Shown: positions 1 through 64,000 of the stretch, in pieces
Numbering within the stretch: position 1 is the stretch's first letter
How the letters are laid out: every line of letters begins with the position of its first letter
Made by a program: the position numbers and the translations under genes
Notes under the pieces: model-generated
Told to the model about the DNA's origin: nothing
What the model saw: only the letters and a program-made list of their open reading frames with translations
The model's database searches: none
Assembly: GCA_965262785.1 (NCBI GenBank)
Contig: OZ253559.1
Span: 4,164,265 to 4,228,264, forward strand
Length of the DNA stretch: 64,000 bases
Direction: 5' to 3'
From: Rhodothermales bacterium
GTDB lineage: Bacteria > Bacteroidota > Rhodothermia > Rhodothermales > Bin80

Positions 1-391
1 CTCGTCGCTGCTCCTGCCTGACATGGTCTTTCGCCAAGCCGAGCGAAGCCGCTACTTCATGAGCTATGTTAAGGTTGCCCACACGATCCACGACCTCCGT
101 TTTTTCGACATCAAACGAGGGATGGTTGCCCACCTCGACCACATCATACCCCTTGGCTATCAAGTAGCTGCGCAGGGCTTGTGCGGCACCCTTCGCGCCG
201 GCACCGTTGCGAATTTCCACCTGATAGATATCAGTGGCCGCGGGGTACTTGTCGGCCACCGACACCGCTTGCTGCGCGACAATGGGCGTGACTTGCATCC
301 GCTGCAGCATTTGCCAACCCAATGCCAGCACTGCGAGGCCCATGACTGTAAGTGCTACATTCAGGCCGATGATGCCGGCTCGCCGAATCAT
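1..391 (-). CDS. LytR_C-domain membrane protein (partial; 3' end lies beyond the window start)
   Basis: Absent from the ORF track because there is no stop codon inside the window. Manual minus-strand translation from the ATG (plus-strand CAT at 389-391) gives MIRRAGIIGLNVALTVMGLAVLALGWQ...YQVEIRNGAGAKGAAQALRSYLIAKGYDVVEVGNHPSFDVEKTEVVDR. This is an N-terminal TM anchor followed by the V.V.NG.G..G.A......L...G......GN pattern typical of LytR C-terminal domains. Confidence 0.5.
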   Translation of the reverse strand, partial: MIRRAGIIGLNVALTVMGLAVLALGWQMLQRMQVTPIVAQQAVSVADKYPAATDIYQVEIRNGAGAKGAAQALRSYLIAKGYDVVEVGNHPSFDVEKTEVVDRVGNLNIAHEVAASLGLAKDHVRQEQRR

Positions 392-405
392 ACGATATCT
401 GGCAA

Positions 406-945
406 TTAGCGCCAGCGGTCGTGCCAAAACGGGCCGCCCGAATAACCATTCGGACGGAAGCCATAGTAGCCGCCGAACGGGCTCATATACGGGTTTCTGA
501 ACCCGTACGGGTCTTGACGCACCTGGATGTTGAGGTGAACTTTCTCGGATGGGCGCCAGGCGATCTCGGCATTGCGCAAAAAGACTCTTGGGCCAGCGCG
601 CTCAAACCCGAGTGATGTCAGATTCTGATTCTGGGGCGAGTAAGCTACCGACACATCCGCCCGCATGGCCAACTTGTCGCTGAACTGCCACGCCATCGTG
701 TTGGTATACATACCCATTGAGTAGCCGCGGCCTCCAAAGGAACCGGCAGACATCTCGAAGCCATGGCTCATCTTGAACACCGACGGGTTAAAAACCTTGC
801 TCATCAACGAACCTAACGCGTCCGGCGCCTGGTACAGACGAGCCGACGAGCGCATGGGGGGCACCGTGTCCTTGAACTGTGCTGCGGCCGGCAAGGTCAT
901 GACCGCTACGAGTACCAAAACAGCTACCGTTCTACGCATGAGCAT
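406..945 (-). CDS. small secreted or outer-membrane hypothetical protein
   Basis: 179-aa ORF with a signal peptide (MLMRRTVAVLVLVAVMTLPAAAQ). The mature part is Gly/Tyr/Phe/Ser-rich with an aromatic C-terminus. No family recognised. Confidence 0.55.
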   Translation of the reverse strand: MLMRRTVAVLVLVAVMTLPAAAQFKDTVPPMRSSARLYQAPDALGSLMSKVFNPSVFKMSHGFEMSAGSFGGRGYSMGMYTNTMAWQFSDKLAMRADVSVAYSPQNQNLTSLGFERAGPRVFLRNAEIAWRPSEKVHLNIQVRQDPYGFRNPYMSPFGGYYGFRPNGYSGGPFWHDRWR

Positions 946-1076
946 GAGGTTTGTGATTCACAGCATGAAGTATATGTCGTGCTAGGTCGATAGTCAATAC
1001 TACGCTAAGCTCGATTAGTTCACGCCTTCCGCTTGTTATCTTTATGCTGATTGTTACGGCCATACCAACTTGATCG

Positions 1077-1400
1077 TTGCAGATACCAAAGCCTGGGCCA
1101 CCCACTGAAGTCGCGGCCATCCCTACTGAAGGCGACCTCCAACCACTGAGGGCGCGTATTGATGAGATCGACCGAAAGCTGCTGCTGCTGCTTAACGAGC
1201 GCTCCCAGTGTGCAAACACTATCGGCCACATCAAGAAGCAGCTGGAGTTGCCGGTGTACGTGCCCAACCGTGAACAGGATGTGCTGAACAACGTTACGAG
1301 CGCCAACGAAGGGCCGCTTGACAGCAGTGCTGTGCGACGAGTCTTCGAGCGCATCATTGACGAAACCCGTGCACTGGAGCGCCAGAAGTATCAGGACTAA
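1077..1400 (+). CDS. chorismate mutase (AroQ class)
   Basis: 107-aa ORF. LRARIDEIDRKLLLLLNERSQCANTIGHIKK...VYVPNREQDVLNNV...RVFERIIDETR matches the AroQ helical pattern. The track start is TTG and there is no in-frame ATG, so the 5' end is uncertain. Confidence 0.75.
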   Translation: MQIPKPGPPTEVAAIPTEGDLQPLRARIDEIDRKLLLLLNERSQCANTIGHIKKQLELPVYVPNREQDVLNNVTSANEGPLDSSAVRRVFERIIDETRALERQKYQD

Positions 1401-1415
1401 GGAGTCACCTAACCG

Positions 1416-2438
1416 ATGGTTCGGAAACTGCTGCCTTTTGCGTTTGCTTCAGTGCTGCTTGCCAGTGGTTTGGCTGTATGGCTCACGTTTCTGGCAAAAC
1501 CACCCACATTTGCGGAGTCCCGCTGGGTACGCATTTACGGCGGCGCATCGCTCGATGCAGTTGCGGACTCGCTAAAGACGGCAGACCTCCTGGCCCAACG
1601 CCTCGTCTTTATGCTGGCAGCCAAGGCCACCGGTTGGGACGACCAGATCAAGGCCGGCTGTTACAAATTCGACCAAGGAACTTCTGCCTACCAGGTCCTG
1701 CGCCGATTGCGCGCCGGGGAGCAAACTGCAGTGCGCGTAACAATCCCGTCCGGTTCCCGCGCGAAGTATGCGGCTCGTAGAGCTGCGCAACACATGCTTT
1801 TTGGGGACGAGGACTTTATGGCCGCACTAACGGATTCGACTCTAGCCGAAGACCTCGGAACCGACACGAGACACCTTTTCAGCTACATGCTCCCGGATAC
1901 GTACCACTTCTATTGCACGACGCATGCCAAGGACGTGGTGCGCCGCATTAAGCGAGCAATGGATGCGTTTTTTGCCGATAGCCTCGCCGCACTTGGTACA
2001 CAGCATAACCTGGGCCGGGATGAGGTCATTAGCCTCGCAGGTATAGTAGAATGGGAAACCGACTTCGACGAAGAAAAAGCCCGTGTGGCAGGCGTGTACC
2101 TGAATCGTCTCCAGAGGCATTGGCCTCTGCAGGCGGACCCGACCGTCCAGTACGCGCTCATAGAGCTTGAAGGGAGCAAGCGTCGGCTGTTTTATGCTGA
2201 CTACCGACTCCAGCACCCATACAACACATACCTGTACCGGGGCTTCCCGCCGGGACCCATCACCAATCCTGGGCGGGCTTCACTGTTGGCTGCTGCCAGC
2301 CCCGAAAAGCATGCGTACATGTTCTTTGTCGCAAGGCCAGAGGGAGGACATGCCTTTAACGTCACGCTGAGGGGCCACAATAACGATGTCGCGCGACTTC
2401 GAGCCTACCTGCGCCAACGCAGAAGAGCGGCAGACTAG
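1416..2438 (+). CDS. mltG: endolytic murein transglycosylase MltG (YceG-like)
   Basis: 340 aa with an N-terminal TM anchor. Contains LAGIVEWETDFDEEKARVAGVYLNRL...LQADPTVQYAL...YNTYLYRGFPPGPITNPG, the YceG/MltG signature including the catalytic Glu context. Confidence 0.85.
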   Translation: MVRKLLPFAFASVLLASGLAVWLTFLAKPPTFAESRWVRIYGGASLDAVADSLKTADLLAQRLVFMLAAKATGWDDQIKAGCYKFDQGTSAYQVLRRLRAGEQTAVRVTIPSGSRAKYAARRAAQHMLFGDEDFMAALTDSTLAEDLGTDTRHLFSYMLPDTYHFYCTTHAKDVVRRIKRAMDAFFADSLAALGTQHNLGRDEVISLAGIVEWETDFDEEKARVAGVYLNRLQRHWPLQADPTVQYALIELEGSKRRLFYADYRLQHPYNTYLYRGFPPGPITNPGRASLLAAASPEKHAYMFFVARPEGGHAFNVTLRGHNNDVARLRAYLRQRRRAAD

Positions 2439-2445
2439 AGGCAAC

Positions 2446-4044
2446 TTAGAATGCATACGTCACACCGACTACTACCTGGTGGCGCGTTACTGACTCGTCG
2501 ATATGCAGGCTCGCGTCCTGTCGCGGCCCGTACGCATCCACGGGATAGGGCAGGTAAGCCGCGTCAAAGGTTCCCATAGTCCAACCGACATTAAGCAGCA
2601 TATTCGGTGAGAAGTGGTAGCCGAACCCAGCGGAGATGTGAAGCCTGTCACGTTTAAGGATATCCCCACTACTATCTCTGAGGTCCAGCGTTATGGGGTC
2701 CGGCTGGAGAGCCGCTCCGACCCGAAGCAACACCTTGCCAACGTTTACCTCTGCTCCGGCCCCGAAATTGACTACGGCGCTGTAGTCATCGCTTATTTGG
2801 TCGTTCAGGTCGTCAAAGATGCCTTCGTTGTCGGCATTAAATCGCATCTGACTCCAGTCCACCAGCTGCGCATCGGCAAGCAGCGTAAAGCCTTCTAACT
2901 CCAAGCTAATGCCCGCGTTGACCCTCCACGGCGTGCGAAGGCGGTAGCTGAAGGCACCGTTGCCCACATCGCCGGTTTGATCCCCATAGGTCAGGATGCC
3001 CCCGTCATCAAAATGGGTTTCAAAAGTCGTTCCATACGACTCATCTATGCTAATCCTCGTAGGAGTTTCGACAGCAATGCCGACTCTGACATTGGGCGCA
3101 ACCTTTTTTGAAACACCTAACCGCAGATTGACACCGAGGAGGTCGCTTGCCACGCGCTGCTGATAGCGTAGGTAGTTAAAACCTTCAAGCAGGCTACCGT
3201 CATCCTGCAGAACGTTATAGTCCAGGGTGGTATTCAAGTCGAGTACATCGTCCTCTTCGAAAGTGCTGCGCAATTCATAGCGACCAAACGCGAGGCTCAC
3301 GGACGCGCCAACGAACATGCCCTCGCCTACCTCAACACTGCCTCCGAAGCTGGCTTCATTCATGCGACCGTGCTCCTTCACGCGTCCGTGTTGATCGATC
3401 GTTGTTCCAGGAATTACGGCCTCCAAAAAGGGATACCCTGTAGAGTCTTCCGCCAGGAGCGCCGGAAAAAACTCGAACAGACCGCCATTGAATGCCGAGA
3501 ACACGAAGTCGTCCAACTCAAGTCCCCCGTCGTCAGTGAGGGTATATTCTCCCTCAAATGGCAGGAATGAGGTTGTGATAGTGCTTTCGTCACTGCTACC
3601 GCTAAAACGAAGTTCGCGGTCGAAGCTTGCTACCTGGTTAAAGGCCAGTCCGAATACGAGCGAGCCCTGACTTGTTGGAGCCCTATATAGCCAGGCTAGG
3701 CTGCCTAGGTTGGTTCTGCTTACATTCTGGCTGATACCTGAGGACGAAAAGCCGCGAGTGTGCGAAGACGAAGCATCGCTAGTCCGCAATGAATGCACTG
3801 TGCCCGTAAGCGAAGACAGCTGAACCAGGCCAAGGCCGGCAGGGTTACCATTCAGGGCGGTAAAGTCCCCGAATCCCCCATAACCCTTGGTACCCACCCC
3901 AATCATGCGTGCACCGGAGGCCGGCGCGCGCTGACTGAGGCGTAGCCCATCCTCGGCCGTCTGGGCCTGCGCCATACCGGCAATTCCAAATAGGAGCACT
4001 AGCGTGCTCATTCCAATTGTATTCTGTATGATTTTCAAGTGCAT
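2446..4044 (-). CDS. outer-membrane beta-barrel protein (FadL/OMPP1-like), function unknown
   Basis: 532-aa ORF with a signal peptide (...STLVLLFGIAGMAQAQ). It has long alternating beta-strand-like segments and a C-terminal ...VGVTYAF aromatic terminus typical of OM barrels. The true start may be the internal Met (MSTLV...). Confidence 0.55.
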   Translation of the reverse strand: MHLKIIQNTIGMSTLVLLFGIAGMAQAQTAEDGLRLSQRAPASGARMIGVGTKGYGGFGDFTALNGNPAGLGLVQLSSLTGTVHSLRTSDASSSHTRGFSSSGISQNVSRTNLGSLAWLYRAPTSQGSLVFGLAFNQVASFDRELRFSGSSDESTITTSFLPFEGEYTLTDDGGLELDDFVFSAFNGGLFEFFPALLAEDSTGYPFLEAVIPGTTIDQHGRVKEHGRMNEASFGGSVEVGEGMFVGASVSLAFGRYELRSTFEEDDVLDLNTTLDYNVLQDDGSLLEGFNYLRYQQRVASDLLGVNLRLGVSKKVAPNVRVGIAVETPTRISIDESYGTTFETHFDDGGILTYGDQTGDVGNGAFSYRLRTPWRVNAGISLELEGFTLLADAQLVDWSQMRFNADNEGIFDDLNDQISDDYSAVVNFGAGAEVNVGKVLLRVGAALQPDPITLDLRDSSGDILKRDRLHISAGFGYHFSPNMLLNVGWTMGTFDAAYLPYPVDAYGPRQDASLHIDESVTRHQVVVGVTYAF

Positions 4045-4142
4045 AGGTATCCTGCGAATGGGTATTTATGTGCTAAGCGCAACTCAAGTGGCGCAACTAC
4101 AATAAGCTTTACGCCGCGATCCGAGGGTTACGCGCTAAACTA

Positions 4143-5540
4143 TTAGTTGCCGCTTCTGGACGTGCGACTGCTGCGGGATGGTGCACGCGACGTGCTGCCC
4201 GATGAGCGGGATGGTGCACGCGACGTGCTGCCCGATGAGCGGGACGGTGCACGCGATGTGCTGCCCGATGAGCGGGACGGTGCACGCGACGTGCTGCCCG
4301 ATGAGCGGGACGGTGCACGCGATGTGCTGCCCGATGAGCGGGACGGTGCACGCGATGTGCTGCCCGATGAGCGGGACGGTGCACGCGATGTGCTGCCCGA
4401 TGAGCGGGACGGTGCACGCGATGTGCTGCCCGATGAGCGGGACGGTGCACGCGATGTGCTGCCCGATGAGCGGGATGTGGTCCTGGATACCGTCCCGCTA
4501 CCGCGCGTGGTCGAACGTGGACGGCTTGACGTGCGGCTACTGCTTGACGAGCTTCGGCTGCGCGTACTCGACACGCGGCCCCTGTTACGCGGTGCGGTAC
4601 TTGACCCTCGTACGCGTCGAGAGGTACGCGATGTCGTGCTGCGCGTGGGTACGCTGCCACCAGTTCGAGGAGTACCGCGCGTCGTGACAGCCCGCCTTGG
4701 AGCAACACGCCCGGACGCGGACCCCGTGCTACTGGCACCACGTGCCGACGTTACACCGCGTCCAGAAGAATTGCTTGTTTCGCCTCTGGCGCGAACGCCG
4801 TTCCGACCAATCCGCCGGCCGTCCTCAGAGTCCGAAGCGGTGGAGGCATCGCCTGCACGACGAACGCCGCGCCCGAGACTGCTGCCCCCGTATGAGCCGC
4901 CACGGTACCGGCCAGATCCGACGCCACCACCTGCGAGCGGGCCGCGCCCAACCGTCGGACCACGTGGGCCATAATAGTTTCTGTCATGTCGGCCATCGAA
5001 ATACGAATTGCCCCAGCCGCCATAGCCATACCCGTAGCCTCCGTACCCGTACCCGTAGCCGCCGTAACCATACCCGTAGCCGCCGTAACCATACCCGTAG
5101 TCGCCGTAACCATACCCGTAGCCGTAGTGCCCTGGGTTCCAAAAGGGATTGTACGCAAACGGCGAATAGAACGGTAGATTCCACAGTCTTCCAAACCCAA
5201 CGCTCAGGATGATGTTCGACCTGTACCCGAAGTCGTCGTACCACGGGTCGTACAGATAGCTTGGGTAACCGTAGTAGTGGGAGAAATACCGCCGATAACG
5301 ATGTGGATCGGCGTATGTGTAGACCCCATCGTAGTAATACTTGTCAACCACGACGCTGTCGCCATTGTCCGTCTCGTACACCGTGACCTCCTCATAGTCC
5401 GGCTCGTGGTCCACGTACTGGTAGCCTAACTGCGTGTAGCAGCCGCCAGCCAAGATCAATAGTGCCGTGCTGGCCAAAGACCAGGGCGCAACGCGTGTCA
5501 AGGTTCTCGTGAAGTGTGCCATTGCAGTACGGGGTAGCAT
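4143..5540 (-). CDS. low-complexity repeat protein with a signal peptide and Cys (possible lipoprotein): Tyr-rich, GYG-repeat, RGG-like and Ser/Arg-repeat modules
   Basis: 465-codon uninterrupted ORF. The N-terminus HFTRTLTRVAPWSLASTALLILAGGC looks like a signal peptide with a relaxed lipobox. The ORF spans non-repeat sequence plus two independent in-frame tandem repeats. Other overlapping ORFs appear to be repeat shadows, although one antisense frame cannot be excluded (see findings). Confidence 0.6.
   Translation of the reverse strand: MLPRTAMAHFTRTLTRVAPWSLASTALLILAGGCYTQLGYQYVDHEPDYEEVTVYETDNGDSVVVDKYYYDGVYTYADPHRYRRYFSHYYGYPSYLYDPWYDDFGYRSNIILSVGFGRLWNLPFYSPFAYNPFWNPGHYGYGYGYGDYGYGYGGYGYGYGGYGYGYGGYGYGYGGWGNSYFDGRHDRNYYGPRGPTVGRGPLAGGGVGSGRYRGGSYGGSSLGRGVRRAGDASTASDSEDGRRIGRNGVRARGETSNSSGRGVTSARGASSTGSASGRVAPRRAVTTRGTPRTGGSVPTRSTTSRTSRRVRGSSTAPRNRGRVSSTRSRSSSSSSRTSSRPRSTTRGSGTVSRTTSRSSGSTSRAPSRSSGSTSRAPSRSSGSTSRAPSRSSGSTSRAPSRSSGSTSRAPSRSSGSTSRAPSRSSGSTSRAPSRSSGSTSRAPSRSSGSTSRAPSRSSRTSRSGN
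4180..4476. repeat. tandem repeat, 33-bp unit x 9 (ggtgcacgcgaYgtgctgcccgatgagcgggaY)
   Basis: Read directly from the sequence. There are nine head-to-tail copies that differ at only two positions per unit (C/T). The unit length is a multiple of 3 and encodes SRSSGSTSRAP in the 4143-5540 frame. Confidence 0.95.
5020..5128. repeat. degenerate 21-bp tandem repeat (gccgccgtaaccatacccgta) encoding GYGYGGY units
   Basis: Three near-identical copies at about 5058-5120, flanked by degenerate copies. On the minus strand they encode GYGYGGYGYGYGGYGYGYGG. Confidence 0.8.
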
Positions 5541-5718
5541 GTGCAGAAGATAACAACTTCGTTGGATTTAACGACGGTAACTGCCGGTCGGTACATCCTT
5601 TGCCAGTTTCGTATGCAAATACTAGGCCTAATGAACCAGAAGCCCCTTCCTAAGCGTATTCAGGCCTGCTGGTGTATCAGAATCAGAACACCTTGTACAG
5701 TATTAGCACCTCTTAGGC

Positions 5719-6690
5719 ATGAAGTATCGGTCCCTCGGACGCACAGGATGGCAGGTTAGCGAAATAGGCTACGGCATGTGGGGCATGGCCGGCTGGACGG
5801 GTTCTAACGATGACGAATCGCTCCAGTCACTGCAGCGGGCCGCCGCACTCGGCTGCAACTTTTTTGACACGGCTTGGGCGTATGGGGACGGCCATAGCGA
5901 ACAACTTCTGGGCCGCCTGGTTCGGGCCAACCCGGACAAGCGCCTTTTTGCAGCTTCCAAGGTTCCACCCAAGAACCGCCGTTGGCCGAGCCGCCGCACG
6001 CACACGCTGGATGATTGCTATCCACCTGACCATGTCCGCGAATATACTGAGCGCAGCCTGGAGAATACCGGCTTGGCCACAATTGATCTAATGCAGCTGC
6101 ATACCTGGGAAGACATCTGGTTGGACGACGACCGGTGGACTCAGGAGCTCTTGCGCCTAAAGGAGCAAGGACACATCCGCGCTATCGGCATAAGCCTCAA
6201 CCGCTGGGAACCATGGAATGGCGTGAAGGCAGTCCGGAGCGGCCTCGTTGACTGCGTCCAAGTGATCTACAACATCTTCGACCAAAGCCCGAATGACTCA
6301 CTCCTGCCCGCATGTCGCGAGCATGATGTTGGCGTCATCGCTCGGGTTCCGTTTGATGAGGGTATGCTGACCGGCACGCTGACTCTCGATAGCACCTGGC
6401 CTGAAGATGACTGGCGCAGCACCTACTTTGTAGAAGAAAACCTAAGAAGCAGTGTCGTTCGCGCAGACGCGCTGCGCCCGCTTATCCCCGCAGGGTGCAC
6501 CATGGCCGAAATAGCGCTCCGTTTCATCCTCGCCGAACGCACCATCAGCACGGTCATCCCCGGCATGCGCAAACTACGCCACGTTGCAGCTAACATGGCC
6601 ACCAGCAATGCGGACCCGCTGAACGATTCTCTATTGCAGGCGTTGTATGGGCACCGCTGGGATCGAGTGCCCACAAACTGGTCTCAATAG
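5719..6690 (+). CDS. aldo/keto reductase
   Basis: 323 aa. MKYRSLGRTGWQVSEIGYGMWG...FFDTAWAYGDGHSEQLLG...IRAIGISL... is the AKR N-terminal and active-site pattern. Confidence 0.85.
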   Translation: MKYRSLGRTGWQVSEIGYGMWGMAGWTGSNDDESLQSLQRAAALGCNFFDTAWAYGDGHSEQLLGRLVRANPDKRLFAASKVPPKNRRWPSRRTHTLDDCYPPDHVREYTERSLENTGLATIDLMQLHTWEDIWLDDDRWTQELLRLKEQGHIRAIGISLNRWEPWNGVKAVRSGLVDCVQVIYNIFDQSPNDSLLPACREHDVGVIARVPFDEGMLTGTLTLDSTWPEDDWRSTYFVEENLRSSVVRADALRPLIPAGCTMAEIALRFILAERTISTVIPGMRKLRHVAANMATSNADPLNDSLLQALYGHRWDRVPTNWSQ

Positions 6691-6746
6691 ACCCCGATGC
6701 CTGCCGCTAACCGCTACTGCTCACTACTACGTTTTCCTTCAGCAGC

Positions 6747-9161
6747 ATGCGGAGCTCACTTGCGCTTGTGGCGTCGTTATTCGCCATCATTCCGTGCCAA
6801 GCCCAAGTCTGGGGCACAGTCACGGGCTATGTATATCAGCACGCCACCACGCTTGCGCTGCCTGGGGTAACCGTGGTCGTCAACGGTACCAATTTCGGCA
6901 CGGCCACTACGGTGAACGGCCACTACTCGTTGCAACTGCCGGTTGGGCGCTACGCATTGCGCTTTTCGTTCATAGGCTATGCCACGCGTGTTGACAGCGT
7001 GACTGTTCTCCGCGACGTACCCTTTGAGCTTACGGTGACACTAGCGCCTTCGGTAGTCGAATTGGGGCCGGTCACTGTCGAAAGCCACACCACCGAAGGC
7101 GCGGGCATACAGCACCTGGATCCCGAACAGGTGCGAAAAGTCCCTACTCCGTTCAAGGGGTTCCAGGCACTTGCCTCGCTGCCCGGCGTGGCGTCCGCCA
7201 ACGAGCTCTCCAATCAGTACTCGGTGCGCGGAGGCGGGTTCAATGAAAACCTGATCTTCTTGAATGGCTTCGAAATATATATGCCGTTTCGACCACGCCA
7301 AGGAGAGCAAGAAGGATTGGGCCTGCTCAACCCGGACCTCGCCCAGCGCATCACGCTTTACACGGGAGGCTTTCCGGCCCGCTACGGCGGCAAGATTTCC
7401 TCGTCGCTTGACATCCAGTATGCCGCTTCTGACTCCTTGCGGACATCGGCCAGCGTTTCGCTTCTGGACGCCGGTGCAACCGCCTCCGCCACGCGTGGGC
7501 CGCTCGGGTGGCTCCTTGGCGTTCGCAAGGCGCAGGCACGTCGCTTCTTTTCGACGCAAGAGCTTAAGGGCAACTACCAGCCGGACTACACGGACGTACA
7601 GGGCCTTTTGCGTTACGCTCTGTTGCAGCACCATGTCATTGAATTCATCGGCGTGTGGGCCAGCCACGAATTCGCACTGGATCCACGCAGCAGGCGCACA
7701 TTCTACGGTATCGCTTCCGGCAGCGGCGGCGCGGAAGGTCTTAGATCCGTCTGGATTCAGTATGATGACCAAAGCCAGGAACAAGACGGCTACACAACGC
7801 AGTTTGCTGGCCTGCGCCTCCAGTCGAATCTTGCCCAGCAGCTGCAGGCTACGCACGACGGGTCCGTGTTTCGAACACAGGAGACGGAGCAGCTCGAATT
7901 GGCAGGTAATACCATCATCTACGATGTGGCAACGGAGCCAGATGGCGAAAGTGATTTGGTCCCGCGAGGGAACGCCGAGCAAGAAGACTTTGCGGACAAC
8001 CGCGTCCGCGTAACATCGTACACCGCCAAAGGCCGGTATGAGCTTCTAATGACGCGGAATGCCGCCGAGGCCGGCTGGTCGGTACGGCGCCTGCAGTTTG
8101 ATGACCGCATCAACGAGTACTCTACAGTAGAAGGCCAGAGCACCAGCGGAGATCTTGTCCGCGTGGTGGTAGACAGCATTCGGGGCACTGCCCGCTTTAG
8201 CGAAGCGCAAATGGGTTTCTACGCCCAAGATATCTATCAGGCCACGCCAGAGTTTGTGGTAACTGCGGGAATGCGCGCCGACTACTTCTCCTTTAATCGG
8301 GAATGGACTTGGTCCCCGCGCCTTTCCATGCGCTTGGAGGCCTCGGACCGAATCACGCTGGCAGGAGGGCTTGGCATATACCACCAGGCCCCTACGTATC
8401 GCGAGCTTCGTGGGGCGCCGATTCCTGGGACTTCGCTCATCGCTGCCCTAAACCGCGACATCCGCTCCCAGCGGTCCCTTCAGGTCGTGATGGGTGGAGA
8501 ATTGTTTCTGCCGACGCGCCGGCTCTACGTCCGGGCCGAGGGTTATTGGAAACAACTCGCCAACGTCATCTCGTACTCACTGGAAAATGTGCGTATCAGT
8601 TACTCCGGGTTGAACGACGCCAAGGCACGTGTCTACGGGCTGGACCTGCAGGCACGTGGGGAATTCGTTCCCGGCTTGGAAAGCTGGATCAACTACAGCA
8701 TCCTGGTGGCGCGTGAGCGATTCATTCCCGCGCACGTGGCCCCAAATCGGATCGGGTGGAATCCGCGCCCCACGGACCAGCGGCATACGGTCGCACTGTA
8801 TGTGCAGGACTATGTCCCCGCAGATCCGTCTTGGAAGCTACACTTGCGAGCACTTTTTGGGAGCGGCCTACCGTACACTCCGCCGGTACCAGGTGAGCGT
8901 GTAGGGACTGTGGAAGCTCAAGTGCCGGGGGACCGGCTGTCTGCCCGCTACCCCGCTTATAGGCGCATGGACTTTGGCGCAACCAAAGAGATCTCGCTCG
9001 CATTCGCGCGGTTGGAGCTCACGGCCGAGATACTTAACATATTCGACATGACCAACACGGTAGCCTACGCCTGGGTGCCGGACGCCGCCGGTATCTGGCA
9101 ACGCGTCCCGACCCGGCTGACGCCGCGCACAATCAACGTCCGACTCCGCACCTCCTTCTAG
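6747..9161 (+). CDS. TonB-dependent receptor with an N-terminal CarboxypepD_reg-like domain
   Basis: 804 aa with a signal peptide. The carboxypeptidase-regulatory-like fold is suggested by GTVTGYVYQHATTLALPGVTVVVNGTNFGTATTVNGHYSLQLPVGRYALRFSFIGY. A plug-like region and a long barrel follow, ending in an aromatic terminus (...RLRTSF). Confidence 0.85.
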   Translation: MRSSLALVASLFAIIPCQAQVWGTVTGYVYQHATTLALPGVTVVVNGTNFGTATTVNGHYSLQLPVGRYALRFSFIGYATRVDSVTVLRDVPFELTVTLAPSVVELGPVTVESHTTEGAGIQHLDPEQVRKVPTPFKGFQALASLPGVASANELSNQYSVRGGGFNENLIFLNGFEIYMPFRPRQGEQEGLGLLNPDLAQRITLYTGGFPARYGGKISSSLDIQYAASDSLRTSASVSLLDAGATASATRGPLGWLLGVRKAQARRFFSTQELKGNYQPDYTDVQGLLRYALLQHHVIEFIGVWASHEFALDPRSRRTFYGIASGSGGAEGLRSVWIQYDDQSQEQDGYTTQFAGLRLQSNLAQQLQATHDGSVFRTQETEQLELAGNTIIYDVATEPDGESDLVPRGNAEQEDFADNRVRVTSYTAKGRYELLMTRNAAEAGWSVRRLQFDDRINEYSTVEGQSTSGDLVRVVVDSIRGTARFSEAQMGFYAQDIYQATPEFVVTAGMRADYFSFNREWTWSPRLSMRLEASDRITLAGGLGIYHQAPTYRELRGAPIPGTSLIAALNRDIRSQRSLQVVMGGELFLPTRRLYVRAEGYWKQLANVISYSLENVRISYSGLNDAKARVYGLDLQARGEFVPGLESWINYSILVARERFIPAHVAPNRIGWNPRPTDQRHTVALYVQDYVPADPSWKLHLRALFGSGLPYTPPVPGERVGTVEAQVPGDRLSARYPAYRRMDFGATKEISLAFARLELTAEILNIFDMTNTVAYAWVPDAAGIWQRVPTRLTPRTINVRLRTSF

Positions 9162-9820
9162 CGAAACGTGCGCCGACTCAAGAGGTGTGCCTGCCGCGTG
9201 GGCTCCGGGAGTCGGTAGCGGATTGCGCTGTCTATGGTCAGTCGTACGGCGTCGCCCAGCATTACCCTATGGCCAACGCTCGTATAAACCGGCATTACGC
9301 TACGCCGTGTGCGCACGGCCATGCCGAGCACTTCCTCAGTCATGGCATCTGTGAGCGGCGCAGTGGCACCCTTCTCCAATGGCAACGCGCCATGGACACC
9401 TACGTACGGCCGTTTGGCCACTCCCACGGCCGGCATATCCAACAGTACGCCTAGGTGGCAAGCCAACCCAAAACGGCGCGGATGCACGCGGCCATGGCCG
9501 TCTGTCATAAGGACATCAAACGAAGTACTGAGCCTGTTAAGCGCTCGGAGGATAGGTGGGATCTCCCGAAATGCCAACAGACCCGGCACGTACGGATACT
9601 GGACCCGACCACGGTCCGTGGCCTGGTCCACCACGTTATATTCGGGAGCCTCCAGTACCACCACCGCGGCGAAAGCCAAGCCATTCTTGATGCTGACATC
9701 AACGCCTGCAACCGTGCGGACCGGAAGTTTCAGCGGTATTTCGTGTACGGAAGAAGCCAGCACTTTCTGCAGTGCGGCCGCTTCTTTGGGTTGCAGGTTC
9801 CAAGCGTGACAGAGCGGCAT
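9158..9820 (-). CDS. nfi: endonuclease V
   Basis: Contains VAGVDVS...YPYVPGLLAFREIPPILRAL...DVLMTDGHGRVHPRRFGLACHLGVLLDMPAVGVAK, the Nfi signature. The start is trimmed to the internal ATG (plus-strand CAT at 9818-9820). The 364-aa track ORF would extend through the divergent neighbour. Confidence 0.85.
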   Translation of the reverse strand: MPLCHAWNLQPKEAAALQKVLASSVHEIPLKLPVRTVAGVDVSIKNGLAFAAVVVLEAPEYNVVDQATDRGRVQYPYVPGLLAFREIPPILRALNRLSTSFDVLMTDGHGRVHPRRFGLACHLGVLLDMPAVGVAKRPYVGVHGALPLEKGATAPLTDAMTEEVLGMAVRTRRSVMPVYTSVGHRVMLGDAVRLTIDSAIRYRLPEPTRQAHLLSRRTFR

Positions 9821-9850
9821 CTTATTCCTGGCTGATGCGTAGATAGCCTT

Positions 9851-10483
9851 GTGAAAAGGAACGTAGCAGTTTTTGTCCTCTTCTGCTTTGCGCTGCCTGC
9901 GCTTGGGCAGCCGTCGCCTGGCAAGGCCGTAGCACTCAGCGTGTTGCTGCCAGGCTTGGGGCATCGGTATGTCAACGATGGCAGCTGGCGTGGCACGGCG
10001 AGCTACCTGGCACTGGTCGAAGCCAGCTTTTGGCTCGGTGTGGTAAGCAGCCAGTGGCAGCGTCAGCAGACGATCCAGAGCTATCGCACCTATGCTGTTA
10101 CCCATGCCGGTGCACAACTGGATGGCAAGGACCGCCGTTTCCTGGTTACGCTTGGCACGTACGTGTCTTCGGACGCGTACCGTGAAGACCACCTGCGCCA
10201 ACGGCGATGGGATCAGGTCGGATATGTGAATGATCCGGCCTTCCAATGGCACTGGCGCTCTGAAGCAGACATGCTGACTTATCGCAACCTGCGCGGCGCA
10301 GCCGATACGTGGGCCCAGCGTAGAGCCGTCTTCATTGCGACGTTAGCGGCCAACAGGGTTTTAGCTGCACTCAGCGCTCTTCGCAGCGCCCGCCGGTACC
10401 ATAATAGTACCTTAACTGAGGTTTCACTAAGGTTGACGGGCCATAGCCAAATGCCGGTCGTTCAAGTGGCTTTGCGGCTCTAG
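9851..10483 (+). CDS. hypothetical membrane protein (DUF5683-like by recollection)
   Basis: 210 aa starting at GTG. It has a signal/TM segment and the motif SVLLPGLGHRYVNDGSWRG followed by hydrophobic helices. The family assignment is tentative. Confidence 0.45.
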   Translation: MKRNVAVFVLFCFALPALGQPSPGKAVALSVLLPGLGHRYVNDGSWRGTASYLALVEASFWLGVVSSQWQRQQTIQSYRTYAVTHAGAQLDGKDRRFLVTLGTYVSSDAYREDHLRQRRWDQVGYVNDPAFQWHWRSEADMLTYRNLRGAADTWAQRRAVFIATLAANRVLAALSALRSARRYHNSTLTEVSLRLTGHSQMPVVQVALRL

Positions 10484-10525
10484 CTTACATCTTTTCAGGT
10501 TGTGAGTCGTATTCTTATGGCGTGA

Positions 10526-10599
10526 GGGTCCTTAGCTCAGTTGGTTAGAGCGCTACGTTGACATCGTAGAGGTCGATGGTTCGAATCCATTAGGACCCA
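10526..10599 (+). tRNA. tRNA-Val (anticodon GAC)
   Basis: Hand-folded cloverleaf. The acceptor stem is GGGTCCT/AGGACCC, the anticodon stem is CTACG/CGTAG with loop TTGACAT, and the T-loop is TTCGAAT. The discriminator is A and CCA is not encoded. Confidence 0.9.
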
Positions 10600-10690
10600 C
10601 GGTAAGCGTGCAAGCTGCTACAAAGACTGATGTACCGAAAATCGTCGCGGGCAAAAGCCTCGTGCTGTTGAACTAATTAGGAGAGACGCT

Positions 10691-11209
10691 ATCGCAAGAC
10701 AAGTAAGAACGCGGGTCAACAATGATATCCGTGCCGAACGGGTGAGAGTGGTCGATCCCAAGGGCCAGCACGGCATCTATAGGATTGAAGACGCGCTTGA
10801 CATGGCCCGCAACCAGAACTTGGACCTGGTAGAGATCGCGCCGAACGCCGATCCGCCCGTCTGCAAGATCATGGACTTCGGCAAATACCGCTACGAACAA
10901 AAAAAGAGGGATAAGGAGTCGAGGAAGCGCCAGCAGGGAGCGCAATTGAAAGAGGTGCGCTTTCGGCCACGAACAGACACACACGACTTCGAATTCAAGG
11001 CGAAGCACGCCCGCGAGTTTCTTTCCGACGGAAACAAGGTGCGTGCGTATGTGCAGTTCCGTGGACGCGACATCATCTACAAGGACCAGGGGATGAAGGT
11101 CCTGGTGCGCTTGGTAGCGGCCTTGGAGGATGTAGCCAAGGTTGACCAAGCCGCCCGTATGGAAGGGCGTCGCATGACCACCATCCTAACACCCCGCAAG
11201 TCGAAGTAG
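10691..11209 (+). CDS. infC: translation initiation factor IF-3 (non-canonical start codon)
   Basis: DLVEIAPNADPPVCKIMDFGKYRYEQKK... is canonical IF-3. The conserved RVNNDIRAERVRV segment lies upstream of the first canonical start (GTG 10742). The frame is open from 10631 but contains no ATG, GTG or TTG. Candidate starts are ATC 10691, preceded by AGGAGA at 10679-10684, or ATT 10676. Confidence 0.85.
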   Translation: MARQVRTRVNNDIRAERVRVVDPKGQHGIYRIEDALDMARNQNLDLVEIAPNADPPVCKIMDFGKYRYEQKKRDKESRKRQQGAQLKEVRFRPRTDTHDFEFKAKHAREFLSDGNKVRAYVQFRGRDIIYKDQGMKVLVRLVAALEDVAKVDQAARMEGRRMTTILTPRKSK

Positions 11210-11318
11210 GTTCTAGAGATCATGTGCAATTCGCGCCTTGGCCCCAAACCTGCAATTGGCGGGAACCCAAGGATGCAGCTTGGGTTATATTGGGCTGAAC
11301 CTGCAACGAAGTAGGCCC

Positions 11319-11513
11319 ATGCCCAAGATGAAGACTAATAGTGGTGCCAAGAAGCGATTTCAGCAGACCGCATCGGGTCGCCTCAAGCGTGCGAAAGCCT
11401 TCAAGAGTCATATCTTGACCAAGAAGAGTAGCAAGCGTAAGCGGGCTCTCGGCAAAAAGACACTCGTTGACCCGCGTGACGAGGCAAGGATCAAACGACT
11501 TCTTGGCTGCTAA
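11319..11513 (+). CDS. rpmI: 50S ribosomal protein L35
   Basis: [42 protein letters not shown]. The start is trimmed to the internal ATG at 11319. Confidence 0.9.
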
Positions 11514-11528
11514 CATATTGACAGTATA

Positions 11529-11882
11529 ATGCCACGTGCACGAAACACGGCCTCCTCGCGCCGCCGGCGCAAACGCGTCCTCAACATGGCCAAAGGCTAT
11601 TGGGGCGGCCGCAGCAAGATTTACACCGTCGCTAAGCATGCAGTCGATAAGGGATTACAATACGCGTATCGGGATCGGCGCAAGCGTAAGCAGCAGTTTC
11701 GGCGCCTCTGGATCGTTCGTATCAACGCAGCGGCTCGCCTCAATGGAACTACCTATTCGCGTCTGATGGGTGCGCTGCGTAAATCCGGAATTGAGCTTGA
11801 CCGCAAGGTCTTGGCAGACCTCGCGATGCATGATCCGCTGGCTTTCACCCGCGTCGTGCAGGCCTCTAAGTCAGAGGTGTGA
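11529..11882 (+). CDS. rplT: 50S ribosomal protein L20
   Basis: [68 protein letters not shown] is canonical L20. Confidence 0.95.
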
Positions 11883-11960
11883 CGCTTTCGAGATTGCAAT
11901 CCGCAAGTGCCGTCTCTCTATAGGGGGCTCTGTGCTGCGCCGGACTTGTTCGGCCACGTT

Positions 11961-11997
11961 CCCGCCCTTGGCCAGCAGGCTTGGCGGGATTTTGTTG
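11961..11997 (+). terminator. candidate intrinsic terminator after rplT
   Basis: cccgcc (11961-11966) pairs with ggcggg (11983-11988). An inner 4-bp stem (11970-11973 with 11978-11981) closes an agca tetraloop. The hairpin is followed by ATTTTGTTG. It contains an internal loop, so support is only moderate. Confidence 0.4.
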
Positions 11998-12007
11998 CGC
12001 TGGTGTG

Positions 12008-13039
12008 ATGGAAGAACGGGCGATTGCACAGGCGTTACTTGACGAAGCCGAAAAGCTTCGCCAGGATATTGAGCGCGCCAGCTTGGGTACCGCGGCGGAG
12101 GCGGAAGCCTTCCGGATCCGCTATCTGGGACAGCGAAACGGGCTGATCACGCATCTTCTTAAGCGGATTCCTGAGCTCCCGCGCAGCGCCCGCCGTTCTG
12201 CCGGCATAGCGCTGAATGGCCTGCGCCAGCATGCTCAGGAGCGCTTGCGTCAGAACATTCGTGCTGGAGATGCAAAAGTTAGCGTCGGACCCCCGAGGAT
12301 TGACCTGACCCTTCCTGGCAGGCGCCAGCGCGTGGCCGGGTCCATACATCCGCTTACGCACGCACTGCGCTCCATTACTGACATCTTCGAACGCATAGGA
12401 TTCAGCATCTCGGAAGGACCGGAAATAGAAGACGACTGGCACAACTTCACCGCACTGAATTTCGCGGTTGATCACCCGGCACGCGACATGCAGGACACAC
12501 TCTTCTTGCAGGCGTCCGAGGGCGGCGAAGGCGGCGTTATGCTGCGCACTCACACCTCACCTGTACAGATCCGCGCCATGGTCGCGGGGAAGCCACCGTT
12601 CCGGCTGATCGCTCCGGGCCGCGTCTACCGCAACGAAACCATCACCTACAAGTCGTACTGCCTCTTCCACCAGGTGGAAGGACTGGTGGTGGACGAAGGC
12701 ATTACGATGGCGGACCTAAAACATGTCCTTTACACATTCGCAAGTGCCTTCTTTGGTGCAAATGTAAAGGTGCGCTTTCGCCCCAGCTTCTTCCCGTTCA
12801 CCGAGCCCAGTGCCGAATTGGATGTTTGGTGGGACCTTCCCGGGGGCGGGCGCTGGATGGAAATCTTGGGCTCGGGAATGGTTCACCCAAATGTACTGGA
12901 AGCCGTGGGCATCGACTCGGAACGGTATACAGGCTACGCCTTTGGAATGGGCGTAGAGCGCCCGGCTATGCTGCTATACGGCATTGAGGACATCCGTATC
13001 CTGTACGAAAATGATATCCGTTTCCTGTCGCAGTTTTGA
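12008..13039 (+). CDS. pheS: phenylalanine--tRNA ligase alpha subunit
   Basis: Contains [19 protein letters not shown]..., [31 protein letters not shown] and [17 protein letters not shown], the class II motifs. The start is set at ATG 12008. Confidence 0.9.
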
Positions 13040-13062
13040 TGGGCTCTACGCATACATGACGT

Positions 13063-15540
13063 ATGAAGATCTCGTGCGACTGGCTTAGTGACTACGTCGA
13101 TCATCCGCTGGCGCCGCGCGACCTCGCCCACGCGTTGACGATGTGCGGGTTGGAGGTGGAAGACGAATTCATCCATGGCATCGCCACGGAGGGCATCGTT
13201 GTAGGCCGTGTCCTTGAAGTATCGCTACACCCCAAAGCCGACCACCTCACGCTTTGCCAGGTTGACGTAGGCCGCGAGTCACCGATTCAGATCATCTGCG
13301 GCGCGCCGAACGTGGCTGCCAATCAAATGGTTGCCGTGGCAACCATTGGGACCACACTGCAGCTGCCGGGCAAGACGAAGCCGCTGAAAATAAGAAGGTC
13401 GAAGATGCGGGGCGAGACTTCCATGGGTATGATTTGCGCGGAAGATGAACTCGGGGTTTCCGAAGACCACAGTGGAATTATGGTCCTCACTCAGGACGCA
13501 GCTCCGGGTGAATCCTTTCTTACGTACCTCACCCGAGTAGGTGTCGCGGCACAGGACACGGTCTTGGATATTACCATTACACCCAACCGCCCGGATGCCA
13601 CTTGCCACATGGGCGTTGCGCGGGACATAAGTGCACTCTGCGACTTACCGCTCCGGCGGCCCGAACTGAGTGTGCCAAAAGAGGGCGGAGAGGCTGCGCG
13701 CCACATCGCCGTTACCATCGAGTGTCCACACAGTTGTCGACGTTATGTAGCGATGCTGGTACGCGGCGTGACGATTGTGGACTCGCCACTCTGGCTCCAG
13801 CGACGCCTGCGAGCCATTGGGCTACGCCCCATTAACAACGTGGTGGACATAACCAACTTCGTCATGCACGAGTGTGGGCAACCATTGCACGCATTCGACT
13901 ATGATGAGATTGCGGGCAATTCCATCGTTGTGCGCGCGTCCACAGCAGGTGAATCAATCACTACGCTCGATGGCAAGAAGCGTGCCCTGCCCCCCGGTAC
14001 GGTTCTCATCTGCGATCAGCAACGCCCCGTAGCCGTAGGCGGCATCATGGGCAGCGAAAACTCTGAGGTTGACAGCAAAACAGTAAATGTTCTTATCGAA
14101 AGCGCATACTTTGACCCCTCGGCCACGCGTCGGTCCGCCCGTGCGCTTGGCTTGGGCACCGACGCCTCTTATCGGTTTGAGCGCGGCGTTGATTCGGACG
14201 GGCAGGCTTGGGCTGCTGCACGCGCGGCCGCGCTGATTGCCGACCTGGCAGGCGGTGCCGCCGTGGAAGGCAGAGTCGATGCCCACCCGAATCCACTAAC
14301 GATGCCGATCCTTGCGCTGCGTCGCGCCCGCATTGCCAGGATTCTTGGGACTGAGGTTGCAGCACCGGAAGTGGAAAGGATCCTTAGCGCGCTCAGCTTT
14401 GAAGTCTCCGAGACTGGACCGGACACTTGGCTGTGCCGCGTACCGCCCCACCGTCCGGATGTGTCGCAGGAAGTCGACCTCATCGAGGAGGTCGCACGCA
14501 TCCATGGGCTTGACAATATTCCCATTCTTCACGGTACACAGCTTCCCGGTTCAGCTCCGCACGCGCGTCCGGAAGAGCTGCTGCGCACCGAGGTTTACGG
14601 CCTGCTTGGCGGTAGAGGCTACAGGGAGATCTATACCAACAGCCTGCTCCCCAAATCCGAAGCAGAGCAGTTTTGCGACCCCGTTCTGGCATCACGAGGT
14701 CCCGTAGTTGAGACACTAAATGCCGTGTCACAGTCGATGGCGACGCTTAGACCCAGCCTTTTGCCCGGGGTTCTGCGAGTCATGCAGCACAACCAGAATC
14801 ATGGTCAGGAGGTCTTGCGCTTCTACGAGTTTGGGCATGTCTTCCATCGCGTTCACGAACAGGCCTCCTTTATACCCGGGTATTCGGAATACGGCGCGCT
14901 GATCCTGGCGATAAGCGGCCCGCTCGGCCCTGCAGAGTGGGGAGAAACGGCGCGTGTAGCCGACTTCTTTGACCTGAAAGGCGACGTCGAAACGCTCTTG
15001 GAAGTGTTGCGGGTCCCGAATGTCACAACGGAGCCGTCCTACGAGTCCACGCCACTGATGCAGTACCATGTCACCATTTTTTCCGACGGCACTGAGATAG
15101 GTCGTATGGGGCGCTTGGAGGATGAGGTTAGCTCCGCTCGTGACATCAAGTCACCAGTATTCTTTTCCGAATTCAATTGGACGCGACTGGTGCTGCATGC
15201 CAAGAATCATGTCACACGGCGCTACCGACCGATTAACCGATACCCAGTCGTCACGCGCGACATTTCCTTGACGGTGGATCGCACGGTGCCTGCGAGCGAG
15301 ATGGTTACAACCATCCAAGTGGCTGGGCAGCCGCTCTTACGGGACGCAACCGTGTTTGATCTATACGCGGATAAGGAGGTCGGCCATGCCAAGCAAAGCA
15401 TCGCCTTCACGTTACGCTTTGACGCGCAACGCACCTTACGTGACGGCGAGGTAGAGAAGGCCGTGCGCGCTATCGTGCAGGCGCTGTACGTCGAACACGG
15501 CGCACAGTTACGTGGACCAGCGGCGTCCCACGGAGCGTAG
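13063..15540 (+). CDS. pheT: phenylalanine--tRNA ligase beta subunit
   Basis: 825 aa. MKISCDWLSDYV... followed by tRNA-binding, B3/4 and B5 regions and the FDLY...K..AF.L.F C-terminal domain. Confidence 0.95.
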   Translation: MKISCDWLSDYVDHPLAPRDLAHALTMCGLEVEDEFIHGIATEGIVVGRVLEVSLHPKADHLTLCQVDVGRESPIQIICGAPNVAANQMVAVATIGTTLQLPGKTKPLKIRRSKMRGETSMGMICAEDELGVSEDHSGIMVLTQDAAPGESFLTYLTRVGVAAQDTVLDITITPNRPDATCHMGVARDISALCDLPLRRPELSVPKEGGEAARHIAVTIECPHSCRRYVAMLVRGVTIVDSPLWLQRRLRAIGLRPINNVVDITNFVMHECGQPLHAFDYDEIAGNSIVVRASTAGESITTLDGKKRALPPGTVLICDQQRPVAVGGIMGSENSEVDSKTVNVLIESAYFDPSATRRSARALGLGTDASYRFERGVDSDGQAWAAARAAALIADLAGGAAVEGRVDAHPNPLTMPILALRRARIARILGTEVAAPEVERILSALSFEVSETGPDTWLCRVPPHRPDVSQEVDLIEEVARIHGLDNIPILHGTQLPGSAPHARPEELLRTEVYGLLGGRGYREIYTNSLLPKSEAEQFCDPVLASRGPVVETLNAVSQSMATLRPSLLPGVLRVMQHNQNHGQEVLRFYEFGHVFHRVHEQASFIPGYSEYGALILAISGPLGPAEWGETARVADFFDLKGDVETLLEVLRVPNVTTEPSYESTPLMQYHVTIFSDGTEIGRMGRLEDEVSSARDIKSPVFFSEFNWTRLVLHAKNHVTRRYRPINRYPVVTRDISLTVDRTVPASEMVTTIQVAGQPLLRDATVFDLYADKEVGHAKQSIAFTLRFDAQRTLRDGEVEKAVRAIVQALYVEHGAQLRGPAASHGA

Positions 15541-15595
15541 AATATGATGCAGTAAAGCGTTAGTTTTCGCCCATTCGAAACCGTGGAAAATAAGT

Positions 15596-15907
15596 ATGAC
15601 CGAGCAATCCACCTCAAATATGGCGCCGAAGGTTGACGAAGACGGTATGCCTTCGTTCTCATCGCTTCAAAGTGCTGAATCGCTTCACAATCTGCGAGAC
15701 TTGGTGAAACAGGCTTCCAAAGAGCTGCGCCGCCTCAAGAATGAGAACGCAGCATTGGCCGCACGCATCCAGGAGTTGGAGGACGGCCCCAAGGTCGACT
15801 CCGACGCAGCAATGCTTGTGTTCGATGAGGAGCCCGAGCAGCTGCGAACTTCAGTAAAAGGCTTTATCCAGGCCATCGACAGTTACTTGGCTGAGGACGA
15901 GGAGTAG
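15596..15907 (+). CDS. acidic coiled-coil protein (ZapB-like) immediately upstream of zapA
   Basis: 103 aa with a heptad-like segment LRDLVKQASKELRRLKNENAALAARIQELE. Its stop is 1 nt before the zapA start. The functional label is inferred from position only. Confidence 0.45.
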   Translation: MTEQSTSNMAPKVDEDGMPSFSSLQSAESLHNLRDLVKQASKELRRLKNENAALAARIQELEDGPKVDSDAAMLVFDEEPEQLRTSVKGFIQAIDSYLAEDEE

Positions 15908-15908
15908 C

Positions 15909-16193
15909 ATGCAGAAATCTATCCGTGTCCGGATCCTCGGCAAGGAATACCCGCTCCGTGTTGAAGAGGAGGACGAAGATTCTATGCGCGAGGTGGCCGA
16001 TACCGTTGACATGCGCATGCAGGATTTTAAGGCCGAGCACCCGGATCAGCCAGACCTCGTCGCCGCAGTGGTCTCTGCACTCGCCTTGGCCGAGGAAATC
16101 TTGGCCATGCGGGAAACTTCAAGCACCGTACTGCAAGCTATACACCGCGAAATGCTCCTTATGGAAAAAGAACTTGTAGACGCCATGTCGTAA
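15909..16193 (+). CDS. zapA: cell division protein ZapA
   Basis: 94 aa. IRVRILGKEYPLRVEEEDEDSMREVADTVDMRMQDF...LVAAVVSALALAEE matches the ZapA pattern. Confidence 0.8.
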   Translation: MQKSIRVRILGKEYPLRVEEEDEDSMREVADTVDMRMQDFKAEHPDQPDLVAAVVSALALAEEILAMRETSSTVLQAIHREMLLMEKELVDAMS

Positions 16194-16238
16194 CACGGAA
16201 CCGCAGTTGACCCTGCGGGGTATTTTGCGTGTGCGGCT

Positions 16239-16433
16239 GCTTGGCGTCCGCAGTGGTCTTGGCTTTGTTGAACCGACAATGGTCTTAAAGGAAGCTGCTC
16301 TTCGGATCTGGACATCAGACCTCAGCCCTTGCAGGGGTCTCTGCTACGCGGAGCCGAGGAAGGCGGAAGGGTTTGGGGCAGTGCCAATCTTGTAACCCAG
16401 GGTTCTTATTACCCGCCACTGCGGATGCGAGGC
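16239..16433 (+). ncRNA. candidate structured RNA (6S-like RNA or rny 5' leader element)
   Basis: 16239-16256 pairs with 16416-16433 across 18 positions: 15 Watson-Crick pairs, 2 G-U pairs and 1 mismatch. The helix encloses about 160 nt. No convincing ORF is present. The strand is assumed from the flanking genes. See findings. Confidence 0.3.
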
Positions 16434-16488
16434 ATGTCGCCTCATCGCCCGAAGGGTGACTGCATGAGGACACTAAACGAGGAAGGTC

Positions 16489-18180
16489 TTGGACGGTACA
16501 CTACTTACCGTCCTGCTGTTGGCAATAGCATTTGGTTTGGGCATTGCAGTGCAGCGGTGGCTCCTGAAACGGGTCACAGTCTCACGCATCAAAAAAGCCG
16601 AACAGGAAATACAGCGCCTCTTGTCCGGCGCCAGAGAAGAGGCTTACCAGTACCGCGAAGAATATGTCAAAGAAGTCAAGGCGGCCCTTGCCGAAGAGCG
16701 TAGCGCGTTCGAAGACGAACGGGAACACGCGCGGCACACGTTGCGCCGCTCCAGACAAAAAGCGGAGCGGCGTGAGCGCAAGATCAACAGCAGGACACAA
16801 CGACTAAACGAGCGCGACGCGCTCGTTCAAAAGGCCGCCGGTGCACTGAAGGCGCTGCAACGCGAGGCCGAGAAAACACACCGCCATGCGGAGCGTCTTC
16901 GTGCCCGTGCCGATACGCTCCTGTCCGCCACTACTGTGCGGAGCAAGGCTCTGAAGGATAAGGAAGCCGCTTTGTCCACGCGCGAAGAGGCAATTGCCTC
17001 CAGGAGTGGCGAGTTGGATGAAGTCATCGAGCAACAGACCAGGCGCCTCGAAGAAATCAGCGGACTGTCTGCCGAAGATGCACGCGGGGAGCTCAAGCAA
17101 CAGCTTATAGAAAGCGCGAAGCGCCAGGCCGCGACGCACATCCAAAAGGTCCAGGAAGAGGCCAAGCGCACGGCCCGGCATAGCGCGCGCAAGGTCGTCT
17201 TGACCGCCATCCAGCGCACTGCGGCCAGCCTGTCGATGGAAACCACCGCAAGTGTGGTATACCTCGACTCAGACGACCACAAAGGCCGCATAATCGGGCG
17301 CGAAGGACGAAACATACGGGCATTTGAATCGGCCACCGGTACCGAGGTCATTGTAGACGATACACCGAGTGCTGTGGTACTCTCGTGTTTTGACCCCGTC
17401 CGGCGTGAAGTCGCCCGGCGTGCACTCCAGTCCCTTGTAAGTGACGGACGCATTCATCCGGCTAGCATAGAACGGACCGTCAAGGCGGCAGCGACGTCCT
17501 TGGAAGAAGAGCTCACTGAGATCGGGGAGCGTGCCGTGATCGACCTGAACATTCACGGCCTCCATTCAGAGCTGGTCCGGCTGATAGGTCGGATGCGCTT
17601 CCGGACAAGCTATGGTCAGAACCTGTTGGCCCACTCCGTGGAAACGGCTCGCATCGCCTCTCTCATTGCTGTAGAGATCGGGCTTGATCCGACGCTCGCA
17701 CGCCGTGCGGGTCTCTTGCACGACATCGGCAAAGTAGTCACCGAAGCTTCGGACCGACCCCATGCTCTGGTGGGCATGGAGTTGTGCAAGCGATATCGCG
17801 AAGACCCCACCGTATGCAACGCCGTAGGAGCGCACCATGATGAAATTGAGATGACCGCACTCATCTCTCCCATTGTTCAGGCTGCCGACGCCATAAGCGG
17901 CGCCAGACCTGGCGCGCGCCGCGCTACTGTTGAGGAATATATTAAACGACTTGAGCAGCTGGAAAGACTCGCGTCGTCCTTCGAAGGTGTGGAACGCGTA
18001 TTTGCCTTCCAGGCTGGCAGGGAGATTCGGGTTCTGGTGGATCAAAATCGCATCTCCGACGAGCAGGCCAACGCCCTTTCGACGGACATCTCCAAACGGA
18101 TTGAAGATGAGGTTCGCTACCCCGGCCAAATCAAGGTTACCGTCATCCGGGAAGTGCGTGTCACTGCCTATGCTAGATAG
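16489..18180 (+). CDS. rny: ribonuclease Y
   Basis: 563 aa with a TTG start preceded by GAGGAAGG at 16479-16486. It has an N-terminal TM helix and a long charged coiled coil. The KH region is GRIIGREGRNIRAFE and the HD domain is LLHDIGK...GAHH. Confidence 0.9.
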   Translation: MDGTLLTVLLLAIAFGLGIAVQRWLLKRVTVSRIKKAEQEIQRLLSGAREEAYQYREEYVKEVKAALAEERSAFEDEREHARHTLRRSRQKAERRERKINSRTQRLNERDALVQKAAGALKALQREAEKTHRHAERLRARADTLLSATTVRSKALKDKEAALSTREEAIASRSGELDEVIEQQTRRLEEISGLSAEDARGELKQQLIESAKRQAATHIQKVQEEAKRTARHSARKVVLTAIQRTAASLSMETTASVVYLDSDDHKGRIIGREGRNIRAFESATGTEVIVDDTPSAVVLSCFDPVRREVARRALQSLVSDGRIHPASIERTVKAAATSLEEELTEIGERAVIDLNIHGLHSELVRLIGRMRFRTSYGQNLLAHSVETARIASLIAVEIGLDPTLARRAGLLHDIGKVVTEASDRPHALVGMELCKRYREDPTVCNAVGAHHDEIEMTALISPIVQAADAISGARPGARRATVEEYIKRLEQLERLASSFEGVERVFAFQAGREIRVLVDQNRISDEQANALSTDISKRIEDEVRYPGQIKVTVIREVRVTAYAR

Positions 18181-18191
18181 CCTGTACACCC

Positions 18192-19394
18192 ATGCGCTCA
18201 CTAGTCCTCTTGCTTGTGCTCTGTGCTACAGCCTGTACCTCCGAGAAGGCCATGCGCATGGAGCGCGCCCGTACCCTCACGCAGGAGATGACGATCATGG
18301 ACGGCCATATCGATCTGCCGTACCGCATGACGGAATTCCCCGAAGATGTAAGCGGCCCTACAATTGGAGGTGATTTCGATTTCCCGCGTGCCGCGACCGG
18401 AGGGCTCAATGCCCCATTCATGTCGATCTACATCCCGAGCGCCCGCCAGGAGATTTCAGGTTCAGCGCGGCTATTGGCGGACTCCCTCATCGACATGGTC
18501 TACCAAATTGCAGATGATGCGCCGGACAAGTTTGCCGTGGCAACATCTACGGGCGATGTTCATCGCCACAAAGCGGCCGGCCTGGTATCGCTACCCATGG
18601 GCATGGAAAACGGTGCCCCGATCGACAGCCTCGCCGACCTTCAGTATTTCTTTGGCCGAGGCATCCGATACATCACACTAACCCACGCAAGGGATAATCA
18701 GATCAGCGACTCATCATACGACACGACGCGCACATGGGAGGGGCTGAGCCCATTTGGTAAGCTGGTCGTCGATGAAATGAACCGGATTGGCATCATCGTG
18801 GATGTGTCGCACGTAACCGACAGCACAATCTGGCAAGTGTTGCGTCGTTCGAAGGCGCCGGTGCTTGCATCGCATTCTTCAGCACGCCACTTTACACCAG
18901 GGTGGGAGCGAAACGTTAGCGACGAGCTCATTGAGGCATTGGCTGCGCGTAACGGCGTGATCATGATCAGTTTCGGGTCGACATTCTTGCGCAGCGGATA
19001 TCGGGCCCAGCAACAGGCGTTGCGAGAAGAGATTGAAACACACCTGTCTGACGCCGGCATAGCCCGGTATTCGAGGGAAGGCGTGCGCTATTTTGAATCA
19101 GAGCGCAAGGCAAATCCCATTGGGACTCTACAGGACGTGGCAGACCACATTGATCATGTCGTCGGACTTGTGGGCGTGGACCATGTCGGACTTGGCTCCG
19201 ACTTTGATGGAGTTACCGCTCTTCCTTCCGACCTGCAGGACGTCTCCATGTATCCATTCCTTGTCGCCGAGCTTATTAAGCGTGGATATTCGGACGAAGA
19301 TTTGGCCAAGATACTTGGTGGCAACGCTTTGCGGGTGTGGAAAGCTGTGGAGCGTGTTGCAGCCGAGCTCCAGGCGGCCACTAACGCGCAGTAA
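18192..19394 (+). CDS. membrane dipeptidase (peptidase M19), lipoprotein
   Basis: Lipobox LCATAC. Contains MDGHIDLPYR..., ...ITLTHARDNQISDSS... and ...VDVSHV...ASHSSAR..., the renal-dipeptidase family pattern. Confidence 0.85.
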   Translation: MRSLVLLLVLCATACTSEKAMRMERARTLTQEMTIMDGHIDLPYRMTEFPEDVSGPTIGGDFDFPRAATGGLNAPFMSIYIPSARQEISGSARLLADSLIDMVYQIADDAPDKFAVATSTGDVHRHKAAGLVSLPMGMENGAPIDSLADLQYFFGRGIRYITLTHARDNQISDSSYDTTRTWEGLSPFGKLVVDEMNRIGIIVDVSHVTDSTIWQVLRRSKAPVLASHSSARHFTPGWERNVSDELIEALAARNGVIMISFGSTFLRSGYRAQQQALREEIETHLSDAGIARYSREGVRYFESERKANPIGTLQDVADHIDHVVGLVGVDHVGLGSDFDGVTALPSDLQDVSMYPFLVAELIKRGYSDEDLAKILGGNALRVWKAVERVAAELQAATNAQ

Positions 19395-20808
19395 CGCGAT
19401 CGCCCACGTAGGACACTACGCCGTCCTGCGCGATACGCTCCTGTGCGAGCGTATCGCGATTGCGCACCGTGACCGTTCCATCTTGCATTGTCTGCCCATC
19501 AATGGTAATGCACAACGGGGTTCCCGCTTCGTCCATGCGGCGGTAGCGCCGACCGATAGAGCCGCGCTCATCGTAAAATACGTTATACGCTGCCCGTAGC
19601 CCGTCCGTAATCTTGCGCGCAAGCGTAGGCATACCCGCCCTACGAACCAGCGGAAACACCGCGGCCTTCAACGGCGCGAGTGCTGGCGCAAAGCCCATCA
19701 CGGTACGCATGGCGCCTTCAACTTTTTCCTCTCGGTACGCTTCGCAGAGCAGCATCAGGATGGTGCGGTCCAAGCCTGCGGATGTTTCAACCACGTACGG
19801 CACATAGCTCTGCCCGGTATTCTGTTCGAACACCTGCATCTTCTTGCCAGCATACTCCTGGTGCCGCGAGAGGTCGAAGTCAGTGCGTGAGTGGATGCCT
19901 TCGATCTCCTGCCAGCCGATAGGAAATAGGTATTGGATATCTACCGCAGCATCGGCATAGTGCGCCGGCTTTTCGTGTAAATGCCAGCGAATCTTAGCTT
20001 CAGGAATCCCGTTGCCGCAGTGCCATTGCCAACGCTTTTCCTTCCAAGCTTCGTACCACTCCTGCTGAGAGCCGGGCTTCACGAAGTACTGCATCTCCAT
20101 CTGTTCAAACTCCCGCATGCGGAAAATAAATTGGCGAGCTACGACTTCGTTACGAAACGCTTTGCCGACCTGGGCAATGCCGAAGGGTACCTGCAGGCGC
20201 GCAGTGTCGCGCACATTGAATGTGTTGACGAAGATGCCCTGGGCAGTTTCCGGGCGCAGGTAGATTCGCGTATCGCTGGAGGCTACGGCCCCGGCATGTG
20301 TTTCAAACATCATGTTGAACTGGCGCACTTCGGTCCAATCGAAGGCTCCGGAATCGGGCGCACGAATCTCCTCCTCCATAATGATCGCGTGCAGCGCCTT
20401 GGGCAAGTTGTCCGAATGCAGCGCAGCCACGAGCCGGCTGTGGACAACTTCGGCCCGGTCTGTCTTGCCGCTTTGGCGAAGCTTTTCAATGTAGCTCTCT
20501 ATAAGCTGGTCGGCCTTGTAGCGCCGCTTGGACACTTTGTCATCAATTAGCGGGTCATGAAATGCCTCCACATGTCCTGATGCCTTCCACACGTCGGGGT
20601 GCATGAGTATCGCAGCATCAATTCCTGAAATGTTGTCGTGCGCGTAAACCATCGCGCGCCACCAGCGCTCTCGGACGTTGCGTTTGAGCTCGACGCCCAA
20701 CGGGCCATAGTCGTACGTGGCCCCCAGGCCGCCATAGATCTCCGACGAAGGAAATATGAATCCCCGCCGCTTGCAAAGCGAGACGATCTTGTCTAGCTGG
20801 CTACTCAT
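19381..20808 (-). CDS. glyQS: glycine--tRNA ligase (homodimeric class II type)
   Basis: 475 aa. MSSQLDKIVSLCKRRGFIFPSSEIYGGLGATYDYGPLGVELK..., ...YLRPETAQGIF... and ...FRNE... are present. Confidence 0.95.
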   Translation of the reverse strand: MSSQLDKIVSLCKRRGFIFPSSEIYGGLGATYDYGPLGVELKRNVRERWWRAMVYAHDNISGIDAAILMHPDVWKASGHVEAFHDPLIDDKVSKRRYKADQLIESYIEKLRQSGKTDRAEVVHSRLVAALHSDNLPKALHAIIMEEEIRAPDSGAFDWTEVRQFNMMFETHAGAVASSDTRIYLRPETAQGIFVNTFNVRDTARLQVPFGIAQVGKAFRNEVVARQFIFRMREFEQMEMQYFVKPGSQQEWYEAWKEKRWQWHCGNGIPEAKIRWHLHEKPAHYADAAVDIQYLFPIGWQEIEGIHSRTDFDLSRHQEYAGKKMQVFEQNTGQSYVPYVVETSAGLDRTILMLLCEAYREEKVEGAMRTVMGFAPALAPLKAAVFPLVRRAGMPTLARKITDGLRAAYNVFYDERGSIGRRYRRMDEAGTPLCITIDGQTMQDGTVTVRNRDTLAQERIAQDGVVSYVGDRVTAR

Positions 20809-20869
20809 TGGAAGGCTTTTCGTGGGCGCTATCTATACAAGGACGGCGCATTCAGTACGTATGGGCTCG

Positions 20870-21982
20870 TCAGAGGTGGCGGAGCAGCCAAGTTACCATC
20901 TGTTCATTCGTCGGAAAAATCTGCATATGGCGCGTCAATGCCTGCATGGCCTCAATGGGGCGGCGACTGTTTAGCGCCCGGAAAAGCCGGTGGTACTGAT
21001 GCGTCATGTCACCCAGCAGCAGCTCCTCGTTGCGCGTTCCGGTCTTGCGCAGGTTGATGGCCGGCCATATGCGTTTGTCCGCCATCTCGCGATCCAGCAC
21101 AATCTCCGCGTTGCCAGTGCCCTTGAATTCTTCAAAGATAACCTCATCCATACGGCTGCCCGTCTCTATGAGCGCCGTTGCAAGGATCGTCAGTGAGCCT
21201 CCCTCCTCAATGTTACGAGCGGCGCCGAAGAGTCGACGGGGAATCTTCATGGCACCCGCGTCCAGCCCGCCAGACATGGTGCGCCCGGATCCCTCGCCCC
21301 ACAGGTTGAATGTGCGCCCCAGTCGGGTAAGCGAGTCAAGAAGCAGCACGACGTCGCGATTCAGCTCCGCCAGCCGCTTGGCGTGCTCCAACGCCAGCAC
21401 CGAAACGCGAACATGATTGATCTCCTCACGATCACTCGAAGAGGCGAAAATCATCGCATTAGTGGACCGCTTGAAATCCGTCACCTCTTCCGGGCGTTCA
21501 TCAACAAGCAGGGCTACCTGCGATATTTCGGGGTGATTCTGCGTGAGCGAGGCTGCGATCTCCTTGAGAATGATCGTCTTACCCGTGCGAGGAGGCGCTA
21601 CGATCAGGGCACGCTGGCCCTTGCCAATAGGGCACGCAAGGTCAACCACGCGCATGGTGATGTCAGCGGCTCCCTTGACTAAGTTCAGCTTGCTATCGGG
21701 ATAAATGATTTGGCCCGACTCAAAGAGCTCCGTCTCGGCCCACTCTGCGGGCGACACGCCCATGATCTTGCTTACACGATGCACCTGCATGTCGCCTTTG
21801 CGGCCCGGGCGCAAAGTCCCTTCCAGGATGCTGCCATCCCTGAGGTGTAGCCGGCGGATCAGCGGCGGCGGACAGAATGGGTCATCGTCCCCCTTGGGCA
21901 AGTCGGATCGAATCTGACGGATAAAGCCAAATTTCTTGTCGCCTATAAACTCCAAGATCCCGCGAAAACGTTTTTCAGCCAT
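20870..21982 (-). CDS. rho: transcription termination factor Rho (short form, 370 aa)
   Basis: Has the CSD-like RNA-binding motifs FGFIRQ and IRRLHLRDGSILEG, Walker A (APPRTGKT), LLVDERPEEV, and GGLDAGAMKIPRRLFGAARNIEEGGSLTILATALIETGSRMDEVIFEEFKGTGN. In-frame stops lie directly upstream of the ATG. Confidence 0.85.
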   Translation of the reverse strand: MAEKRFRGILEFIGDKKFGFIRQIRSDLPKGDDDPFCPPPLIRRLHLRDGSILEGTLRPGRKGDMQVHRVSKIMGVSPAEWAETELFESGQIIYPDSKLNLVKGAADITMRVVDLACPIGKGQRALIVAPPRTGKTIILKEIAASLTQNHPEISQVALLVDERPEEVTDFKRSTNAMIFASSSDREEINHVRVSVLALEHAKRLAELNRDVVLLLDSLTRLGRTFNLWGEGSGRTMSGGLDAGAMKIPRRLFGAARNIEEGGSLTILATALIETGSRMDEVIFEEFKGTGNAEIVLDREMADKRIWPAINLRKTGTRNEELLLGDMTHQYHRLFRALNSRRPIEAMQALTRHMQIFPTNEQMVTWLLRHL

Positions 21983-22137
21983 ACGAGAGCCACCTGCTAT
22001 TCATAGCTTATCTTGCGTGCTGGCATGTAGATGGACAAAGGACAGGACCGCCGAACGTGCGATCCACAGTACACGGTGCAAGGCTGCACCTACCAGAAAG
22101 GCTTAGTCTAAAGATACACGCTTCTGCAGAAAAGTGC

Positions 22138-22740
22138 ATGACCTGTACAACAGATCTTGAAGAGACCCTTTGGCAGCAAGGTTTTACGCATGTAGCTGGC
22201 ATTGACGAGGCAGGCCGAGGTGCACTGGCCGGGCCTGTGGTCGCGGCAGCTGTCATTCTTCCAGAGGGCGTCGTCCTTCCTGGCGTAGACGACAGCAAGA
22301 AGCTGCGCGCCTCGTTGCGAGAAGAGCTCTTCTGTACCATTCGTGACCATGCCGTAGCCATATCCGTCTGTTCGCGCTCACCTGCACAAATTGATGCGGT
22401 CAACGTCCTGCAGGCGACCCTTCAGGCCATGCGCGAGGCTGCCGACACACTACGCGTGTCGCCAGACTACGTACTAATAGATGGCAACGCCGCATTTCTG
22501 GACAGCCCCTGGCCAGTGCGTACGGTAAAGCAGGGCGATGCCCGTTGCCAGTCCATAGCCGCAGCGTCCATCATCGCCAAAGTGTCGCGCGACAGAACCA
22601 TGCGGGCACTGCACATGCATCATCCAGCATACGGCTGGCTCACCAACGTAGGCTATCCGACCCGCGCCCACTATGCTGCGCTTGCGGCTTCCGGTCCAAC
22701 GCTGCATCATCGCCGATCGTTCAGACTTTCTGCCGCGTAG
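22138..22740 (+). CDS. rnhB: ribonuclease HII
   Basis: VAGIDEAGRGALAGPVVAAAVIL...DDSKKL...IDGN...GDARCQSIAAASIIAKVSRD. The start is trimmed to ATG 22138. Confidence 0.9.
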   Translation: MTCTTDLEETLWQQGFTHVAGIDEAGRGALAGPVVAAAVILPEGVVLPGVDDSKKLRASLREELFCTIRDHAVAISVCSRSPAQIDAVNVLQATLQAMREAADTLRVSPDYVLIDGNAAFLDSPWPVRTVKQGDARCQSIAAASIIAKVSRDRTMRALHMHHPAYGWLTNVGYPTRAHYAALAASGPTLHHRRSFRLSAA

Positions 22741-23276
22741 GCACGTACTGCCCGAATCGCCGCGTGTACGAGTGCGCGATGGTTTTCCGCTGGAATGATA
22801 GTGATGTGTGCGCGTTCATAGAATGGTGCCCGTTTCGCCAGTAGGCTGGCAATCTTCTCCCGCAGCGCAGGGCCGGGGAGGCGCCGGCCAAATTCATCCC
22901 TGAGCAGAGGTCGCACGACAGGATCGGCCACCAGCCGGCGCTGCAGCTCTTCTACGGGCACCTTCAGGTACAGTACGATACCATGGGTAAGGGCCCAACG
23001 TAGGTTACCTTCGCGAGCCAGAGCCCCACCGCCAAGGGCATATACGATCCCTGGCTGCGCCGAACGCAGCGCGGCAGCTTCCAGCGCCCTGAAACGCGAC
23101 TCGCCTCCGCGCGCAAATATGTCAGCAATGCTCCGACCTGCGCGGTCCGCGATGACCTCGTCAAGGTCCGCAAAACGGAGATTCAGCGCTTCTGCCAGCG
23201 GCCGGCCGAGCGTACTCTTGCCGCTGCCCATGAAGCCTGTCAGAAACACCTTGGTGTCACTCAGGCCCGCTTCCAT
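22707..23276 (-). CDS. aroK: shikimate kinase
   Basis: Contains VFLTGFMGSGKSTLGRPLAEAL (P-loop), DLDEVI and ...GGGA.... Confidence 0.85.
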   Translation of the reverse strand: MEAGLSDTKVFLTGFMGSGKSTLGRPLAEALNLRFADLDEVIADRAGRSIADIFARGGESRFRALEAAALRSAQPGIVYALGGGALAREGNLRWALTHGIVLYLKVPVEELQRRLVADPVVRPLLRDEFGRRLPGPALREKIASLLAKRAPFYERAHITIIPAENHRALVHAAIRAVRAYAAESLNDRR

Positions 23277-23291
23277 TTCGCGCCAGAGTGC

Positions 23292-24212
23292 CTAAAAGCG
23301 GTGCTTCAACTGCAGCCCAACGGTCACAGCCGAAAGGTCGCTCGTCGAGTAAAATCCGTGTACGGGCTCGGTTCCTCCTTTGCGGATGTTTGGCTCGTGG
23401 CTGCGCAGCGGATCCCACACCAAGTCGTCACTTTCGAAGTCGAGATACATGATGTACTGCGCCTTGAACCCAATGGAGAACCGCTCCGACAAATGCCGAT
23501 CGGCTCCCACCATCAAGTGGATCGCCGGGGAGGCAGCCCGCATGACGGTCTGGCCGTCACTAAAGGTGCCGGCGAGGTTCTGGCGGATTTCGTCGCCATT
23601 GGGCTGGTCCAAACCAGTCTTTATTGCGTCCACATCCTTGTTGCGCGCCCAAAGGCTGGCGTACCCAGCGGCTGTGAGGGCCACACCCCCTCCGGCTCCT
23701 ACATACAGCCCGAAGGGTCGCTCGTCCAATGTGTGGTCAAGATATACGTTGATAAAGACCCCATTTGCAGACAGGGTGCCCAGCCGCTCGCGCGCAAGAA
23801 AAATCTCCTGTGTCAACTTTTCCTGGTTAGATCCTGTTGCCCCTCCTACAAGCGCAGCGTCGTCGTAGGTCACTTTCCATACCGAATGCTCAGCCTCGAG
23901 TCGGAGCCACGGTCTAACCTGATACCCAATTGACAGGTTGCCAATCAGGCCGCCAGCGCCTGCGAATTCCGCCTTCCATCCATTGCCAGCGCCCCGACTC
24001 GGATCGGTGCAGCCAGGCACGCTGGCATACTGGGGGTTGATGAATTCGTCGCAAAGGCTAGACCGGTCATTGCTGTTGCCATTCATGGTCACACCAGGGG
24101 CAACGCCGCCGCCAAACTCCGCACCCAGATACCACCGATTCTGGGCATGGGCGGGAACCGCGAAGAGCACGCCGAAGGCCAAAAGCCCTGCAGCCGTGAA
24201 TAGCTTGTCCAT
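23292..24212 (-). CDS. outer-membrane beta-barrel (porin-like) protein
   Basis: 306 aa with a signal peptide (MDKLFTAAGLLAFGVLFAVPAHAQ). It has alternating strands and a C-terminal ...GLQLKHRF. Confidence 0.6.
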   Translation of the reverse strand: MDKLFTAAGLLAFGVLFAVPAHAQNRWYLGAEFGGGVAPGVTMNGNSNDRSSLCDEFINPQYASVPGCTDPSRGAGNGWKAEFAGAGGLIGNLSIGYQVRPWLRLEAEHSVWKVTYDDAALVGGATGSNQEKLTQEIFLARERLGTLSANGVFINVYLDHTLDERPFGLYVGAGGGVALTAAGYASLWARNKDVDAIKTGLDQPNGDEIRQNLAGTFSDGQTVMRAASPAIHLMVGADRHLSERFSIGFKAQYIMYLDFESDDLVWDPLRSHEPNIRKGGTEPVHGFYSTSDLSAVTVGLQLKHRF

Positions 24213-26230
24213 AACTGCTTTGCGTTCTGCGTCAGAGAAAAAGATATGCCAAAAAACCGTGCAATTGATGTGCGGTGTAGTAAGTAGTCATATGTAGTAG
24301 AAGACCTCGGACCACTGTCGTCTTAAAGGCTCCTTACCGGCAGTAGTGCATTTGGCGCACGCTCCAAAACCCAAACAGGCGGCCCATTGAGAGCGGAGCC
24401 GCGTCAGCTAAGCAAGTCACCTGGACTGCCATCGCACATCAGTCTACGCGGGTTGACGTCCCATAGGTCCCGTGCCTGTTGCATACCTAGGAGTCAAGCC
24501 ATTCCTTGCAGGCTCGCGATGCCCGCTCGATCGTCGGAAAAAGACAGAGTTGGCTGACCGCCGATTGCATGCATCACGATGGAAGCGAATTCAATGAGCA
24601 GCCCCCAGGGGGGATTTCATAAAAGGCAACTTGGAACTGCCCGGCAATGCTATCAGAGGTCCGTATCAACCTGTCATTCTGTGGCCTCCGACGCGGTGAC
24701 GCCGATCCTGGCAGGGTATCACAATGGTTTTTCACAAGCTCGTTGCCTAAGAGGCGCATTTGATTGAGCCACGTGTGGCCGCAGTGCTCATCGATATGGT
24801 AGTCCACAATCGCTGCGCTATCCGGGTCAAGGATCTAGTTTCTGAGATAGTTTTCTTCAAGCCTATGGCGAACCTTGAATATTGCCTCATTCGGCAGTAC
24901 ACACTCTACGATATGCTGCTCGCCCCAGGGATATGGCCGCCCCGCACGGCACCCTTCTGCGGATTAGCAAACATGCGCAGCAACTCGCTCCCAAACTACG
25001 CTGGCGACCAATCCTTCAACTGGACCCTGCCTGATGTGCCAGCAAATCGTAGCGGAATGCGCACATAGCCTCTTGGTGCAGGCGAATGCTCTAGTGGGTC
25101 TGTGAGAACAACGGAGCCTCCTGGTTACACCCCGACCTTTAGGCCACCACCGTTCAGAATGGCTGTGTAGTTGTGGCTGAATAACTTGCAGGCGCAGAAG
25201 TCATACGTAGCCCACCAACTGTTCTTGTTGCCCTTACGGTTAGGGTTCGGTCGCGGCTTCAGTACATTTTGACTTACACCAAAGGTGTCTCGAGCCCACA
25301 CGATAGCGGCACCAAAAACGAATATGGCTATGATTGAGATGCTACTGCGGAGCGGGTTCAATATCCAGTGGCTGCTGTTTCCGTGGTTGTACAGATATCT
25401 GGCGTGCTCAGACAGCAACCGGTTGGTGCGGATCGAGGCACAATTGCCGGAGAGCAGGTGGGCCGGATCGGGCCGCACTGGCGCAGGCCCATTTGTCCAA
25501 GCAGGCGCTGGACCTGCTAGCCTTGCTGGCGCTGGTGGAGGGACTGCGGGGCGATTCGACCATGCGCTGTCTGTGCAGTCAGCACGGATTGGGTATGGGA
25601 TGTAAGTCGGCATTTACGCGAACGAGGCCCGCTCGCCGGCGTTGCTTTTCATTCCGTTTGGCGGCAGGCTTTCTGACCGACTCCGACTGTGTCGCCTGGG
25701 TCCTTGGTTTTCCGGACATCAGACTCGAACTGAAGATCATCCAGAGCTTGCGATCAGTGCCTGAAGCGCCGCCGCTGAATGCACTGACCCCATGGCACGA
25801 GATGAAAATCCACGAGCATTTAGAAAAGCCACAGCAGTCCGGTTGGTTCACGTAAAAACTGGTTAGCAGCACGCAGTAAACGGATATATTCTGCATTTTG
25901 GAGCTGGAGCATGTGAAACATTTGATTGCAGGGTATTGTGAAGTAGTCGGGACGCAGTTCGACCATGCGAATGCAAGCTGAGGCTCGGAACCTGAAAGAC
26001 TTGACTCGGCGCCTATTTTGCGTAGCCAAAGTGATTGATCGCCGGTACGCCGCATTTGTGCGTGCTACGGCAAGCACTCCAGTAGCCATAGCATGGAAAC
26101 GCGGAGCAATGCTGCTCCGAGGTTGGCTTCAATAGTGCGGGCGTCAAGGCAGCGTGCCAGATTTGAACAAAGACGTGGTCGTGGCAATTTGCAGTATTGA
26201 AAAAGCTTAAAAACCCGCGCATCAAGACCC

Positions 26231-26965
26231 GTGACATATCGCCTACTGATAGAATATGACGGCAGTGCCTTTTGCGGGTGGCAGCGCCAACACGGGCCGC
26301 CGACGGTGCAAGCGGCGCTGGAAGAGGCTCTGGCCATCGTGTTGCAAGTACCTACGCCCATTACGGGTGCGGGGCGTACCGACAGCGGCGTCCATGCGCG
26401 GGGACAGGTGGCGCACTTTCAAGCGGGTGCTCTGGACACTGGGGACGTAGAGCGATCGCTCAATGGCCTCACGCCCCCTTCCGTCGTGGTGCAAGCACTT
26501 GAAGTGGCACCCGATGGCTTCAACGCGCGATTCGATGCCACCAGTCGGCGCTATCACTACTACGTAAGCTGCGAGCATACCGCACTAGAGCGGCACTTCC
26601 GGTACATGTTGCCCTACTCCGTTTGCTTCGACGCCATGAACGCGGCAGCTACACACTTGCTTGGAGAACATCACTTCGGTGCCTTCTGCCTACACCGTTC
26701 CGCAACACGCAACCGGGTGTGCAACGTTACGCGTGCGCAGTGGGTGCCCGAATCGCGCCCGCACGAATGGCGCTTCGAAGTCGAAGCCAACCGATTCTTG
26801 CACGGCATGGTACGCGCTATCGTCGGTACGCTAATCGACATCGGACGAGGCAAGCGGCCCGTGAATGACGTAACACGCATCCTGAATTCGCGTGATAGAC
26901 GGGAAGCAGGGCCGGCGGCACCGCCCCATGGCCTAGTGCTGGAAATCGTCCGCTACGCCGAATAG
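26231..26965 (+). CDS. truA: tRNA pseudouridine(38-40) synthase
   Basis: YRLLIEYDGSAFCGWQRQ...GAGRTDSGVHARGQVAHF...RRYHYY is canonical TruA. The start codon is GTG. Confidence 0.9.
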   Translation: MTYRLLIEYDGSAFCGWQRQHGPPTVQAALEEALAIVLQVPTPITGAGRTDSGVHARGQVAHFQAGALDTGDVERSLNGLTPPSVVVQALEVAPDGFNARFDATSRRYHYYVSCEHTALERHFRYMLPYSVCFDAMNAAATHLLGEHHFGAFCLHRSATRNRVCNVTRAQWVPESRPHEWRFEVEANRFLHGMVRAIVGTLIDIGRGKRPVNDVTRILNSRDRREAGPAAPPHGLVLEIVRYAE

Positions 26966-27018
26966 AACCTCTTTTTCGCCCAAGGGGTACCACTCCAATT
27001 CCCACAAGATGCTGTGCC

Positions 27019-28344
27019 ATGTCGCGCGTTTTAGCGCTTTCAATCGTCGTAGTGTTGGCGGCATGCGAACGCCCGTTCGTAGACGTCAGCCAACCGGATG
27101 TGGTAATCTTGTCGCCGGATCTCTCGGAGGTCCTGCAACAGACTCAATTCGTTCTAAAGATCCGCGCAGGATCGTTTCGCAATATCGAAACAGTCTCGGT
27201 CAACGGCATACCGATGCAGTATGCCAGTAGCAATCGAGCCTGGTCCCTCCTGTTGAATGCGCGCCGCGGACTTAACGAGCTCGTTATTGAAGCATCCGAC
27301 GTTGAGGAGGTCAGTAGCCTTGACACAGCGTACGCCCTGTACCTTCCCTCGCAGTATGTGGCCAACAGCCCCCCACTACCTGCAGGACGTGGAGGCCACA
27401 CGACAACTCGGACACGCAACCAGGAGTTTTTCGTAATCGGCGGCGCTTCGCGTGTTGGGGGACCCGCTCATGCGACGGTATACGTCATGTCGCCTCCTGG
27501 AGGCGGGTTTACCGCCTCCAGTGTACGACTTTCGGAAGCCCGGACCGGACATACGGCCACGCTACTAGCCGACGGAAGAGTGCTCGTGGTGGGTGGTAGC
27601 CGCACGGACGACATCGTTAGCGTTGCGGACTTGGTCGAGACGCCTGAAGTCTACAACCATTCCACACGCACGTTCGAGACTTGGGTGGTCATTGGAGAAC
27701 CCATACGGCGGGCCTTGCACACCGCCACATATCGCCGAACCAGCGAAGGCGAATTCGTGTATCTGTACGGAGGCTTAGGCGACACACGATATGGTAGCGA
27801 TCCGTTCCTTGGCGTACGCCGAGACCTGCGAACTTTTCGCATACTCAACGATACACTCGTTGCCGAGAACTCGCTGGCGAGCGCAGCTTACTTTGGGGAC
27901 CCGATCTACGGGCATACAGTCAACCGCATCCAGATTGGACCCTACTTCGTCTTTGGTGGCCGTTTTGATGCGGATTTCCAGAAAGAGACTAGCTTCAGCA
28001 TAGAATTCACGCCCTCGCAAGAAATTCTCGAAGTCGATGTTCCATCGCTTCAAGTTCCACGGACACGCCACGCAGCGGCCCCCTTCTTCAACAACCTTCT
28101 CTTCATCTCCGGTGGGCGCCAGCAATCTGCAACAAATATTGTCCTTGAAACCGAGCTATTCTCCCAGGCGTCTGGAACTGTGTTTCGCTTGGGCCAACGG
28201 CGGCCGATCTTCTCTAGATTCGGCCACACCGCCACGAATATGGAATTTGGTGAAGTATTGATCATCGGTGGTTTTGGCCCTGATGGAACTGCTCGGGCCG
28301 CTTCAGAGTTTTTTGTTGTATTACCCGAAACCCCGCAGGACTAG
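27019..28344 (+). CDS. Kelch-repeat lipoprotein
   Basis: Lipobox VLAAC. Repeated GG..R.GHT.T.L.DGRVLVVGG-type blades are present (RGGHTTTRTRNQEFFVIGG, RTGHTATLLADGRVLVVGG, RFGHTATNMEFGEVLIIGG). Confidence 0.65.
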   Translation: MSRVLALSIVVVLAACERPFVDVSQPDVVILSPDLSEVLQQTQFVLKIRAGSFRNIETVSVNGIPMQYASSNRAWSLLLNARRGLNELVIEASDVEEVSSLDTAYALYLPSQYVANSPPLPAGRGGHTTTRTRNQEFFVIGGASRVGGPAHATVYVMSPPGGGFTASSVRLSEARTGHTATLLADGRVLVVGGSRTDDIVSVADLVETPEVYNHSTRTFETWVVIGEPIRRALHTATYRRTSEGEFVYLYGGLGDTRYGSDPFLGVRRDLRTFRILNDTLVAENSLASAAYFGDPIYGHTVNRIQIGPYFVFGGRFDADFQKETSFSIEFTPSQEILEVDVPSLQVPRTRHAAAPFFNNLLFISGGRQQSATNIVLETELFSQASGTVFRLGQRRPIFSRFGHTATNMEFGEVLIIGGFGPDGTARAASEFFVVLPETPQD

Positions 28345-28349
28345 AGCTT

Positions 28350-28541
28350 ATGGACCTCGGACCGATTCTTCGCGCACTCGTAGTGGCGATCGTTCTGGTG
28401 CTAGCTGTAATTGTGCTTTCGTTCCTGCTTCCGCTCGTTGCATTTCTGCTCAGAATCGCCATCTTCGTGCTGGTCGCGCTACTGACCATCGCGGTCGTTC
28501 TGCGACTTGTTGCGATGCTCCAGCGGCGTAAGCGGTGGTAA
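28350..28541 (+). CDS. tiny hydrophobic (about 2-TM) protein
   Basis: 63 aa, almost entirely Leu/Val/Ile/Ala, ending in RRKRW. It starts 6 nt after the Kelch gene stop and overlaps the tadA start by 7 nt. No family recognised. Confidence 0.4.
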   Translation: MDLGPILRALVVAIVLVLAVIVLSFLLPLVAFLLRIAIFVLVALLTIAVVLRLVAMLQRRKRW

Positions 28542-29011
28542 GTCTGACTTTACTCCTGGCGCCGGACCGGCGTTGGATGCAGGCCGCACTGCGCGAGGCC
28601 GAGCATGCGCTTGAAAAGGGCGAAGTGCCCGTGGGTGCAGTCGTTACCCACCAGGGCCAGATTGTCGGTCGGGGCCACAACCTTGTCGAGTCTCTCTCCG
28701 ATCCCACCGCACATGCTGAGATGATTGCCATCACGGCAGCGTGCGAAACCCTCCAGTCCAAATCCCTCAAGGGCTGCTACCTGTATGTAACACTGGAGCC
28801 CTGCCCCATGTGCGCGGGCGGAATCGTCTTGTCCCGATTGGACCGACTTGTGTTTGGCGCATTCGACGAAAAGGCCGGCAGCGCTTCTACGCTGTACAAC
28901 ATCGTTCAGGACGCACGTCTTAACCATCGGGTTGAAGTGATCTCCGGCCTTGAAGCCGAGACCTCTGCCGGGATGCTTCAGGCGTTTTTTCGGTCAAGGC
29001 GGCGCACCTAG
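28535..29011 (+). CDS. tadA: tRNA adenosine(34) deaminase
   Basis: WMQAALREAE...VPVGAVV...HAEMIAI...TLEPCPMCAG is the CDA zinc-binding motif pair. The start codon is GTG. Confidence 0.9.
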   Translation: MVSLTLLLAPDRRWMQAALREAEHALEKGEVPVGAVVTHQGQIVGRGHNLVESLSDPTAHAEMIAITAACETLQSKSLKGCYLYVTLEPCPMCAGGIVLSRLDRLVFGAFDEKAGSASTLYNIVQDARLNHRVEVISGLEAETSAGMLQAFFRSRRRT

Positions 29012-30306
29012 TGCGCAAACGCCGCACTCGCAGGCACTCCAGTGGCTTCCGACTGCCAAATCTGGACGATCAAAGGCGTCAGCAGCCAGACGGCTTTCTG
29101 CCACCAGCCAGCTGCAGGCAGTCCTAGGTCAAACCACACCTACCAATTGACCCGCGGCCAACCATACGACATACGCCAGTGCCAGCATGTGTTCACGCCC
29201 GCAAAGCACCGCAGATTCCACATGCCTTAACTGTGGTGCCGTCAACTGCTGGCCAAAGTACTCGCCCATCACGACAGCCTGGTCCGTGCGCCCGCCCGGA
29301 ATCAGCTTTGACATGGAGCTGGTCGCCGCAAGGGCGACAGGTGTCCACGAAGAATATTGCCGTGGCCGGCATTGGGCCACGCAGTCGCCAGGTCCTTGAC
29401 CGTCGGGTGCCCCGACCCGTAGACCCATTCGCTAGAGTAGCGGTGTTCGGCGCGATACCACACTGCTTCTGTGAGAAAAGGCATAGTTTCGTCCCATCTT
29501 CGAGTGGATCTCGCCAGAATTGAGTAGCGTGTGCGAGTCCTCTCAGCGCCGATGAAACTGCAGGCAAATATACTGAGGTAAAATTCGATGAGTTTTCCTG
29601 GCTTGATCGGCTGCACGACCAAGGCCACCACCTACTGGGGGTATACTTGGCTCACGAATTGGACCGTGCGCCAGTATTCAACACAGTCGTAACACGTACC
29701 GTACAGCCTGTGGTTTGTGCATGACAGGTGCCTTACTGCGCTAACCTTATTTGTCGAAAAGCTGATTGGCCTATACGTCCTGCCGTGAAACGAGCCGCAG
29801 AAGTAATTGACAAACAAGCACCGCGAATGGCCACGTGCGATCGTGATCGCACCTTCGGCACCGATGCTGCTACGGTGGGCGCACCAGCGCTCATCACCCA
29901 ATGCAGCGCCCGCCAGTCAAGCGCGGGGATCTATGCAGGTCGGATGTTTGAATTCGGTGCAACAGATATTAAGTAGTGCCTCGAATTGGCGCTTGGTGGC
30001 CTCGACGACGACCGGGTGGCAGTGCACGTATGCGTCATGGCAATGATGAACGCAAAGCCCGAATTACGACGGCCACTAGGAAACACCACTTGATCTCGAC
30101 ACCTGCTGCCTGCCACATTGCTGGGGGATTCTCCTTTATGAATGAGAAAGAATCGGCTTTTCAGTATCGCATGATCGGCTCCCGGACGCCGGTACTTCTG
30201 TAGGCGCAGCCTATGCACAACACGCCAACAATAGGAAAGAATCGTGTATCCGAAACCCCCCTATTCAGGCAAGTGTTTCAGTGAGTAGAATGATCTACAT
30301 GCATTC

Positions 30307-31311
30307 ATGGTAGACATTGTCATTATTGGGGCAGGTCCGGTGGGCCTGACGTGCGGCATTGAGGCGGTACGCAGCGGCCTGGAAGCGGTGATTGTGGAAA
30401 AAGGCGCCCTAGCGAACTCAATTGTGGGGTACCCGCTCCAAATGGAGTTTTTCTCCACACCGGAGCTACTGGAGATCGGAGGACATCCGTTTCCAACCCT
30501 TCGCTACAAACCAACACGGGGCGAAACCCTAGAGTACTATCGCCGTGTAGCGCTTCAGGAAAGCCTTAACATACGCCTCTATGAGCAAGTGCTGGGGGTT
30601 GCCGGCACGGACGGCGCCTTTCGAGTCACGACCACTAAGGGTACGATCGCGTGCCGAAAAGTAGTGGCCGCTACGGGATTCTTTGACGTTCCCAACTTAT
30701 TGAATGTCCCTGGAGAGGGCCTTTCCAAGGTTACGCACTATTACCGTGAACCTTATCCGTACACGCGGCAGAAGGTCGTCGTTGTAGGTGGCAAGAACTC
30801 CGCTGCTAAGGCTGCCCTGGAGTGCTATCGGCACGGTGCAAAGGTTACGTTGGTGCACCGCGGAGCGCTGCTATCCGACCGCATCAAGTATTGGATCAGG
30901 CCTGATTTGGAAAACCGCATCCGAGAGGGCAGCATCAAGGTGCTCCTCAACACCTCCGTCACGGCTATTGAGCCGCACCGCTTGTTTCTCAGTGGCCCAG
31001 ACGGGCCGCTCACGATAGAAAATGACTTCGTTTTGGCCATGACAGGGTATCGACCCGACTACGACTTTCTGGGCACTTTGGGCATTGCTACCAGGGATGA
31101 TCAATACAACACGCCGGACTATGACGAGGAGTCATTTGAGACCAACCGCCCCGGCCTTTACCTCGCCGGCACCGTCTGCGGCGGGCTTAAGACGAGCCGC
31201 TGGTTCATAGAAAACGGCCGCTTTCATGCCTCGCAGATTGTGAAACACATCACCACCGGTGAGGTAACGCCACTTCGATTAGCGGAGCGCTACTGGAAAA
31301 CCTTGGAGTAG
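30307..31311 (+). CDS. ypdA: YpdA-family FAD-dependent disulfide reductase (putative bacillithiol disulfide reductase)
   Basis: Contains VDIVIIGAGPVGLTCGIEAVRSGL (FAD Rossmann), a second Rossmann VVVVGGKNSAAKAAL and a C-terminal ...YLAGTVCGG.... The family was recognised from memory. Confidence 0.75.
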   Translation: MVDIVIIGAGPVGLTCGIEAVRSGLEAVIVEKGALANSIVGYPLQMEFFSTPELLEIGGHPFPTLRYKPTRGETLEYYRRVALQESLNIRLYEQVLGVAGTDGAFRVTTTKGTIACRKVVAATGFFDVPNLLNVPGEGLSKVTHYYREPYPYTRQKVVVVGGKNSAAKAALECYRHGAKVTLVHRGALLSDRIKYWIRPDLENRIREGSIKVLLNTSVTAIEPHRLFLSGPDGPLTIENDFVLAMTGYRPDYDFLGTLGIATRDDQYNTPDYDEESFETNRPGLYLAGTVCGGLKTSRWFIENGRFHASQIVKHITTGEVTPLRLAERYWKTLE

Positions 31312-31314
31312 CCA

Positions 31315-33441
31315 CTATTGCGCAACGACAACTTTCCGCGTCTCGCTGGCTTGAGGGCTTTCCGCTCGCAGCATGAATACGCCGGCAGGAAGACCATCTA
31401 CCGGCATGACAAGACGTGTCTCACCGGCGCCCAGGGAATGTCGCTGCTCCCGCACGCGGCGCCCCAAGACGTCGTAGAGCACCAAGCGCAACGCAATGGG
31501 CTCGGGAACACTCAGCGCCACGTGCAGGCGCGTCGTTACCGGGTTGGGCCAGGTGGCCGTGAGCCGCACGCCACCTATGAAGCGAGGCTTCTGTTCTGCC
31601 ACCATAGGAGAGGCAATAGAGAGTCCATATGCCACACCATTACGGTTGTCCTGCAATCCGGTGAAGGGCTCCCACTCGCTGTAGGGAGTCTCCCCAAAGT
31701 CTACGTCCCTGTCATCCGCCGTGCCTAGTATACTATCCGGTCCCATCCCCAGGAGAGCTTTAGGATTCTGCCCCGCATACATGAGGTCGACTTCAAAGCC
31801 TGGATCGCCCGTATGGAAACTGGCAAGGATGTGCCCAGCTTCATGCGCCGCCACGTTACCGATCGCTGTGCCTATGACATCCGCAACAGTCAATGACGCC
31901 GCATAGGGTACCGATGACGGCGAGGTCTGGTCGTTTGGATTCGCCAGTACGTCCAGAAGTACCACAGCCGTCTCTTCCAATGCAAAGTTGCCTACATCTA
32001 TCGATGCTGCTACGCCAAGGGTGGACAAGCCGATCTCTTGCTGCGTGCCGCCCACAATGACTCTGCTAACCTGCGGATTGCCCCATTCGTCAGCGTGGTC
32101 GCGGCTGTTGCGCACCTCTAGGTGGAAATCAGGGTTGCGCGCCGTTTGCAGGTCCGTCACCAGGTTTTCGTGGACGGTCGCCATCACCACGTCAATAATG
32201 GCGTCCTCCTCCCCTTGGAGCTGGTTTGCCTCCAACAGCACGCGTAGTGATGACAACTGCGCATCCGCAGCCCCACCCAAGTGGGAAGCGTCGAGCTCCG
32301 CGCCATCAAAGTCCACAAACAGAATCTGCGGTTGAAGGGCAGTGGCCAAGGGTGACCGGAAAACCCCAAGCTGCATAGCATATGCCCCGCCGCCTCGCGA
32401 GACGGCGACACTGTAACGGCCCGGCGCCGTAGCTACCGCCGCTAGATTCGCATTGCCTCCTTCGTAGAGCAACGTCTGTGGCGGATAAAGCGTGCTCCAG
32501 TTCACGTTTGTCCCCATGCGCAAGGTACCGTCTCCATCGAACAGCAGGAGATGGCGGGCCTCGCCCTGGACCCCGGCGCTGAAGACATCGCCAGCCTCCA
32601 AGTCAAAGCTGAAGAAGTCGATGTCCTGGGCATCAAGTCCGAGTGTTAGCGTGTACGGCCCTTCGCTGCCAGCTTTGGGGCCTGACGCAGAGTCAAATGG
32701 ATCGGCTGGCCAGGCCGAATTTACGCCGCGTACGAGGATCCAATACTCTCCCGCTTCCAACGGGCGCGCCTCCAAGTAGCTGTCCGGTTCACCGGCTATA
32801 CCAAAGTCGTTGGAAAAGAGCCGAACCCCATTGGCATCATAGAGCCCCACCTTCGTGTTAAGGCGTGGCATGCTACTGGCAAGGGTTTTTATCTCGGCCG
32901 TCACCAGCTGGCCGGCCTGCACCTGTCCGATATAGTAGAAGTCGTAGTCTGCTGTGGCATTGCCCGCTGATCCATGCGGACCGTCACCAATGAATGCTTG
33001 TAGTCTTATGCGCTCGCCAAGGCCCAGCGGTGTGTAGCGTGCCAGCGGAATTGCTCCGTCATCTTCATCCTCGGGTTCAGTGAGGGCACCCAGGTTTCTG
33101 GTTACCGAGTCCGCAAGTACGCCGCGCACCAGTGCCCTTGGAGTAAGTGTGCGGCTGAAAGAGGAAAGAAACTCCGCGCTTCCTTGAGTATCGTTCCAAT
33201 TGCGCTCATTGGGCGGCTCCTGCTCTTCTACTTCCGGCAAACTGCGTACCACTAGCGCGTTTGCTGCGGCCCTTGCGCGGCTTCGATGAGCCAATTCCTG
33301 GTGCCAAAAGGCCCAATCTACCTCCGTGCCCTTTGGCAACAAGCTAAGGGCGGGGTTGGAGGCCCTTTGGGACTGTGCGCTTAGGGGAATCGTGTAGCAA
33401 GCCCCTAAAAGGGCAATCAGCACTACTGCACGAGATCCCAT
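31315..33441 (-). CDS. secreted metzincin-like zinc metalloprotease candidate with a T9SS C-terminal sorting domain
   Basis: 708 aa with a signal peptide. Two beta-sandwich-like segments contain D(Y/I)DF(Y/F) (DYDFYYIGQVQAGQLV and DIDFFSFDLEAGDVF). The zinc motif is HEAGHILASFH (HExxHxxAxxH) followed by DLMYA. The last roughly 80 aa (WPNPVTTRLHVALSV...LVLYDVLGRRV...GVFMLRAES...) match the Por/T9SS CTD pattern. Confidence 0.7.
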   Translation of the reverse strand: MGSRAVVLIALLGACYTIPLSAQSQRASNPALSLLPKGTEVDWAFWHQELAHRSRARAAANALVVRSLPEVEEQEPPNERNWNDTQGSAEFLSSFSRTLTPRALVRGVLADSVTRNLGALTEPEDEDDGAIPLARYTPLGLGERIRLQAFIGDGPHGSAGNATADYDFYYIGQVQAGQLVTAEIKTLASSMPRLNTKVGLYDANGVRLFSNDFGIAGEPDSYLEARPLEAGEYWILVRGVNSAWPADPFDSASGPKAGSEGPYTLTLGLDAQDIDFFSFDLEAGDVFSAGVQGEARHLLLFDGDGTLRMGTNVNWSTLYPPQTLLYEGGNANLAAVATAPGRYSVAVSRGGGAYAMQLGVFRSPLATALQPQILFVDFDGAELDASHLGGAADAQLSSLRVLLEANQLQGEEDAIIDVVMATVHENLVTDLQTARNPDFHLEVRNSRDHADEWGNPQVSRVIVGGTQQEIGLSTLGVAASIDVGNFALEETAVVLLDVLANPNDQTSPSSVPYAASLTVADVIGTAIGNVAAHEAGHILASFHTGDPGFEVDLMYAGQNPKALLGMGPDSILGTADDRDVDFGETPYSEWEPFTGLQDNRNGVAYGLSIASPMVAEQKPRFIGGVRLTATWPNPVTTRLHVALSVPEPIALRLVLYDVLGRRVREQRHSLGAGETRLVMPVDGLPAGVFMLRAESPQASETRKVVVAQ

Positions 33442-35306
33442 AGCTGGTGGTACTGAATGTTGGTCCTGTCGAGTTCCAGCAGGCGCTGTACGAGCGCACG
33501 TGCCTCCGCTATGCGATCAGTGTTAAAGTACAAGGAGGCAAGGTTGGCAAGGGCAGGCTCCAAGTCAGGATTCAGGGCGATCGCCGCCAACAGGTCTGCC
33601 TCCGCCTTTACAAAGTCCCGAAGGAGCACATGCGTGTACCCCCGGTCACTGTAGGCATCAGCATACTTCGGGTTCGCTGCCAAGACTTCATTTAGAACTG
33701 CTGCTGCCTGCACGAAACGCCCATTGTGCACGTAACCCGACGCCAACTGTCGTTTGAAGTGCAGGTTAGCTGGCGCAAGCGTCACAGCCTGCTCCAAATA
33801 GGGTAGCGCTGCACCGGGGTTGCCAGTCTCAAGGTACGAATCCCCAATCCTATAGGCTGTCCAAGCGTCGTCAATGGCGTCGAGGCTTCGGGCGATCCGG
33901 GTAATCGCCGCGTAGTCGTTGTCCAGATAGTGCATCCGTATCAGGGGCGCAGCTACGGCCGCAAGCGACGATCGGGCCTGCGCCACGCGCAGGTACACTG
34001 CGGCAGAATCCAGAAAACCCGGGTGATTCGTGACCTCTTCGTAGTAAGTCAAGTATCCCTGTGCGATTTCTTTTGCCGTTGGCGAAGGGTCGATGAGGCT
34101 GGCCATGCGCACAAAACGCGCGCCCTCGGCATCGCTGGTCAGCACCGTCGAATTCGTTGTGTCCGGAGTACGAATGAAATGGTCGGTGATCCGAACATGT
34201 GGGATGTCCTTCGACCCGGACACAGGCATGTGGCACGTGACGCAATCCTCGGTGGTGGGCTCGGCGTGTAGCTGCACCGCACCAGCTGGTTCATGGCAGC
34301 TTTTACACGCAGCGTCGTAGTGGTCCTGCCCGAGGGCCTCTATTGGAAGATGCGGGTCGTGGCACGTGATGCACGTGAGGGGTTGTTCCGGCGTGGATTG
34401 GCGGAAGCACTCGCTCTGGGTCAGCCGATCAGGATGTGACGCCATGACGAACTGGCGCAAGCTGTCCGCAAAACGGGGCCAGAAGACGTTTTCTATGGAA
34501 GCCAGTACCATGCCAGGCCGAAAGTCTGCAAACGTTTTGCCTTCCTTGGGCACAGCAGCCCCTTGAACATGGCAGCCCTGGCAGATGTTAAACTGCAACT
34601 CCACCGGCAACTTGGCTGGGTTGACGATGGTGTAGTCGATCTCCTTGGATACGTCTACGGCACCTCCGGTGCGCATCGCCTCAATGTGGACAGAACCGGG
34701 CCCGTGGCACCGCTCGCAGTCGATGCCGTGCGGCACAGCGTCATACTTGTTATAAGAGCCTTCAACGATCGCAGGCATGCCGTTATGGCATGTGATGCAT
34801 TTCACCACTATGGGCCGATCAAATCGAACATTGCCGCCCCCCTTGAATCCGGGTGGCAAGTCCCAGATGCTGTCCTGGACATACCAGGTCAGAGGCATCT
34901 GGTAGAGGTAACCCCCTACATTCATGATGTGGGAATTTGTATGGTGCCCTGACCCTACTATGTAGTCGATCTTTTCCGTGCGCCGGTGCACGGTGTCCGT
35001 GCCGGCCAGACGGTATTCCATGATGTACAGCGAATCGCCGCGCGCCAGGGCCTGGTAATGCAGGTTATTGAAGTCGTCATAGACAGGCTCGGGGCTGTCA
35101 AAGTCTGCCGCACTGTTGGCCAACGTCGCAGCTTCCCACGAGCGCCCCATCTGCGCCTGATTGTAGGTCTCCGCCTTGTCTGGGTGGCATGTAGCACACG
35201 CCTCGATACCAACGTACTCCGCATCCAAGTTACGGTATTGGGTTGTACGGTCTGCCGTGTTGCAGCCCGCTACAAGGAGCACAAGGACGTAGTACGGTAG
35301 CCTCAT
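33423..35306 (-). CDS. multihaem (7 x CxxCH) cytochrome c fused to C-terminal TPR repeats, lipoprotein
   Basis: The CxxCH motifs are CATCH, CITCH, CERCH, CQGCH, CITCH, CKSCH and CVTCH. The C-terminal roughly 230 aa are TPR-like (...AYRIGDSYLETGNPGAALPYLEQAV...). The start is set at MRLPYYVLVLLVAGC (lipobox; plus-strand CAT at 35304-35306). Confidence 0.8.
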   Translation of the reverse strand: MRLPYYVLVLLVAGCNTADRTTQYRNLDAEYVGIEACATCHPDKAETYNQAQMGRSWEAATLANSAADFDSPEPVYDDFNNLHYQALARGDSLYIMEYRLAGTDTVHRRTEKIDYIVGSGHHTNSHIMNVGGYLYQMPLTWYVQDSIWDLPPGFKGGGNVRFDRPIVVKCITCHNGMPAIVEGSYNKYDAVPHGIDCERCHGPGSVHIEAMRTGGAVDVSKEIDYTIVNPAKLPVELQFNICQGCHVQGAAVPKEGKTFADFRPGMVLASIENVFWPRFADSLRQFVMASHPDRLTQSECFRQSTPEQPLTCITCHDPHLPIEALGQDHYDAACKSCHEPAGAVQLHAEPTTEDCVTCHMPVSGSKDIPHVRITDHFIRTPDTTNSTVLTSDAEGARFVRMASLIDPSPTAKEIAQGYLTYYEEVTNHPGFLDSAAVYLRVAQARSSLAAVAAPLIRMHYLDNDYAAITRIARSLDAIDDAWTAYRIGDSYLETGNPGAALPYLEQAVTLAPANLHFKRQLASGYVHNGRFVQAAAVLNEVLAANPKYADAYSDRGYTHVLLRDFVKAEADLLAAIALNPDLEPALANLASLYFNTDRIAEARALVQRLLELDRTNIQYHQLWDLVQ

Positions 35307-35426
35307 CAAGCGTTGGTCGGGTAGTGCGGCTACTTCTGTAGCACACCCACACATACAAAATAGTTCGAACTGCCCGCCAACGCAACCACTGTCGGGCAAG
35401 ACCCGCTGTGATGCAGCCCTTCTGCA

Positions 35427-37535
35427 CTAGAGCGCATCCAGAATCTGCTTCACGGCGTTGTTGCCAGGATCAAGCGCCAGCGCCTGGACAGCTAGGCGCC
35501 GGGCCTCTTCGTAGTTGCCCGAGCGCGCGTGAGCTAAAGCCAAGTTAATCATGCCACCTAAGTAGTCGGGTGCAAGCGCCAACGCCGCTGTGAGACGTTC
35601 AATTGCCGCCCTCAAGTTACCGTTGTTGAGATACCAGGTGCCAAGGTTGGCCTGGGCTACGGCATTGCCAGGTGCTGCAGTGGCCGCACGCTCAAAGAGC
35701 CGCCTGGCGTCTGCGTTCCGGCCAGGCATCGTGGTATACATCAGCCCGAGGTTGCCCAATGCGTCCGAGTCGTCTGGCTCCAGTGCAATCGCACGTTTCA
35801 GTGAGGCTTCTGCCTGGTCAAAGGCGCCGTCCTGCATGTATGCGGTACCCAGGTGCGTGTGCGCAACTGCAAGCAACGGCATTTCCGTGGTAGCCAGCCG
35901 GAACTGCACCGCAGCCTGCTGCAGGTCACCCTGCCGCTGCAGGAAGAGGCCATAGTTGATGCGGATATCCGCAAGTGCTGGCTGCTGCACCAGTGCGCTA
36001 TCATAGAGCGCACGGACTTCACCAGACGCTTGCTCCGCCTGCTCCAGTGCCTGAGCTAGCCCGTTCAGGCGCTCCGGAACCGCTCGCCGCTCGATTGCCA
36101 GGCGAAGCGGTGCAATAGCTTCTTGTGCGCTACCCAAGTTTGTTAGCGTCACACCAAGCAAAAAGCTCAGTTCCCCTGACGAGTCCTGGGCATGAATTGG
36201 CCCAGCGAGTGTGATGCCTCGATCCAAAAGCACACTGTCTGCCAGCTGCGTGCCATGAACAAGGTAGGCGAGCGCCGCATAGCGCTCAGCTTCTGGCCCC
36301 GAAGTGTCGCGCTCGAAATACGGCGCTAAACCGGCTGCTTCCAATGCATGTGCCGGCCGCAATTCCGGAATGTCGTTGCCTACGACTCGGATCCAGTGGT
36401 CAGTAAAGGAGGCATGAGGCGCACCATCTGCGGGCACCTTGGGCATATGACACTGGATGCAGCTTTCACCTCCGCTGTGCTCGGTCATATCCACCCCATC
36501 GTGGCAACTAGCGCACGTCCTATCAAAGTACTCGGGTCCCTTATCGCGGAATCCCTCATGGGGATTGTGGCACGTTGTGCATGTCATGGACGTGGCAACA
36601 AAGCACGCACTCAGCCTAAGTCGCTCCGCGTGCGAGATCACGTCAATCGTCCCCTCTGTTTCATCTTTTGGCGCCGAAAACAGTGCCACGAAGTCCTCCA
36701 GGCGCTCCGAGGGTCGAAAGTCAAAAGCCTCGTGCCCCTCGCGCAGCAGCGATACGGTAGTGTGCAGATGGCACTGCTGGCAGATGTCCATCTGCAGCTC
36801 GCCGGATAGATGTGCAGGATTTACGATGGTTCGATCAGCCGCGTCTCGGACCTCCGGACTTGCAAGGCGTTCGGCCACGTGAAGGCTGCCCGGCCCGTGG
36901 CAGCGCTCGCACCCAATACCCTCCGGCACGTGGTCATACTTCCCGGTCACAAAGGGCACCGAACCGGGATAACTGTTGTGACACGCCATGCACCGGTCCG
37001 GTACCAGGCGACCGAATCGCTTATTGTAGATCTGATACCCGGGGCTGAAATCCCAGGTGGCGCTCTGGGCGTACCACGTTAGCGGCATCTCGTATAGACG
37101 ACCGACCGATTCCGTCAAGTATGTACGCGCGGCGTTGCCACTCCCTACTACATAGTCTATCTTTCGCACCAGTTCATGCGTCCTGCCGCCGCTGGCATCC
37201 AGACGGTACTCTGCCTGGAAAAAGCTGTCGCCGCGCGCGAAAACCTGGTAATAGAACCCGCTGCCTTCGTGAAACAGGGGCGCCGCCCGGAAGTCCTCTA
37301 TTACATTTTCCTGCGTAAGCGGATAAAATGACCGGGCCATGCCATGTTCTTGAAAGCCCCGCCACTGACCTTCATGGCAGTCGAAGCAAGCCAGATCTCC
37401 AACATATTCCGCTCCCAAGTTGGCAAACCTGATCGGCTCTGCATCCTGTCGTCCGCTTGGCGAAATGCAGCCGCTCGAAAGCCAGGCCCAAAGCGGCAAA
37501 ATCAGTATCCAAGCACCCCGCTGCATCGACGACAT
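35427..37535 (-). CDS. multihaem (7 x CxxCH) cytochrome c fused to C-terminal TPR repeats, lipoprotein (paralogue of 33423-35306)
   Basis: The CxxCH motifs are CFDCH, CMACH, CERCH, CQQCH, CTTCH, CASCH and CIQCH. It shares the blocks IDYVVGSG, MPLTWY, CERCHGPGSLH, TIVNPAHL and FTDHWIR with its neighbour. The TPR tail is longer. The start is set at MSSMQRGAWILILPLWAWLSSGC (the alternative ATG is 9 nt downstream). Confidence 0.8.
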   Translation of the reverse strand: MSSMQRGAWILILPLWAWLSSGCISPSGRQDAEPIRFANLGAEYVGDLACFDCHEGQWRGFQEHGMARSFYPLTQENVIEDFRAAPLFHEGSGFYYQVFARGDSFFQAEYRLDASGGRTHELVRKIDYVVGSGNAARTYLTESVGRLYEMPLTWYAQSATWDFSPGYQIYNKRFGRLVPDRCMACHNSYPGSVPFVTGKYDHVPEGIGCERCHGPGSLHVAERLASPEVRDAADRTIVNPAHLSGELQMDICQQCHLHTTVSLLREGHEAFDFRPSERLEDFVALFSAPKDETEGTIDVISHAERLRLSACFVATSMTCTTCHNPHEGFRDKGPEYFDRTCASCHDGVDMTEHSGGESCIQCHMPKVPADGAPHASFTDHWIRVVGNDIPELRPAHALEAAGLAPYFERDTSGPEAERYAALAYLVHGTQLADSVLLDRGITLAGPIHAQDSSGELSFLLGVTLTNLGSAQEAIAPLRLAIERRAVPERLNGLAQALEQAEQASGEVRALYDSALVQQPALADIRINYGLFLQRQGDLQQAAVQFRLATTEMPLLAVAHTHLGTAYMQDGAFDQAEASLKRAIALEPDDSDALGNLGLMYTTMPGRNADARRLFERAATAAPGNAVAQANLGTWYLNNGNLRAAIERLTAALALAPDYLGGMINLALAHARSGNYEEARRLAVQALALDPGNNAVKQILDAL

Positions 37536-37622
37536 CGGGACCTGGCCATCGCCCAAAACAACCTGCTTCTGTAATTCCCGCATATCCCATACCTTCCAGC
37601 GCGCACCCTAAACTTACGAGCC

Positions 37623-39323
37623 ATGCGCTATTTCATTGCAGTATTCCTGTCGGTTTGTGTCTGCGCACACGGTGTGCAGGCCCAGAGCGGACGCATTCCT
37701 GTGGCAGCGGAGCATGGAATGGTCGTTTCAAGCCACCACCTGGCCTCAGCGGCCGGCATGCGCGTGTTGGAACAAGGGGGCAGTGCTGTTGACGCAGCAG
37801 TAGCTACGGCATTTGCCCTCGCGGTCACACTCCCGTCTGCCGGCAACATCGGGGGAGGTGGCTTTCTGGTCTACCATGGTGCGGATGGTCATGTGACTGC
37901 GTTCAACTTCCGCGAAAAAGCTCCACTCGCTGCCACACCTACGATGTTTCTGGGGAAAGACGGCAAAGTGCACGACAACAGCAACCATGAGGGTATACTC
38001 TCTATTGGCGTTCCCGGTACGGTCGCCGGCTTGGCGCTGGCCCACGAACGACTCGGTCGGATGCCTTGGTCCGAATTGGTGGAACCGGCCATTGCTTTGG
38101 CGGCCAAAGGATTCCCGTCCACCCGAGATATGCAGGGGTTCTTGCGGCATCTTAGCCAGGAGGGCGATCCGCTGTACAGCGCCACGCGCGCAGCATTCCT
38201 AAGGAACAGCGCGGAGGTCTATGAACCTGGCGAAATATGGAAGCAGCCCGATTTAGCTTCCTCGCTGGAGCGAATTCGGGACAGGGGCCACGATGGATTC
38301 TACACCGGCGAGACGGCGCACCTGCTGGCCAAGTTTTCTGCCGAGCACGGCGGCCTTATTACGATGGAGGATTTGGCCCTTTACCAGGCTGAAGAGCAGG
38401 CTCCCGTACACGGGACGTACCGGGGCTTTGATGTCTACTCCATGTCGCCGCCCAGCAGCGGTGGCGTTGCGTTGGTCGAAATGCTGAACATCCTTGAAGG
38501 GTACGACCTGAAGGGCATGGGGCATAACTCGGCTCAGTACCTTCATGTGCTGACGGAAGCGATGCGGCGCGCCTTTGCTGACCGTGCAGAACACTTGGGC
38601 GACCCTAATTTTTACTCCGATATGCCCATCGAGCAGCTAACGTCAAAATCATACGCTGCGCGACTTCGCGGAGGCATAGACCTCACGCGCGCCTCGGTAA
38701 GCGACTCTTCCCGCTTCGCGGGATTGTACTCGAGCTACGAAAGCGAGGAAACCACGCACCTCTCCGTGATGGACGGAGAGGGCAACGCAGTCTCCCTTAC
38801 GTACACGCTAGAATACGGGTACGGCTCCCGCATTGTGGCTGCGGGCACAGGGTTTCTGCTCAACAACGAGATGGGAGACTTCAACCCCATGCCTGGGCAT
38901 ACCGACTCGCGCGGCATGATAGGTACGCCACCGAATGTGGTGGCTCCGGAGAAGCGTATGCTGTCCAGCATGACGCCTTCAATTGTCGCGCTTGATGGTA
39001 AGCCTGTACTTGTTGTGGGCACCCCTGGTGGGCGCACGATCATCAATACGGTCTTGCAAGTTATCCTTAATGTCATCGACCACGGCATGAACGTTGGAGA
39101 AGCTGTCGAGGCACCCCGTATCCATCACCAATGGCTGCCTGATGTGACGAGCTTCGAATCGCTAGGGATCTCGCCGGACACCAAGCGGCTGTACGAAGCA
39201 CTGGGGCATCATGTGCGCTTACGCGGCACACAGGGGCGCGCTCACTGCATCGCGTCTGAAAGAGACCTCCTCTTTGGCGCTGCGGATTCCCGGAGCTACA
39301 ACGGCCGCGCGATAGGCTTTTGA
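37623..39323 (+). CDS. ggt: gamma-glutamyltransferase
   Basis: 566 aa with a signal peptide. Contains GGSAVDAAVA, GGGGF and the autoprocessing site ETTHLSV, then ...GSRI...GFLLNNEMGDF and ...GTPGG..I. Confidence 0.95.
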   Translation: MRYFIAVFLSVCVCAHGVQAQSGRIPVAAEHGMVVSSHHLASAAGMRVLEQGGSAVDAAVATAFALAVTLPSAGNIGGGGFLVYHGADGHVTAFNFREKAPLAATPTMFLGKDGKVHDNSNHEGILSIGVPGTVAGLALAHERLGRMPWSELVEPAIALAAKGFPSTRDMQGFLRHLSQEGDPLYSATRAAFLRNSAEVYEPGEIWKQPDLASSLERIRDRGHDGFYTGETAHLLAKFSAEHGGLITMEDLALYQAEEQAPVHGTYRGFDVYSMSPPSSGGVALVEMLNILEGYDLKGMGHNSAQYLHVLTEAMRRAFADRAEHLGDPNFYSDMPIEQLTSKSYAARLRGGIDLTRASVSDSSRFAGLYSSYESEETTHLSVMDGEGNAVSLTYTLEYGYGSRIVAAGTGFLLNNEMGDFNPMPGHTDSRGMIGTPPNVVAPEKRMLSSMTPSIVALDGKPVLVVGTPGGRTIINTVLQVILNVIDHGMNVGEAVEAPRIHHQWLPDVTSFESLGISPDTKRLYEALGHHVRLRGTQGRAHCIASERDLLFGAADSRSYNGRAIGF

Positions 39324-39371
39324 GCAAGCTGCCTGCTCCCTGCATTTTTCCACTCGTGACCCTACGCTACC

Positions 39372-40724
39372 ATGCCTGACCCTACTGCAGCATCCCAGCC
39401 TTCATTGAAGAAGGTTCTGACCTGGATCGATGCGATGGGGATCTTGGTGGGAATCACCATCGGGTCGGGCATCTTTGCTACGCCGCAGCGCATCGCTGCA
39501 TTGGTTGAGTCTTTTCCAGTAATGTTCTGGCTGTGGGCTGGGGTGGCTGTGTTTGCCGTAGTCGGTGGTCTTCTCTACTCGGAGTTGGGCACGCGTATGC
39601 CGGTCACGGGCGGCGAATATGTCTACATCACCAAGGCCTTTGGCCCGTTTGCGGGCTTCATGTTCGGTTGGGCGCAGCTATTCATCATTCGAACGAGTCC
39701 AGCTGCCGGCCTTTCCATCATAGCCGTTGACTATGTGGAGCATTTTGTCGTGTTATCGGGGGCGCAACAGACCTTGTTGGCCCTCGGCATTATTGCGGTC
39801 ATTGGCTTTATCAACTACATAGGGACCAAGCCCGCCAGCATCTTTCAGAATGTCACTTCTGCACTAAAGGTCAGTGGCCTGCTGTTCATCATAGTACTGG
39901 GCGTACTGCTCGTCGGTGCTGCGGATGATAAGCTCATGACTTCGGCGCCCGTCCTTGTCGAGACCGGCACGATTGCCAACCTTGTCGCCGCACTCTACCT
40001 GGTGATGTTTACAACCATCGGCTGGGAGCGCGTTGGCTACGTAGCCGGCGAGATGAAGAACCCGCGCCGGGCGCTCCCGCGTGGAATCCTGTTCGGACTC
40101 CTGATCGTGGCGGTGGTTTACCTCATGGCCAACATGGTTTACTTCCGCACTCTGGGCATTGAGGGGTTGCGCGCAACTGAACGGGTGGCGACGGAAACCA
40201 TGACCGTTGCCATCGGGTCCGTTGGGGCGGCCATCATCGCCGTCATTGTCGTCATCTCCTGTGTAGGGAGCATCAATGGCACGATGCTGGCCTCCGCCCG
40301 TGTATACTACACCATGGCAAAAGATCGTCTCTTCTTCGGATGGCTCCAATACGTCCATCCAAAGTACCGGACGCCTTCGCTGGCCATCTTGGCACACTGC
40401 GCGTGGGGCGCGGTGATATTGCTGGTGCGGGGCACGTTTGAGGACATCATAGCCGGAATGGTTTTTGCCATTTTGATCTTCTATGGTGTCACTGCGGTAG
40501 CTTTCTTTTTGTTGCGGCACCGTCAAGTTGGGGAAAAGAACGCTTTCAAGATGCCTGGCTATCCTGTGCTACCGGCGCTTTATCTCCTTGCCACCATCGC
40601 GCTGGTAGCCCTGCGCGCCTGGTTTGAGCCGCACAAATCATTGATCGATCTGGCCTTCGTGGCTACGGGACTCCCGTTTGCCGTTTTCTGGGTCTTAAGA
40701 AGAAGGACGGACAACAAAACTTAG
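39372..40724 (+). CDS. APC-family amino acid permease
   Basis: 450 aa with about 12 hydrophobic helices. Contains IGSGIFATP and ...GGEYVYI.... Confidence 0.85.
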   Translation: MPDPTAASQPSLKKVLTWIDAMGILVGITIGSGIFATPQRIAALVESFPVMFWLWAGVAVFAVVGGLLYSELGTRMPVTGGEYVYITKAFGPFAGFMFGWAQLFIIRTSPAAGLSIIAVDYVEHFVVLSGAQQTLLALGIIAVIGFINYIGTKPASIFQNVTSALKVSGLLFIIVLGVLLVGAADDKLMTSAPVLVETGTIANLVAALYLVMFTTIGWERVGYVAGEMKNPRRALPRGILFGLLIVAVVYLMANMVYFRTLGIEGLRATERVATETMTVAIGSVGAAIIAVIVVISCVGSINGTMLASARVYYTMAKDRLFFGWLQYVHPKYRTPSLAILAHCAWGAVILLVRGTFEDIIAGMVFAILIFYGVTAVAFFLLRHRQVGEKNAFKMPGYPVLPALYLLATIALVALRAWFEPHKSLIDLAFVATGLPFAVFWVLRRRTDNKT

Positions 40725-41657
40725 CCGGGGCCGGCGCGCACAGCGAGCATGGCACTGAACTGCAGATGTGCCCGCTGCCAACTCGTGCCACAAGTCCGGC
40801 ATTGGGATGTGGAATAGGCAGCAGCATGCCAGAGTAATTCTCCATTCACCAGCGTGGTCATATCCAGCGGACTCCAATCGGTCAGATTGACTTGCGGCGA
40901 GACGCAATGTCTCTTTCGCGGCGCGCTAGTGTCCGCAAAGACTGGCTGGAGTTAGTCCGCCATGCCGTCGAGTCCTCGGGGCTCTACTTCTTGTATCAGC
41001 GTATTTGGCTGTCGTCTATAGAGTCGCTACGGCAACGAATTCCCAGACGGCTCTGGTGGGTCGACGCGGACGGTCACGATATCCGTATTGTGAAATTGCC
41101 GGTGGCGTACCGAGGCCGCGAGGTGGCGCAGTAAGCGGAGAGAAACCTCACGCTCGAGCTGAGCATCTTCACCGTGCTTCCCAAGTAGCGCAACTTGACC
41201 CTGAAGGTTTCCTCCTTCGCCTCTGCCGGCAATGAACTCCAGCATCGCCGTTCCACCCTGCATTCTCGCAACCGCAAATTCGCTCCGCCCACTCCGGCGC
41301 TCATTTTCGCCTCCCTGGAGCATCGTCAACAAGACTTACTCACCGGACGGCATCCAGTCTCTTCACGTGATCGCTCCTCCATGAGCCGCAACCCAAGAAA
41401 ATGTTGCTCCCCCTTGAAATAGTGCCCACTACGTGAGTGGTTGGGCAGGATTCGCGCCCGCCACGGGATAACGCCGTTCCGCGGCGCACTGGTAAGTCTG
41501 GCTAGGGGCCAATCCACGCAACGACCTCGACACATGCAGCACATTCAAGACGCCGGATACAACGATTTCCAGTCCAAATACACTGCAGGCGGTCCCGTTC
41601 CCACCAGCCTGTCACTCCCTAGCCTACGGCGGGATAGGCCAACCCATTCACGCCCAA

Positions 41658-42239
41658 CTAGTCCTCCGGCGGCGCAATCATGATGTGTGCAGACGGCGTG
41701 CCTGGGCGCATGATCCAAGGGGCGCCCGGCGCCACTGGCCTCTCTGGAAGGCCTGTGTTCTCCTGCGTAGCATACGGAATATACAGAGCGTACAAGCTGA
41801 CCCTGGCTTGCGTTGCATCAAATGATTCCAACTCTCCGCCCACGTTGTAAACGGCAGCGGGTGCAGTGGGCATCACAAGTGTCCCTGCATTGGCCTCTTC
41901 GTGCCGGATGTCAAAATTTTCCTGACCTTGAATGCCATCGGCGCGAAGCTCGCGGCCACGCGCCATATACGGTTCAAGGGAATTGTGGTAGCAAGCCACA
42001 TGAAACCGCCCGTCGCTGGGCTGATCGGCGAGGCAGGTGAGATCATTGGTACCATCCCTTAGCGTGAGTAGGTTGCCTGCGTTGTCATAGCCGTAGACAT
42101 GTGCGCCGTCTCGCAACTCTTCAGGCGCCGCAAGTACCGCGTCCGCGATCTGTCGATCGGCATCGGGAATCTGGGCGCTGCAGCTGAGAGGCGCAAAAAC
42201 GCAGATGACAAGCAGAATGCGAGCGTAAGGTCGGTACAT
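41658..42239 (-). CDS. secreted hypothetical protein
   Basis: 193 aa with a signal peptide (MYRPYARILLVICVFAPLSCSAQ). The body is soluble-looking. No family recognised. Confidence 0.55.
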   Translation of the reverse strand: MYRPYARILLVICVFAPLSCSAQIPDADRQIADAVLAAPEELRDGAHVYGYDNAGNLLTLRDGTNDLTCLADQPSDGRFHVACYHNSLEPYMARGRELRADGIQGQENFDIRHEEANAGTLVMPTAPAAVYNVGGELESFDATQARVSLYALYIPYATQENTGLPERPVAPGAPWIMRPGTPSAHIMIAPPED

Positions 42240-43272
42240 AGATCCAAGGCTGGTCTGTTAAAGAAACATGATCAAAATACGCCTGCGTGGGTTATCCATT
42301 CTGCTGCTCCTCACCACGGCTACCCAGTATTGCTCACTGCCCGAAACGTACCGATTCTGCCGGCAGGTACGTAGACTGGCGGGCAAGAGCCGGGAGCATA
42401 GGTGTGAGCAGCGCAGAATCCTGCATTTTGCACCACTACTGCGACAAATCCAACACCCCACTGCCAGTATCCCACTTAAGTCCTACACATTTCCCCCAGA
42501 GACCCTTGTCATGACTATAGTGAAAAAGCTAGACCCGGGGGGTTGCCCTGCCGCCGGTTCGATTGCCTCGGGCGCTGCCGCCTGCGCTGGACAGGGGGAC
42601 GGCCAATGAAAAGCGGGCCAAGACATTGCAGGTCCAAACATATCAACAGGATCATTGCTGCTAGGCGTACGGGCCAACGTCATCCTAGGTGTAGAGCGGC
42701 CCGCAGCAGCTTCCTCCCGACTGCTCTCAATTTGTGGCGAAAGTTTCAGCCACAGCTAACTCAGAATTCCAGTGGACCTGAATAGACGTATGCCAGAAGC
42801 CGCTATATAACGGCGGTGCTCTCTCAACACTCCTCATTTCGACTTGACGGTCAGTCCGAGGACCCGGGCCATCGTACGCAGCGGAAGGCCCTACCCATCA
42901 GGTCCCGCAGTCGGGTCTGCGGCTGGAAATTCCTTTTGCATGCCAAATGGTGCAATCATGTTAGGTCTACCCGTCGGCAACATTTCCGGCTTGACAAGGT
43001 GGCCTCACGGCCGATTGCACGGAAGCCAGCCTTTCGCGCGGTGGTTGGTCCGTGTAGATAGCGTAACTAACACAGCCGCAATGCCCGACTAAGGGCGTTG
43101 ATTTGGGGTTGAAGAGGCTTGGATTGGCAGGCGCAGCAATGGCAAAAGCTGTATCGTGCGCGTGCGTGCTTCGCAGGCACGCACCTATCCTGCCAATGCT
43201 TTTGCGGCATCGTGACGATCCGTGGTCCTTATCAATAGCCCTCCCTGGTGAGCAATACTGCGGGCCTTCTTT

Positions 43273-45783
43273 CTGTGTTGACACCCTACGGCGGCCACAG
43301 TCCGTACTTCTTCTGGAGCACGGCAAACATGACAGCACACGCCTCCAGCCGGAGGTAGCCGCGCGACATGATTTTGGCGCCAGGCGGCGGATCGCTTTTC
43401 CGATTCATGTATCCTCCCATCATGGCCAGCAGCAGAATGGCTGCAGCCAGATCATCGGGAGACGCCAAGTTGAATCCTTCGGCGTATTCTCGTAGCACGC
43501 ACAGCTCAATATCTGTAAACAGGATCTCGGCCGGTGCTTCCGGGTCCTGGCGACCCAGTAACGTCATCAAGTGCAGGCGCCACGCCATCACCATGTTGAT
43601 GGTGATGGCCAGGTGAAGACTATCGGCCTTCTGCAAGCGCAACTCCTGCACCTTGCACACACTCTTGAGAATCCGGAAGCCGTCTTCCACACGCCAGCGT
43701 AACATGTAATAGTCGACCATTGTTACGGCCTGTGCCACCGAGGTCACCTCCGCCGTCGCGAGCAGGTACCACTGAATCGCTTTCTGTCCTTCTGGCGGGT
43801 CCGCCTCTCCAACATGTATGGCGGTGACCTTCACCGGGCCGCCCTGCTGTCCACGGGTGGGCGGAAGCATGACCGTACGGTAGCGTACCTCCATCTGTGC
43901 GATGCGGCCCGCACGGCCCTTATGCTTGACACGGCCCGACTTCTCGCGACGGCTCAGCCGCTGTATTGCTACCTCAATGGTACCTTTGGGCGCCCCCTGG
44001 CGCATGAACTCAAACAACAACGGACCCTTTCTTCCCAGTCTCCGATTCGCCTTGGCCCGTACTAATAGATCCACCCGTCCCACTTGTTGCTGCGCGGCGA
44101 ACAGGGCAAAGATGTCCGCTTCCCGATCCATGACGCAGAGTACGCGGGTCTTGCTGCTGAGGTGTGTGGCCGCCTCGGCGATGTCATGCAGTCCGTCGAT
44201 CCATTGCTGCGTCTTAGCTGCGTGCTTTCCCGCTTGGGTCCTGTAGGCACAGCGCAGCACGCCCAGCGGCAACCCCTGCGCACTCAACGCCAACGTCGTA
44301 TGCAAATGCACCCCCCGTGCTTTCGCGGTGGTCTGGTTGCGCCCGATCACTTCCAAGCCCTCGCACGCAGGACGGGTGCTGTAGTTGATGTCCGTGCCGT
44401 CCTGAAGGCACAGCACCGTCTTTTCCGTGCGCATCCGCTCGATCGTACGACGGCGATGCGGCGCCAGGATATCCGCGGGCGTGGTTCCCCGCTCGTTGGC
44501 CTTCTCTATGAAGCGATAATATCCCCGTATCGCGGCACGATCGGATTTCATGGTGGCCGTTATGGACTCGCCGGGCGCTCGTGCCAATATAGTGACACTG
44601 TTGACCAGGCGGGTAGTCCGCCGCTTATCCCCCAGCTGTGCGCCCCCAAACTCCTGCGCCGCCCAGGTCTCGGCATCCAGCCCCGCGCCAGCCTCCAGTT
44701 TGGGATACGCATCTACGTGCGCCACCCCGAGATGCTTGCGCCACCGGCGGTCCAGATCATAGACGAACACCGCCTTCTTCGTCCGGGTACACGCCTTGGT
44801 CTCGGCATGGCGACCCCGGCCGGTGGTCCTTCCCACATATTGGAATCCCGCCGCACGGAAACAGGTCCCCCGCTGCTCAGGCCCCACGAAGGTCTCAATG
44901 ACCCACGGGGTATAGCCGTAGCGCGCCGCAAAATCCACGGGCAACCGCTTGAGCACCTTCCCCAGAAGATGACTGGCCAGGTTCTTGACCTTTACGCCTG
45001 GCCGAATTAACAGCCGGTTCAGGCCCACTACGCGCATCAGATGCTGCTGGCGCTGCGCGTGCGTCCAAGCCATCCACCGGTCGCGCGGTCCCACATACAG
45101 GCCGGAAGCCGCAAACCCGATCGCGCCCAGATACCCGTGATCGCTCCGAAACAAATACTTTATCTGCGCGCCCGCAAACTGCCTCACCCCCTGCGGATGC
45201 TCCGCTGCCATCAGGGTGTTCCAGCGCGCACGCTGCGTCGCATCCTCCACCAACTCCAAGGCCAAGCCCTTGATCTGTTTGAGCGAAGCGGGCACCTCCA
45301 CTGGTTTCGGCACCGGCTGGTCCAACAGCCGGGGCGTACCGCTTGCAATGGTGCGCCTGGGCGCGGGCAACGACAGCCTGTCCTCGGATTCCAGCGTCTT
45401 GAGCGCCTTCAGACACCCGGTCTGCTGCAGATTCCCACGAGCATCACGAAAGCCGAATGCATGGCACACCTGGCGGCTGATGGCCGTACGGCTTTCACCG
45501 GCATGCGCTTCCAATGTGCGCAAAAGCCGCGCCTCAGAGGTCCGCAGCGTGCGAAGAATCTGGCTCTGCGTAAGCATGCCGCAAAGCTACACGGCATGAT
45601 TTACAAAGTCAAGTCGCTAATTTGGGGACAGGGTAGTGTTAGGTGCCTAGCCCTGCTACAGCCGCCAGCCGGCACGGTTGCTCTCCGACTGAGTGCAGGC
45701 CAGCGTCAACCATTGTGCCACCTGCTGTACTGCCCAATTCCTGCGCCCGTTTGAATCCGGGTGTACAGTGGCTAACAACGCAG
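43273..45783 (-). mobile_element. insertion sequence (IS4 family, IS50-like); boundaries tentative
   Basis: Presence is supported by the intact transposase. The proposed ends are CTGTGTTGACACCC... at 43273 and the reverse complement CTGCGTTGTTAGCC... ending at 45783. They match at 7 of the first 8 nt and 11 of 18 nt, and they begin with CTG as in IS50. The tnp stop lies 13 nt inside the left end, as in IS50. No 9-bp target duplication is visible, so the ends are unproven. Confidence 0.3.
43286..45577 (-). CDS. IS4-family (Tn5/IS50-like) transposase with an N-terminal DUF4338-like extension
   Basis: Residues from about 300 to 763 align by eye with Tn5 Tnp. The matches are LGDKRRTTRLVN (Tn5 LGDPRRTARLVN), QDGTDINY (EDTTSLSY, D1), CVMDREADIF (VCDREADIH, D2), YYMLRWRVEDGFRILK (YTHRWRIEEFHKAWK, E plus YREK) and MGGYMNRKSDPPPG (LGGFMDSKRTG). 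Residues 1 to about 295 carry GAQIKY..., ...LGAIGFAASG...RDRWMAW... and ...NLASHLLGKVLKRLPVDF...YGYTPWVIETFVGPEQ.RGTCFRAAGFQYVGRTTGRGR, which I recognise as the DUF4338 pattern. Confidence 0.9.
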   Translation of the reverse strand: MLTQSQILRTLRTSEARLLRTLEAHAGESRTAISRQVCHAFGFRDARGNLQQTGCLKALKTLESEDRLSLPAPRRTIASGTPRLLDQPVPKPVEVPASLKQIKGLALELVEDATQRARWNTLMAAEHPQGVRQFAGAQIKYLFRSDHGYLGAIGFAASGLYVGPRDRWMAWTHAQRQQHLMRVVGLNRLLIRPGVKVKNLASHLLGKVLKRLPVDFAARYGYTPWVIETFVGPEQRGTCFRAAGFQYVGRTTGRGRHAETKACTRTKKAVFVYDLDRRWRKHLGVAHVDAYPKLEAGAGLDAETWAAQEFGGAQLGDKRRTTRLVNSVTILARAPGESITATMKSDRAAIRGYYRFIEKANERGTTPADILAPHRRRTIERMRTEKTVLCLQDGTDINYSTRPACEGLEVIGRNQTTAKARGVHLHTTLALSAQGLPLGVLRCAYRTQAGKHAAKTQQWIDGLHDIAEAATHLSSKTRVLCVMDREADIFALFAAQQQVGRVDLLVRAKANRRLGRKGPLLFEFMRQGAPKGTIEVAIQRLSRREKSGRVKHKGRAGRIAQMEVRYRTVMLPPTRGQQGGPVKVTAIHVGEADPPEGQKAIQWYLLATAEVTSVAQAVTMVDYYMLRWRVEDGFRILKSVCKVQELRLQKADSLHLAITINMVMAWRLHLMTLLGRQDPEAPAEILFTDIELCVLREYAEGFNLASPDDLAAAILLLAMMGGYMNRKSDPPPGAKIMSRGYLRLEACAVMFAVLQKKYGLWPP

Positions 45784-45822
45784 CTAAATATGTGCTTAAG
45801 CTACACGGCTGTCAACTTTGCG

Positions 45823-48800
45823 CTAGTCCTCTTGCATCAAGATCGCCGGTATGCCCGACGCACGGATCATCTCGTTCAGCGCAGGCACCTCCAACTCCAG
45901 AATCGCCTTCAGCATGGCGAGCTGTTCGTCAATCCGCCTCGTGAGGATGTCGCGCACCTCAATCGCCTGATGCGTGGGCTTGTAGTTCCCAATGGATGCG
46001 TTGGAGCCTACGGCAGCCAGCTTGTTGTTAAGCCTAATGGGAAAATTCAAGGGATCCTGACGACTCTGATTCTTGGTCTGGTACAGCGCTTCCTCAATCG
46101 TGGTGATACGCTTCACGAGACTGTCCGCAGCCGCCTTGACTTCGTCGGTAGCATCTTTCCGCTTCGATACTCCTTGAATCTGGCTTCGAACATTCCTGAT
46201 TCGTTTGATGGCCTCGTGCGTTTCACTGAGCTTGTCGCGAATCCCGATAAGGAATTCAAATTGTGCCAGCAAGTCTTGCTGCGTTGAAGACGCGCGTGGA
46301 TCCATCTTGATCTCGAACGGCACCTCAACGGAGTCTCCATTGGCAACGAGGCGAGCCCGGTAGTTGCCCGGCGCTGCCCGCGGACCTTGAACACTCCCGC
46401 TCCACATAATAAGCCCCTCAAAGCTTTCAGCGTCCTCATAGCGCGTATTCCACCGGAAAGTGTGGGTGCCGGCCACAAGGTCTAAGCTCTCACTGTCGTA
46501 GGTCTTGATAGTCGTGCCGTCCTCCTCCAAGATGCGCAAGACTGTTCCAGTGGAGTCAGGTACATCTTTGAAGTAGTAACGCAGGGCAACGCTGCTGCCT
46601 GCACCGCGCACCAGCGGACTGGTCCTGAATAGCCACATGTCGCTCGATGCAACCTCTTCCGACAGCTGATGCAAGAGCGAAACGTCGTCCATTACCCAGA
46701 ATGAGCGGCCCTGCGTAGCTACGACCAGGTCGTTGTCTTTCCACGCCAGGTCCGTAATCGGAACCACTGGCAGGTTTCGCTGAAACGAGGTCCAACGTGC
46801 ACCGTCATCAAACGAAATGTACATTCCACTCTCCGTGCCCGCGTATAGCAGGCCCGGCCGAACTGGGTCCGGCTGAATGGCTCGGGTGAAGTGCTGGCGA
46901 TCTATGCCGCCGGTAATCTCCGTCCAAGTCTCTCCAAAGTCCATAGTCTTGTAGAGATACGGCTGGAAGTCATCCAGCTTGTAGCGCGTCCCCGCCATAT
47001 ACAAGCCGCCTTCCTCAAATGGATGCACTGACATGTCGTTGATCATCATCCACTCCGGCATCCCGTCCGGCGTGACATCAGTCCAAGTGGCACCGCCGTC
47101 ACGCGTCATGTGTACCAGCCCGTCGTCAGAGCCCGTCCACAGCACGTGCGCGTCATGCTGACTCTCGGCCACCGTGAATATCGTCGCATAGTATTCGACA
47201 CCCGTGTTGTCTTTTGTGATCGGACCGCCACTTGAGCTAAGCTTGGCGGAGTCGGCCCGCGTCAGATCGGGACTAATGATCTCCCACGACTGCCCTTCCG
47301 TCACGCTCCTGAAAAGGTGGTTTCCAGCCGTGTACAGGACTTCATGGTCATGCTGAGAAAACAGAATCGGGAAATTCCACTGAAACCGATACTTCATCCC
47401 CTCCGCGCCGTGCCCCATCGGGTTGTCTGGATACACATTCACCGCACGACGCTCACCCGTGTCGTGGTTCACGCGAGTCAGGTACCCGCCATAAGAACCA
47501 CCGTATACAATGTCAGGGTTGTCCGGCTTGGGCGCCAACCAGCCACTCTCGCCGCCCGCCGTAGGCTCCCACTCCCGTTCATTGGTGCCACCAGAAGTGT
47601 GCAAGATGCGAACGGTTGAGTTGTCCTGTTGCGCGCCCAGAATCCGATACGGAAAGTGATTGTCCGTCGTAACCCGGTAGAATTGCGCCGTTGGCTGATT
47701 GTAGTAAGTGCTCCAGTTCCTGCCTCCATCAAAGGTCACCTGAGCCCCTCCGTCGTCTGCAATAATCAGGTGGTTGCTGTCATCGGGATCTATCCATAGA
47801 TCGTGGTGATCACCATGCGGTGTCGAGATGCTTTCATAGGTTTGACCGCCGTCTTTTGAGCGCCAAAACCGCACATTGAGCACGTACACCACATCTTCAT
47901 CCTGGGTGTCGGCATAGATGCGCGTGTAATACCATGCGCGCTGGCGGAGACTCCGGTCCTTATTAATCCGTCGCCAGGAATTCCCGCCGTCATCCGACCG
48001 AAAAACGCCGCCATCCGCGGCTTCAATGATGGCATAGACGCGGCGCGGATTGGCAGGAGAGATCGACACGCCGCTGATGCCGAGCGCGCCTTTCGGCAGG
48101 CCGTTGTCTTGCCCGGTGACCTCATTCCACGTGTCCCCGCCGTCGGTCGACTTCCAGATCCCAGAGCCGGGCCCACCGCTCTCCAGGCTGTAGGGTGTCC
48201 TAATCACGCGCCAAGCACTCGCATACAGCACGCGCGGATTCGAAGGGTCCATCGCCAGATCCACGAAACCCACTTCGTCGTTGATGTAAAGCACCTTTTC
48301 CCAGGAAACACCGCCATCCTTGGTCCGATATATGCCGCGCTCTTCATTGGGCCCTGAAAGGTGCCCCATCACGGCGGCGTACACGAGGCTGGAATTCTTG
48401 GGGTGGATCCTGATGCGCGGAATCCGATGCGAGTCCTCAAGGCCTATAGACTCCCAACTTTGGCCGGCATCCATCGACTTGAACATGCCGTAACCATGGG
48501 ACACGTTTCCGCGCACGGTTTTTTCGCCGCCACCGACGTAGATAATGTTCGGGTCCCATGTACTTACAGCTACCGCGCCGATGGAGCCACCGAAATAGCC
48601 GTCGGAAATATTCTGCCAGGACGCCCCGCCAGTAGTCGAGCGCCAAACGCCACCGCCAGTTGCGCCGAAATACGCGAGCATCGGGTGTCCCGGAACGCCG
48701 GTCACGGCGGCGGAGCGCCCGCCCCGGTATGGACCAATGGCGCGATACTCCAATGCACTGTACAGCGTGGTGTCATAGGTAGCTGTCTGTGCCTGAGCCT

Positions 48801-48870
48801 CTGGGAGCATCGGCACCAGCAACGCGCCGAGCGCGATGCCAAGGGCAACCCGTGGCATGGGTGGTGACAC
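45823..48870 (-). CDS. secreted BNR/Asp-box (sortilin/VPS10-type) repeat protein, glycosyl-hydrolase-like
   Basis: 1015 aa with a signal peptide. About ten S/T-x-D-x-G-x-(S/T)-W Asp-boxes are present (STTGGASW, SMDAGQSW, TKDGGVSW, STDGGDTW, SDDGGNSW, TRDGGATW, TMDFGETW and others). Confidence 0.8.
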   Translation of the reverse strand: MSPPMPRVALGIALGALLVPMLPEAQAQTATYDTTLYSALEYRAIGPYRGGRSAAVTGVPGHPMLAYFGATGGGVWRSTTGGASWQNISDGYFGGSIGAVAVSTWDPNIIYVGGGEKTVRGNVSHGYGMFKSMDAGQSWESIGLEDSHRIPRIRIHPKNSSLVYAAVMGHLSGPNEERGIYRTKDGGVSWEKVLYINDEVGFVDLAMDPSNPRVLYASAWRVIRTPYSLESGGPGSGIWKSTDGGDTWNEVTGQDNGLPKGALGISGVSISPANPRRVYAIIEAADGGVFRSDDGGNSWRRINKDRSLRQRAWYYTRIYADTQDEDVVYVLNVRFWRSKDGGQTYESISTPHGDHHDLWIDPDDSNHLIIADDGGAQVTFDGGRNWSTYYNQPTAQFYRVTTDNHFPYRILGAQQDNSTVRILHTSGGTNEREWEPTAGGESGWLAPKPDNPDIVYGGSYGGYLTRVNHDTGERRAVNVYPDNPMGHGAEGMKYRFQWNFPILFSQHDHEVLYTAGNHLFRSVTEGQSWEIISPDLTRADSAKLSSSGGPITKDNTGVEYYATIFTVAESQHDAHVLWTGSDDGLVHMTRDGGATWTDVTPDGMPEWMMINDMSVHPFEEGGLYMAGTRYKLDDFQPYLYKTMDFGETWTEITGGIDRQHFTRAIQPDPVRPGLLYAGTESGMYISFDDGARWTSFQRNLPVVPITDLAWKDNDLVVATQGRSFWVMDDVSLLHQLSEEVASSDMWLFRTSPLVRGAGSSVALRYYFKDVPDSTGTVLRILEEDGTTIKTYDSESLDLVAGTHTFRWNTRYEDAESFEGLIMWSGSVQGPRAAPGNYRARLVANGDSVEVPFEIKMDPRASSTQQDLLAQFEFLIGIRDKLSETHEAIKRIRNVRSQIQGVSKRKDATDEVKAAADSLVKRITTIEEALYQTKNQSRQDPLNFPIRLNNKLAAVGSNASIGNYKPTHQAIEVRDILTRRIDEQLAMLKAILELEVPALNEMIRASGIPAILMQED

Positions 48871-48975
48871 TTATGTGAGTGTGAGAATGGGCAAGATACG
48901 CAATGCGATGCGCGTTGGCCCGGCGCGTTTACGCTGCGCAAGTCGTACTATAGGTTGAAACTCCAGTGCGCAGTC

Positions 48976-49716
48976 ATGCTAATTCGCACCGAAGCTGTGG
49001 TCCTTCGCTCAACGCCCTACGGCGAAACCAGCCGCATCGTAAAACTCTTCACCCGCGACAAAGGCAAACTCTCCGTGATTGCCAAAGGCGCACGTCTGCC
49101 CAAAAGCAAATTCGGGTCGACCTTGCAGGTGCTTTCCGTAGTGCAGGTCGTCCTGTACTACCGCCCAACTCGCTCGCTACAGACGCTTGCCGAGTGTGCC
49201 CACACGTTCGTGGCCAAGTTTGATGATCTGGATCGACTCGGCGCCGGACTGCGCATAGTGGAACTAACGAACGCGCTGGTGCAGGATGAGGAGGAGCAGC
49301 CGGCAGTCTTTGACTTATTGGTGTTAGTGCTTGCCCGCCTGCACGGCCCACACACCAGCGCCACGCTGCTGCAGCTGTACTTTGAGATGCAGCTTGCCGC
49401 TGCGCTTGGTTTTGCTCCGGGCTTTGATCGTGAGGTAGTCCGAATGCTGCCAAAAGAGGGCGGCGTCCTGCTGCTTGACAGCGGCATCATCGTACACAAC
49501 CGTGCTGCTGGTTCGTACGCCCTGCGTGCATCACGCGCGGCCCTGCACACGTTCGCTATTCTTTCGCGGGCACGCTTGGACGTGGTTGCCGATCTAGCGC
49601 CTTCGACGCCAGATGAGGTGTGCCGCCTGGTGGCCCAGTACGTGCGATACCATGTGGCGGAGGCCTATCCGGAACGTGCACGCAAGGTCTTGCGCCAAAT
49701 GCGAGCCACGCACTGA
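48976..49716 (+). CDS. recO: DNA repair protein RecO
   Basis: MLIRTEAVVLRSTPYGETSRIVKLFTRDKGKLSVIAKGARLPKSKF... is the RecO N-terminal OB-fold pattern. The start is trimmed to ATG 48976. Confidence 0.85.
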   Translation: MLIRTEAVVLRSTPYGETSRIVKLFTRDKGKLSVIAKGARLPKSKFGSTLQVLSVVQVVLYYRPTRSLQTLAECAHTFVAKFDDLDRLGAGLRIVELTNALVQDEEEQPAVFDLLVLVLARLHGPHTSATLLQLYFEMQLAAALGFAPGFDREVVRMLPKEGGVLLLDSGIIVHNRAAGSYALRASRAALHTFAILSRARLDVVADLAPSTPDEVCRLVAQYVRYHVAEAYPERARKVLRQMRATH

Positions 49717-49785
49717 CTTGAAAAATGCATGAAGCCGAGGATGGCGCTCGGAAGGTAGTGCGCACTATACACGCTACGTACCGGT

Positions 49786-51789
49786 ATGGCAGAGCTTGTC
49801 GGAATCGATGTTGGAGGAACGTTTACGGACTTCGTCTTTGTGGACGGCGAGCGCCTCATTGTACGCAAGGAACCTACCTCTCCTCAGGATCAGAGCGAGA
49901 CCATAGGACACGGGCTTCGGACGCTGGGCGTGGGACCGTTGGCCACCATTATCCACGGCACCACCACGGCCACCAATGCCCTTTTGGAGCGGCGCGGTGC
50001 GCGGACCGCACTGCTGACAACGGAAGGCTTTGCCGATGCACTGGCCATCGGACGCCAAAACCGGCCGCACCTCTACCGCCTGTCCCAGACACGACGATCC
50101 GCCCTGGTGCCGCACGGCCTCCGCCTGACCGTCCGTGAGCGTGTGGCGGCAGACGGCACTATACTTACGCCCCTGGAGACGGCGCAGCTGCACGACGTAG
50201 CCAGTGCACTGAAGGAGTGCCGGGCAGAGAGTCTGGCGGTGGTATTCTTGTTTTCGTTTCTCAATGAAGCGCATGAGCGCGAGGCCGCGCAGGTGCTTCG
50301 CTCGCTGCTGCCCTCGCTGCGTATCTCGCTGAGTGTGGACATCCTGCCCGAATACCGCGAATACGAACGAACGGCTACGACGGTCATCAACGCCTATGTG
50401 CAGCCCTTGGTGGGTCACTACCTGGAGCGGCTTTCAAAGGTAGTCGGTGGGCGCCCGGTGTGGGTCATGCAGTCCAATGGAGGTACCATTGACGTGCCGT
50501 GCGCTGCCAGCCAACCTGCACGACTCGTGCTGAGCGGTCCTGCCGGTGGAGTTGTCGGTGCATTCAAGGTTGCCAGGGTGGCACTGGACACCGATGCGCC
50601 ACACGTCATTACCTTTGATATGGGCGGCACCAGCACGGATGTAGCGCTGTGCCCCGGAATGGTTCCTCGTACCGCGGAAAGCGTCATCGGCGACCTTCCG
50701 CTACGCCTCCCGTCAACCGACATCCATACTGTCGGTGCAGGAGGGGGGAGTATCGCGCGCGTGGACGCTGGCGGTGCACTGCGCGTAGGCCCGGAAAGTG
50801 CGGGCGCTTTGCCTGGTCCTGTGTGCTATGGCAAGGGCGGGACACAAGTCACCGTCACGGATGCGAACCTGGTCCTCGGCCGGCTGGATGCTGGACGCTT
50901 TACAGCCGGCGGTACCCTGGCTACCCAAAACGCTCGCAGAGCGGTTACGCTTCTGGGCACGCGCTTGGGGCGCGGACCAGAAGCGGCCGCACTCGGCGTC
51001 ATCCGCGTAGCCAACGCAACAATGGAGCGTGCGCTGCGGCGTGTATCAGTGGAGCAAGGCTACGACCCACGTGGCTACGCTCTTGTGCCCTTCGGAGGCG
51101 CAGGGCCACTGCATGCCTGCGAGCTTGCCGAGGCCCTGGGCATAAGCAAGATCGTGGTACCCCGTTACCCGGGCGTGCTGAGCGCCATGGGACTGCTGAT
51201 GGCCGACATCACGTATGACGCTTCGCGTGCCCTTTTGCGACCGCTTTCAGTACTCACCCGTGACCCTTCACCGCTGGTAACATGCATCCGAATGCTGTGC
51301 CGACAGGTCTCGGCGGCATTGTCGGCTACACCGCACATTACCGCCACGCTGGACCTACGTTACCATGGACAGAGCTACGAACTGGAGCTGCCTCTGGGCC
51401 TGCCCACAAGCGTCCAGCATCTGGAAGCCTGCGAAGCGGCCTTTCATGAAGCACACCTGCAGCGCTATGGCTACAACGCGCCGCATCGGCCGGTAGAGTG
51501 CGTCAACATTCGAGTCCAAGGCAGTCTTCCTCGCGCCCAGCCACCCGTGGCCGACGAACCTGAATCAGTCGCTGAAGCCACCACGGCCCAGGTAGGCTCC
51601 AGGAACGTCTGGCTGCGCAGCCTAGGCCCGGAAGAGATCCCCTGTTACGACCGGCAATTGCTCGGGGCGGGACATCATTTCTCGGGACCTGCGCTCATCT
51701 TCCAATACGACTCCACGATCCTAGTGACTGCGGATTGGCACGTGCATATCGACCGCCGCCTGAACGCAATTCTGCAACATCATTCCTGA
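49786..51789 (+). CDS. hyuA: hydantoinase/oxoprolinase family protein, A subunit
   Basis: GIDVGGTFTDFVF...HGTTTATNALLERRGA...TFDMGGTSTDV is the HyuA pattern. Confidence 0.85.
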   Translation: MAELVGIDVGGTFTDFVFVDGERLIVRKEPTSPQDQSETIGHGLRTLGVGPLATIIHGTTTATNALLERRGARTALLTTEGFADALAIGRQNRPHLYRLSQTRRSALVPHGLRLTVRERVAADGTILTPLETAQLHDVASALKECRAESLAVVFLFSFLNEAHEREAAQVLRSLLPSLRISLSVDILPEYREYERTATTVINAYVQPLVGHYLERLSKVVGGRPVWVMQSNGGTIDVPCAASQPARLVLSGPAGGVVGAFKVARVALDTDAPHVITFDMGGTSTDVALCPGMVPRTAESVIGDLPLRLPSTDIHTVGAGGGSIARVDAGGALRVGPESAGALPGPVCYGKGGTQVTVTDANLVLGRLDAGRFTAGGTLATQNARRAVTLLGTRLGRGPEAAALGVIRVANATMERALRRVSVEQGYDPRGYALVPFGGAGPLHACELAEALGISKIVVPRYPGVLSAMGLLMADITYDASRALLRPLSVLTRDPSPLVTCIRMLCRQVSAALSATPHITATLDLRYHGQSYELELPLGLPTSVQHLEACEAAFHEAHLQRYGYNAPHRPVECVNIRVQGSLPRAQPPVADEPESVAEATTAQVGSRNVWLRSLGPEEIPCYDRQLLGAGHHFSGPALIFQYDSTILVTADWHVHIDRRLNAILQHHS

Positions 51790-51793
51790 TTCG

Positions 51794-53362
51794 ATGGCCC
51801 GCGCTGAACCGGATCTTGTACTACTTGAGGTCTACCGACACCGCTTCGCCGGGGTCGCGGACGAGATGGGTGCCACTCTTCAGCGCACGGGTTACTCGCC
51901 CAACATAAAAGAGCGGCTGGACTATTCGTGTGCCGTATTCGATGCTTCCGGCGCCATGGTAGCACAAGCAGCTCACATCCCTGTCCACCTCGGAGCCATG
52001 CCTGCCAGCTGTGCGGCGGCGCTACGGGCTGTAGGGACATGGCGACCCGGTGATGTTGTAGCGCTAAATGACCCGTACCAAGGCGGCAATCACTTGCCGG
52101 ATATTACGATGGTGTCGCCGGTATTCAGCGGAGACGTCCTCACTTTTTTCGTCGCCACACGCGCGCATCACGCCGATGTTGGCGGCATGAGCCCTGGCTC
52201 CTTGCCACTCTCTACAGAATTGTTCCAGGAGGGCATAATCATCCCGCCCGTAAAGCTCTACCGCGCCGGAGAAGCCAACAAAGACATGCTTGCTCTGATC
52301 CTGCGCAACGTTCGCACGCCGAATGAGCGGCGTGGGGATCTAGAGGCGCAGTGCGCCGCACACGCCGTGGGAGAGCGGCGACTTGCGGCCCTGATACGGG
52401 GTTTTGGCCTATTCGAGGTGCTCGCATACGCCGCGCACCTGCAAGCGTACAGCGAGCGGATGACTCGGGCCGCCATCTCCACATGGCCCACCGGGACCTA
52501 CGCCTTTGAAGACCACTTAGAGTTGCCAGATGGCAGCGCGCCATGCATCCGCGCAAAAGCCATTGTTGCAGACGATGGAATCACATTTGATTTCAGCGGC
52601 ACGGACCCGGTCATGCAGGGCCCGCTAAACACGGTCCTCGCAGTTACGCAGAGTGCCTGCTACTACGTGGTGCGCTGCCTCATGCGTGAGGAGATCCCGG
52701 TTAATTCAGGGTGTTTTGTGCCGGTAACCGTGATCGCGCCCAAGGGCTGCCTGGTCCATGCCACACCCCCCGCCGCCGTAGCCGGAGGCAATGTGGAGAC
52801 TTCGCAGCGAATCACCGATGTGGCGTTTGGAGCATTGGCGCAGGCGCTCCCCGAGCGCGTCGCTGCCGCTGGCCAGGGCACAATGAACAATGTGACTATT
52901 GGAGGACTCGACTTAAACGGCCGCCCCTATGCCTACTACGAAACGCTGGGCGGCGGCATGGGGGCAGCTCCCCAGTCTGACGGCCTAAGCGGCGTCCATG
53001 TCCACATGAGCAACACACTGAACACGCCAGTGGAAGCACTGGAGATGCAGTTTCCGTTTCGGATATTAGAATACGGCCTGCGTCGCGGCTCAGGGGGCGC
53101 AGGCATGCACTGCGGCGGCGAAGGCATCATTCGCGAATACGAACTGCTGCGCCCCGCTACCGTAACGATGCTGAGCGAGCGGCGTCGGTATGCCCCTTGG
53201 GGCCTGCAGGGTGGCAGGTCCGGTGCACCGGGCCGCAATGTGCTGATTCGCGCCAATGGTGCGGTAGAAACACTTAGCGGCAAGTTCACGCGCCGCCTAA
53301 GCGCAGGAGACCGCCTGCGTATTGAGACACCAGGCGGCGGGGGCTGGGGTTCTACGCGGTAG
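51794..53362 (+). CDS. hyuB: hydantoinase B/oxoprolinase family protein, B subunit
   Basis: LEVYRHRF..., ...[16 protein letters not shown]... and ...NDPY.GG.HLPDIT... are the HyuB pattern. The gene starts 5 nt after hyuA ends. Confidence 0.85.
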
Positions 53363-56075
53363 CCAGCACATCCTGCTTATCCAGAAAATCGCGCAACACG
53401 TAGTGCAGGATACCGCCGTGCTTATAGTAGTCGACCTCAACGGGGGTATCCAGGCGGCACCTTGTAATGAATTGCACACGCGAGCCATCCGTCCTCGTTG
53501 CGGTCACCGGCACATTCTGGCGTGCCGATAGCGAAGCATCGATTTCGATGTCGTACGCTTCCGTGCCGTCTAGCCCAAGCGAGGCCGCTGTGTCGGTGTT
53601 CTGGTACTCTAGCGGTAGGACGCCCATCCCGATGAGATTTGATCGGTGGATGCGCTCGAAGCTTTCTACGATTACTGCCTTTACGCCCAATAGGACAGTA
53701 CCTTTGGCAGCCCAATCGCGACTGGACCCCATTCCATAGTCTTTGCCGCCGAGAACTACTAGCGGAACGCCCTGCTCCTGGTAGCGCATGGCCGCGTCAT
53801 AAATCGGTATCACCGCACTGCCGTCAGCAAAGCTCTTGGTGATACCACCCTCCGAGCCCGGCACAAGTTGGTTCTTGATCCTGATGTTGGCAAACGTCCC
53901 GCGCATCATCACCTCGTGGTTACCGCGGCGAGAGCCAAAGGAATTAAAGGAGCGCACCTTGACACTCTGCGCCTTGAGGTATCGTCCAGCTGGTCCGTCT
54001 GGTGCAATCGCACCGGCAGGAGAAATGTGATCCGTCGTTGTGGAGTCTCCCACCTTTACCAACACCCGTGCACCTTGAATGGGAGCTGGGTGGCACACCT
54101 CGCGCGAAAGCGCCATAAAGAAGGGAGGTTCCCGCACATACGTAGACTCATCCTGCCATGCAAAAAGAGCCCCGGTCGGAATGTCGATGGCATTCCACGT
54201 CAGGTTGGATTCCTCAATGCCTCCGTATTCCTCAAGAAACATTGCCGGCGTGATCACTGCATCAATCGCCGCCTGAATCTCTCCCTTGCTGGGCCATATT
54301 TCATGCAAGTAGACATCATTGCCGGCGGAATCCCGGCCAATGGGGTCTCTTGTAAGATCTACATCCACAGTGCCTACCAGCGCATATGCTACAACTAGCG
54401 GTGGCGAAGCCAGATAATTTGCCTGCACCAGTGCGTGAATACGGCCTTCGAAGTTTCTGTTGCCGGAAAGCACACCGGACACGATAAGGTCCTGGTCGCG
54501 GATGGCACCGGCGACAGCCTCGGGAAGCGGCCCCGAATTCCCAATACATGTGGTGCAGCCGTATCCGACGAGGTTGAAACCAAGTTGGTTGAGATATGGG
54601 AGAAGACCGGCGTTGTGCAGGTATTCGGTAACCACCCGGGACCCGGGCGCAAGGCTTGTCTTCACGTGCCGCTTTACCGAGAGACCACGCTCCACGGCTT
54701 TTTTTGCCAGAATTCCAGCCCCAATCATAACACTGGGGTTGCTCGTGTTGGTGCAACTTGTGATTGCGGCGATCACGACATCGCCATTTCGGAGCTGCTC
54801 GTGCTCGCCCTTCTCGCTCTTGAAGTGAGCTACGCGCTGGAGCTCATCTACGCCGCGGCCAAATCCTTCCGGGCCTCCTTTGGCTGTGAACGACTTCTTG
54901 AAGGCCTCGCCCAGCGCTGGCACCTGGATGCGGTCCTGAGGCCGCTTGGGACCCGCGACGCTGGGCGTTACCGATCCAAGGTCAAGCTCCAGCACATCGA
55001 TGTAGTCTTTTTCGGCATCCTCCAGGAAGAGTCCCTGCTCCTTGGTGTACCGCTCAACCAATTCAACAAGGGAAGCGTCGCGCCCCGTGCGCCTGAGGAA
55101 CGCCAACGTTTCATCATCAACGGGGAAAAACCCCATCGTCGCCCCGTATTCGGGCGACATGTTGCTAATGGTGGCACGGTCCGGTACGCTCAAGCTGCGC
55201 ACTCCGGCTCCAAAGAACTCTACAAAGCGCCCCACAACACCGTAGCTGCGTAGGGCTTGTGTCACGGTCAGTACCAGGTCTGTCGCTGTGGCGCCATCGG
55301 GCAGCTGCCCCACGAGGCGAAAGCCCACCACCTCAGGCATTAACATGTATATGGGCTGGCCCAGCATCACGGCCTCGGCCTCAATGCCTCCCACACCCCA
55401 CCCCATTACGCCTAGCCCGTTGATCATGGTGGTATGCGAGTCCGTACCTACCAACGAGTCCGGGTAGGCTACCTGGAGCCCATTGTGTTCCTGGGTCCAT
55501 ACGCAGCGCGCCACGTATTCCAGGTTTACCTGGTGACATATGCCGCTCGCGGGCGGGACGACAAAGAAGTTGTCAAAGGCTTGCTGCCCCCACTTCAAGA
55601 ATTCGTACCGCTCGCGGTTACGGCGGAATTCGAAATCGGAATTCAGCCGTAGTGCCTCCGGAATTCCGTAGTAGTCAACCTGGACGCTATGGTCAATGAT
55701 GAGATGGACCGGAACGCGCGGGTTTATGCTGGCGGGATCGCCTCCCTGGCGTGCCATGGCACTGCGCATTGCTGCGAGGTCCACCACAGCGGGCACGCCT
55801 GTAAAGTCCTGCAAAAGGACTCGCGCAGGCGTGAATGGGATTTCCACCTTAGCCGGTGCCTTCGCGTCGTAACGTGCCAGACGATCGACATCCTCCTTTG
55901 CCACAGCGTTGCCGTCCAAACGGCGCAGCAGCGCTTCCAGCATTATGCGAATCGAGTATGGAAGCTGTCCTAAGTTGTACCCGTGCCGGGAAAGCTGGTC
56001 CAAGCGGTAGAGGTAGGCCGCACCACTCCCCGTTTCGAAGGTCGCTCGCGCGCCGAATGGATCTTGTTCTGTCAT
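53352..56075 (-). CDS. acnA: aconitate hydratase A
   Basis: About 907 aa. Contains ...IDHSVQVD..., ...[13 protein letters not shown]..., ...[10 protein letters not shown]... and ...[10 protein letters not shown]..., which include the three cluster Cys motifs. The start is set at the ATG (MTEQDPFG) rather than the upstream TTG of the track. Confidence 0.95.
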
Positions 56076-56188
56076 AGCCCCAGTGGGTTGAAGCAACGCA
56101 AATGTACCCTATCCCGTGTGTATTGTTCGAACCGACCTCACCACACTGGACCCTGATTCCGCCGGACGCGTTTACCTGCCGCGGACAC

Positions 56189-56261
56189 GGGGCTATAGCT
56201 CAGATGGTAGAGCGCCTGAATCGCACTCAGGAGGTCAGCGGTTCGACTCCGCTTAGCTCCA
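56189..56261 (+). tRNA. tRNA-Ala (anticodon CGC)
   Basis: Hand-folded. The acceptor stem is GGGGCTA/TAGCTCC with the G3:U70 Ala identity pair. The anticodon stem is CCTGA/TCAGG with loop ATCGCAC, and the T-loop is TTCGACT. Confidence 0.9.
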
Positions 56262-56524
56262 CCCCTTCTCCAGGCTTTCGGCTGTCGCCACGTGGTAGCC
56301 TGCCGATGCGCCCGCCAATAATACCCGCATCCACCACCGCAGGCAAAGGGGCCTGGCGGTCGCAGGCTGGGCTATGACGCGGCCCCTCTACCGGCAGGCA
56401 CGCCCTCGGTGCAGGTCCGGCGTCCAGACCTAGTATCTGACGTCTAGGCACTAGTTCAATTCTTTCTGCTACTGGCAGGGTGGCGGCGCCTCAGGTACCC
56501 CTCCGAGCTGTAGTCTCATTCCGT

Positions 56525-56567
56525 ACAAAAGGAAACTGCCCTCCGAGCGTAACACCCGGAAGGCAGT
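56525..56567 (-). terminator. rho-independent terminator downstream of the TonB-dependent receptor 56596-59442
   Basis: The minus strand reads ACUGCCUUCCGGG-UGUUACG-CUCGGAGGGCAGU. This is a 13-bp stem including 2 G-U pairs with a 7-nt loop, followed immediately by UUCCUUUUGU. It lies 29 nt after the stop codon. Confidence 0.7.
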
Positions 56568-56595
56568 CTCTTCCTCCCTTAAAGACCGTTCATCG

Positions 56596-59442
56596 CTAGA
56601 AAAGATCGGCCGTAAAGCGTGCGTAAAAGTGTGTGCCGTTGTAGTCCCAAGGCGTCGAGGTCGGACGCGCATTACCCTGAGACAGCGTCTCTAGCTCAAT
56701 CGCTCTTACGTAATGGCCTAAGACGTTGTCTGCGCCAATGGCGAAGCGGTAGTCTCTGGCAAGTATGAAGCCAACCTCCAAGTCAATCAGTAGTGCATTC
56801 GAAAACTTGTGCAACAATGTGCCTGCGGCATTTTCGCAAGCGTTGCTGTTGTTGATGCATGCCTCCCAGCTGCCCCAGTAGTTCAGACGGACAGCACCCC
56901 ACATGTTGCCCAAGAGGTGACGACCACTCGCAACGAAGCGATGGCTCGGGTTAAGCGTTTCAAGCTCTATCTGCCTCCGCGGAGTGAGGATAGAGATGCC
57001 GAATGGTGCGCTGAGAGGCTGGCCAAGAAACTCGTGAATCTCCGTTGGCCGCGAGAAGTTGCCAAGCCTATGCTGCGTCCAGTTCCACGCCAGCGTGATG
57101 GTCGACGCATGATCGTTATCATGCTGGCGATCGAATGCCAACAGCAAGTCTGTCCCACGGGTACGCGTGTCAAAGTCGTTGGAGAAGTACTTGATTTCCG
57201 ACAGGTTTTCGACGCCTTCAAGTAGATTCTGCTCATCCATGATTTCCTTGATCTCCTCGGAAATGGCAATATTGCCTGTCAATGAGATACGATCCTTGAT
57301 GCTGATGTTGAAGAAATCAAACGTCAGAGTGATGTCCTCGGCAAGCTCGACCACCGTACCTAGCGACAGGCTCTGCGCAGTCTCTTCCGTGAGCTCTTTG
57401 CCTCCAAGGCCAGCGGCGATGGGGTGCGCTGGAGGTAGCTGACCAGTCTCCACGAGCTTGTCACCGTCGCCCGACAATGCAGTTTGCAGCGCCTGCAGAT
57501 TCGTCTGGCCAGGCGTAGGTGCGCGGAACCCGGTACTTACGGTTCCTCGGAACGAAATCCTGTCCGTTGCACGGTACAGCGCCGCCACCTTCCCGGTAAG
57601 TGTACTGCCGAAGTCCTCGTAGTAGTTTTCATAGCGGGCCGCAGCGCCAACGACCCATCTGTCGCTTATGTCAGCCTCGAGGTCTAGGAAAGCCGCTGCG
57701 TTGGGGCGGCTCCATGAGTCCGCAAATTTAGGGTGCAGTCCCTGGTACCCGTTGGAACCCACGCTGAACCCTTGGGCAGCATACGGGCCCGGCTCCCACG
57801 ACGGCTTATCTCCACCAACACTTTCAAACGTTTCGTCACGAATTTCCACACCAAAAGCCACGTTGAGCGGCGAAGTAAAGGCGCCAACGTCGACGGGGTA
57901 TCCGAGCACCAGCGCGGCAGACCACTCGTCCTGCTGATAGGAGCGGGGATTAAATCGCGTAGGCGTGGTCGGCCCCAGCGAGGCGTTTATCGTGTTATAG
58001 ATGAAGTAGTCAATTCGGCTTTGCGCAAGGCTAAAGCTCGCATCCCAGTTAAAGCCATCCGCGTTTCCGCCTTTCAGACCTGCAAATATGCTGTAGTCCT
58101 TGATGTCGGCACCAAAGCGCGGCGTAAACCCACCTGGGAACTGCTCATTAAACATGAAGCAATCCCCCTTGGTGAGGTTGATGAAAGCGTCTACCGCGGC
58201 CTTGTCGGAATCCAGACCCGGCAAGTCCGGATGGTGTTGACAGTCGACCTCGTCTTCTAAATCCAGGTCACCGACCGCGCGCTGACTCCCAATGCGGAAA
58301 ACGCTGCTGCGCGCGCTTCCGGTGCCGGGCGACCGGAAGTAGAAACCACCCTCTGAGGTGCGCTGACCGTAGCCGCCAAACGCGTACGCGTGCAGGTTTG
58401 AGCTTAGGTCGACGCCCATATTCACGAAGCCTACGTACGCGTTATCGACGTCCGGGCTACCCCAAATCTGAGCTGGATCCGCTACCGGGTATCCTCTGGG
58501 TTCCAGAAGCGCCTGGTCAGTACGCTTGCCGCTGCGAATCGTCGGGGCAGAATCCTTCCACTCCATGCTCAGGTTGATAAACCCGCTCGAACCAAGCGGT
58601 AGTCCCACGTTGAAGGCGACCTGACCATACTCTCCATCACCTTCCTTGAGATACTGGCCACCGCGCATCCGGATCAGCAACCCGCGGGTGCCTTCGCGTA
58701 GCTGCATATTCATGACGCCGGCTACTGCGTCCGCTCCGTACTGGGCAGAGGCCCCGTCACGGAGGATTTCGAGTTGGTTGATGGCGATGCTAGGGATCAT
58801 GTTAAGATCCGCGCCCTGTGCGCCGTTGTTAAGCGAGGAACCCAGCAAGGCGATTGATGCCGAGCGGTGCCGCCGCTTGCCATTAATAAGTACCACCACG
58901 TTGTCTGCGGGAAGTCCGCGCAGCGTTATGGGACGCACAAGCGTACCCTCGTCGTCAATGCCGTGACGCTGCACGTTGAAGGAAGGAACCTGCGTTCGAA
59001 GCACGTCATCGAAGTCCGCGCTGGACTGCGAGTGCAGCGACCGCGGCCCCAGGACATCAATCGGCACAGCGGAGTCCTTCACGAGCCGCGGCTCGCGCCG
59101 CGTCCCTACGACCACCACCTCTTCCAATCCAAGGACACTCTCACGAAGACGAACATGGATGACCGTCTCTCCTTCGGCAACTACCCATGTCTGGGAAGCA
59201 TAACCGACAAATCTGATGAGAATGACGGACGCACGGGACGGAATCTCCAGCGTGAAATTGCCATCAACGTCCGTGATGGTGCCTGTCGTAGTGTTCTCAA
59301 TGCTCACGGTTGCCCCGGGAATGGGGTCATTGCTGTCAACGTCCGTGACCGTTCCCGTGACGACCACCTGCGCAATGGCAGCTTGATGCAGGAGAACCAC
59401 CACCAGGAGGGCCTGCAGCAGAAAGGCAGTAGCATGTCTCAT
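56596..59442 (-). CDS. TonB-dependent receptor with an N-terminal CarboxypepD_reg-like domain
   Basis: The start is set at MRHATAFLLQALLVVVLLHQAAIAQ (signal peptide). The carboxypeptidase-regulatory-like part is VTGTVTDVDSNDPIPGATVSIENTTTGTITDVDGNFTLEI. The plug region is ...ITLRGLPADNVVVLINGKRR...LEILRDGASAQYGADAVAGVMN. The barrel ends with ...RFTADLF. Confidence 0.85.
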   Translation of the reverse strand: MRHATAFLLQALLVVVLLHQAAIAQVVVTGTVTDVDSNDPIPGATVSIENTTTGTITDVDGNFTLEIPSRASVILIRFVGYASQTWVVAEGETVIHVRLRESVLGLEEVVVVGTRREPRLVKDSAVPIDVLGPRSLHSQSSADFDDVLRTQVPSFNVQRHGIDDEGTLVRPITLRGLPADNVVVLINGKRRHRSASIALLGSSLNNGAQGADLNMIPSIAINQLEILRDGASAQYGADAVAGVMNMQLREGTRGLLIRMRGGQYLKEGDGEYGQVAFNVGLPLGSSGFINLSMEWKDSAPTIRSGKRTDQALLEPRGYPVADPAQIWGSPDVDNAYVGFVNMGVDLSSNLHAYAFGGYGQRTSEGGFYFRSPGTGSARSSVFRIGSQRAVGDLDLEDEVDCQHHPDLPGLDSDKAAVDAFINLTKGDCFMFNEQFPGGFTPRFGADIKDYSIFAGLKGGNADGFNWDASFSLAQSRIDYFIYNTINASLGPTTPTRFNPRSYQQDEWSAALVLGYPVDVGAFTSPLNVAFGVEIRDETFESVGGDKPSWEPGPYAAQGFSVGSNGYQGLHPKFADSWSRPNAAAFLDLEADISDRWVVGAAARYENYYEDFGSTLTGKVAALYRATDRISFRGTVSTGFRAPTPGQTNLQALQTALSGDGDKLVETGQLPPAHPIAAGLGGKELTEETAQSLSLGTVVELAEDITLTFDFFNISIKDRISLTGNIAISEEIKEIMDEQNLLEGVENLSEIKYFSNDFDTRTRGTDLLLAFDRQHDNDHASTITLAWNWTQHRLGNFSRPTEIHEFLGQPLSAPFGISILTPRRQIELETLNPSHRFVASGRHLLGNMWGAVRLNYWGSWEACINNSNACENAAGTLLHKFSNALLIDLEVGFILARDYRFAIGADNVLGHYVRAIELETLSQGNARPTSTPWDYNGTHFYARFTADLF

Positions 59443-59608
59443 GATGCAATTCACTCGTTTTGTGAAGAAATGGTGTAGCGCGCACCAGGTCGCGCCAATA
59501 TACAACGCCTAAAACAATCCTGCAAAGCGGTGCGCCAGCCAGATGCCGATGGAGGCACCTCAGCAGCCGCTTTCAGCAATCTACCAGTAAGTTACAACAC
59601 CAATTGCA

Positions 59609-59637
59609 ATAAAACGGAGATGCGAGGCATTTGTCAA
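59609..59637 (-). promoter_or_regulatory. candidate sigma70-type promoter for the TonB-dependent receptor
   Basis: The minus strand reads TTGACA (59637-59632), a 17-nt spacer, then TTTTAT (59614-59609). This predicts a 5' UTR of about 160 nt. It is a sequence match only, and promoter rules for this lineage are uncertain. Confidence 0.3.
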
Positions 59638-60877
59638 CACCGTTTCATGCCGATTGTCCCTATTCACGCCGCGGCCACGTAGTATCGTGTAGTTCGACTC
59701 TACATGTGCCCTATGAACACACGCAAAGCCGCAGCCCGCACGCGCAGCATTCATGTCAAGTCTGCGGTTGATGAGTACAACCAAACCGCGGCTCGTGCCG
59801 CCGAGGCTGGCCTTTGCAGGGCATCTATCGTCCGCTAGTGCACATTGAACCAGCCCTTGCAGAAACAAGCCGCTGAAGAATACAGTGCACGACACTCAAG
59901 CTGGGCAGCCAGCTCCAAGCCCTGAAAGAATGTCCCCACCAACGCTAAGCGCTGGCAATGCAGCACGCATTGACGTAGGCACCACGGCGGCGTGTCTCAT
60001 GACAGCAAAAGCCAGAGAATGCACCTGCGTTACCTCACTGGCGCAGTTTCTGGCACGCCCCAAGCCTCACCGGTCAAGCCTGTACCGACCCGCTTGGAGC
60101 GAAGACCTAAACCTGGACTTCGGCAGTAGCCTCCAGGATGTCGCCTGTGAGATGACCGTGGCGGCCCGGGAAAGCGAGCGGAAGCAGAAGCCAGCATTCC
60201 ACATATTCTGTGTCGTGGTCGCCAATAGACGACCTGCTGCGAATTCAGACGGCTTCCGTGGAAACCGATATCCTTCGAGATTCTTTGTGACAGATCACCA
60301 AGCGGTATACGTCGCGCATGCCTACGAGGCCTACTAGCACCTTTACTATGACAATTCTCGTTCATTCCAATATGCGCTTTGTGCAGTCTGCCTACCAGCC
60401 GTTTCACGACAGCGAAACAGCCATTCGTCATGCAGAAGCGCAGTACGAATTCTCCTAGGTGCCAGGGCCTCTGTACCAGTTTTCCAGAAATTCACCGCCG
60501 GAGCGCAGTCAGTCGTATATGAAGGGGACCTACCAAGCGCTGTGCCGCAGCGTGGCGCTGCCCATTCAGAATCTCGTTCAGCTCGTCGCAGGCCAAAAAT
60601 CCGCCAAGGCTTCCTGCCCCGGTGACCTGGATGTACGCTTGGCGCGGCATGGCCTTGTGTACAAGGCCAGACGATCGGGCCTCATCGTGAACGATGGACG
60701 TAACTAAGTGAAATGCAGCAATGTAGCGCCTGCCATTTCGCCTCGGCACCTGGAAAAACGGGTAGAGAATCATTTAAGTCGCAGTGAGGAATGCCCCTGG
60801 AGACGCCAGCCCTGCCACCGGGCGCCCCAGACACTCGCGTGGATAACGAACAAAGATCCTGACAGGAGACGGTAGCC

Positions 60878-61237
60878 ATGGCTACGAATGCGCTGCGCGA
60901 CCGTGTGCACGAAGCCGACGCGAAGGCAATCCAGCGCCAGGCCGCGCCTGTGCTTATGGCACTCCAAGCCTCGGCACGCGACGTTAGTGCCGGCGCTCGC
61001 GCGCTGGAATCCGCGACGCACGCTGCGCGCAGACCCACATTGTTGCAGGCCGTCACGCTTGTGGCCGCTGGCATGCTGCTTTGCGCGCTGACCGTCCTTG
61101 CGATTCCGCGTTGGCCCTGCGCACCGGCAACGGCCAAAGAGCGGCAACTTCAATTGGGGACGCGACTCGAAGCCATCGGGCCGCCGGCGCAAGATGCCGA
61201 TCGAGCCCTGCTGCATGCGCGGCAGGCCGCACCATGA
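60878..61237 (+). CDS. hypothetical protein with one C-terminal TM helix
   Basis: 119-aa ORF whose ATG is preceded by AGGAGA at 60863-60868. The N-terminal half is Ala/Arg-rich and helical-looking, followed by the TM segment LLQAVTLVAAGMLLCALTVLAI. No family recognised, and it sits in a poorly coding patch. Confidence 0.3.
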   Translation: MATNALRDRVHEADAKAIQRQAAPVLMALQASARDVSAGARALESATHAARRPTLLQAVTLVAAGMLLCALTVLAIPRWPCAPATAKERQLQLGTRLEAIGPPAQDADRALLHARQAAP

Positions 61238-61238
61238 G

Positions 61239-62573
61239 TTACAGTGCCCAAGGCTTACGCATGGGCCGTGTGGTGAGCGCCGCAGCTTCCTCGTCTCCGA
61301 TGAACTCCTCAGTGGCAAGGTCGAAGTTGAGTGAACGCCCAAGGCGCAAACAGATCTCCGATGTCAGGCACGCTAGCAGCGAACTGTGCCCCACCTCTAC
61401 ATCACAAACAGGTCGCATGCGTGTCTTGACGCAATTCAGAAAGTCACGTCTGTGATCTTCGCTATTGTACAGGCGTGTGTCACTTGACTTCATCTCCAGC
61501 GAAAGCAGATTGTCGTCAGACGCCCAGATGCCGCCGCGACTGACGCCAACCCAGCCCTCGGTACCAACAAACTGGACCATGCCCTCGTGAGGCCCCTTCT
61601 TTTTGATCACCGGAATGCCGCTCTCATACATCAACGTAACCTCACCCTCTTGACCATCCGCAGGTGCAAGAATCTGCGTGGGCCCACGGCCGTCCTCACC
61701 CAGCCCCCAGTGGGCAATGTCAAAGTTGTGCGCACCCCAGTCGGCTATGTGTCCTGCGGAATACGGCCGCCACGCGCGCCATGCTCCCGTGTCCGTATTG
61801 TAATTGCCACTGATGCGCTCAGGATGGTAAGATGCCGACGGCGCGCTGCCGAGCCACATTTCGTACAGGAAGCCCTCCGGGACCTCCTCGCCGCCCAAGT
61901 CACATGGCTTCGATATGCCGCCTACCTGCGCGTATACCTTCTGGATCTCACCCACGTAACCATTGATCGCAAGCTCGCTGGCATGCCGGAAATTCTGGCT
62001 TGAGCGCTGCTGGCTTCCGGTCTGAAATACGCGGTCATACTTACGTACCGCCTTCACCATGGCGCGTCCCTCCTTGATGGTACGTGCCAGCGGCTTCTCG
62101 CTGTACATATCCTTGCCCGCCTTGGCAGCATGAACAGCCATGTACGCATGCCAGTGGTCTGGCAAGGCCAGACACACGGCATCAATATCGTCGCGTTGCA
62201 GCATCTCCCAAAAGAACATGTAGCCGTCGCACCCCTTGTAGGCTGAGCTTCCAGCGCGTTCCGCATAGGTCCTCTCGACGTGCTGGCGCGCAGGTTCGCG
62301 CCCTTTCAGGCCGCGGCCCGCATAGTTGTCACCGCTGGTGTTGACATCGCAAACCGCCAGCACTTGGACATCTGGCTTTTCGATGAATCCGCGCAGGTTG
62401 TTCATCCCCATGCTTCCCATGCCGATGAAGCCCATCGTGATGCGGTCGCTAGGAGCTACATTGCGTCCGCGACCAAGAACGGAAGCCGGGATGATGGCCG
62501 GCAGCGCGGCTGCGCCTGCCATTAGACCCATGCTCTGTACGAATGCACGCCGGTTTATCGTGGTACTGGACAT
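61239..62573 (-). CDS. Gfo/Idh/MocA-family oxidoreductase with a Tat signal
   Basis: 444 aa. The twin-arginine leader is MSSTTINRRAFVQSMGLMAGAAALPA. The Rossmann region is ITMGFIGMGSMGMNN followed by ...AVCDV.... Confidence 0.85.
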   Translation of the reverse strand: MSSTTINRRAFVQSMGLMAGAAALPAIIPASVLGRGRNVAPSDRITMGFIGMGSMGMNNLRGFIEKPDVQVLAVCDVNTSGDNYAGRGLKGREPARQHVERTYAERAGSSAYKGCDGYMFFWEMLQRDDIDAVCLALPDHWHAYMAVHAAKAGKDMYSEKPLARTIKEGRAMVKAVRKYDRVFQTGSQQRSSQNFRHASELAINGYVGEIQKVYAQVGGISKPCDLGGEEVPEGFLYEMWLGSAPSASYHPERISGNYNTDTGAWRAWRPYSAGHIADWGAHNFDIAHWGLGEDGRGPTQILAPADGQEGEVTLMYESGIPVIKKKGPHEGMVQFVGTEGWVGVSRGGIWASDDNLLSLEMKSSDTRLYNSEDHRRDFLNCVKTRMRPVCDVEVGHSSLLACLTSEICLRLGRSLNFDLATEEFIGDEEAAALTTRPMRKPWAL

Positions 62574-63266
62574 TTAACTGTTTGCGTTGGTGGAACAGGC
62601 ACGTGAAAGTACGTCATTTCTTCGGGTTTCGAAACGGTCGCCCTGTTAAGCAGTCTAGTGTGACCCTTGAAAGGCATATGCACCAGACGGCATCCGACCG
62701 TTCGCATCTCTCGACGCCGGGTACGGCCCGACGGCAAGGCCTGCTAACAGACGCTTTGAAGTGTACGGATACGGCTCTTCCGTACGAGGCACGAATCCGC
62801 CTTGATTGCAGCCAGGCCCCAACTCACCGCGATCTGAACGGCATTGGGCCTCGCTTTGCGCCGGTCGTGTCCGCCTGAAGCCGCCCACTTTTTCGTTGTG
62901 AGGCCATGGGTTAGAGGTCTGGCCGTGTAGTGAAGGAATATTCCGGCCGTTCGCCAGTAGGTACCTCGGGTCACATCCATTGGCCGAAGAGACGTGAACC
63001 CCAATTGAGCGGCATCAATCCAACTTTATTCTCATTCCAGCAGCCTGCTTGCTGAGCCGGGCCCCAATCAAGATTCTGGAGCATTTGATCCACTATGGGT
63101 ATGCGCGGTGTGAGGGCAGTTTCGACTCCGATCTCGCGAAGCGCTACCAGTGGTCTGACATGTGCCGGCCGAGATGCCAGTCTCACGCTACTGCCGCGAA
63201 CTATTCCGGTCCCAGCCAGATTTAACAGCCGCTGTTTCGCCATGTCCATAGTCTATCGCTCCAACA

Positions 63267-64000
63267 ATGCGTATTTGCACGGTCGTGGGCGCGCGCCCAC
63301 AATTCGTTAAGGCTGCAGCAGTTAGCCCGGCCCTCAAGTCGGCTGGCATCCAGGAGGTACTGATTCATACCGGCCAGCACTACGATGCCGGGTTGAGCCA
63401 GATCTTTTTTGACGAGCTGGGCATCCCGAATCCAGACAGGAACCTTGCCGTCGGATCAGGTTCGCACGCGCGGCAGACAGGCGCCATCATGGAGCGCTTG
63501 GAATCGTTTATCCTAAATTCGCCGAAATTCGACGCCGTCCTGCTATACGGGGATACGAATAGCACGGTAGCAGGTGCTTTGGTGGCGGCCAAGCTTCACA
63601 TTCCGATAGCGCACGTAGAGGCGGGAATCCGAAGCTTTAACAGGACAATGCCCGAAGAAGTCAACCGCGTTGTTACGGACTGCTTGTCGCGATGGCTATT
63701 CGCTCCGACCCCGACCGCAGTCAAGAACCTTGCGGCCGAAGGCCTTTCCAGCGGCACGGAACTGGTAGGAGATGTGATGCTTGATGCTACGCGCATGTTT
63801 GCAGCGCGGGCACGCGAGCGGTTTCCACTAAGCCAACTGACCGAACACGCTCCCGGCGCATTCGCTTTGTCGACCGTGCACCGACCCTCCAACACCGATG
63901 TGCCAGGATGCCTGGCAGATATTTTCACCGCATTCGGGCAGCTTCCCTGGCCGATTTTGTTGCCCCTGCATCCGCGCACGAAGGCCAGAATGGGGACTGT
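63267..64000 (+). CDS. wecB: UDP-N-acetylglucosamine 2-epimerase (non-hydrolysing), partial (runs off the window end)
   Basis: Absent from the ORF track because there is no stop in the window. Manual translation from ATG 63267 gives MRICTVVGARPQFVKAAAVSPALK...VLIHTGQHYDAGLSQIFFDELGIP...GSGSHARQTG...LLYGDTNSTVAGALVAAKLHIPIAHVEAGIRSFNRTMPEEVNR..., which is canonical WecB/epimerase_2. Confidence 0.85.
   Translation, partial: MRICTVVGARPQFVKAAAVSPALKSAGIQEVLIHTGQHYDAGLSQIFFDELGIPNPDRNLAVGSGSHARQTGAIMERLESFILNSPKFDAVLLYGDTNSTVAGALVAAKLHIPIAHVEAGIRSFNRTMPEEVNRVVTDCLSRWLFAPTPTAVKNLAAEGLSSGTELVGDVMLDATRMFAARARERFPLSQLTEHAPGAFALSTVHRPSNTDVPGCLADIFTAFGQLPWPILLPLHPRTKARMGT

Follow-up and report, generated by a model that had tools for sequence, protein, structure and literature searches.

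Adjacent seven-haem cytochrome-TPR lipoproteins of a Rhodothermales bacterium: candidate periplasmic haem wires docked to envelope partners

Two adjacent genes, here called A and B, lie in a 64-kb stretch of DNA from a Rhodothermales bacterium (the window), and each encodes a lipoprotein signal, a seven-haem domain and a tetratricopeptide repeat (TPR) domain, the three parts that a first-pass annotation had read from the sequence. The explanation that we favour, tentatively, is that both are periplasmic haem-wire lipoproteins docked through their TPR domains to envelope partners. The architecture is not rare and, judged by sequence comparison, the proteins belong to a family that ranks among the larger ones of uncharacterised cytochromes. 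The family appears to be unstudied so far: a literature search on seven-haem cytochrome-TPR fusions found nothing, no experiment on any member was found, and the database names are just "tetratricopeptide repeat protein" or "multiheme c-type cytochrome". In line with the first-pass annotation, no established function was found in databases or literature.

The open reading frame of gene A was called as 35427..37583 on the reverse strand (718 aa), being open upstream of its ATG to 37583, and that of gene B as 33423..35399 on the same strand (658 aa), with a TTG start. The ATG starts given in Table 1 are plausible because in both cases hydrophobic residues and then a lipobox Cys come directly after them (A ...WLSSGC, B ...LLVAGC), and, for B, because its orthologues begin at the equivalent Met. 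The lipobox Cys of A is kept in 10/10 A-type orthologues and in 28/28 sequences of alignment A5, and that of B (Cys15) in 61 of 63 aligned relatives. The gap from the stop of A to the start of B is 120 nt; the junctions first reported (35306/35427 and 33423-33441) were checked on the open reading frames and are right.

Table 1. Coordinates of genes A and B, their domains and their neighbours (positions in the window)
Feature	Position	Strand	Details
Gene A, A-type seven-haem cytochrome-TPR lipoprotein	35427..37535	-	702 aa, ATG 37535
A signal peptide with lipobox	37467..37535	-	MSSMQRGAWILILPLWAWLSSG/C; sequence inspection
A haem domain	36366..37466	-	haem 1, beta-sheet insert, haems 2-7, ends FTDHWIR; alignment with B and family
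A linker and TPR domain	35430..36365	-	~300 aa; Pfam TPR_2, TPR_16, TPR_1 and others, ORF residues ~464-715
Gene B, B-type seven-haem cytochrome-TPR lipoprotein	33423..35306	-	627 aa, ATG 35306
B signal peptide with lipobox	35262..35306	-	MRLPYYVLVLLVAG/C; sequence inspection
B haem domain	34083..35261	-	haem 1, beta-sheet domain, haems 2-4 and 5-7; model secondary structure
B TPR domain	33426..34082	-	Pfam; model helices from residue 411 to 626
T9SS-tailed secreted metzincin-like gene	31315..33441	-	PPC-like region and T9SS C-terminal sorting domain; downstream of B
ggt (gamma-glutamyltransferase), divergent neighbour	37623..39323	+	G_glu_transpept E 8.6e-164; TIGR00066 533 bits (cut-off 358)

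The CxxCH motifs are located at ORF residues 66, 198, 225, 268, 335, 357 and 375 in A and at residues 37, 170, 197, 242, 312, 334 and 355 in B (mature numbering), exactly seven per gene and with the motif sequences first listed. Residue shuffles yielded about 0.02 such motifs per protein by chance (maximum 2), against the 7 observed in each. All seven are invariant across 63 relatives, the conservation that had been proposed as a test, and 92 of 95 family genes (83 loci) contain exactly seven. The Pfam model Cytochrome_C7 scores above cut-off in A, and scans of A and B for CxxCK, CX3-4CH and CX15CH found none. Among the 63 relatives six more candidate axial ligands are universally conserved (M53, H207, H291, H319, H370 and H376 in B numbering), so that one of the seven haems would lack a family-wide distal ligand. 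Further conserved His residues are specific to type: H122, H126, H193 and H329 in the B-type, and H80, H105 and H369 in the A-type, which is devoid of H122/H126; the corresponding stretch of the beta-sheet domain reads GSGHHTNSH in B versus GSGNAARTY in A. An invariant non-haem Cys (C300 in B) is near haem 5 in sequence, and its usual partner Cys, present in 59/63 relatives, is absent from both A and B.

The earlier placement of A and B outside the known respiratory multihaem families does not hold, since by fold and sequence profile the haem domain is part of the NrfA/c554/MccA/OcwA superfamily. In Foldseek the haem domain of B matched OcwA (6i5b; E value 1.9e-8, TM 0.53), OmhA (6qvm; E value 2.6e-6) and MccA (4rkn; E value 5e-3). 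Profile comparison with PDB sequences gave OcwA (8.7e-15), MtrA (3.3e-12), OmhA (5e-7), NrfA (6e-7), MccA (9e-4) and c554 (1.4e-3). On these profile and model comparisons, the nearest solved relatives are OcwA, then OmhA and MccA. A beta-sheet domain right after haem 1 has been described as common to OcwA and MccA only (PMC6703420), and the A/B family likewise has one directly after haem 1 (strands at residues 57-149 in the structure models of B). MccA and cytochrome c554 have been placed in the same superfamily clade (bioRxiv 10.1101/2022.02.24.481543). As for the TPR domain, the HMM scan suggested earlier gave scores far over the Pfam cut-offs in both proteins (TPR_2: 74 bits in A and 60 in B; cut-off 27), and Foldseek and phmmer matched that of B to consensus TPR and OGT TPR structures. 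The AlphaFold2 models, in which haems are not included, are of high confidence: that of B has a pLDDT of 88, and the whole-protein pTM of 0.87 suggests that the haem and TPR domains are held in a fixed arrangement.

Aligned with each other, A and B are collinear over 630 residues (32% identity, E value 9e-87), and the common blocks pointed out before, IDY(I/V)VGSG, MPLTWY, CERCHGPGS, TIVNPA and TDH(F/W)IR, all lie within this alignment. Of the tandem duplication proposed in the first-pass annotation, the paralogy survives and a recent local event does not. The two are old paralogues, because each type has its own orthologues in other Rhodothermales (45-71% identity; 46-72% for gene A), sometimes reordered or megabases apart. 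Adjacency is not obligatory; in one genome A and B are separated by 3.3 Mb (L010, L086), and the cultured Rhodocaloribacter litoris has an A-type orthologue with no adjacent B. The two are adjacent in 11 loci, a count biased by the retrieval of most of these loci through similarity to B, and three arrangements of the adjacent pair occur (A-B, B-A and divergent). Both types are kept across Rhodothermales with distinct sets of conserved His. The B-type is the widespread form of the family, which comprises 1,438 clusters (50% identity, E value ≤1e-30), is found in at least 568 species genomes and is common in Bacteroidota.

In the window, open reading frames and domain models agree with the neighbours first named, a divergent ggt and an overlapping, protease-like type IX secretion (T9SS) cargo downstream. 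The start of ggt is 87 nt upstream of A, and the gene is also directly upstream and divergent in seven related loci and L087. The T9SS gene scores 29.8 bits with Por_Secre_tail (cut-off 27) and 31.7 bits with TIGR04183 (cut-off 23); in its family HExxHxxxxxH is invariant and the downstream Met nearly so (24 homologues). From its ATG (33441) it overlaps B by 19 nt, 16 nt of which precede the stop codon of B, and a B stop/T9SS start overlap is also present in L001 and L087. It is probably co-transcribed and at most a putative functional partner of the pair. The reported absence of respiratory and maturation genes near the pair extends to the full 64 kb, where a search found no such gene and no other CxxCH-rich open reading frame. 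The window likewise has no donor, acceptor or outer-membrane barrel adjoining A/B, no nitrogen- or sulfur-cycle gene near them, no adjacent regulator or receptor, and neither a PorV/PorQ-like gene nor a homologue of the ~1,130-aa T9SS-tailed protein described below.

The pair plus the T9SS gene, which had been put forward as a possible conserved neighbourhood, is conserved in the closest clade only and not elsewhere. The housekeeping genes that surround them are themselves broadly syntenic; their order (Pyr_redox_3, deaminase, Kelch protein, truA, shikimate kinase, RNase HII) persists even where the site holds A alone. Members of the T9SS metzincin family are also encoded in Actinobacteria and Planctomycetes, where they bear other export tags and these cytochromes do not accompany them. 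What does recur is a looser association of the cytochrome family with genes of the outer membrane or related to the T9SS. In other Rhodothermales, members are found beside PorV/PorQ-family barrels (7 loci, 111-186 bits; cut-off 90), T9SS-tailed proteins and TonB-dependent receptors. A receptor, the ~1,130-aa T9SS-tailed protein, a PorV/PorQ-family barrel and an A-type gene follow one another closely on the same strand in L084 (the R. litoris locus), L085 and L086; a PorV/PorQ-family gene is directly upstream in L006, L013 and L088, with a B-type version in L002. The order in L015-L017 is a choice-of-anchor B surface protein, an eight-haem paralogue (L015 and L016 only), an alginate-export-type porin, B and a monohaem cytochrome c; such a cytochrome is beside family members in L008, L015 and L017, and such a porin in L016 and L017. 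Among 72 metagenome loci, 18 have a TonB-receptor-like barrel at most two genes away and 5 an FG-GAP/UnbV protein at most three genes away. Genes resembling TonB-dependent receptors make up 4.4% of those within 2 positions versus 1.1% at 5 or more (Fisher p = 0.001), figures that depend on crude ORF calls, which failed in at least one high-GC locus, and concern genes abundant in these phyla. No receptor was found within two genes in 78 B-type loci from Bacteroidota genomes, and the surface proteins checked contain no CxxCH. In most Bacteroidia the B-type gene is located between a GNAT gene and mltG, in a housekeeping and envelope context (mltG, dapF, htrA-like) that tells nothing of redox partners.

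In the proposed mechanism, A and B would be held in the envelope by a lipid anchor, in all likelihood on the periplasmic side, and seven covalently bound c-type haems would form a chain within a fold that belongs to the c554/MccA/OcwA branch of the NrfA superfamily. The TPR solenoid takes the place of the C-terminal three-helix oligomerisation bundle of that branch and would fix the cytochrome to a protein partner, while electrons would move along the chain. In this genome the two old paralogues probably act jointly, perhaps in a hetero-oligomer. We infer the donor, the acceptor and the direction of transfer: the relay would connect the respiratory chain, by way of quinol oxidation or a soluble cytochrome c, with a partner located towards the outer membrane within the periplasm.

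It is unlikely, in our estimate, that A and B are instead enzymes in which haem 2 is open or weakly ligated on its distal side, as in c554, MccA and OcwA. Haem 2, the first after the beta-sheet domain, would then reduce or oxidise a small molecule (e.g. nitrite, hydroxylamine, NO, sulfite or peroxide), fed by the other six haems and merely positioned by the TPR. The nearest solved relatives are all five-coordinate at this position and can all reduce nitrite or NO in vitro; six universal extra ligands for seven haems point the same way, and the difference between A and B precisely at the conserved His of the beta-sheet domain would fit two distinct active-site pockets. However, the extra conserved His (four in the B-type, three in the A-type) could complete six-coordination, the His-His motifs of OcwA align inconsistently with A/B, and CxxCK, CX15CH and nearby nitrogen- or sulfur-cycle genes are missing. 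C300 and its usual partner recall the two-Cys Cu site of MccA, but A and B lack the second Cys. Somewhat less likely still is a role as the periplasmic redox part of an outer-membrane complex that would also contain a surface protein exported by the T9SS and a barrel, which could be PorV/PorQ-like, a porin or a TonB-dependent receptor. Such a complex would either process an imported substrate reductively, e.g. Fe(III) complexes, or exchange electrons through the outer membrane. The recurrent barrel, receptor and surface-protein orders and the metagenome neighbour counts described above, the T9SS cargo overlapping the end of B and the profile similarity to MtrA, a cytochrome seated within a porin, all argue for it. 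Against it are the surface proteins without CxxCH, the window without the corresponding barrel, ~1,130-aa protein or receptor, the 78 receptor-free Bacteroidota loci, the abundance of TonB receptors and T9SS cargo genes in these phyla, and the metzincins found elsewhere without cytochromes.

That A and B are redox sensors or scaffolds seems improbable. The haem domain would report the periplasmic redox state with no sustained electron flow, and the TPR would pass the signal to a bound partner, e.g. a protease that is secreted or a factor of envelope assembly. TPR lipoproteins often serve as scaffolds in assembly or regulation (generic PilW, Tgl and GltE matches were far under cut-off), the window offers no donor or acceptor genes, and the Bacteroidia context is one of housekeeping and envelope genes. 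Yet seven haems exceed what known haem sensors need, domain-model scans found no signalling output domain in A/B, no regulator is adjacent, and the strict conservation of seven motifs better suits a wire. We give a similarly low probability to A and B being independent, redundant or condition-specific, with the adjacency, ggt and the T9SS gene included, an inherited order of no functional meaning. The syntenic block that persists around A alone and the unlinked genes in at least one genome are consistent with this, but the A-B adjacency survives three arrangements, the A/B-type genes overlap by 4 nt in L001, and the overlap of B with the T9SS gene recurs in three loci, the window included.

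Among known systems, NrfA, the pentahaem nitrite reductase, resembles A/B in profile over the last haems (Shewanella NrfA, E value 6e-7) and in a Pfam Cytochrom_C552 match, under cut-off, over the CHMP...H region; A/B differ in having no CxxCK catalytic haem and no nrfH or nrfBCD, and they score 17-18 bits with the NCBIfam NrfA models (cut-offs 595-692). The periplasmic decahaem MtrA/DmsE (PDB 6R2Q chain A) matches in profile over haems 2-7, the common CE-x-CHGP-x-x-H and CxxCHNPH motifs resembling repeated haem-pair modules. It has ten haems rather than seven and no beta-sheet insert, no MtrB-type porin accompanies A/B, MtrA is absent from the Foldseek matches of the A/B haem domain, and A/B score 35-47 bits with TIGR03508 (cut-off 192). 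MccA (octahaem sulfite reductase; PDB 4RKM/4RKN) and c554 (1FT5) are weak fold and profile matches, and differ from A/B in haem count; A/B have no CX15CH haem, no paired Cu-binding Cys and no accompanying sulfite-respiration genes. The envelope TPR lipoproteins of the PilF/PilW, Tgl, GltE, NlpI and BamD type share an N-terminal lipid anchor and a partner-docking TPR solenoid with A/B but none has a cytochrome domain, and PilW/Tgl/GltE membership is not implied because the generic NCBIfam TPR matches are all far under the family cut-offs. OcwA, the nine-haem cell-surface cytochrome of Thermincola potens (PDB 6I5B), and OmhA, the eleven-haem S-layer cytochrome of Carboxydothermus ferrireducens (PDB 6QVM), are surface proteins of Gram-positive iron reducers, whereas A/B are lipoproteins of aerobic Gram-negative Bacteroidota with seven haems, about 18% sequence identity to them, no recognisable conservation of the OcwA His-His pockets, and a TPR domain of ~220-300 aa in place of the three-helix C-terminal bundle. 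Both share with A/B the N-terminal haem 1 motif YVG-x-x-AC-x-x-CH followed by the beta-sheet domain, the haem 3 motif CE-x-CHGPG-x-x-H and a late CHMP haem.

Genes A and B, encoding respectively the A-type (702 aa) and B-type (627 aa) seven-haem cytochrome-TPR proteins, lie in that order on the minus strand, and their coordinates are listed in the table with those of other features of the window. The orthologues of B start at the Met equivalent to ATG 35306. Directly after both starts the sequence reads as a hydrophobic segment with a lipobox, WLSSG followed by the Cys in A and LLVAG followed by the Cys in B. The lipobox Cys is conserved in the B-centred alignment (61 of 63 relatives) and without exception among the A-type relatives (28/28). 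Based on the signal peptide and the conserved lipobox Cys, both products are predicted to be bacterial lipoproteins. Each protein contains exactly seven CxxCH motifs, the predicted sites of covalent haem attachment, for which residue shuffles give a chance expectation of about 0.02 per protein, and neither sequence includes a CxxCK or CX3-4CH variant. The spacing of the motifs is near-identical in A and B (132/133, 27, 43/45, 67/70, 22, and 18/21 residues), and the two proteins are collinear end to end with 32% identity (E value 9e-87). The first-pass annotation had described the seven motifs, the TPR domain and the lipoprotein signals of each gene, all of which stand as written, and every sequence block that it quoted falls within this alignment.

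Features of the window, with ORF limits and likely starts where assigned
Feature	Coordinates	Strand	Remark
ORF of gene A	35427..37583	-	likely start ATG 37535
ORF of gene B	33423..35399	-	likely start ATG 35306
Peptide-related genes around the pair	37623-40724, 18192-19394, 31315-33441	+, +, -	
DruA-like PF14236 (E 1.6e-21) + Tn5/IS4-type transposase (Tnp_DNA_bind, DDE_Tnp_1, Dimer_Tnp_Tn5)	43286-45577	-	763 aa
Sortilin/BNR-repeat protein	45823-48870	-	1,015 aa
Adjacent hydantoinase/oxoprolinase A and B subunit pair	49786-53362	+	

The stop of A is separated from the start of B by 120 nt, the ATG of the next gene (31315..33441) falls within the final 19 nt of B, and 87 nt separate the start of A from that of the divergent ggt. 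A scan of positions 30200-37800 for promoters and terminators returned counts not above those of shuffled sequence, which neither support an operon nor count as evidence against one. The exact sequence of B had no database record, and homologues were taken instead.

In the HMM scans, TPR models scored well above the Pfam cut-offs, and the cytochrome models were weak or sub-threshold, with Cytochrome_C7, C554, and Paired_CXXCH just above cut-off. The structure of B, predicted without haems by AlphaFold2 from a 63-sequence alignment, was confident (pLDDT 88, pTM 0.87). Because a Foldseek search with the full-length model returned only TPR structures, including CTPR and the TPR of OGT, the haem domain (B residues 21-408) was modelled alone (pLDDT 85). 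Its significant fold matches were OcwA of Thermincola potens (PDB: 6I5B; E value 1.9e-8, TM 0.53), OmhA of Carboxydothermus ferrireducens (PDB: 6QVM; E value 2.6e-6), and MccA of Wolinella succinogenes (PDB: 4RKN; E value 5e-3), with no others in that search. A profile built from 37 haem domains and compared with PDB sequences matched OcwA (E value 8.7e-15), MtrA (3.3e-12), OmhA (5e-7), Shewanella NrfA (6e-7), MccA (9e-4), and c554 (1.4e-3). The layout of the domain is similar as well. Haem 1 (residue 37) lies in an N-terminal helix with the sequence YVG-x-EAC-x-x-CH, which is near-identical in OcwA, and is followed by modelled strands at residues 57-149 that form a beta-sheet domain ahead of haem 2 (residue 170); such an insert after haem 1 has been described as common to OcwA and MccA only (PMC6703420). 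The remaining six haems follow this domain in two groups of three, of which the first includes CERCHGPGS-x-H and the second ends in CHMP. Profile and predicted fold place the haem domain, with its seven haems, in the c554/MccA/OcwA clade (bioRxiv 10.1101/2022.02.24.481543) of the NrfA superfamily, and the first-pass claim that it matches no known respiratory multihaem family is therefore incorrect.

The C-terminal 220–300 residues of A and B constitute a TPR repeat solenoid. TPR_2, TPR_1, TPR_8, TPR_16, TPR_19, and other models exceed the Pfam gathering scores in both proteins, and the model of B has helix pairs at residues 411-626. A maturation role resembling that of CcmH/CycH was considered and rejected, since it rests on weak TPR_CcmH_CycH matches that are generic and below cut-off.

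The 63-sequence alignment shows no substitution at any of the 21 residues of the seven CxxCH motifs. The residues M53, H207, H291, H319, and H376 (B numbering) are likewise invariant, and H370 is present in 60 of the 63 sequences. These six candidate extra ligands, conserved family-wide, compare with seven haems, a count that is no more than suggestive with regard to the five-coordinate haem 2 which, with an alternating parallel and perpendicular packing of the haems, marks the c554/MccA/OcwA clade. M53 aligns to a His of OcwA; a ligand-by-ligand assignment from the OcwA alignment was abandoned because two HMMER alignments conflict around H291. The B-type proteins conserve in addition H122, H126, H193, and H329, at which positions the A-type carries Ala, Tyr, a variable residue, and Tyr, respectively, while the A-type has its own conserved His residues H80, H105, and H369 (ORF numbering). 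A non-haem Cys situated 12 residues before haem 5 (C300 in B, window positions ~34407-34409; C327 in the ORF of A) is invariant. Of the 63 relatives, 59 have its usual partner, a Cys located between haems 6 and 7, which both window proteins lack; the position is occupied by Leu in B and by a gap in A. The loop around C300 is the least confident part of the B model.

With only the haem domain of B (409 aa) as the phmmer query, 1.84 billion cluster representatives yielded 5,374 matches with E≤1e-3, of which 1,438 had E≤1e-30, and almost all full-length matches are proteins of 600-750 aa comprising the haem domain and the TPR domain. When each species was represented by one genome, at least 568 genomes contained a relative; the best 80 of these belong without exception to Bacteroidota (Rhodothermales, Saprospiraceae, Chitinophagales, Sphingobacteriaceae, and Flavobacteriales), and the named sources of more distant representatives are Ignavibacteria and Bacteroidota. 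One contig labelled "Agrobacterium sp." (CALRQL020000025.1), amid matches otherwise all from Bacteroidota, carries a B-type gene with 43% identity to the query and is probably a mis-binned or mislabelled MAG. Exactly seven motifs are present in 92 of 95 family genes across 83 loci. The only names given by the sources are "tetratricopeptide repeat protein", "multiheme c-type cytochrome", "PilF", and "hypothetical", and full-text literature searches returned nothing published on the cytochrome-TPR architecture. The family is neither rare nor peculiar to the window, which is thus merely one instance of a large and unstudied family.

Within this family A and B are old paralogues. Ten A-type genes in the fetched loci of relatives (designated by L numbers) are 46–64% identical to A and ~30% identical to B, whereas the B-type genes are 45–71% identical to B. 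The haem domain of A, used as a query, is matched at ≥50% identity by more than 120 clusters, which shows the A-type to be in itself a large subfamily of Rhodothermales; it includes the cultured Rhodocaloribacter litoris. The order A-B is found in the window and in L001, L003, L004, L005, L009, L011, and L087; the order is B-A in L006 and L013, and the genes are divergent in L018. The first ten loci (10/10) had suggested that an A-type gene always adjoins a B-type gene, but this was an artefact, because loci were fetched by similarity to B, and it was ruled out by L084, L085, and L086, in which A has no adjacent B; L086 and L010 come from one chromosome on which A and B are 3.3 Mb apart. The B-type is the ancestral, widespread form and the A-type a Rhodothermales addition. 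Of the tandem duplication proposed in the first-pass annotation, paralogy is therefore upheld by the collinear 32% identity, but a fresh duplication is contradicted by the orthologues of each type and by their reordered or separate loci. A third, very divergent paralogue (23–25% identity), with eight CxxCH motifs and a TPR domain, was observed upstream of a B-type gene at L015 (6301-8412) and L016 (5955-8198), flanked by choice-of-anchor B surface proteins on one side and an alginate-export-type porin on the other.

Genes for cytochrome maturation, quinol dehydrogenases or terminal reductases are absent from the whole window, as had been remarked for the flanks of the pair, and so is any further CxxCH-rich ORF. 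The gene downstream of B was likewise correctly described as T9SS cargo-like, its C-terminal sorting domain scoring above cut-off (PF18962, 29.8 bits against 27; TIGR04183, 31.7 against 23). Across 24 homologues H533, E534, H537, and H543 are invariant and M554 nearly so, giving the metzincin-like signature HExxHxxxxxH plus Met; the window protein reads HEAGHILASFH, with Ala at the Gly position of HExxHxxGxxH, and has no peptidase match in Pfam or NCBIfam. Members of this family are frequent in Actinobacteria, Planctomycetes, and Entotheonella, where they carry different export tags (RTX repeats) and no cytochromes accompany them; the metzincin-like protein was accordingly rejected as an obligate partner of the cytochromes. 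The nearest clade, represented by the window, L001, L003, L004, L005, and L011, retains divergent ggt, A, B, and the T9SS gene in this order, with an additional ORF between the last two in L004, and L087 probably does so as well. The arrangement stands inside a housekeeping block whose order is kept also where only A is present, so that much of the conservation reflects inherited gene order. The proposal that the pair and the T9SS gene form a conserved neighbourhood thus holds for the nearest clade but not elsewhere.

Other features of the region were noted in passing. The genes for a periplasmic gamma-glutamyltransferase, an amino-acid permease, an M19 membrane dipeptidase, and the secreted metzincin-like protein surround the pair, and these peptide-related genes could be a peptide/glutathione scavenging set unrelated to the cytochromes. 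The DruA-like/transposase ORF looks like a mobile-element gene in an otherwise housekeeping region. The 1.3 kb between the deaminase and Pyr_redox_3 genes (29011-30307) holds short overlapping ORFs only, without any Rfam, tRNA, inverted-repeat or plasmid match, and looks like an insertion or a decayed gene, since the corresponding gap in L003 is only ~220 nt.

Elsewhere the neighbours of the family differ. The B-type gene of Bacteroidia lies between a GNAT acetyltransferase (19 loci) and mltG/yceG (26 loci). In R. litoris (L084 1-10163; CP076718.1, about 1.775-1.793 Mb), as in L085 and L086, four genes on one strand with short gaps encode a TonB-dependent receptor, a secreted protein of ~1,130 aa, a PorV/PorQ-family barrel, and A. 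The ~1,130-aa protein has a PorZ-like or T9SS-type tail, scoring below cut-off, and no PDB or Pfam match or further recognisable domain. A PorV/PorQ-family gene is directly upstream also in L006, L013, and L088, and L002 has a B-type version of the receptor/PorV-like cluster, in which two tandem FG-GAP/UnbV_ASPIC proteins and a 397-aa TPR-only protein, together at L002 5243-9881, directly precede a single B-type gene; the NF033709 scores of the PorV/PorQ-family genes in these seven loci are 111-186 bits (cut-off 90). The order in L015-L017 is choice-of-anchor B surface protein, eight-haem paralogue (L015 and L016 only), porin of the alginate-export type, B, and monohaem cytochrome c. Among 72 metagenome loci, which represent more distant members at ~30% identity, a TonB-receptor-like barrel (CarboxypepD_reg + OMP_b-brl_4) occurs within two genes in 18 and an FG-GAP/UnbV protein within three genes in 5, both being gene classes abundant in these phyla. 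Over all loci, 4.4% of the genes one or two positions away encode receptor-like barrels, against 1.1% of those at ≥5 positions (Fisher p = 0.001); these and the other neighbour counts are approximate, as the simple ORF caller mis-called at least one locus, the high-GC L084. The association with such neighbours is therefore a lead and no established result.

The motifs and their conservation, the fold and profile homology, the TPR domain, the lipobox, and the retention of both paralogues are observed. The function that we tentatively favour, at slightly less than an even chance, is that A and B would be periplasm-facing lipoproteins, each with a seven-haem wire of the OcwA/MccA/c554 type, which the TPR domain, replacing the ancestral oligomerisation helices, would dock to a protein partner. 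In this genome both diverged paralogues would act together, and electrons would move between the respiratory chain and the partner near the outer membrane; we infer the location, the partners, and the direction of the electrons. That the two genes are instead independent, and their adjacency without meaning, seems improbable; this bears only on the clause that they work together, and it overlaps the four functional readings. An unlikely alternative is a small-molecule oxidoreductase using haem 2. As c554, MccA, and OcwA, among the nearest solved relatives, all have a five-coordinate haem 2 (bioRxiv 10.1101/2022.02.24.481543; PMC6703420), one open haem in A and B is conceivable, and the difference between A and B in the His residues of the beta domain could tune such a site; the subtype-specific conserved His residues could, on the other hand, complete six-coordination in both types.

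Somewhat less probable again is that the cytochromes are the periplasmic redox arm of a hitherto undescribed kind of outer-membrane complex, consisting of a TonB receptor or porin and a PorV/PorQ-like barrel with a T9SS-exported surface protein, by which aerobic Bacteroidota and soil bacteria would link their respiratory chain to an extracellular substrate that is taken up or transformed, for example in reductive iron acquisition or in electron exchange across the outer membrane. The recurring receptor/PorV-like/T9SS-tail clusters in other Rhodothermales argue for such a complex, but none of these partner genes adjoins the pair in the window, where the R. litoris cluster proteins have no homologues, and none of the 78 B-type loci from Bacteroidota genomes shows the receptor association. 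A redox sensor or scaffold has a similarly slim chance to that of the independent genes.

Work on the multihaem cytochromes of the NrfA/c554/OcwA superfamily has been almost confined to anaerobes and to nitrogen- or sulfur-cycle specialists. The branch described here is very large and unnamed, is found in mostly aerobic Bacteroidota and also in Ignavibacteria, and has a fixed number of seven haems, while the database label "tetratricopeptide repeat protein" hides the cytochrome. Knowing its function would close a gap in what is mapped of envelope electron transfer in one of the most abundant bacterial phyla of soil, water, and sediments; a link to the outer membrane or the T9SS, if true, would be a new wiring of redox chemistry to outer-membrane transport. 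Cultivable hosts exist, such as R. litoris for the A-type cluster and a Chitinophagaceae isolate (CP197396.1) for the B-type, and no unexpected mechanism is evident from the present data. A multihaem c-type cytochrome of this superfamily joined to a TPR domain is a known kind of protein; new relative to the literature searched are the seven haems, the TPR domain in place of the helical bundle, the lipid anchor, the occurrence in aerobic Bacteroidota, and the two conserved subtypes.

A and B are not orthologous to any characterised member, given the haem count, the lack of CxxCK and CX15CH, the His-His pockets, and the TPR domain. The count of seven differs from those of OcwA, OmhA, MccA, NrfA, and MtrA. 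NrfA employs a CxxCK catalytic haem, which A and B lack, and the NCBIfam models give 17-18 bits against cut-offs of 595-692. The decahaem models also score far below their cut-offs: TIGR03508 (MtrA/DmsE, ten haems) gives A and B 35-47 bits against a cut-off of 192, and NF041028 (GSU2203) gives 47-61 bits against 325. MccA has eight haems, including one at CX15CH, and a two-Cys Cu site, neither of which is found in A or B; there is no independent CX11-17CH site, the sole regex match in each protein ending in a canonical CxxCH. OcwA and OmhA have nine or more haems, two of them open and lined by His-His pairs, whereas A and B have seven CxxCH motifs; the His-His motifs of OcwA align inconsistently, and its pockets are not recognisable in either protein. 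Finally, where the OcwA-type relatives end in a three-helix C-terminal oligomerisation bundle, A and B carry a TPR solenoid.

What the first reader, a model, noticed from the sequence alone, without database searches (positions are those of the whole stretch)
43286..45577. DUF4338 (Druantia DruA-like) domain fused in-frame to a complete Tn5-type transposase
The 763-aa ORF contains a full-length IS50/Tn5-like transposase. It includes the DNA-binding N-terminus (WAAQEFGGAQLGDKRRTTRLVN), all three catalytic acidic residues in their Tn5 contexts, the YREK-type motif and the C-terminal dimerisation region. A roughly 295-aa domain precedes this core. Its motifs (GAQIKY, RDRWMAW, NLASHLL...LPVDF, ETFVGPEQ.RGTCFRAAGFQYVGRTTGRGR) match what I remember of DUF4338, the domain that defines DruA of the Druantia anti-phage system and has no known biochemical function. 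A covalent fusion to a cut-and-paste transposase would suggest a nucleic-acid-directed role for DUF4338, such as target choice, end binding or regulation. The ORF is intact with no frameshifts, so the element may be active.
Basis: partly seen in the sequence, partly recalled or inferred. Interest (0 to 1): 0.6.

Follow-up and report, generated by a model that had tools for sequence, protein, structure and literature searches.

The report
Tn5-type transposon with Mom-like domain
This is a recently active jumping gene of the well-known Tn5 type. Its transposase carries an extra, strongly conserved front part that belongs to the DruA/DUF4338 family and most resembles phage Mu's DNA-modifying enzyme Mom. 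The fusion is widespread, but I found no paper that studies it.

Summary
Window 45577..43286 (minus strand) is one intact 763-aa ORF with three parts:
- a winged-helix-like head (residues 1-65);
- a DruA/DUF4338 GNAT-fold domain (99-291; Pfam PF14236, E 1.6e-21);
- a complete Tn5-type transposase (DNA-binding domain; DDE D393/D484/E631; YREK; dimerisation tail).

It lies in a 2670-bp insertion sequence (42967-45636) with about 34-bp imperfect inverted repeats and an 8-bp target duplication.

The genome holds 8 intact copies. It also holds about 14 copies of a second IS whose transposase is 49% identical and has the same architecture. Contigs from two other studies carry the empty site, so this insertion is recent.

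Both ISs, and at least five related lineages, insert into CTAG-centred 8-mers. CTAG is the rarest tetranucleotide in this genome.

The extra domain evolves under purifying selection, like the transposase core. Its best structural match is Mom, and it keeps the equivalents of Mom's essential R111 and S124. It differs at these sites from true Druantia DruA, and PADLOC's DruA models do not hit it.

The same domain is also fused to IS66, IS630 and ISAzo13 transposases. Its role is untested; I favour a locally acting nucleic-acid-directed enzyme.

The scan has reported this fusion before on other DNA: 20 notes in at least 12 genomes, one of them in this genome.

The parts
42967..45636 (-). Complete insertion sequence, 2670 bp
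   Evidence: blastn of the region against the whole genome gives 8 copies, 98.8-100% identical, all ending at these two positions.
45603..45636 (-). Left (gene-proximal) terminal inverted repeat, 5'-CTACCCTGTCCCC...CTTGAC. The stretch between the repeat and the ATG holds a TAGCTTTG motif.
   Evidence: Alignment of the two ends: about 34 nt, imperfect, with two 1-nt indels. The terminal CTACCC and an inner CTTGAC are shared.
42967..43000 (+). Right terminal inverted repeat, CTACCCGTCGGCAAC...CTTGAC as read on the + strand
42959..42966 (.). 8-bp target-site duplication, copy 1 (TGTTAGGT on the + strand = ACCTAACA on the gene strand)
   Evidence: Identical 8-mers flank the element. Contigs of runs X5 and X6 join 42958 to 45637 and so carry one copy only.
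45637..45644 (.). 8-bp target-site duplication, copy 2
43286..45577 (-). Single 763-aa ORF: fused winged-helix-like + Mom/DruA-type GNAT + Tn5-type transposase
45383..45577 (-). Residues 1-65: four-helix, winged-helix-like head with near-invariant C38
   Evidence: AF2 models with pLDDT 90-95. Only weak winged-helix matches: VIA Z <= 6.7, Foldseek E >= 1. C38 is present in 97 of 98 homologues.
45284..45382 (-). Residues 66-98: extended segment without secondary structure but modelled with high confidence
   Evidence: pLDDT 90-98, no helix or strand. The L70-P71 motif is over 90% conserved.
44705..45283 (-). Residues 99-291: GNAT-fold domain of Pfam DruA/DUF4338, Mom-like. Conserved H127, Q138, Y141, R165, W171, R188, N199, S202, D215, E228, R256, K268.
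   Evidence: Pfam. AF2 pLDDT 94.8. Top structural hit is Mom 8bv8_B: Foldseek E 3.6e-6; VIA Z 14.4 over 168 residues. hhalign against the Mom family. Conservation.
44501..44665 (-). Residues 305-359: Tn5-type N-terminal DNA-binding domain
   Evidence: Pfam Tnp_DNA_bind 48.2 bits. Aligned to Tn5 residues 9 onward.
43592..44401 (-). Residues 393-662: DDE catalytic core (D393, D484, E631; YREK Y624/R627/E631/K638)
43355..43591 (-). Residues 663-741: Tn5-type C-terminal dimerisation region
   Evidence: Pfam Dimer_Tnp_Tn5 22.9 bits, below the 26.7 cut-off. The family profile aligns to Tn5 through residue ~460 of 477.
42967..43285 (-). 319-bp non-coding tail between the stop codon and the right end. 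It holds a partly conserved block (43130-43215) with an 8-bp-stem hairpin (43162-43184).
   Evidence: No Rfam match. The overlapping 123-aa ORF is not conserved. The block is 80% identical in an element whose protein is 83% identical. The second IS family also has a ~284-bp tail with little similarity to this one.

Best explanation
This is a recently active IS50/Tn5-type insertion sequence. It moves by the usual DDE cut-and-paste chemistry of its Tn5-like core and duplicates 8 bp at CTAG-centred targets.

Its transposase is permanently joined to an N-terminal module: a winged-helix-like head plus a GNAT-fold domain of the DUF4338/DruA family. That module's conserved site resembles the active site of phage Mu Mom, a Gly-tRNA-dependent adenine-N6 DNA acyltransferase.

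My reading is that the module is a working enzyme. It would act locally, in cis with the transposase, on nucleic acid in or near the transposition complex (the element's ends or the target). It would serve as a built-in regulator or target-choice device, not as a genome-wide DNA modifier.

Shown: the anatomy; the copy number; the target duplications and CTAG preference; the recent insertion; purifying selection on the module; the structural and profile similarity to Mom; and the recurrence of the module on other transposase families.

Inferred: that the domain is catalytically active; that its substrate is DNA; what its donor is; and that its purpose is regulation or targeting.
For: Anatomy and Tn5 membership.

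Mobility:
- 8 copies, 98.8-100% identical, each with an 8-bp duplication.
- A second family (49% protein identity, same architecture) with 12 complete copies and further partial ones.
- Empty-site contigs in two other studies that skip exactly 2678 bp, which is the IS plus one duplication copy.

Target:
- NNCTAGNN or NNYTARNN at all 8 family-1 sites, nearly all family-2 sites, and sites of 5-6 further lineages in other Rhodothermales genomes.
- CTAG is the rarest tetranucleotide in the genome (4530 sites, observed/expected 0.29).

The module is functional:
- dN/dS is 0.19-0.23 (head), 0.21-0.33 (GNAT) and 0.20-0.23 (transposase) against elements 62-83% identical.
- H127, Q138, Y141, R165, W171, R188, S202, E228, R256 and K268 are invariant in 119 close relatives.

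Mom-likeness:
- Mom 8bv8_B is the top hit in Foldseek (E 3.6e-6) and in VIA-align (Z 14.4, 168 aligned, rmsd 3.6; next GNATs Z <= 12.2).
- Profile-profile hhalign against 109 Mom-family sequences (phage Mu Mom plus 108 homologues): E 8.9e-5 local, E 1e-6 global.
- R188 and S202 align to Mom R111 and S124, both essential for Mom activity (PMC13219725). N199-x-x-S202 matches Mom's N-S-E-S.
- Relatives P0235 and P0236 give weak direct Pfam Mom hits and no other GNAT family.

Generality:
- The same module is fused to IS66 (P0229, C-terminal), IS630 (P0235) and ISAzo13 (P0215) transposases, all above NCBIfam cut-offs.
- The N-domain has 4985 representative homologues at E <= 0.001.

Why a local role: all 22 PF14236 matches in this genome lie in the transposase reading frames of these insertion sequences; 20 of the frames are open for 759-766 aa and two are shorter (690 and 304 aa).
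Against: - No activity has been tested.
- In this protein the position aligned to Mom D149 is Gly (G232). The wider family has D/E there in 74 of 98 sequences, and the close relatives are variable (G/A/E/D). The Mom Y159 equivalent is Phe.
- Mom's essential HTH-like insertion (residues ~175-209) is missing. A short basic loop (T-G-R-G-R) takes its place.
- Pfam's Mom model does not hit this protein, and the local hhalign probability is only 60%.
- A shared fold does not show a shared substrate.
- CTAG or YTAR targets are also used, to my knowledge, by IS5- and IS630-type elements that lack this domain. So the preference need not come from the module.
Confidence: 0.55

Rival explanations
1. The module is a non-catalytic DNA-binding or target-selection device. 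The winged-helix head and a degenerate GNAT scaffold would recognise CTAG-centred sites, or a host protein bound there, and tether the transpososome. No chemistry would be involved.
For: - Strong CTAG-centred target preference in all the lineages examined, all of which carry the module.
- The canonical acetyl-CoA motif Q/RxxGxG/A is absent (NLAS instead).
- The acidic residue aligned to Mom D149 is lost in this lineage.
- The head resembles winged-helix DNA binders, weakly.
Against: - About ten polar residues are invariant, including the equivalents of two Mom catalytic residues. That is more than a scaffold would need.
- The module also rides on IS66, IS630 and ISAzo13 transposases, which have their own targeting rules.
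- I did not compare targets of module-free relatives.
Confidence: 0.2
2. The module is a protein acyltransferase. It would acylate lysines of the transposase itself or of a host nucleoid or replication protein, tuning transposition to the cell's acyl-CoA state.
For: Below Mom, the fold search lists mostly protein and small-molecule N-acetyltransferases at Z 10-12. Fusion to the transposase would keep enzyme and substrate together.
Against: - The pyrophosphate-binding GxG/A loop typical of CoA-using GNATs is replaced by the Mom-like N-x-x-S.
- Mom ranks above every acetyltransferase.
- True DruA, not this domain, has the LLGGK loop.
Confidence: 0.13
3. The module is a passenger that benefits the element or the host against restriction or phages. 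It would modify DNA broadly as Mom does, or act as a defence sensor as DruA is supposed to. It would not be part of the transposition mechanism.
For: Relatives are found in an anti-restriction enzyme (Mom) and in a defence system (Druantia type I, and DndF fusions according to PMC10853773).
Against: - It is covalently fused to a transposase, a protein class usually made in tiny amounts and acting in cis.
- No DruB-E partners: every PF14236 match in the genome lies in a transposase reading frame of one of these elements.
- PADLOC's DruA models do not match.
- The module is fused to at least four transposase families, which argues for a link with transposition itself.
Confidence: 0.1
4. The long ORF is an assembly or sequencing artefact that merges two genes.
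For: None found.
Against: - Eight independent copies encode the same 763-aa protein.
- Hundreds of homologues of 745-800 aa from many assemblies have the same architecture.
- Short-read contigs of three further runs reproduce the sequence without indels (table 4).
Confidence: 0.01

Closest known systems
IS50 / Tn5 and its transposase (IS4 family, IS50 subgroup; PDB 1MUH, 1MM8, 4DM0)
   Same: - N-terminal DNA-binding domain, DDE triad, YREK motif and C-terminal dimerisation region, all aligned.
- Single-ORF element with terminal inverted repeats starting 5'-CT.
- Target duplication within the subgroup's 8-9 bp range (PMC2266710).
   Different: - 2670 bp against 1350-1550 bp for the subgroup.
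- The transposase has about 295 extra N-terminal residues (winged-helix-like head plus GNAT).
- 8-bp duplication, not Tn5's 9-bp (Tn5 figure from my knowledge).
- Strict CTAG-centred target.
- A 319-bp non-coding tail.
- No evidence for an Inh-like internal start: M343 is conserved in only 7 of 118 relatives.
Phage Mu Mom (Pfam PF25680; PDB 8BV8), a Gly-tRNA(Gly)-dependent adenine-N6 acyltransferase of dsDNA (PMC13219725)
   Same: - GNAT fold, and the best structural match.
- Shared motifs in the catalytic half: R (Mom R111 = R188); N-x-x-S (Mom S124 = S202); (E/Q)-(S/T)-F-x-D; G-x-x-Y-x-A-x-N-(F/W)-x-x-(I/V)-G; the closing strand and helix.
   Different: - Not a member by Pfam.
- Lacks Mom's essential HTH-like insertion.
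- This protein has Gly at the position of Mom D149.
- It is fused to a transposase and preceded by a winged-helix-like head.
- Substrate and donor are unknown.
DruA of Druantia type I (PADLOC DruA1; Pfam PF14236 is named after it)
   Same: - Same Pfam family.
- Same fold skeleton in the first half of the GNAT domain: G-x-Q/R-x-R-(Y/F)-L-I, then RD-x-W (hhalign probability 90.5% over 71 columns).
   Different: - PADLOC's DruA models do not hit this protein.
- Three true DruA proteins from the same phylum lack H127, N199/S202, D215 and E228; two of the three also lack R188 (the third keeps an Arg there). They carry LLGGK where this domain has NLAS.
- DruA stands alone (376-407 aa) next to defence genes; this domain lies inside an IS.
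The same DUF4338 module on other insertion-sequence families (IS66, IS630, ISAzo13)
   Same: The same winged-helix-like + GNAT module, 33-37% identical over about 260 residues, in one polypeptide with a DDE transposase.
   Different: - Unrelated transposase cores.
- In the IS66 example the module is C-terminal.

Membership tests
IS4 family, IS50 subgroup (Tn5-like) | DDE catalytic triad and complete YREK motif | tested here: met
   D393, D484 and E631, plus Y624/R627/E631/K638, align to Tn5 D97/D188/E326 and Y319/R322/E326/K333. NCBIfam NF033590 scores 280.5 bits against a cut-off of 160.
IS4 family, IS50 subgroup (Tn5-like) | Tn5-type N-terminal DNA-binding domain and C-terminal dimerisation domain | tested here: met
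   Tnp_DNA_bind 48.2 bits (cut-off 24). Dimer_Tnp_Tn5 22.9 bits, below its 26.7 cut-off, but the family profile aligns to Tn5 residues 8-460 at E 6e-72.
IS4 family, IS50 subgroup (Tn5-like) | Terminal inverted repeats with 5'-CT/CW ends and an 8-9 bp direct repeat | tested here: met
   Ends are CTACCC...; 8-bp duplications at 8 of 8 copies. Subgroup table in PMC2266710.
IS4 family, IS50 subgroup (Tn5-like) | Typical element size 1350-1550 bp | tested here: not met
   The element is 2670 bp. The excess comes from the 295-residue N-terminal module and a 319-bp tail.
Pfam PF14236 (DruA / DUF4338) | HMM score above the gathering threshold | tested here: met
   77.2 bits against a cut-off of 27, residues 104-256 on model positions 49-222 of 297.
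Druantia type I DruA (defence protein) | Match to the PADLOC DruA models | tested here: not met
   No hit for residues 1-295 at E <= 10. Relatives P0208 and P0235 reach only E ~1e-6.
Druantia type I DruA (defence protein) | Stand-alone gene in a Druantia operon (DruB-E neighbours) | tested here: not met
   The domain is part of a transposase inside a bounded IS. All 22 PF14236 matches in the genome lie in transposase reading frames of the two IS families; 20 of the frames are open for 759-766 aa.
Mom family (Pfam PF25680) | HMM match to PF25680 | tested here: not met
   No Mom hit for P0001 at E <= 0.1. Two relatives give sub-threshold hits at E 0.004-0.01.
Mom family (Pfam PF25680) | Mom-type GNAT fold with the catalytic Arg and Ser (Mom R111, S124) | tested here: met
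   Mom is the top structural hit at Z 14.4. R188 (98 of 98) and S202 (92 of 98) align to R111 and S124 in profile-profile alignment. Residue roles come from PMC13219725.
Mom family (Pfam PF25680) | HTH-like insertion (Mom ~175-209), essential for activity | tested here: not met
   In the hhalign alignment the Mom segment is an insertion relative to this domain, which has a short T-G-R-G-R loop there.
Mom family (Pfam PF25680) | Gly-tRNA-dependent acylation of adenine N6 in dsDNA | not testable with these tools
   This needs biochemistry.
GNAT superfamily | GNAT fold | tested here: met
   185 chains at Z >= 8 in the VIA search and 272 Foldseek matches at E <= 0.001. Every listed match is a GNAT-fold protein, nearly all of them acetyltransferases. 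PMC10853773 also calls DUF4338 a GNAT domain.
GNAT superfamily | Acetyl-CoA pyrophosphate-binding motif Q/R-x-x-G-x-G/A | tested here: not met
   The equivalent loop reads K-V-K-N-L-A-S (family consensus x-N-L-A-S).

The most novel reading that the evidence does not exclude
The transposase carries its own Mom-type nucleic-acid-modifying enzyme. Using charged tRNA or an acyl donor, it would acylate a base in the element's ends or in the CTAG target. That would couple transposition, or target choice and immunity, to a chemical DNA mark and to the cell's translational state. This would be the first DDE transposase with a built-in base-modifying activity. The module would then be a general partner of many IS families, and the finding would give a concrete biochemical lead for the still unexplained DruA of Druantia.
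Probability: 0.15. Interest if true: 0.85.

Novelty: new variant of a known kind. Interest (0 to 1): 0.55.

Why it matters
Tn5 transposase is among the best understood and most used transposases. Even so, thousands of natural relatives carry a conserved, enzyme-like extra domain whose role nobody has tested.

The same domain rides on several unrelated transposase families, so it probably answers a need common to DDE transposition: regulation, target choice, or dealing with host defences.

Its kinship with Mom (a DNA hypermodifying enzyme) on one side and with Druantia DruA (a defence component of unknown activity) on the other links three fields.

This element is a good test case. It is intact, multi-copy and recently mobile, and it has a sharply defined CTAG target.

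Tried and rejected
I could not read the neighbourhoods of the stand-alone ~290-aa homologues (P0208, P0227, P0142) or of the IS66, IS630 and ISAzo13 fusions. I therefore could not tell whether the short forms are split two-gene elements.
- Rfam found nothing credible in the element (two hits far below their gathering scores).
- The sigma-70 promoter scan found nothing, and terminator-like sites were no more frequent than in shuffles.
- The 123-aa ORF 42967..43338 (minus strand), which ends exactly at the IS terminus, is not conserved: it has stops in the relative whose protein is 83% identical. Rejected as a gene.
- The 3' tails of the two IS families in this genome align poorly.
- Inh-like internal start: M343 lies 6 residues before the position equivalent to Tn5 M56 but is present in only 7 of 118 relatives. 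M382 is conserved (111 of 118) but sits in the folded core, so it says nothing. No conclusion.
- Fold of the N-terminal head: Foldseek gave no match at E <= 1, and VIA gave only Z <= 6.7. 'Winged-helix-like' is a description, not a demonstrated membership.
- A single-sequence hhalign of Mom against the family alignment gave only 5% probability. The profile-profile run is the one to trust, and it is moderate.
I classified them with phmmer and scanned only the outliers.
- The one RNA contig (run X20, 43111-43369) cannot show transcription, because DNA carry-over is not excluded.
- Literature: four papers mention DUF4338, and none discusses a transposase fusion.
Full report
**1. Observation**

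Window 45577..43286 is a 763-aa ORF starting with ATG.

Pfam places four families on it:
- DruA/DUF4338 (PF14236) on residues 104-256: 77.2 bits, cut-off 27, E 1.6e-21.
- Tnp_DNA_bind on 305-359.
- DDE_Tnp_1 on 421-662.
- Dimer_Tnp_Tn5 on 663-741: 22.9 bits, just under its cut-off.

NCBIfam's IS4 transposase model NF033590 scores 280 bits against a cut-off of 160.

phmmer against solved structures finds Tn5 transposase at E 3e-35. The alignment puts D393, D484 and E631 on the Tn5 triad, and Y624/R627/E631/K638 on YREK.

**2. The element**

blastn against the whole 4.25-Mb genome, a single contig, bounds a 2670-bp unit at window 42967-45636. It is present 8 times at 98.8-100% identity.

The ends are imperfect inverted repeats of about 34 nt. 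They begin 5'-CTACCC and share an inner CTTGAC. Each copy is flanked by an 8-bp direct repeat, one of them with a single mismatch. All eight copies encode the full 763-aa protein. This disposes of the merged-genes worry.

A second IS of about 2.63 kb has perfect CTGCCGTTTACCCAAGTT ends. It occurs in 12 complete copies plus fragments. Its protein is 49.5% identical over the whole length, the N-terminal module included. All 22 PF14236 matches in the genome lie in the transposase reading frames of these two families; 20 of the frames are open for 759-766 aa and two are shorter.

The window copy sits in an intergenic stretch about 180 bp downstream of a Sortilin/Vps10-repeat gene. It does not visibly break a gene.

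**3. Recent mobility**

I laid Logan contigs of public runs on 42400-46200.
- In run X1 the contigs run from both flanks into the element.
- In runs X5 and X6, which come from two other studies, one contig each joins 42958 directly to 45637. These contigs skip 2678 bp, which is the 2670-bp IS plus one copy of the 8-bp duplication. The flanks are nearly identical (0-3 differences over about 560 bp on each side).

That is the empty target site, so this insertion is polymorphic among close relatives and therefore young.

Contig depth over the IS is about 5-10 times that of the flanks, as expected for a multi-copy element.

**4. Target**

The duplicated 8-mers of family 1 are TGCTAGGC, ATCTAGCC, ACCTAACA, CGCTAGGC, GGCTAAGT, GGCTAGG(G/C), GGTTAGCC and TGCTAGGT. 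Those of family 2 are almost all (G/C)(G/C)CTAG(G/C)N.

In loci from other Rhodothermales genomes, copies of five or six further lineages show the same CTAG- or YTAR-centred 8-bp duplications. Their proteins are 52-64% identical to this one.

CTAG is the most under-represented tetranucleotide in this genome: 4530 sites, observed/expected 0.29. About one 8-mer in a thousand has CTAG at its centre, so the preference is far beyond chance.

**5. The extra module**

phmmer of residues 1-295 against 1.84 billion cluster representatives gives 4985 hits at E <= 0.001 and 2400 at E <= 1e-10. Most of the best hits cover the whole 1-295 region.

With a 98-sequence alignment, AlphaFold2 gives a confident model (mean pLDDT 94.8, pTM 0.90):
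- four helices with a small hairpin (residues 7-64);
- an extended, well-packed segment (66-98);
- a GNAT fold (99-291).

The head alone (pLDDT 90) finds only weak winged-helix matches: GyrA/ParC, GntR and Z-alpha domains at Z <= 6.7, and Foldseek E >= 1. I call it winged-helix-like and no more.

The GNAT part finds hundreds of acetyltransferases. In both searches the top match is phage Mu Mom (8bv8_B):
- Foldseek E 3.6e-6.
- VIA-align Z 14.4 over 168 residues, rmsd 3.6. The next GNATs are at Z 12.2 and below.

An Aravind-group paper had already called DUF4338 a GNAT domain in passing, as one of several N-terminal fusions of DndF (PMC10853773).

**6. How Mom-like is it**

Mom has its own Pfam family, PF25680, and that model does not hit this protein.

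I aligned 109 Mom-family sequences (phage Mu Mom plus 108 homologues) and compared profiles with hhalign. The local run gave E 8.9e-5 (probability 60%, 95 columns). The global run gave E 1e-6 (probability 83%, 159 columns).

The aligned motifs are specific:
- the Arg of S-R-F-L-I (R188; 98 of 98 sequences) falls on Mom R111;
- N199-L-A-S202 falls on Mom N-S-E-S124;
- E-T-F-V-D falls on Q-S-F-A-D149;
- G-T-C-Y-R-A-A-N-W falls on G-V-V-Y159-Q-A-S-N-F;
- the G-R-G loop and the last strand and helix also match.

The 2026 Mom paper shows that Mom transfers glycine from Gly-tRNA(Gly) to N6 of adenine in dsDNA. It shows that R111, S124 and R151 are essential, and that H58, Y59, D149 and Y159 are important (PMC13219725). 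The record I translated is 10 residues shorter than the paper's numbering, and the offset fits all five residues.

By the structural register (model 102 matches chain 37), H127 (97 of 98) falls on Mom H58.

Points against a simple equation with Mom:
- Mom's essential HTH-like insertion is absent.
- In this protein and its closest kin the D149 position is G232. The wider family has D/E there in 74 of 98 sequences; the 119 close relatives are mixed G/A/E/D and often have an acid two residues later.
- The Y159 position is Phe.

Among those 119 close full-length relatives, H127, Q138, Y141, R165, W171, R188, S202, E228, R256 and K268 never vary.

**7. Selection**

I computed Nei-Gojobori dN/dS against related elements whose proteins are 62-83% identical, taken from another genome.

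| Region | dN/dS |
|---|---|
| Head | 0.19-0.23 |
| GNAT domain | 0.21-0.33 |
| Transposase | 0.20-0.23 |

The module is thus kept by selection about as strongly as the catalytic core.

**8. Relation to Druantia DruA**

PADLOC's two DruA models do not hit residues 1-295 even at E <= 10. They touch some relatives at about 1e-6.

Searching 301 genomes of the phylum with the PADLOC model found three true DruA genes (ORFs of 376-407 aa).
- Pfam PF14236 scores those at 209-259 bits over the full model. It scores the IS-borne domains at 73-120 bits over model positions ~41-226.
- hhalign between my N-domain profile and the three DruA proteins gives 90.5% probability, but only over residues 115-189, the first half of the GNAT fold.
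- In a joint alignment the three DruA proteins lack H127, N199/S202, D215 and E228; two of the three also lack R188. They have LLGGK, which looks like a canonical GNAT glycine loop, where the IS-borne domain has NLAS.

With only three DruA sequences this is a pointer, not a proof. It says the IS-borne domain is a distinct branch whose predicted active site is nearer to Mom's than to DruA's.

**9. Other transposases with the same module**

Of the 148 best representatives, 86 also match the Tn5 part. Many of the rest are fragments.

Among the outliers, Pfam and NCBIfam identify three other fusions:
- an IS66 transposase with the module at its C-terminus (P0229, 258 bits against a cut-off of 180);
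- an IS630 transposase with the module at its N-terminus (P0235, 199 against 100);
- an ISAzo13 transposase (P0215, 223 against 200).

P0143 (758 aa) has the module and an unassigned C-terminal part. So at least four unrelated DDE families carry the module.

**10. Host and spread**

Close relatives of the protein are all in Rhodothermales metagenome-assembled genomes, often in many copies. In a sample of 301 genomes of the phylum, 8 have a PF14236 match: 5 of the IS type and 3 of the DruA type. That is a patchy spread, as expected for mobile DNA.

**11. Mechanism**

*Shown.* This is an intact, multi-copy, recently inserted IS50-type element with a CTAG-centred 8-bp target. Its transposase has a selected, enzyme-like, Mom-related module.

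*Inferred from Tn5.* Cut-and-paste by the DDE core, working as a dimer on the two ends.

*My reading (about 0.55 as a whole).* The module is an active transferase working in cis with the transposase on nucleic acid at the ends or the target. The specific idea of a DNA base mark stands at about 0.15. The reasoning has three steps:
- Fusion to a cis-acting, scarce protein argues for a local substrate.
- Recurrence on unrelated transposases argues for a role in something common to DDE transposition, not in end recognition.
- The Mom-type site argues for nucleic acid over protein.

*Rivals.* A non-catalytic targeting module (0.2), a protein acyltransferase (0.13), and an anti-restriction or defence passenger (0.1).

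**12. Novelty**

- The architecture is visible in the precomputed Pfam annotations of hundreds of database proteins.
- This scan has already reported it: 20 notes in at least 12 genomes, including the second IS family of this genome.
- In the searchable literature only four papers mention DUF4338, and none discusses a transposase fusion.
- The IS4-family survey lists IS50-type elements at 1350-1550 bp.

I file it as a new variant of a known kind.
- the empty-site evidence;
- domain-wise dN/dS;
- the CTAG rule across several lineages, set against CTAG's rarity;
- the residue-level contrast between IS-borne domains, Mom and true DruA.

Noticed in passing
G000:C1 400771-403395 and 11 other complete copies (e.g. 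2174941-2177565, 3135057-3137681): A second IS family of about 2.63 kb in the same genome. It has perfect 18-bp inverted repeats (CTGCCGTTTACCCAAGTT), GGCTAGCC-like 8-bp duplications, and a 760-aa transposase 49.5% identical to this one with the same module. Two pairs of copies sit in tandem, sharing one target copy (358591-363825 and 3132433-3137681).
   Followed up: partly
window 43130-43215 (hairpin 43162-43184): Inside the 319-bp non-coding tail, a block is 80% conserved in an element whose protein is 83% identical. It contains a perfect 8-bp-stem hairpin (GTGCGTGC-CTGCGAA-GCACGCAC on the gene strand). There is no Rfam match and its function is unknown.
   Followed up: partly
window 43111-43369: One 259-nt contig from a sponge metatranscriptome (run X20) is identical to the 3' end of the ORF plus the start of the tail. 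It hints that the host lives in sponges and that this stretch may be transcribed. DNA carry-over is not excluded.
   Followed up: no
window 45578-45636: The 59-nt leader inside the left end holds TTGACT, and 20 nt further on TAGCTTTG, which ends 4 nt before the ATG. This resembles the Bacteroidota-type -33/-7 (TAnnTTTG) promoter layout as I remember it, and it would give a nearly leaderless mRNA. The CTTGAC motif is also present in the right end and in the ends of the second IS family, so it may instead be a transposase contact.
   Followed up: no
whole genome G000: CTAG (observed/expected 0.29), CTAA/TTAG (0.41) and TTAA (0.47) are the most avoided tetranucleotides. They are exactly the cores these elements insert into.
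   Followed up: partly
G000:C1 3806848-3809439: Fragments 63-88% identical to the middle of this transposase gene (residues ~352-499). Probably a decayed copy of a third related element.
   Followed up: no
L077, L078, L079 (three genomes of the same phylum): True Druantia-type DruA genes (376-407 aa) carry an LLGGK loop at the place of the canonical GNAT glycine loop. The IS-borne domains and Mom have N-x-x-S there. This suggests different donors for the two branches.
   Followed up: partly
P0143 (758 aa, metagenomic representative): It carries the same N-terminal module, followed by about 460 residues with no Pfam or NCBIfam match. This may be a further, unassigned transposase family.
   Followed up: no
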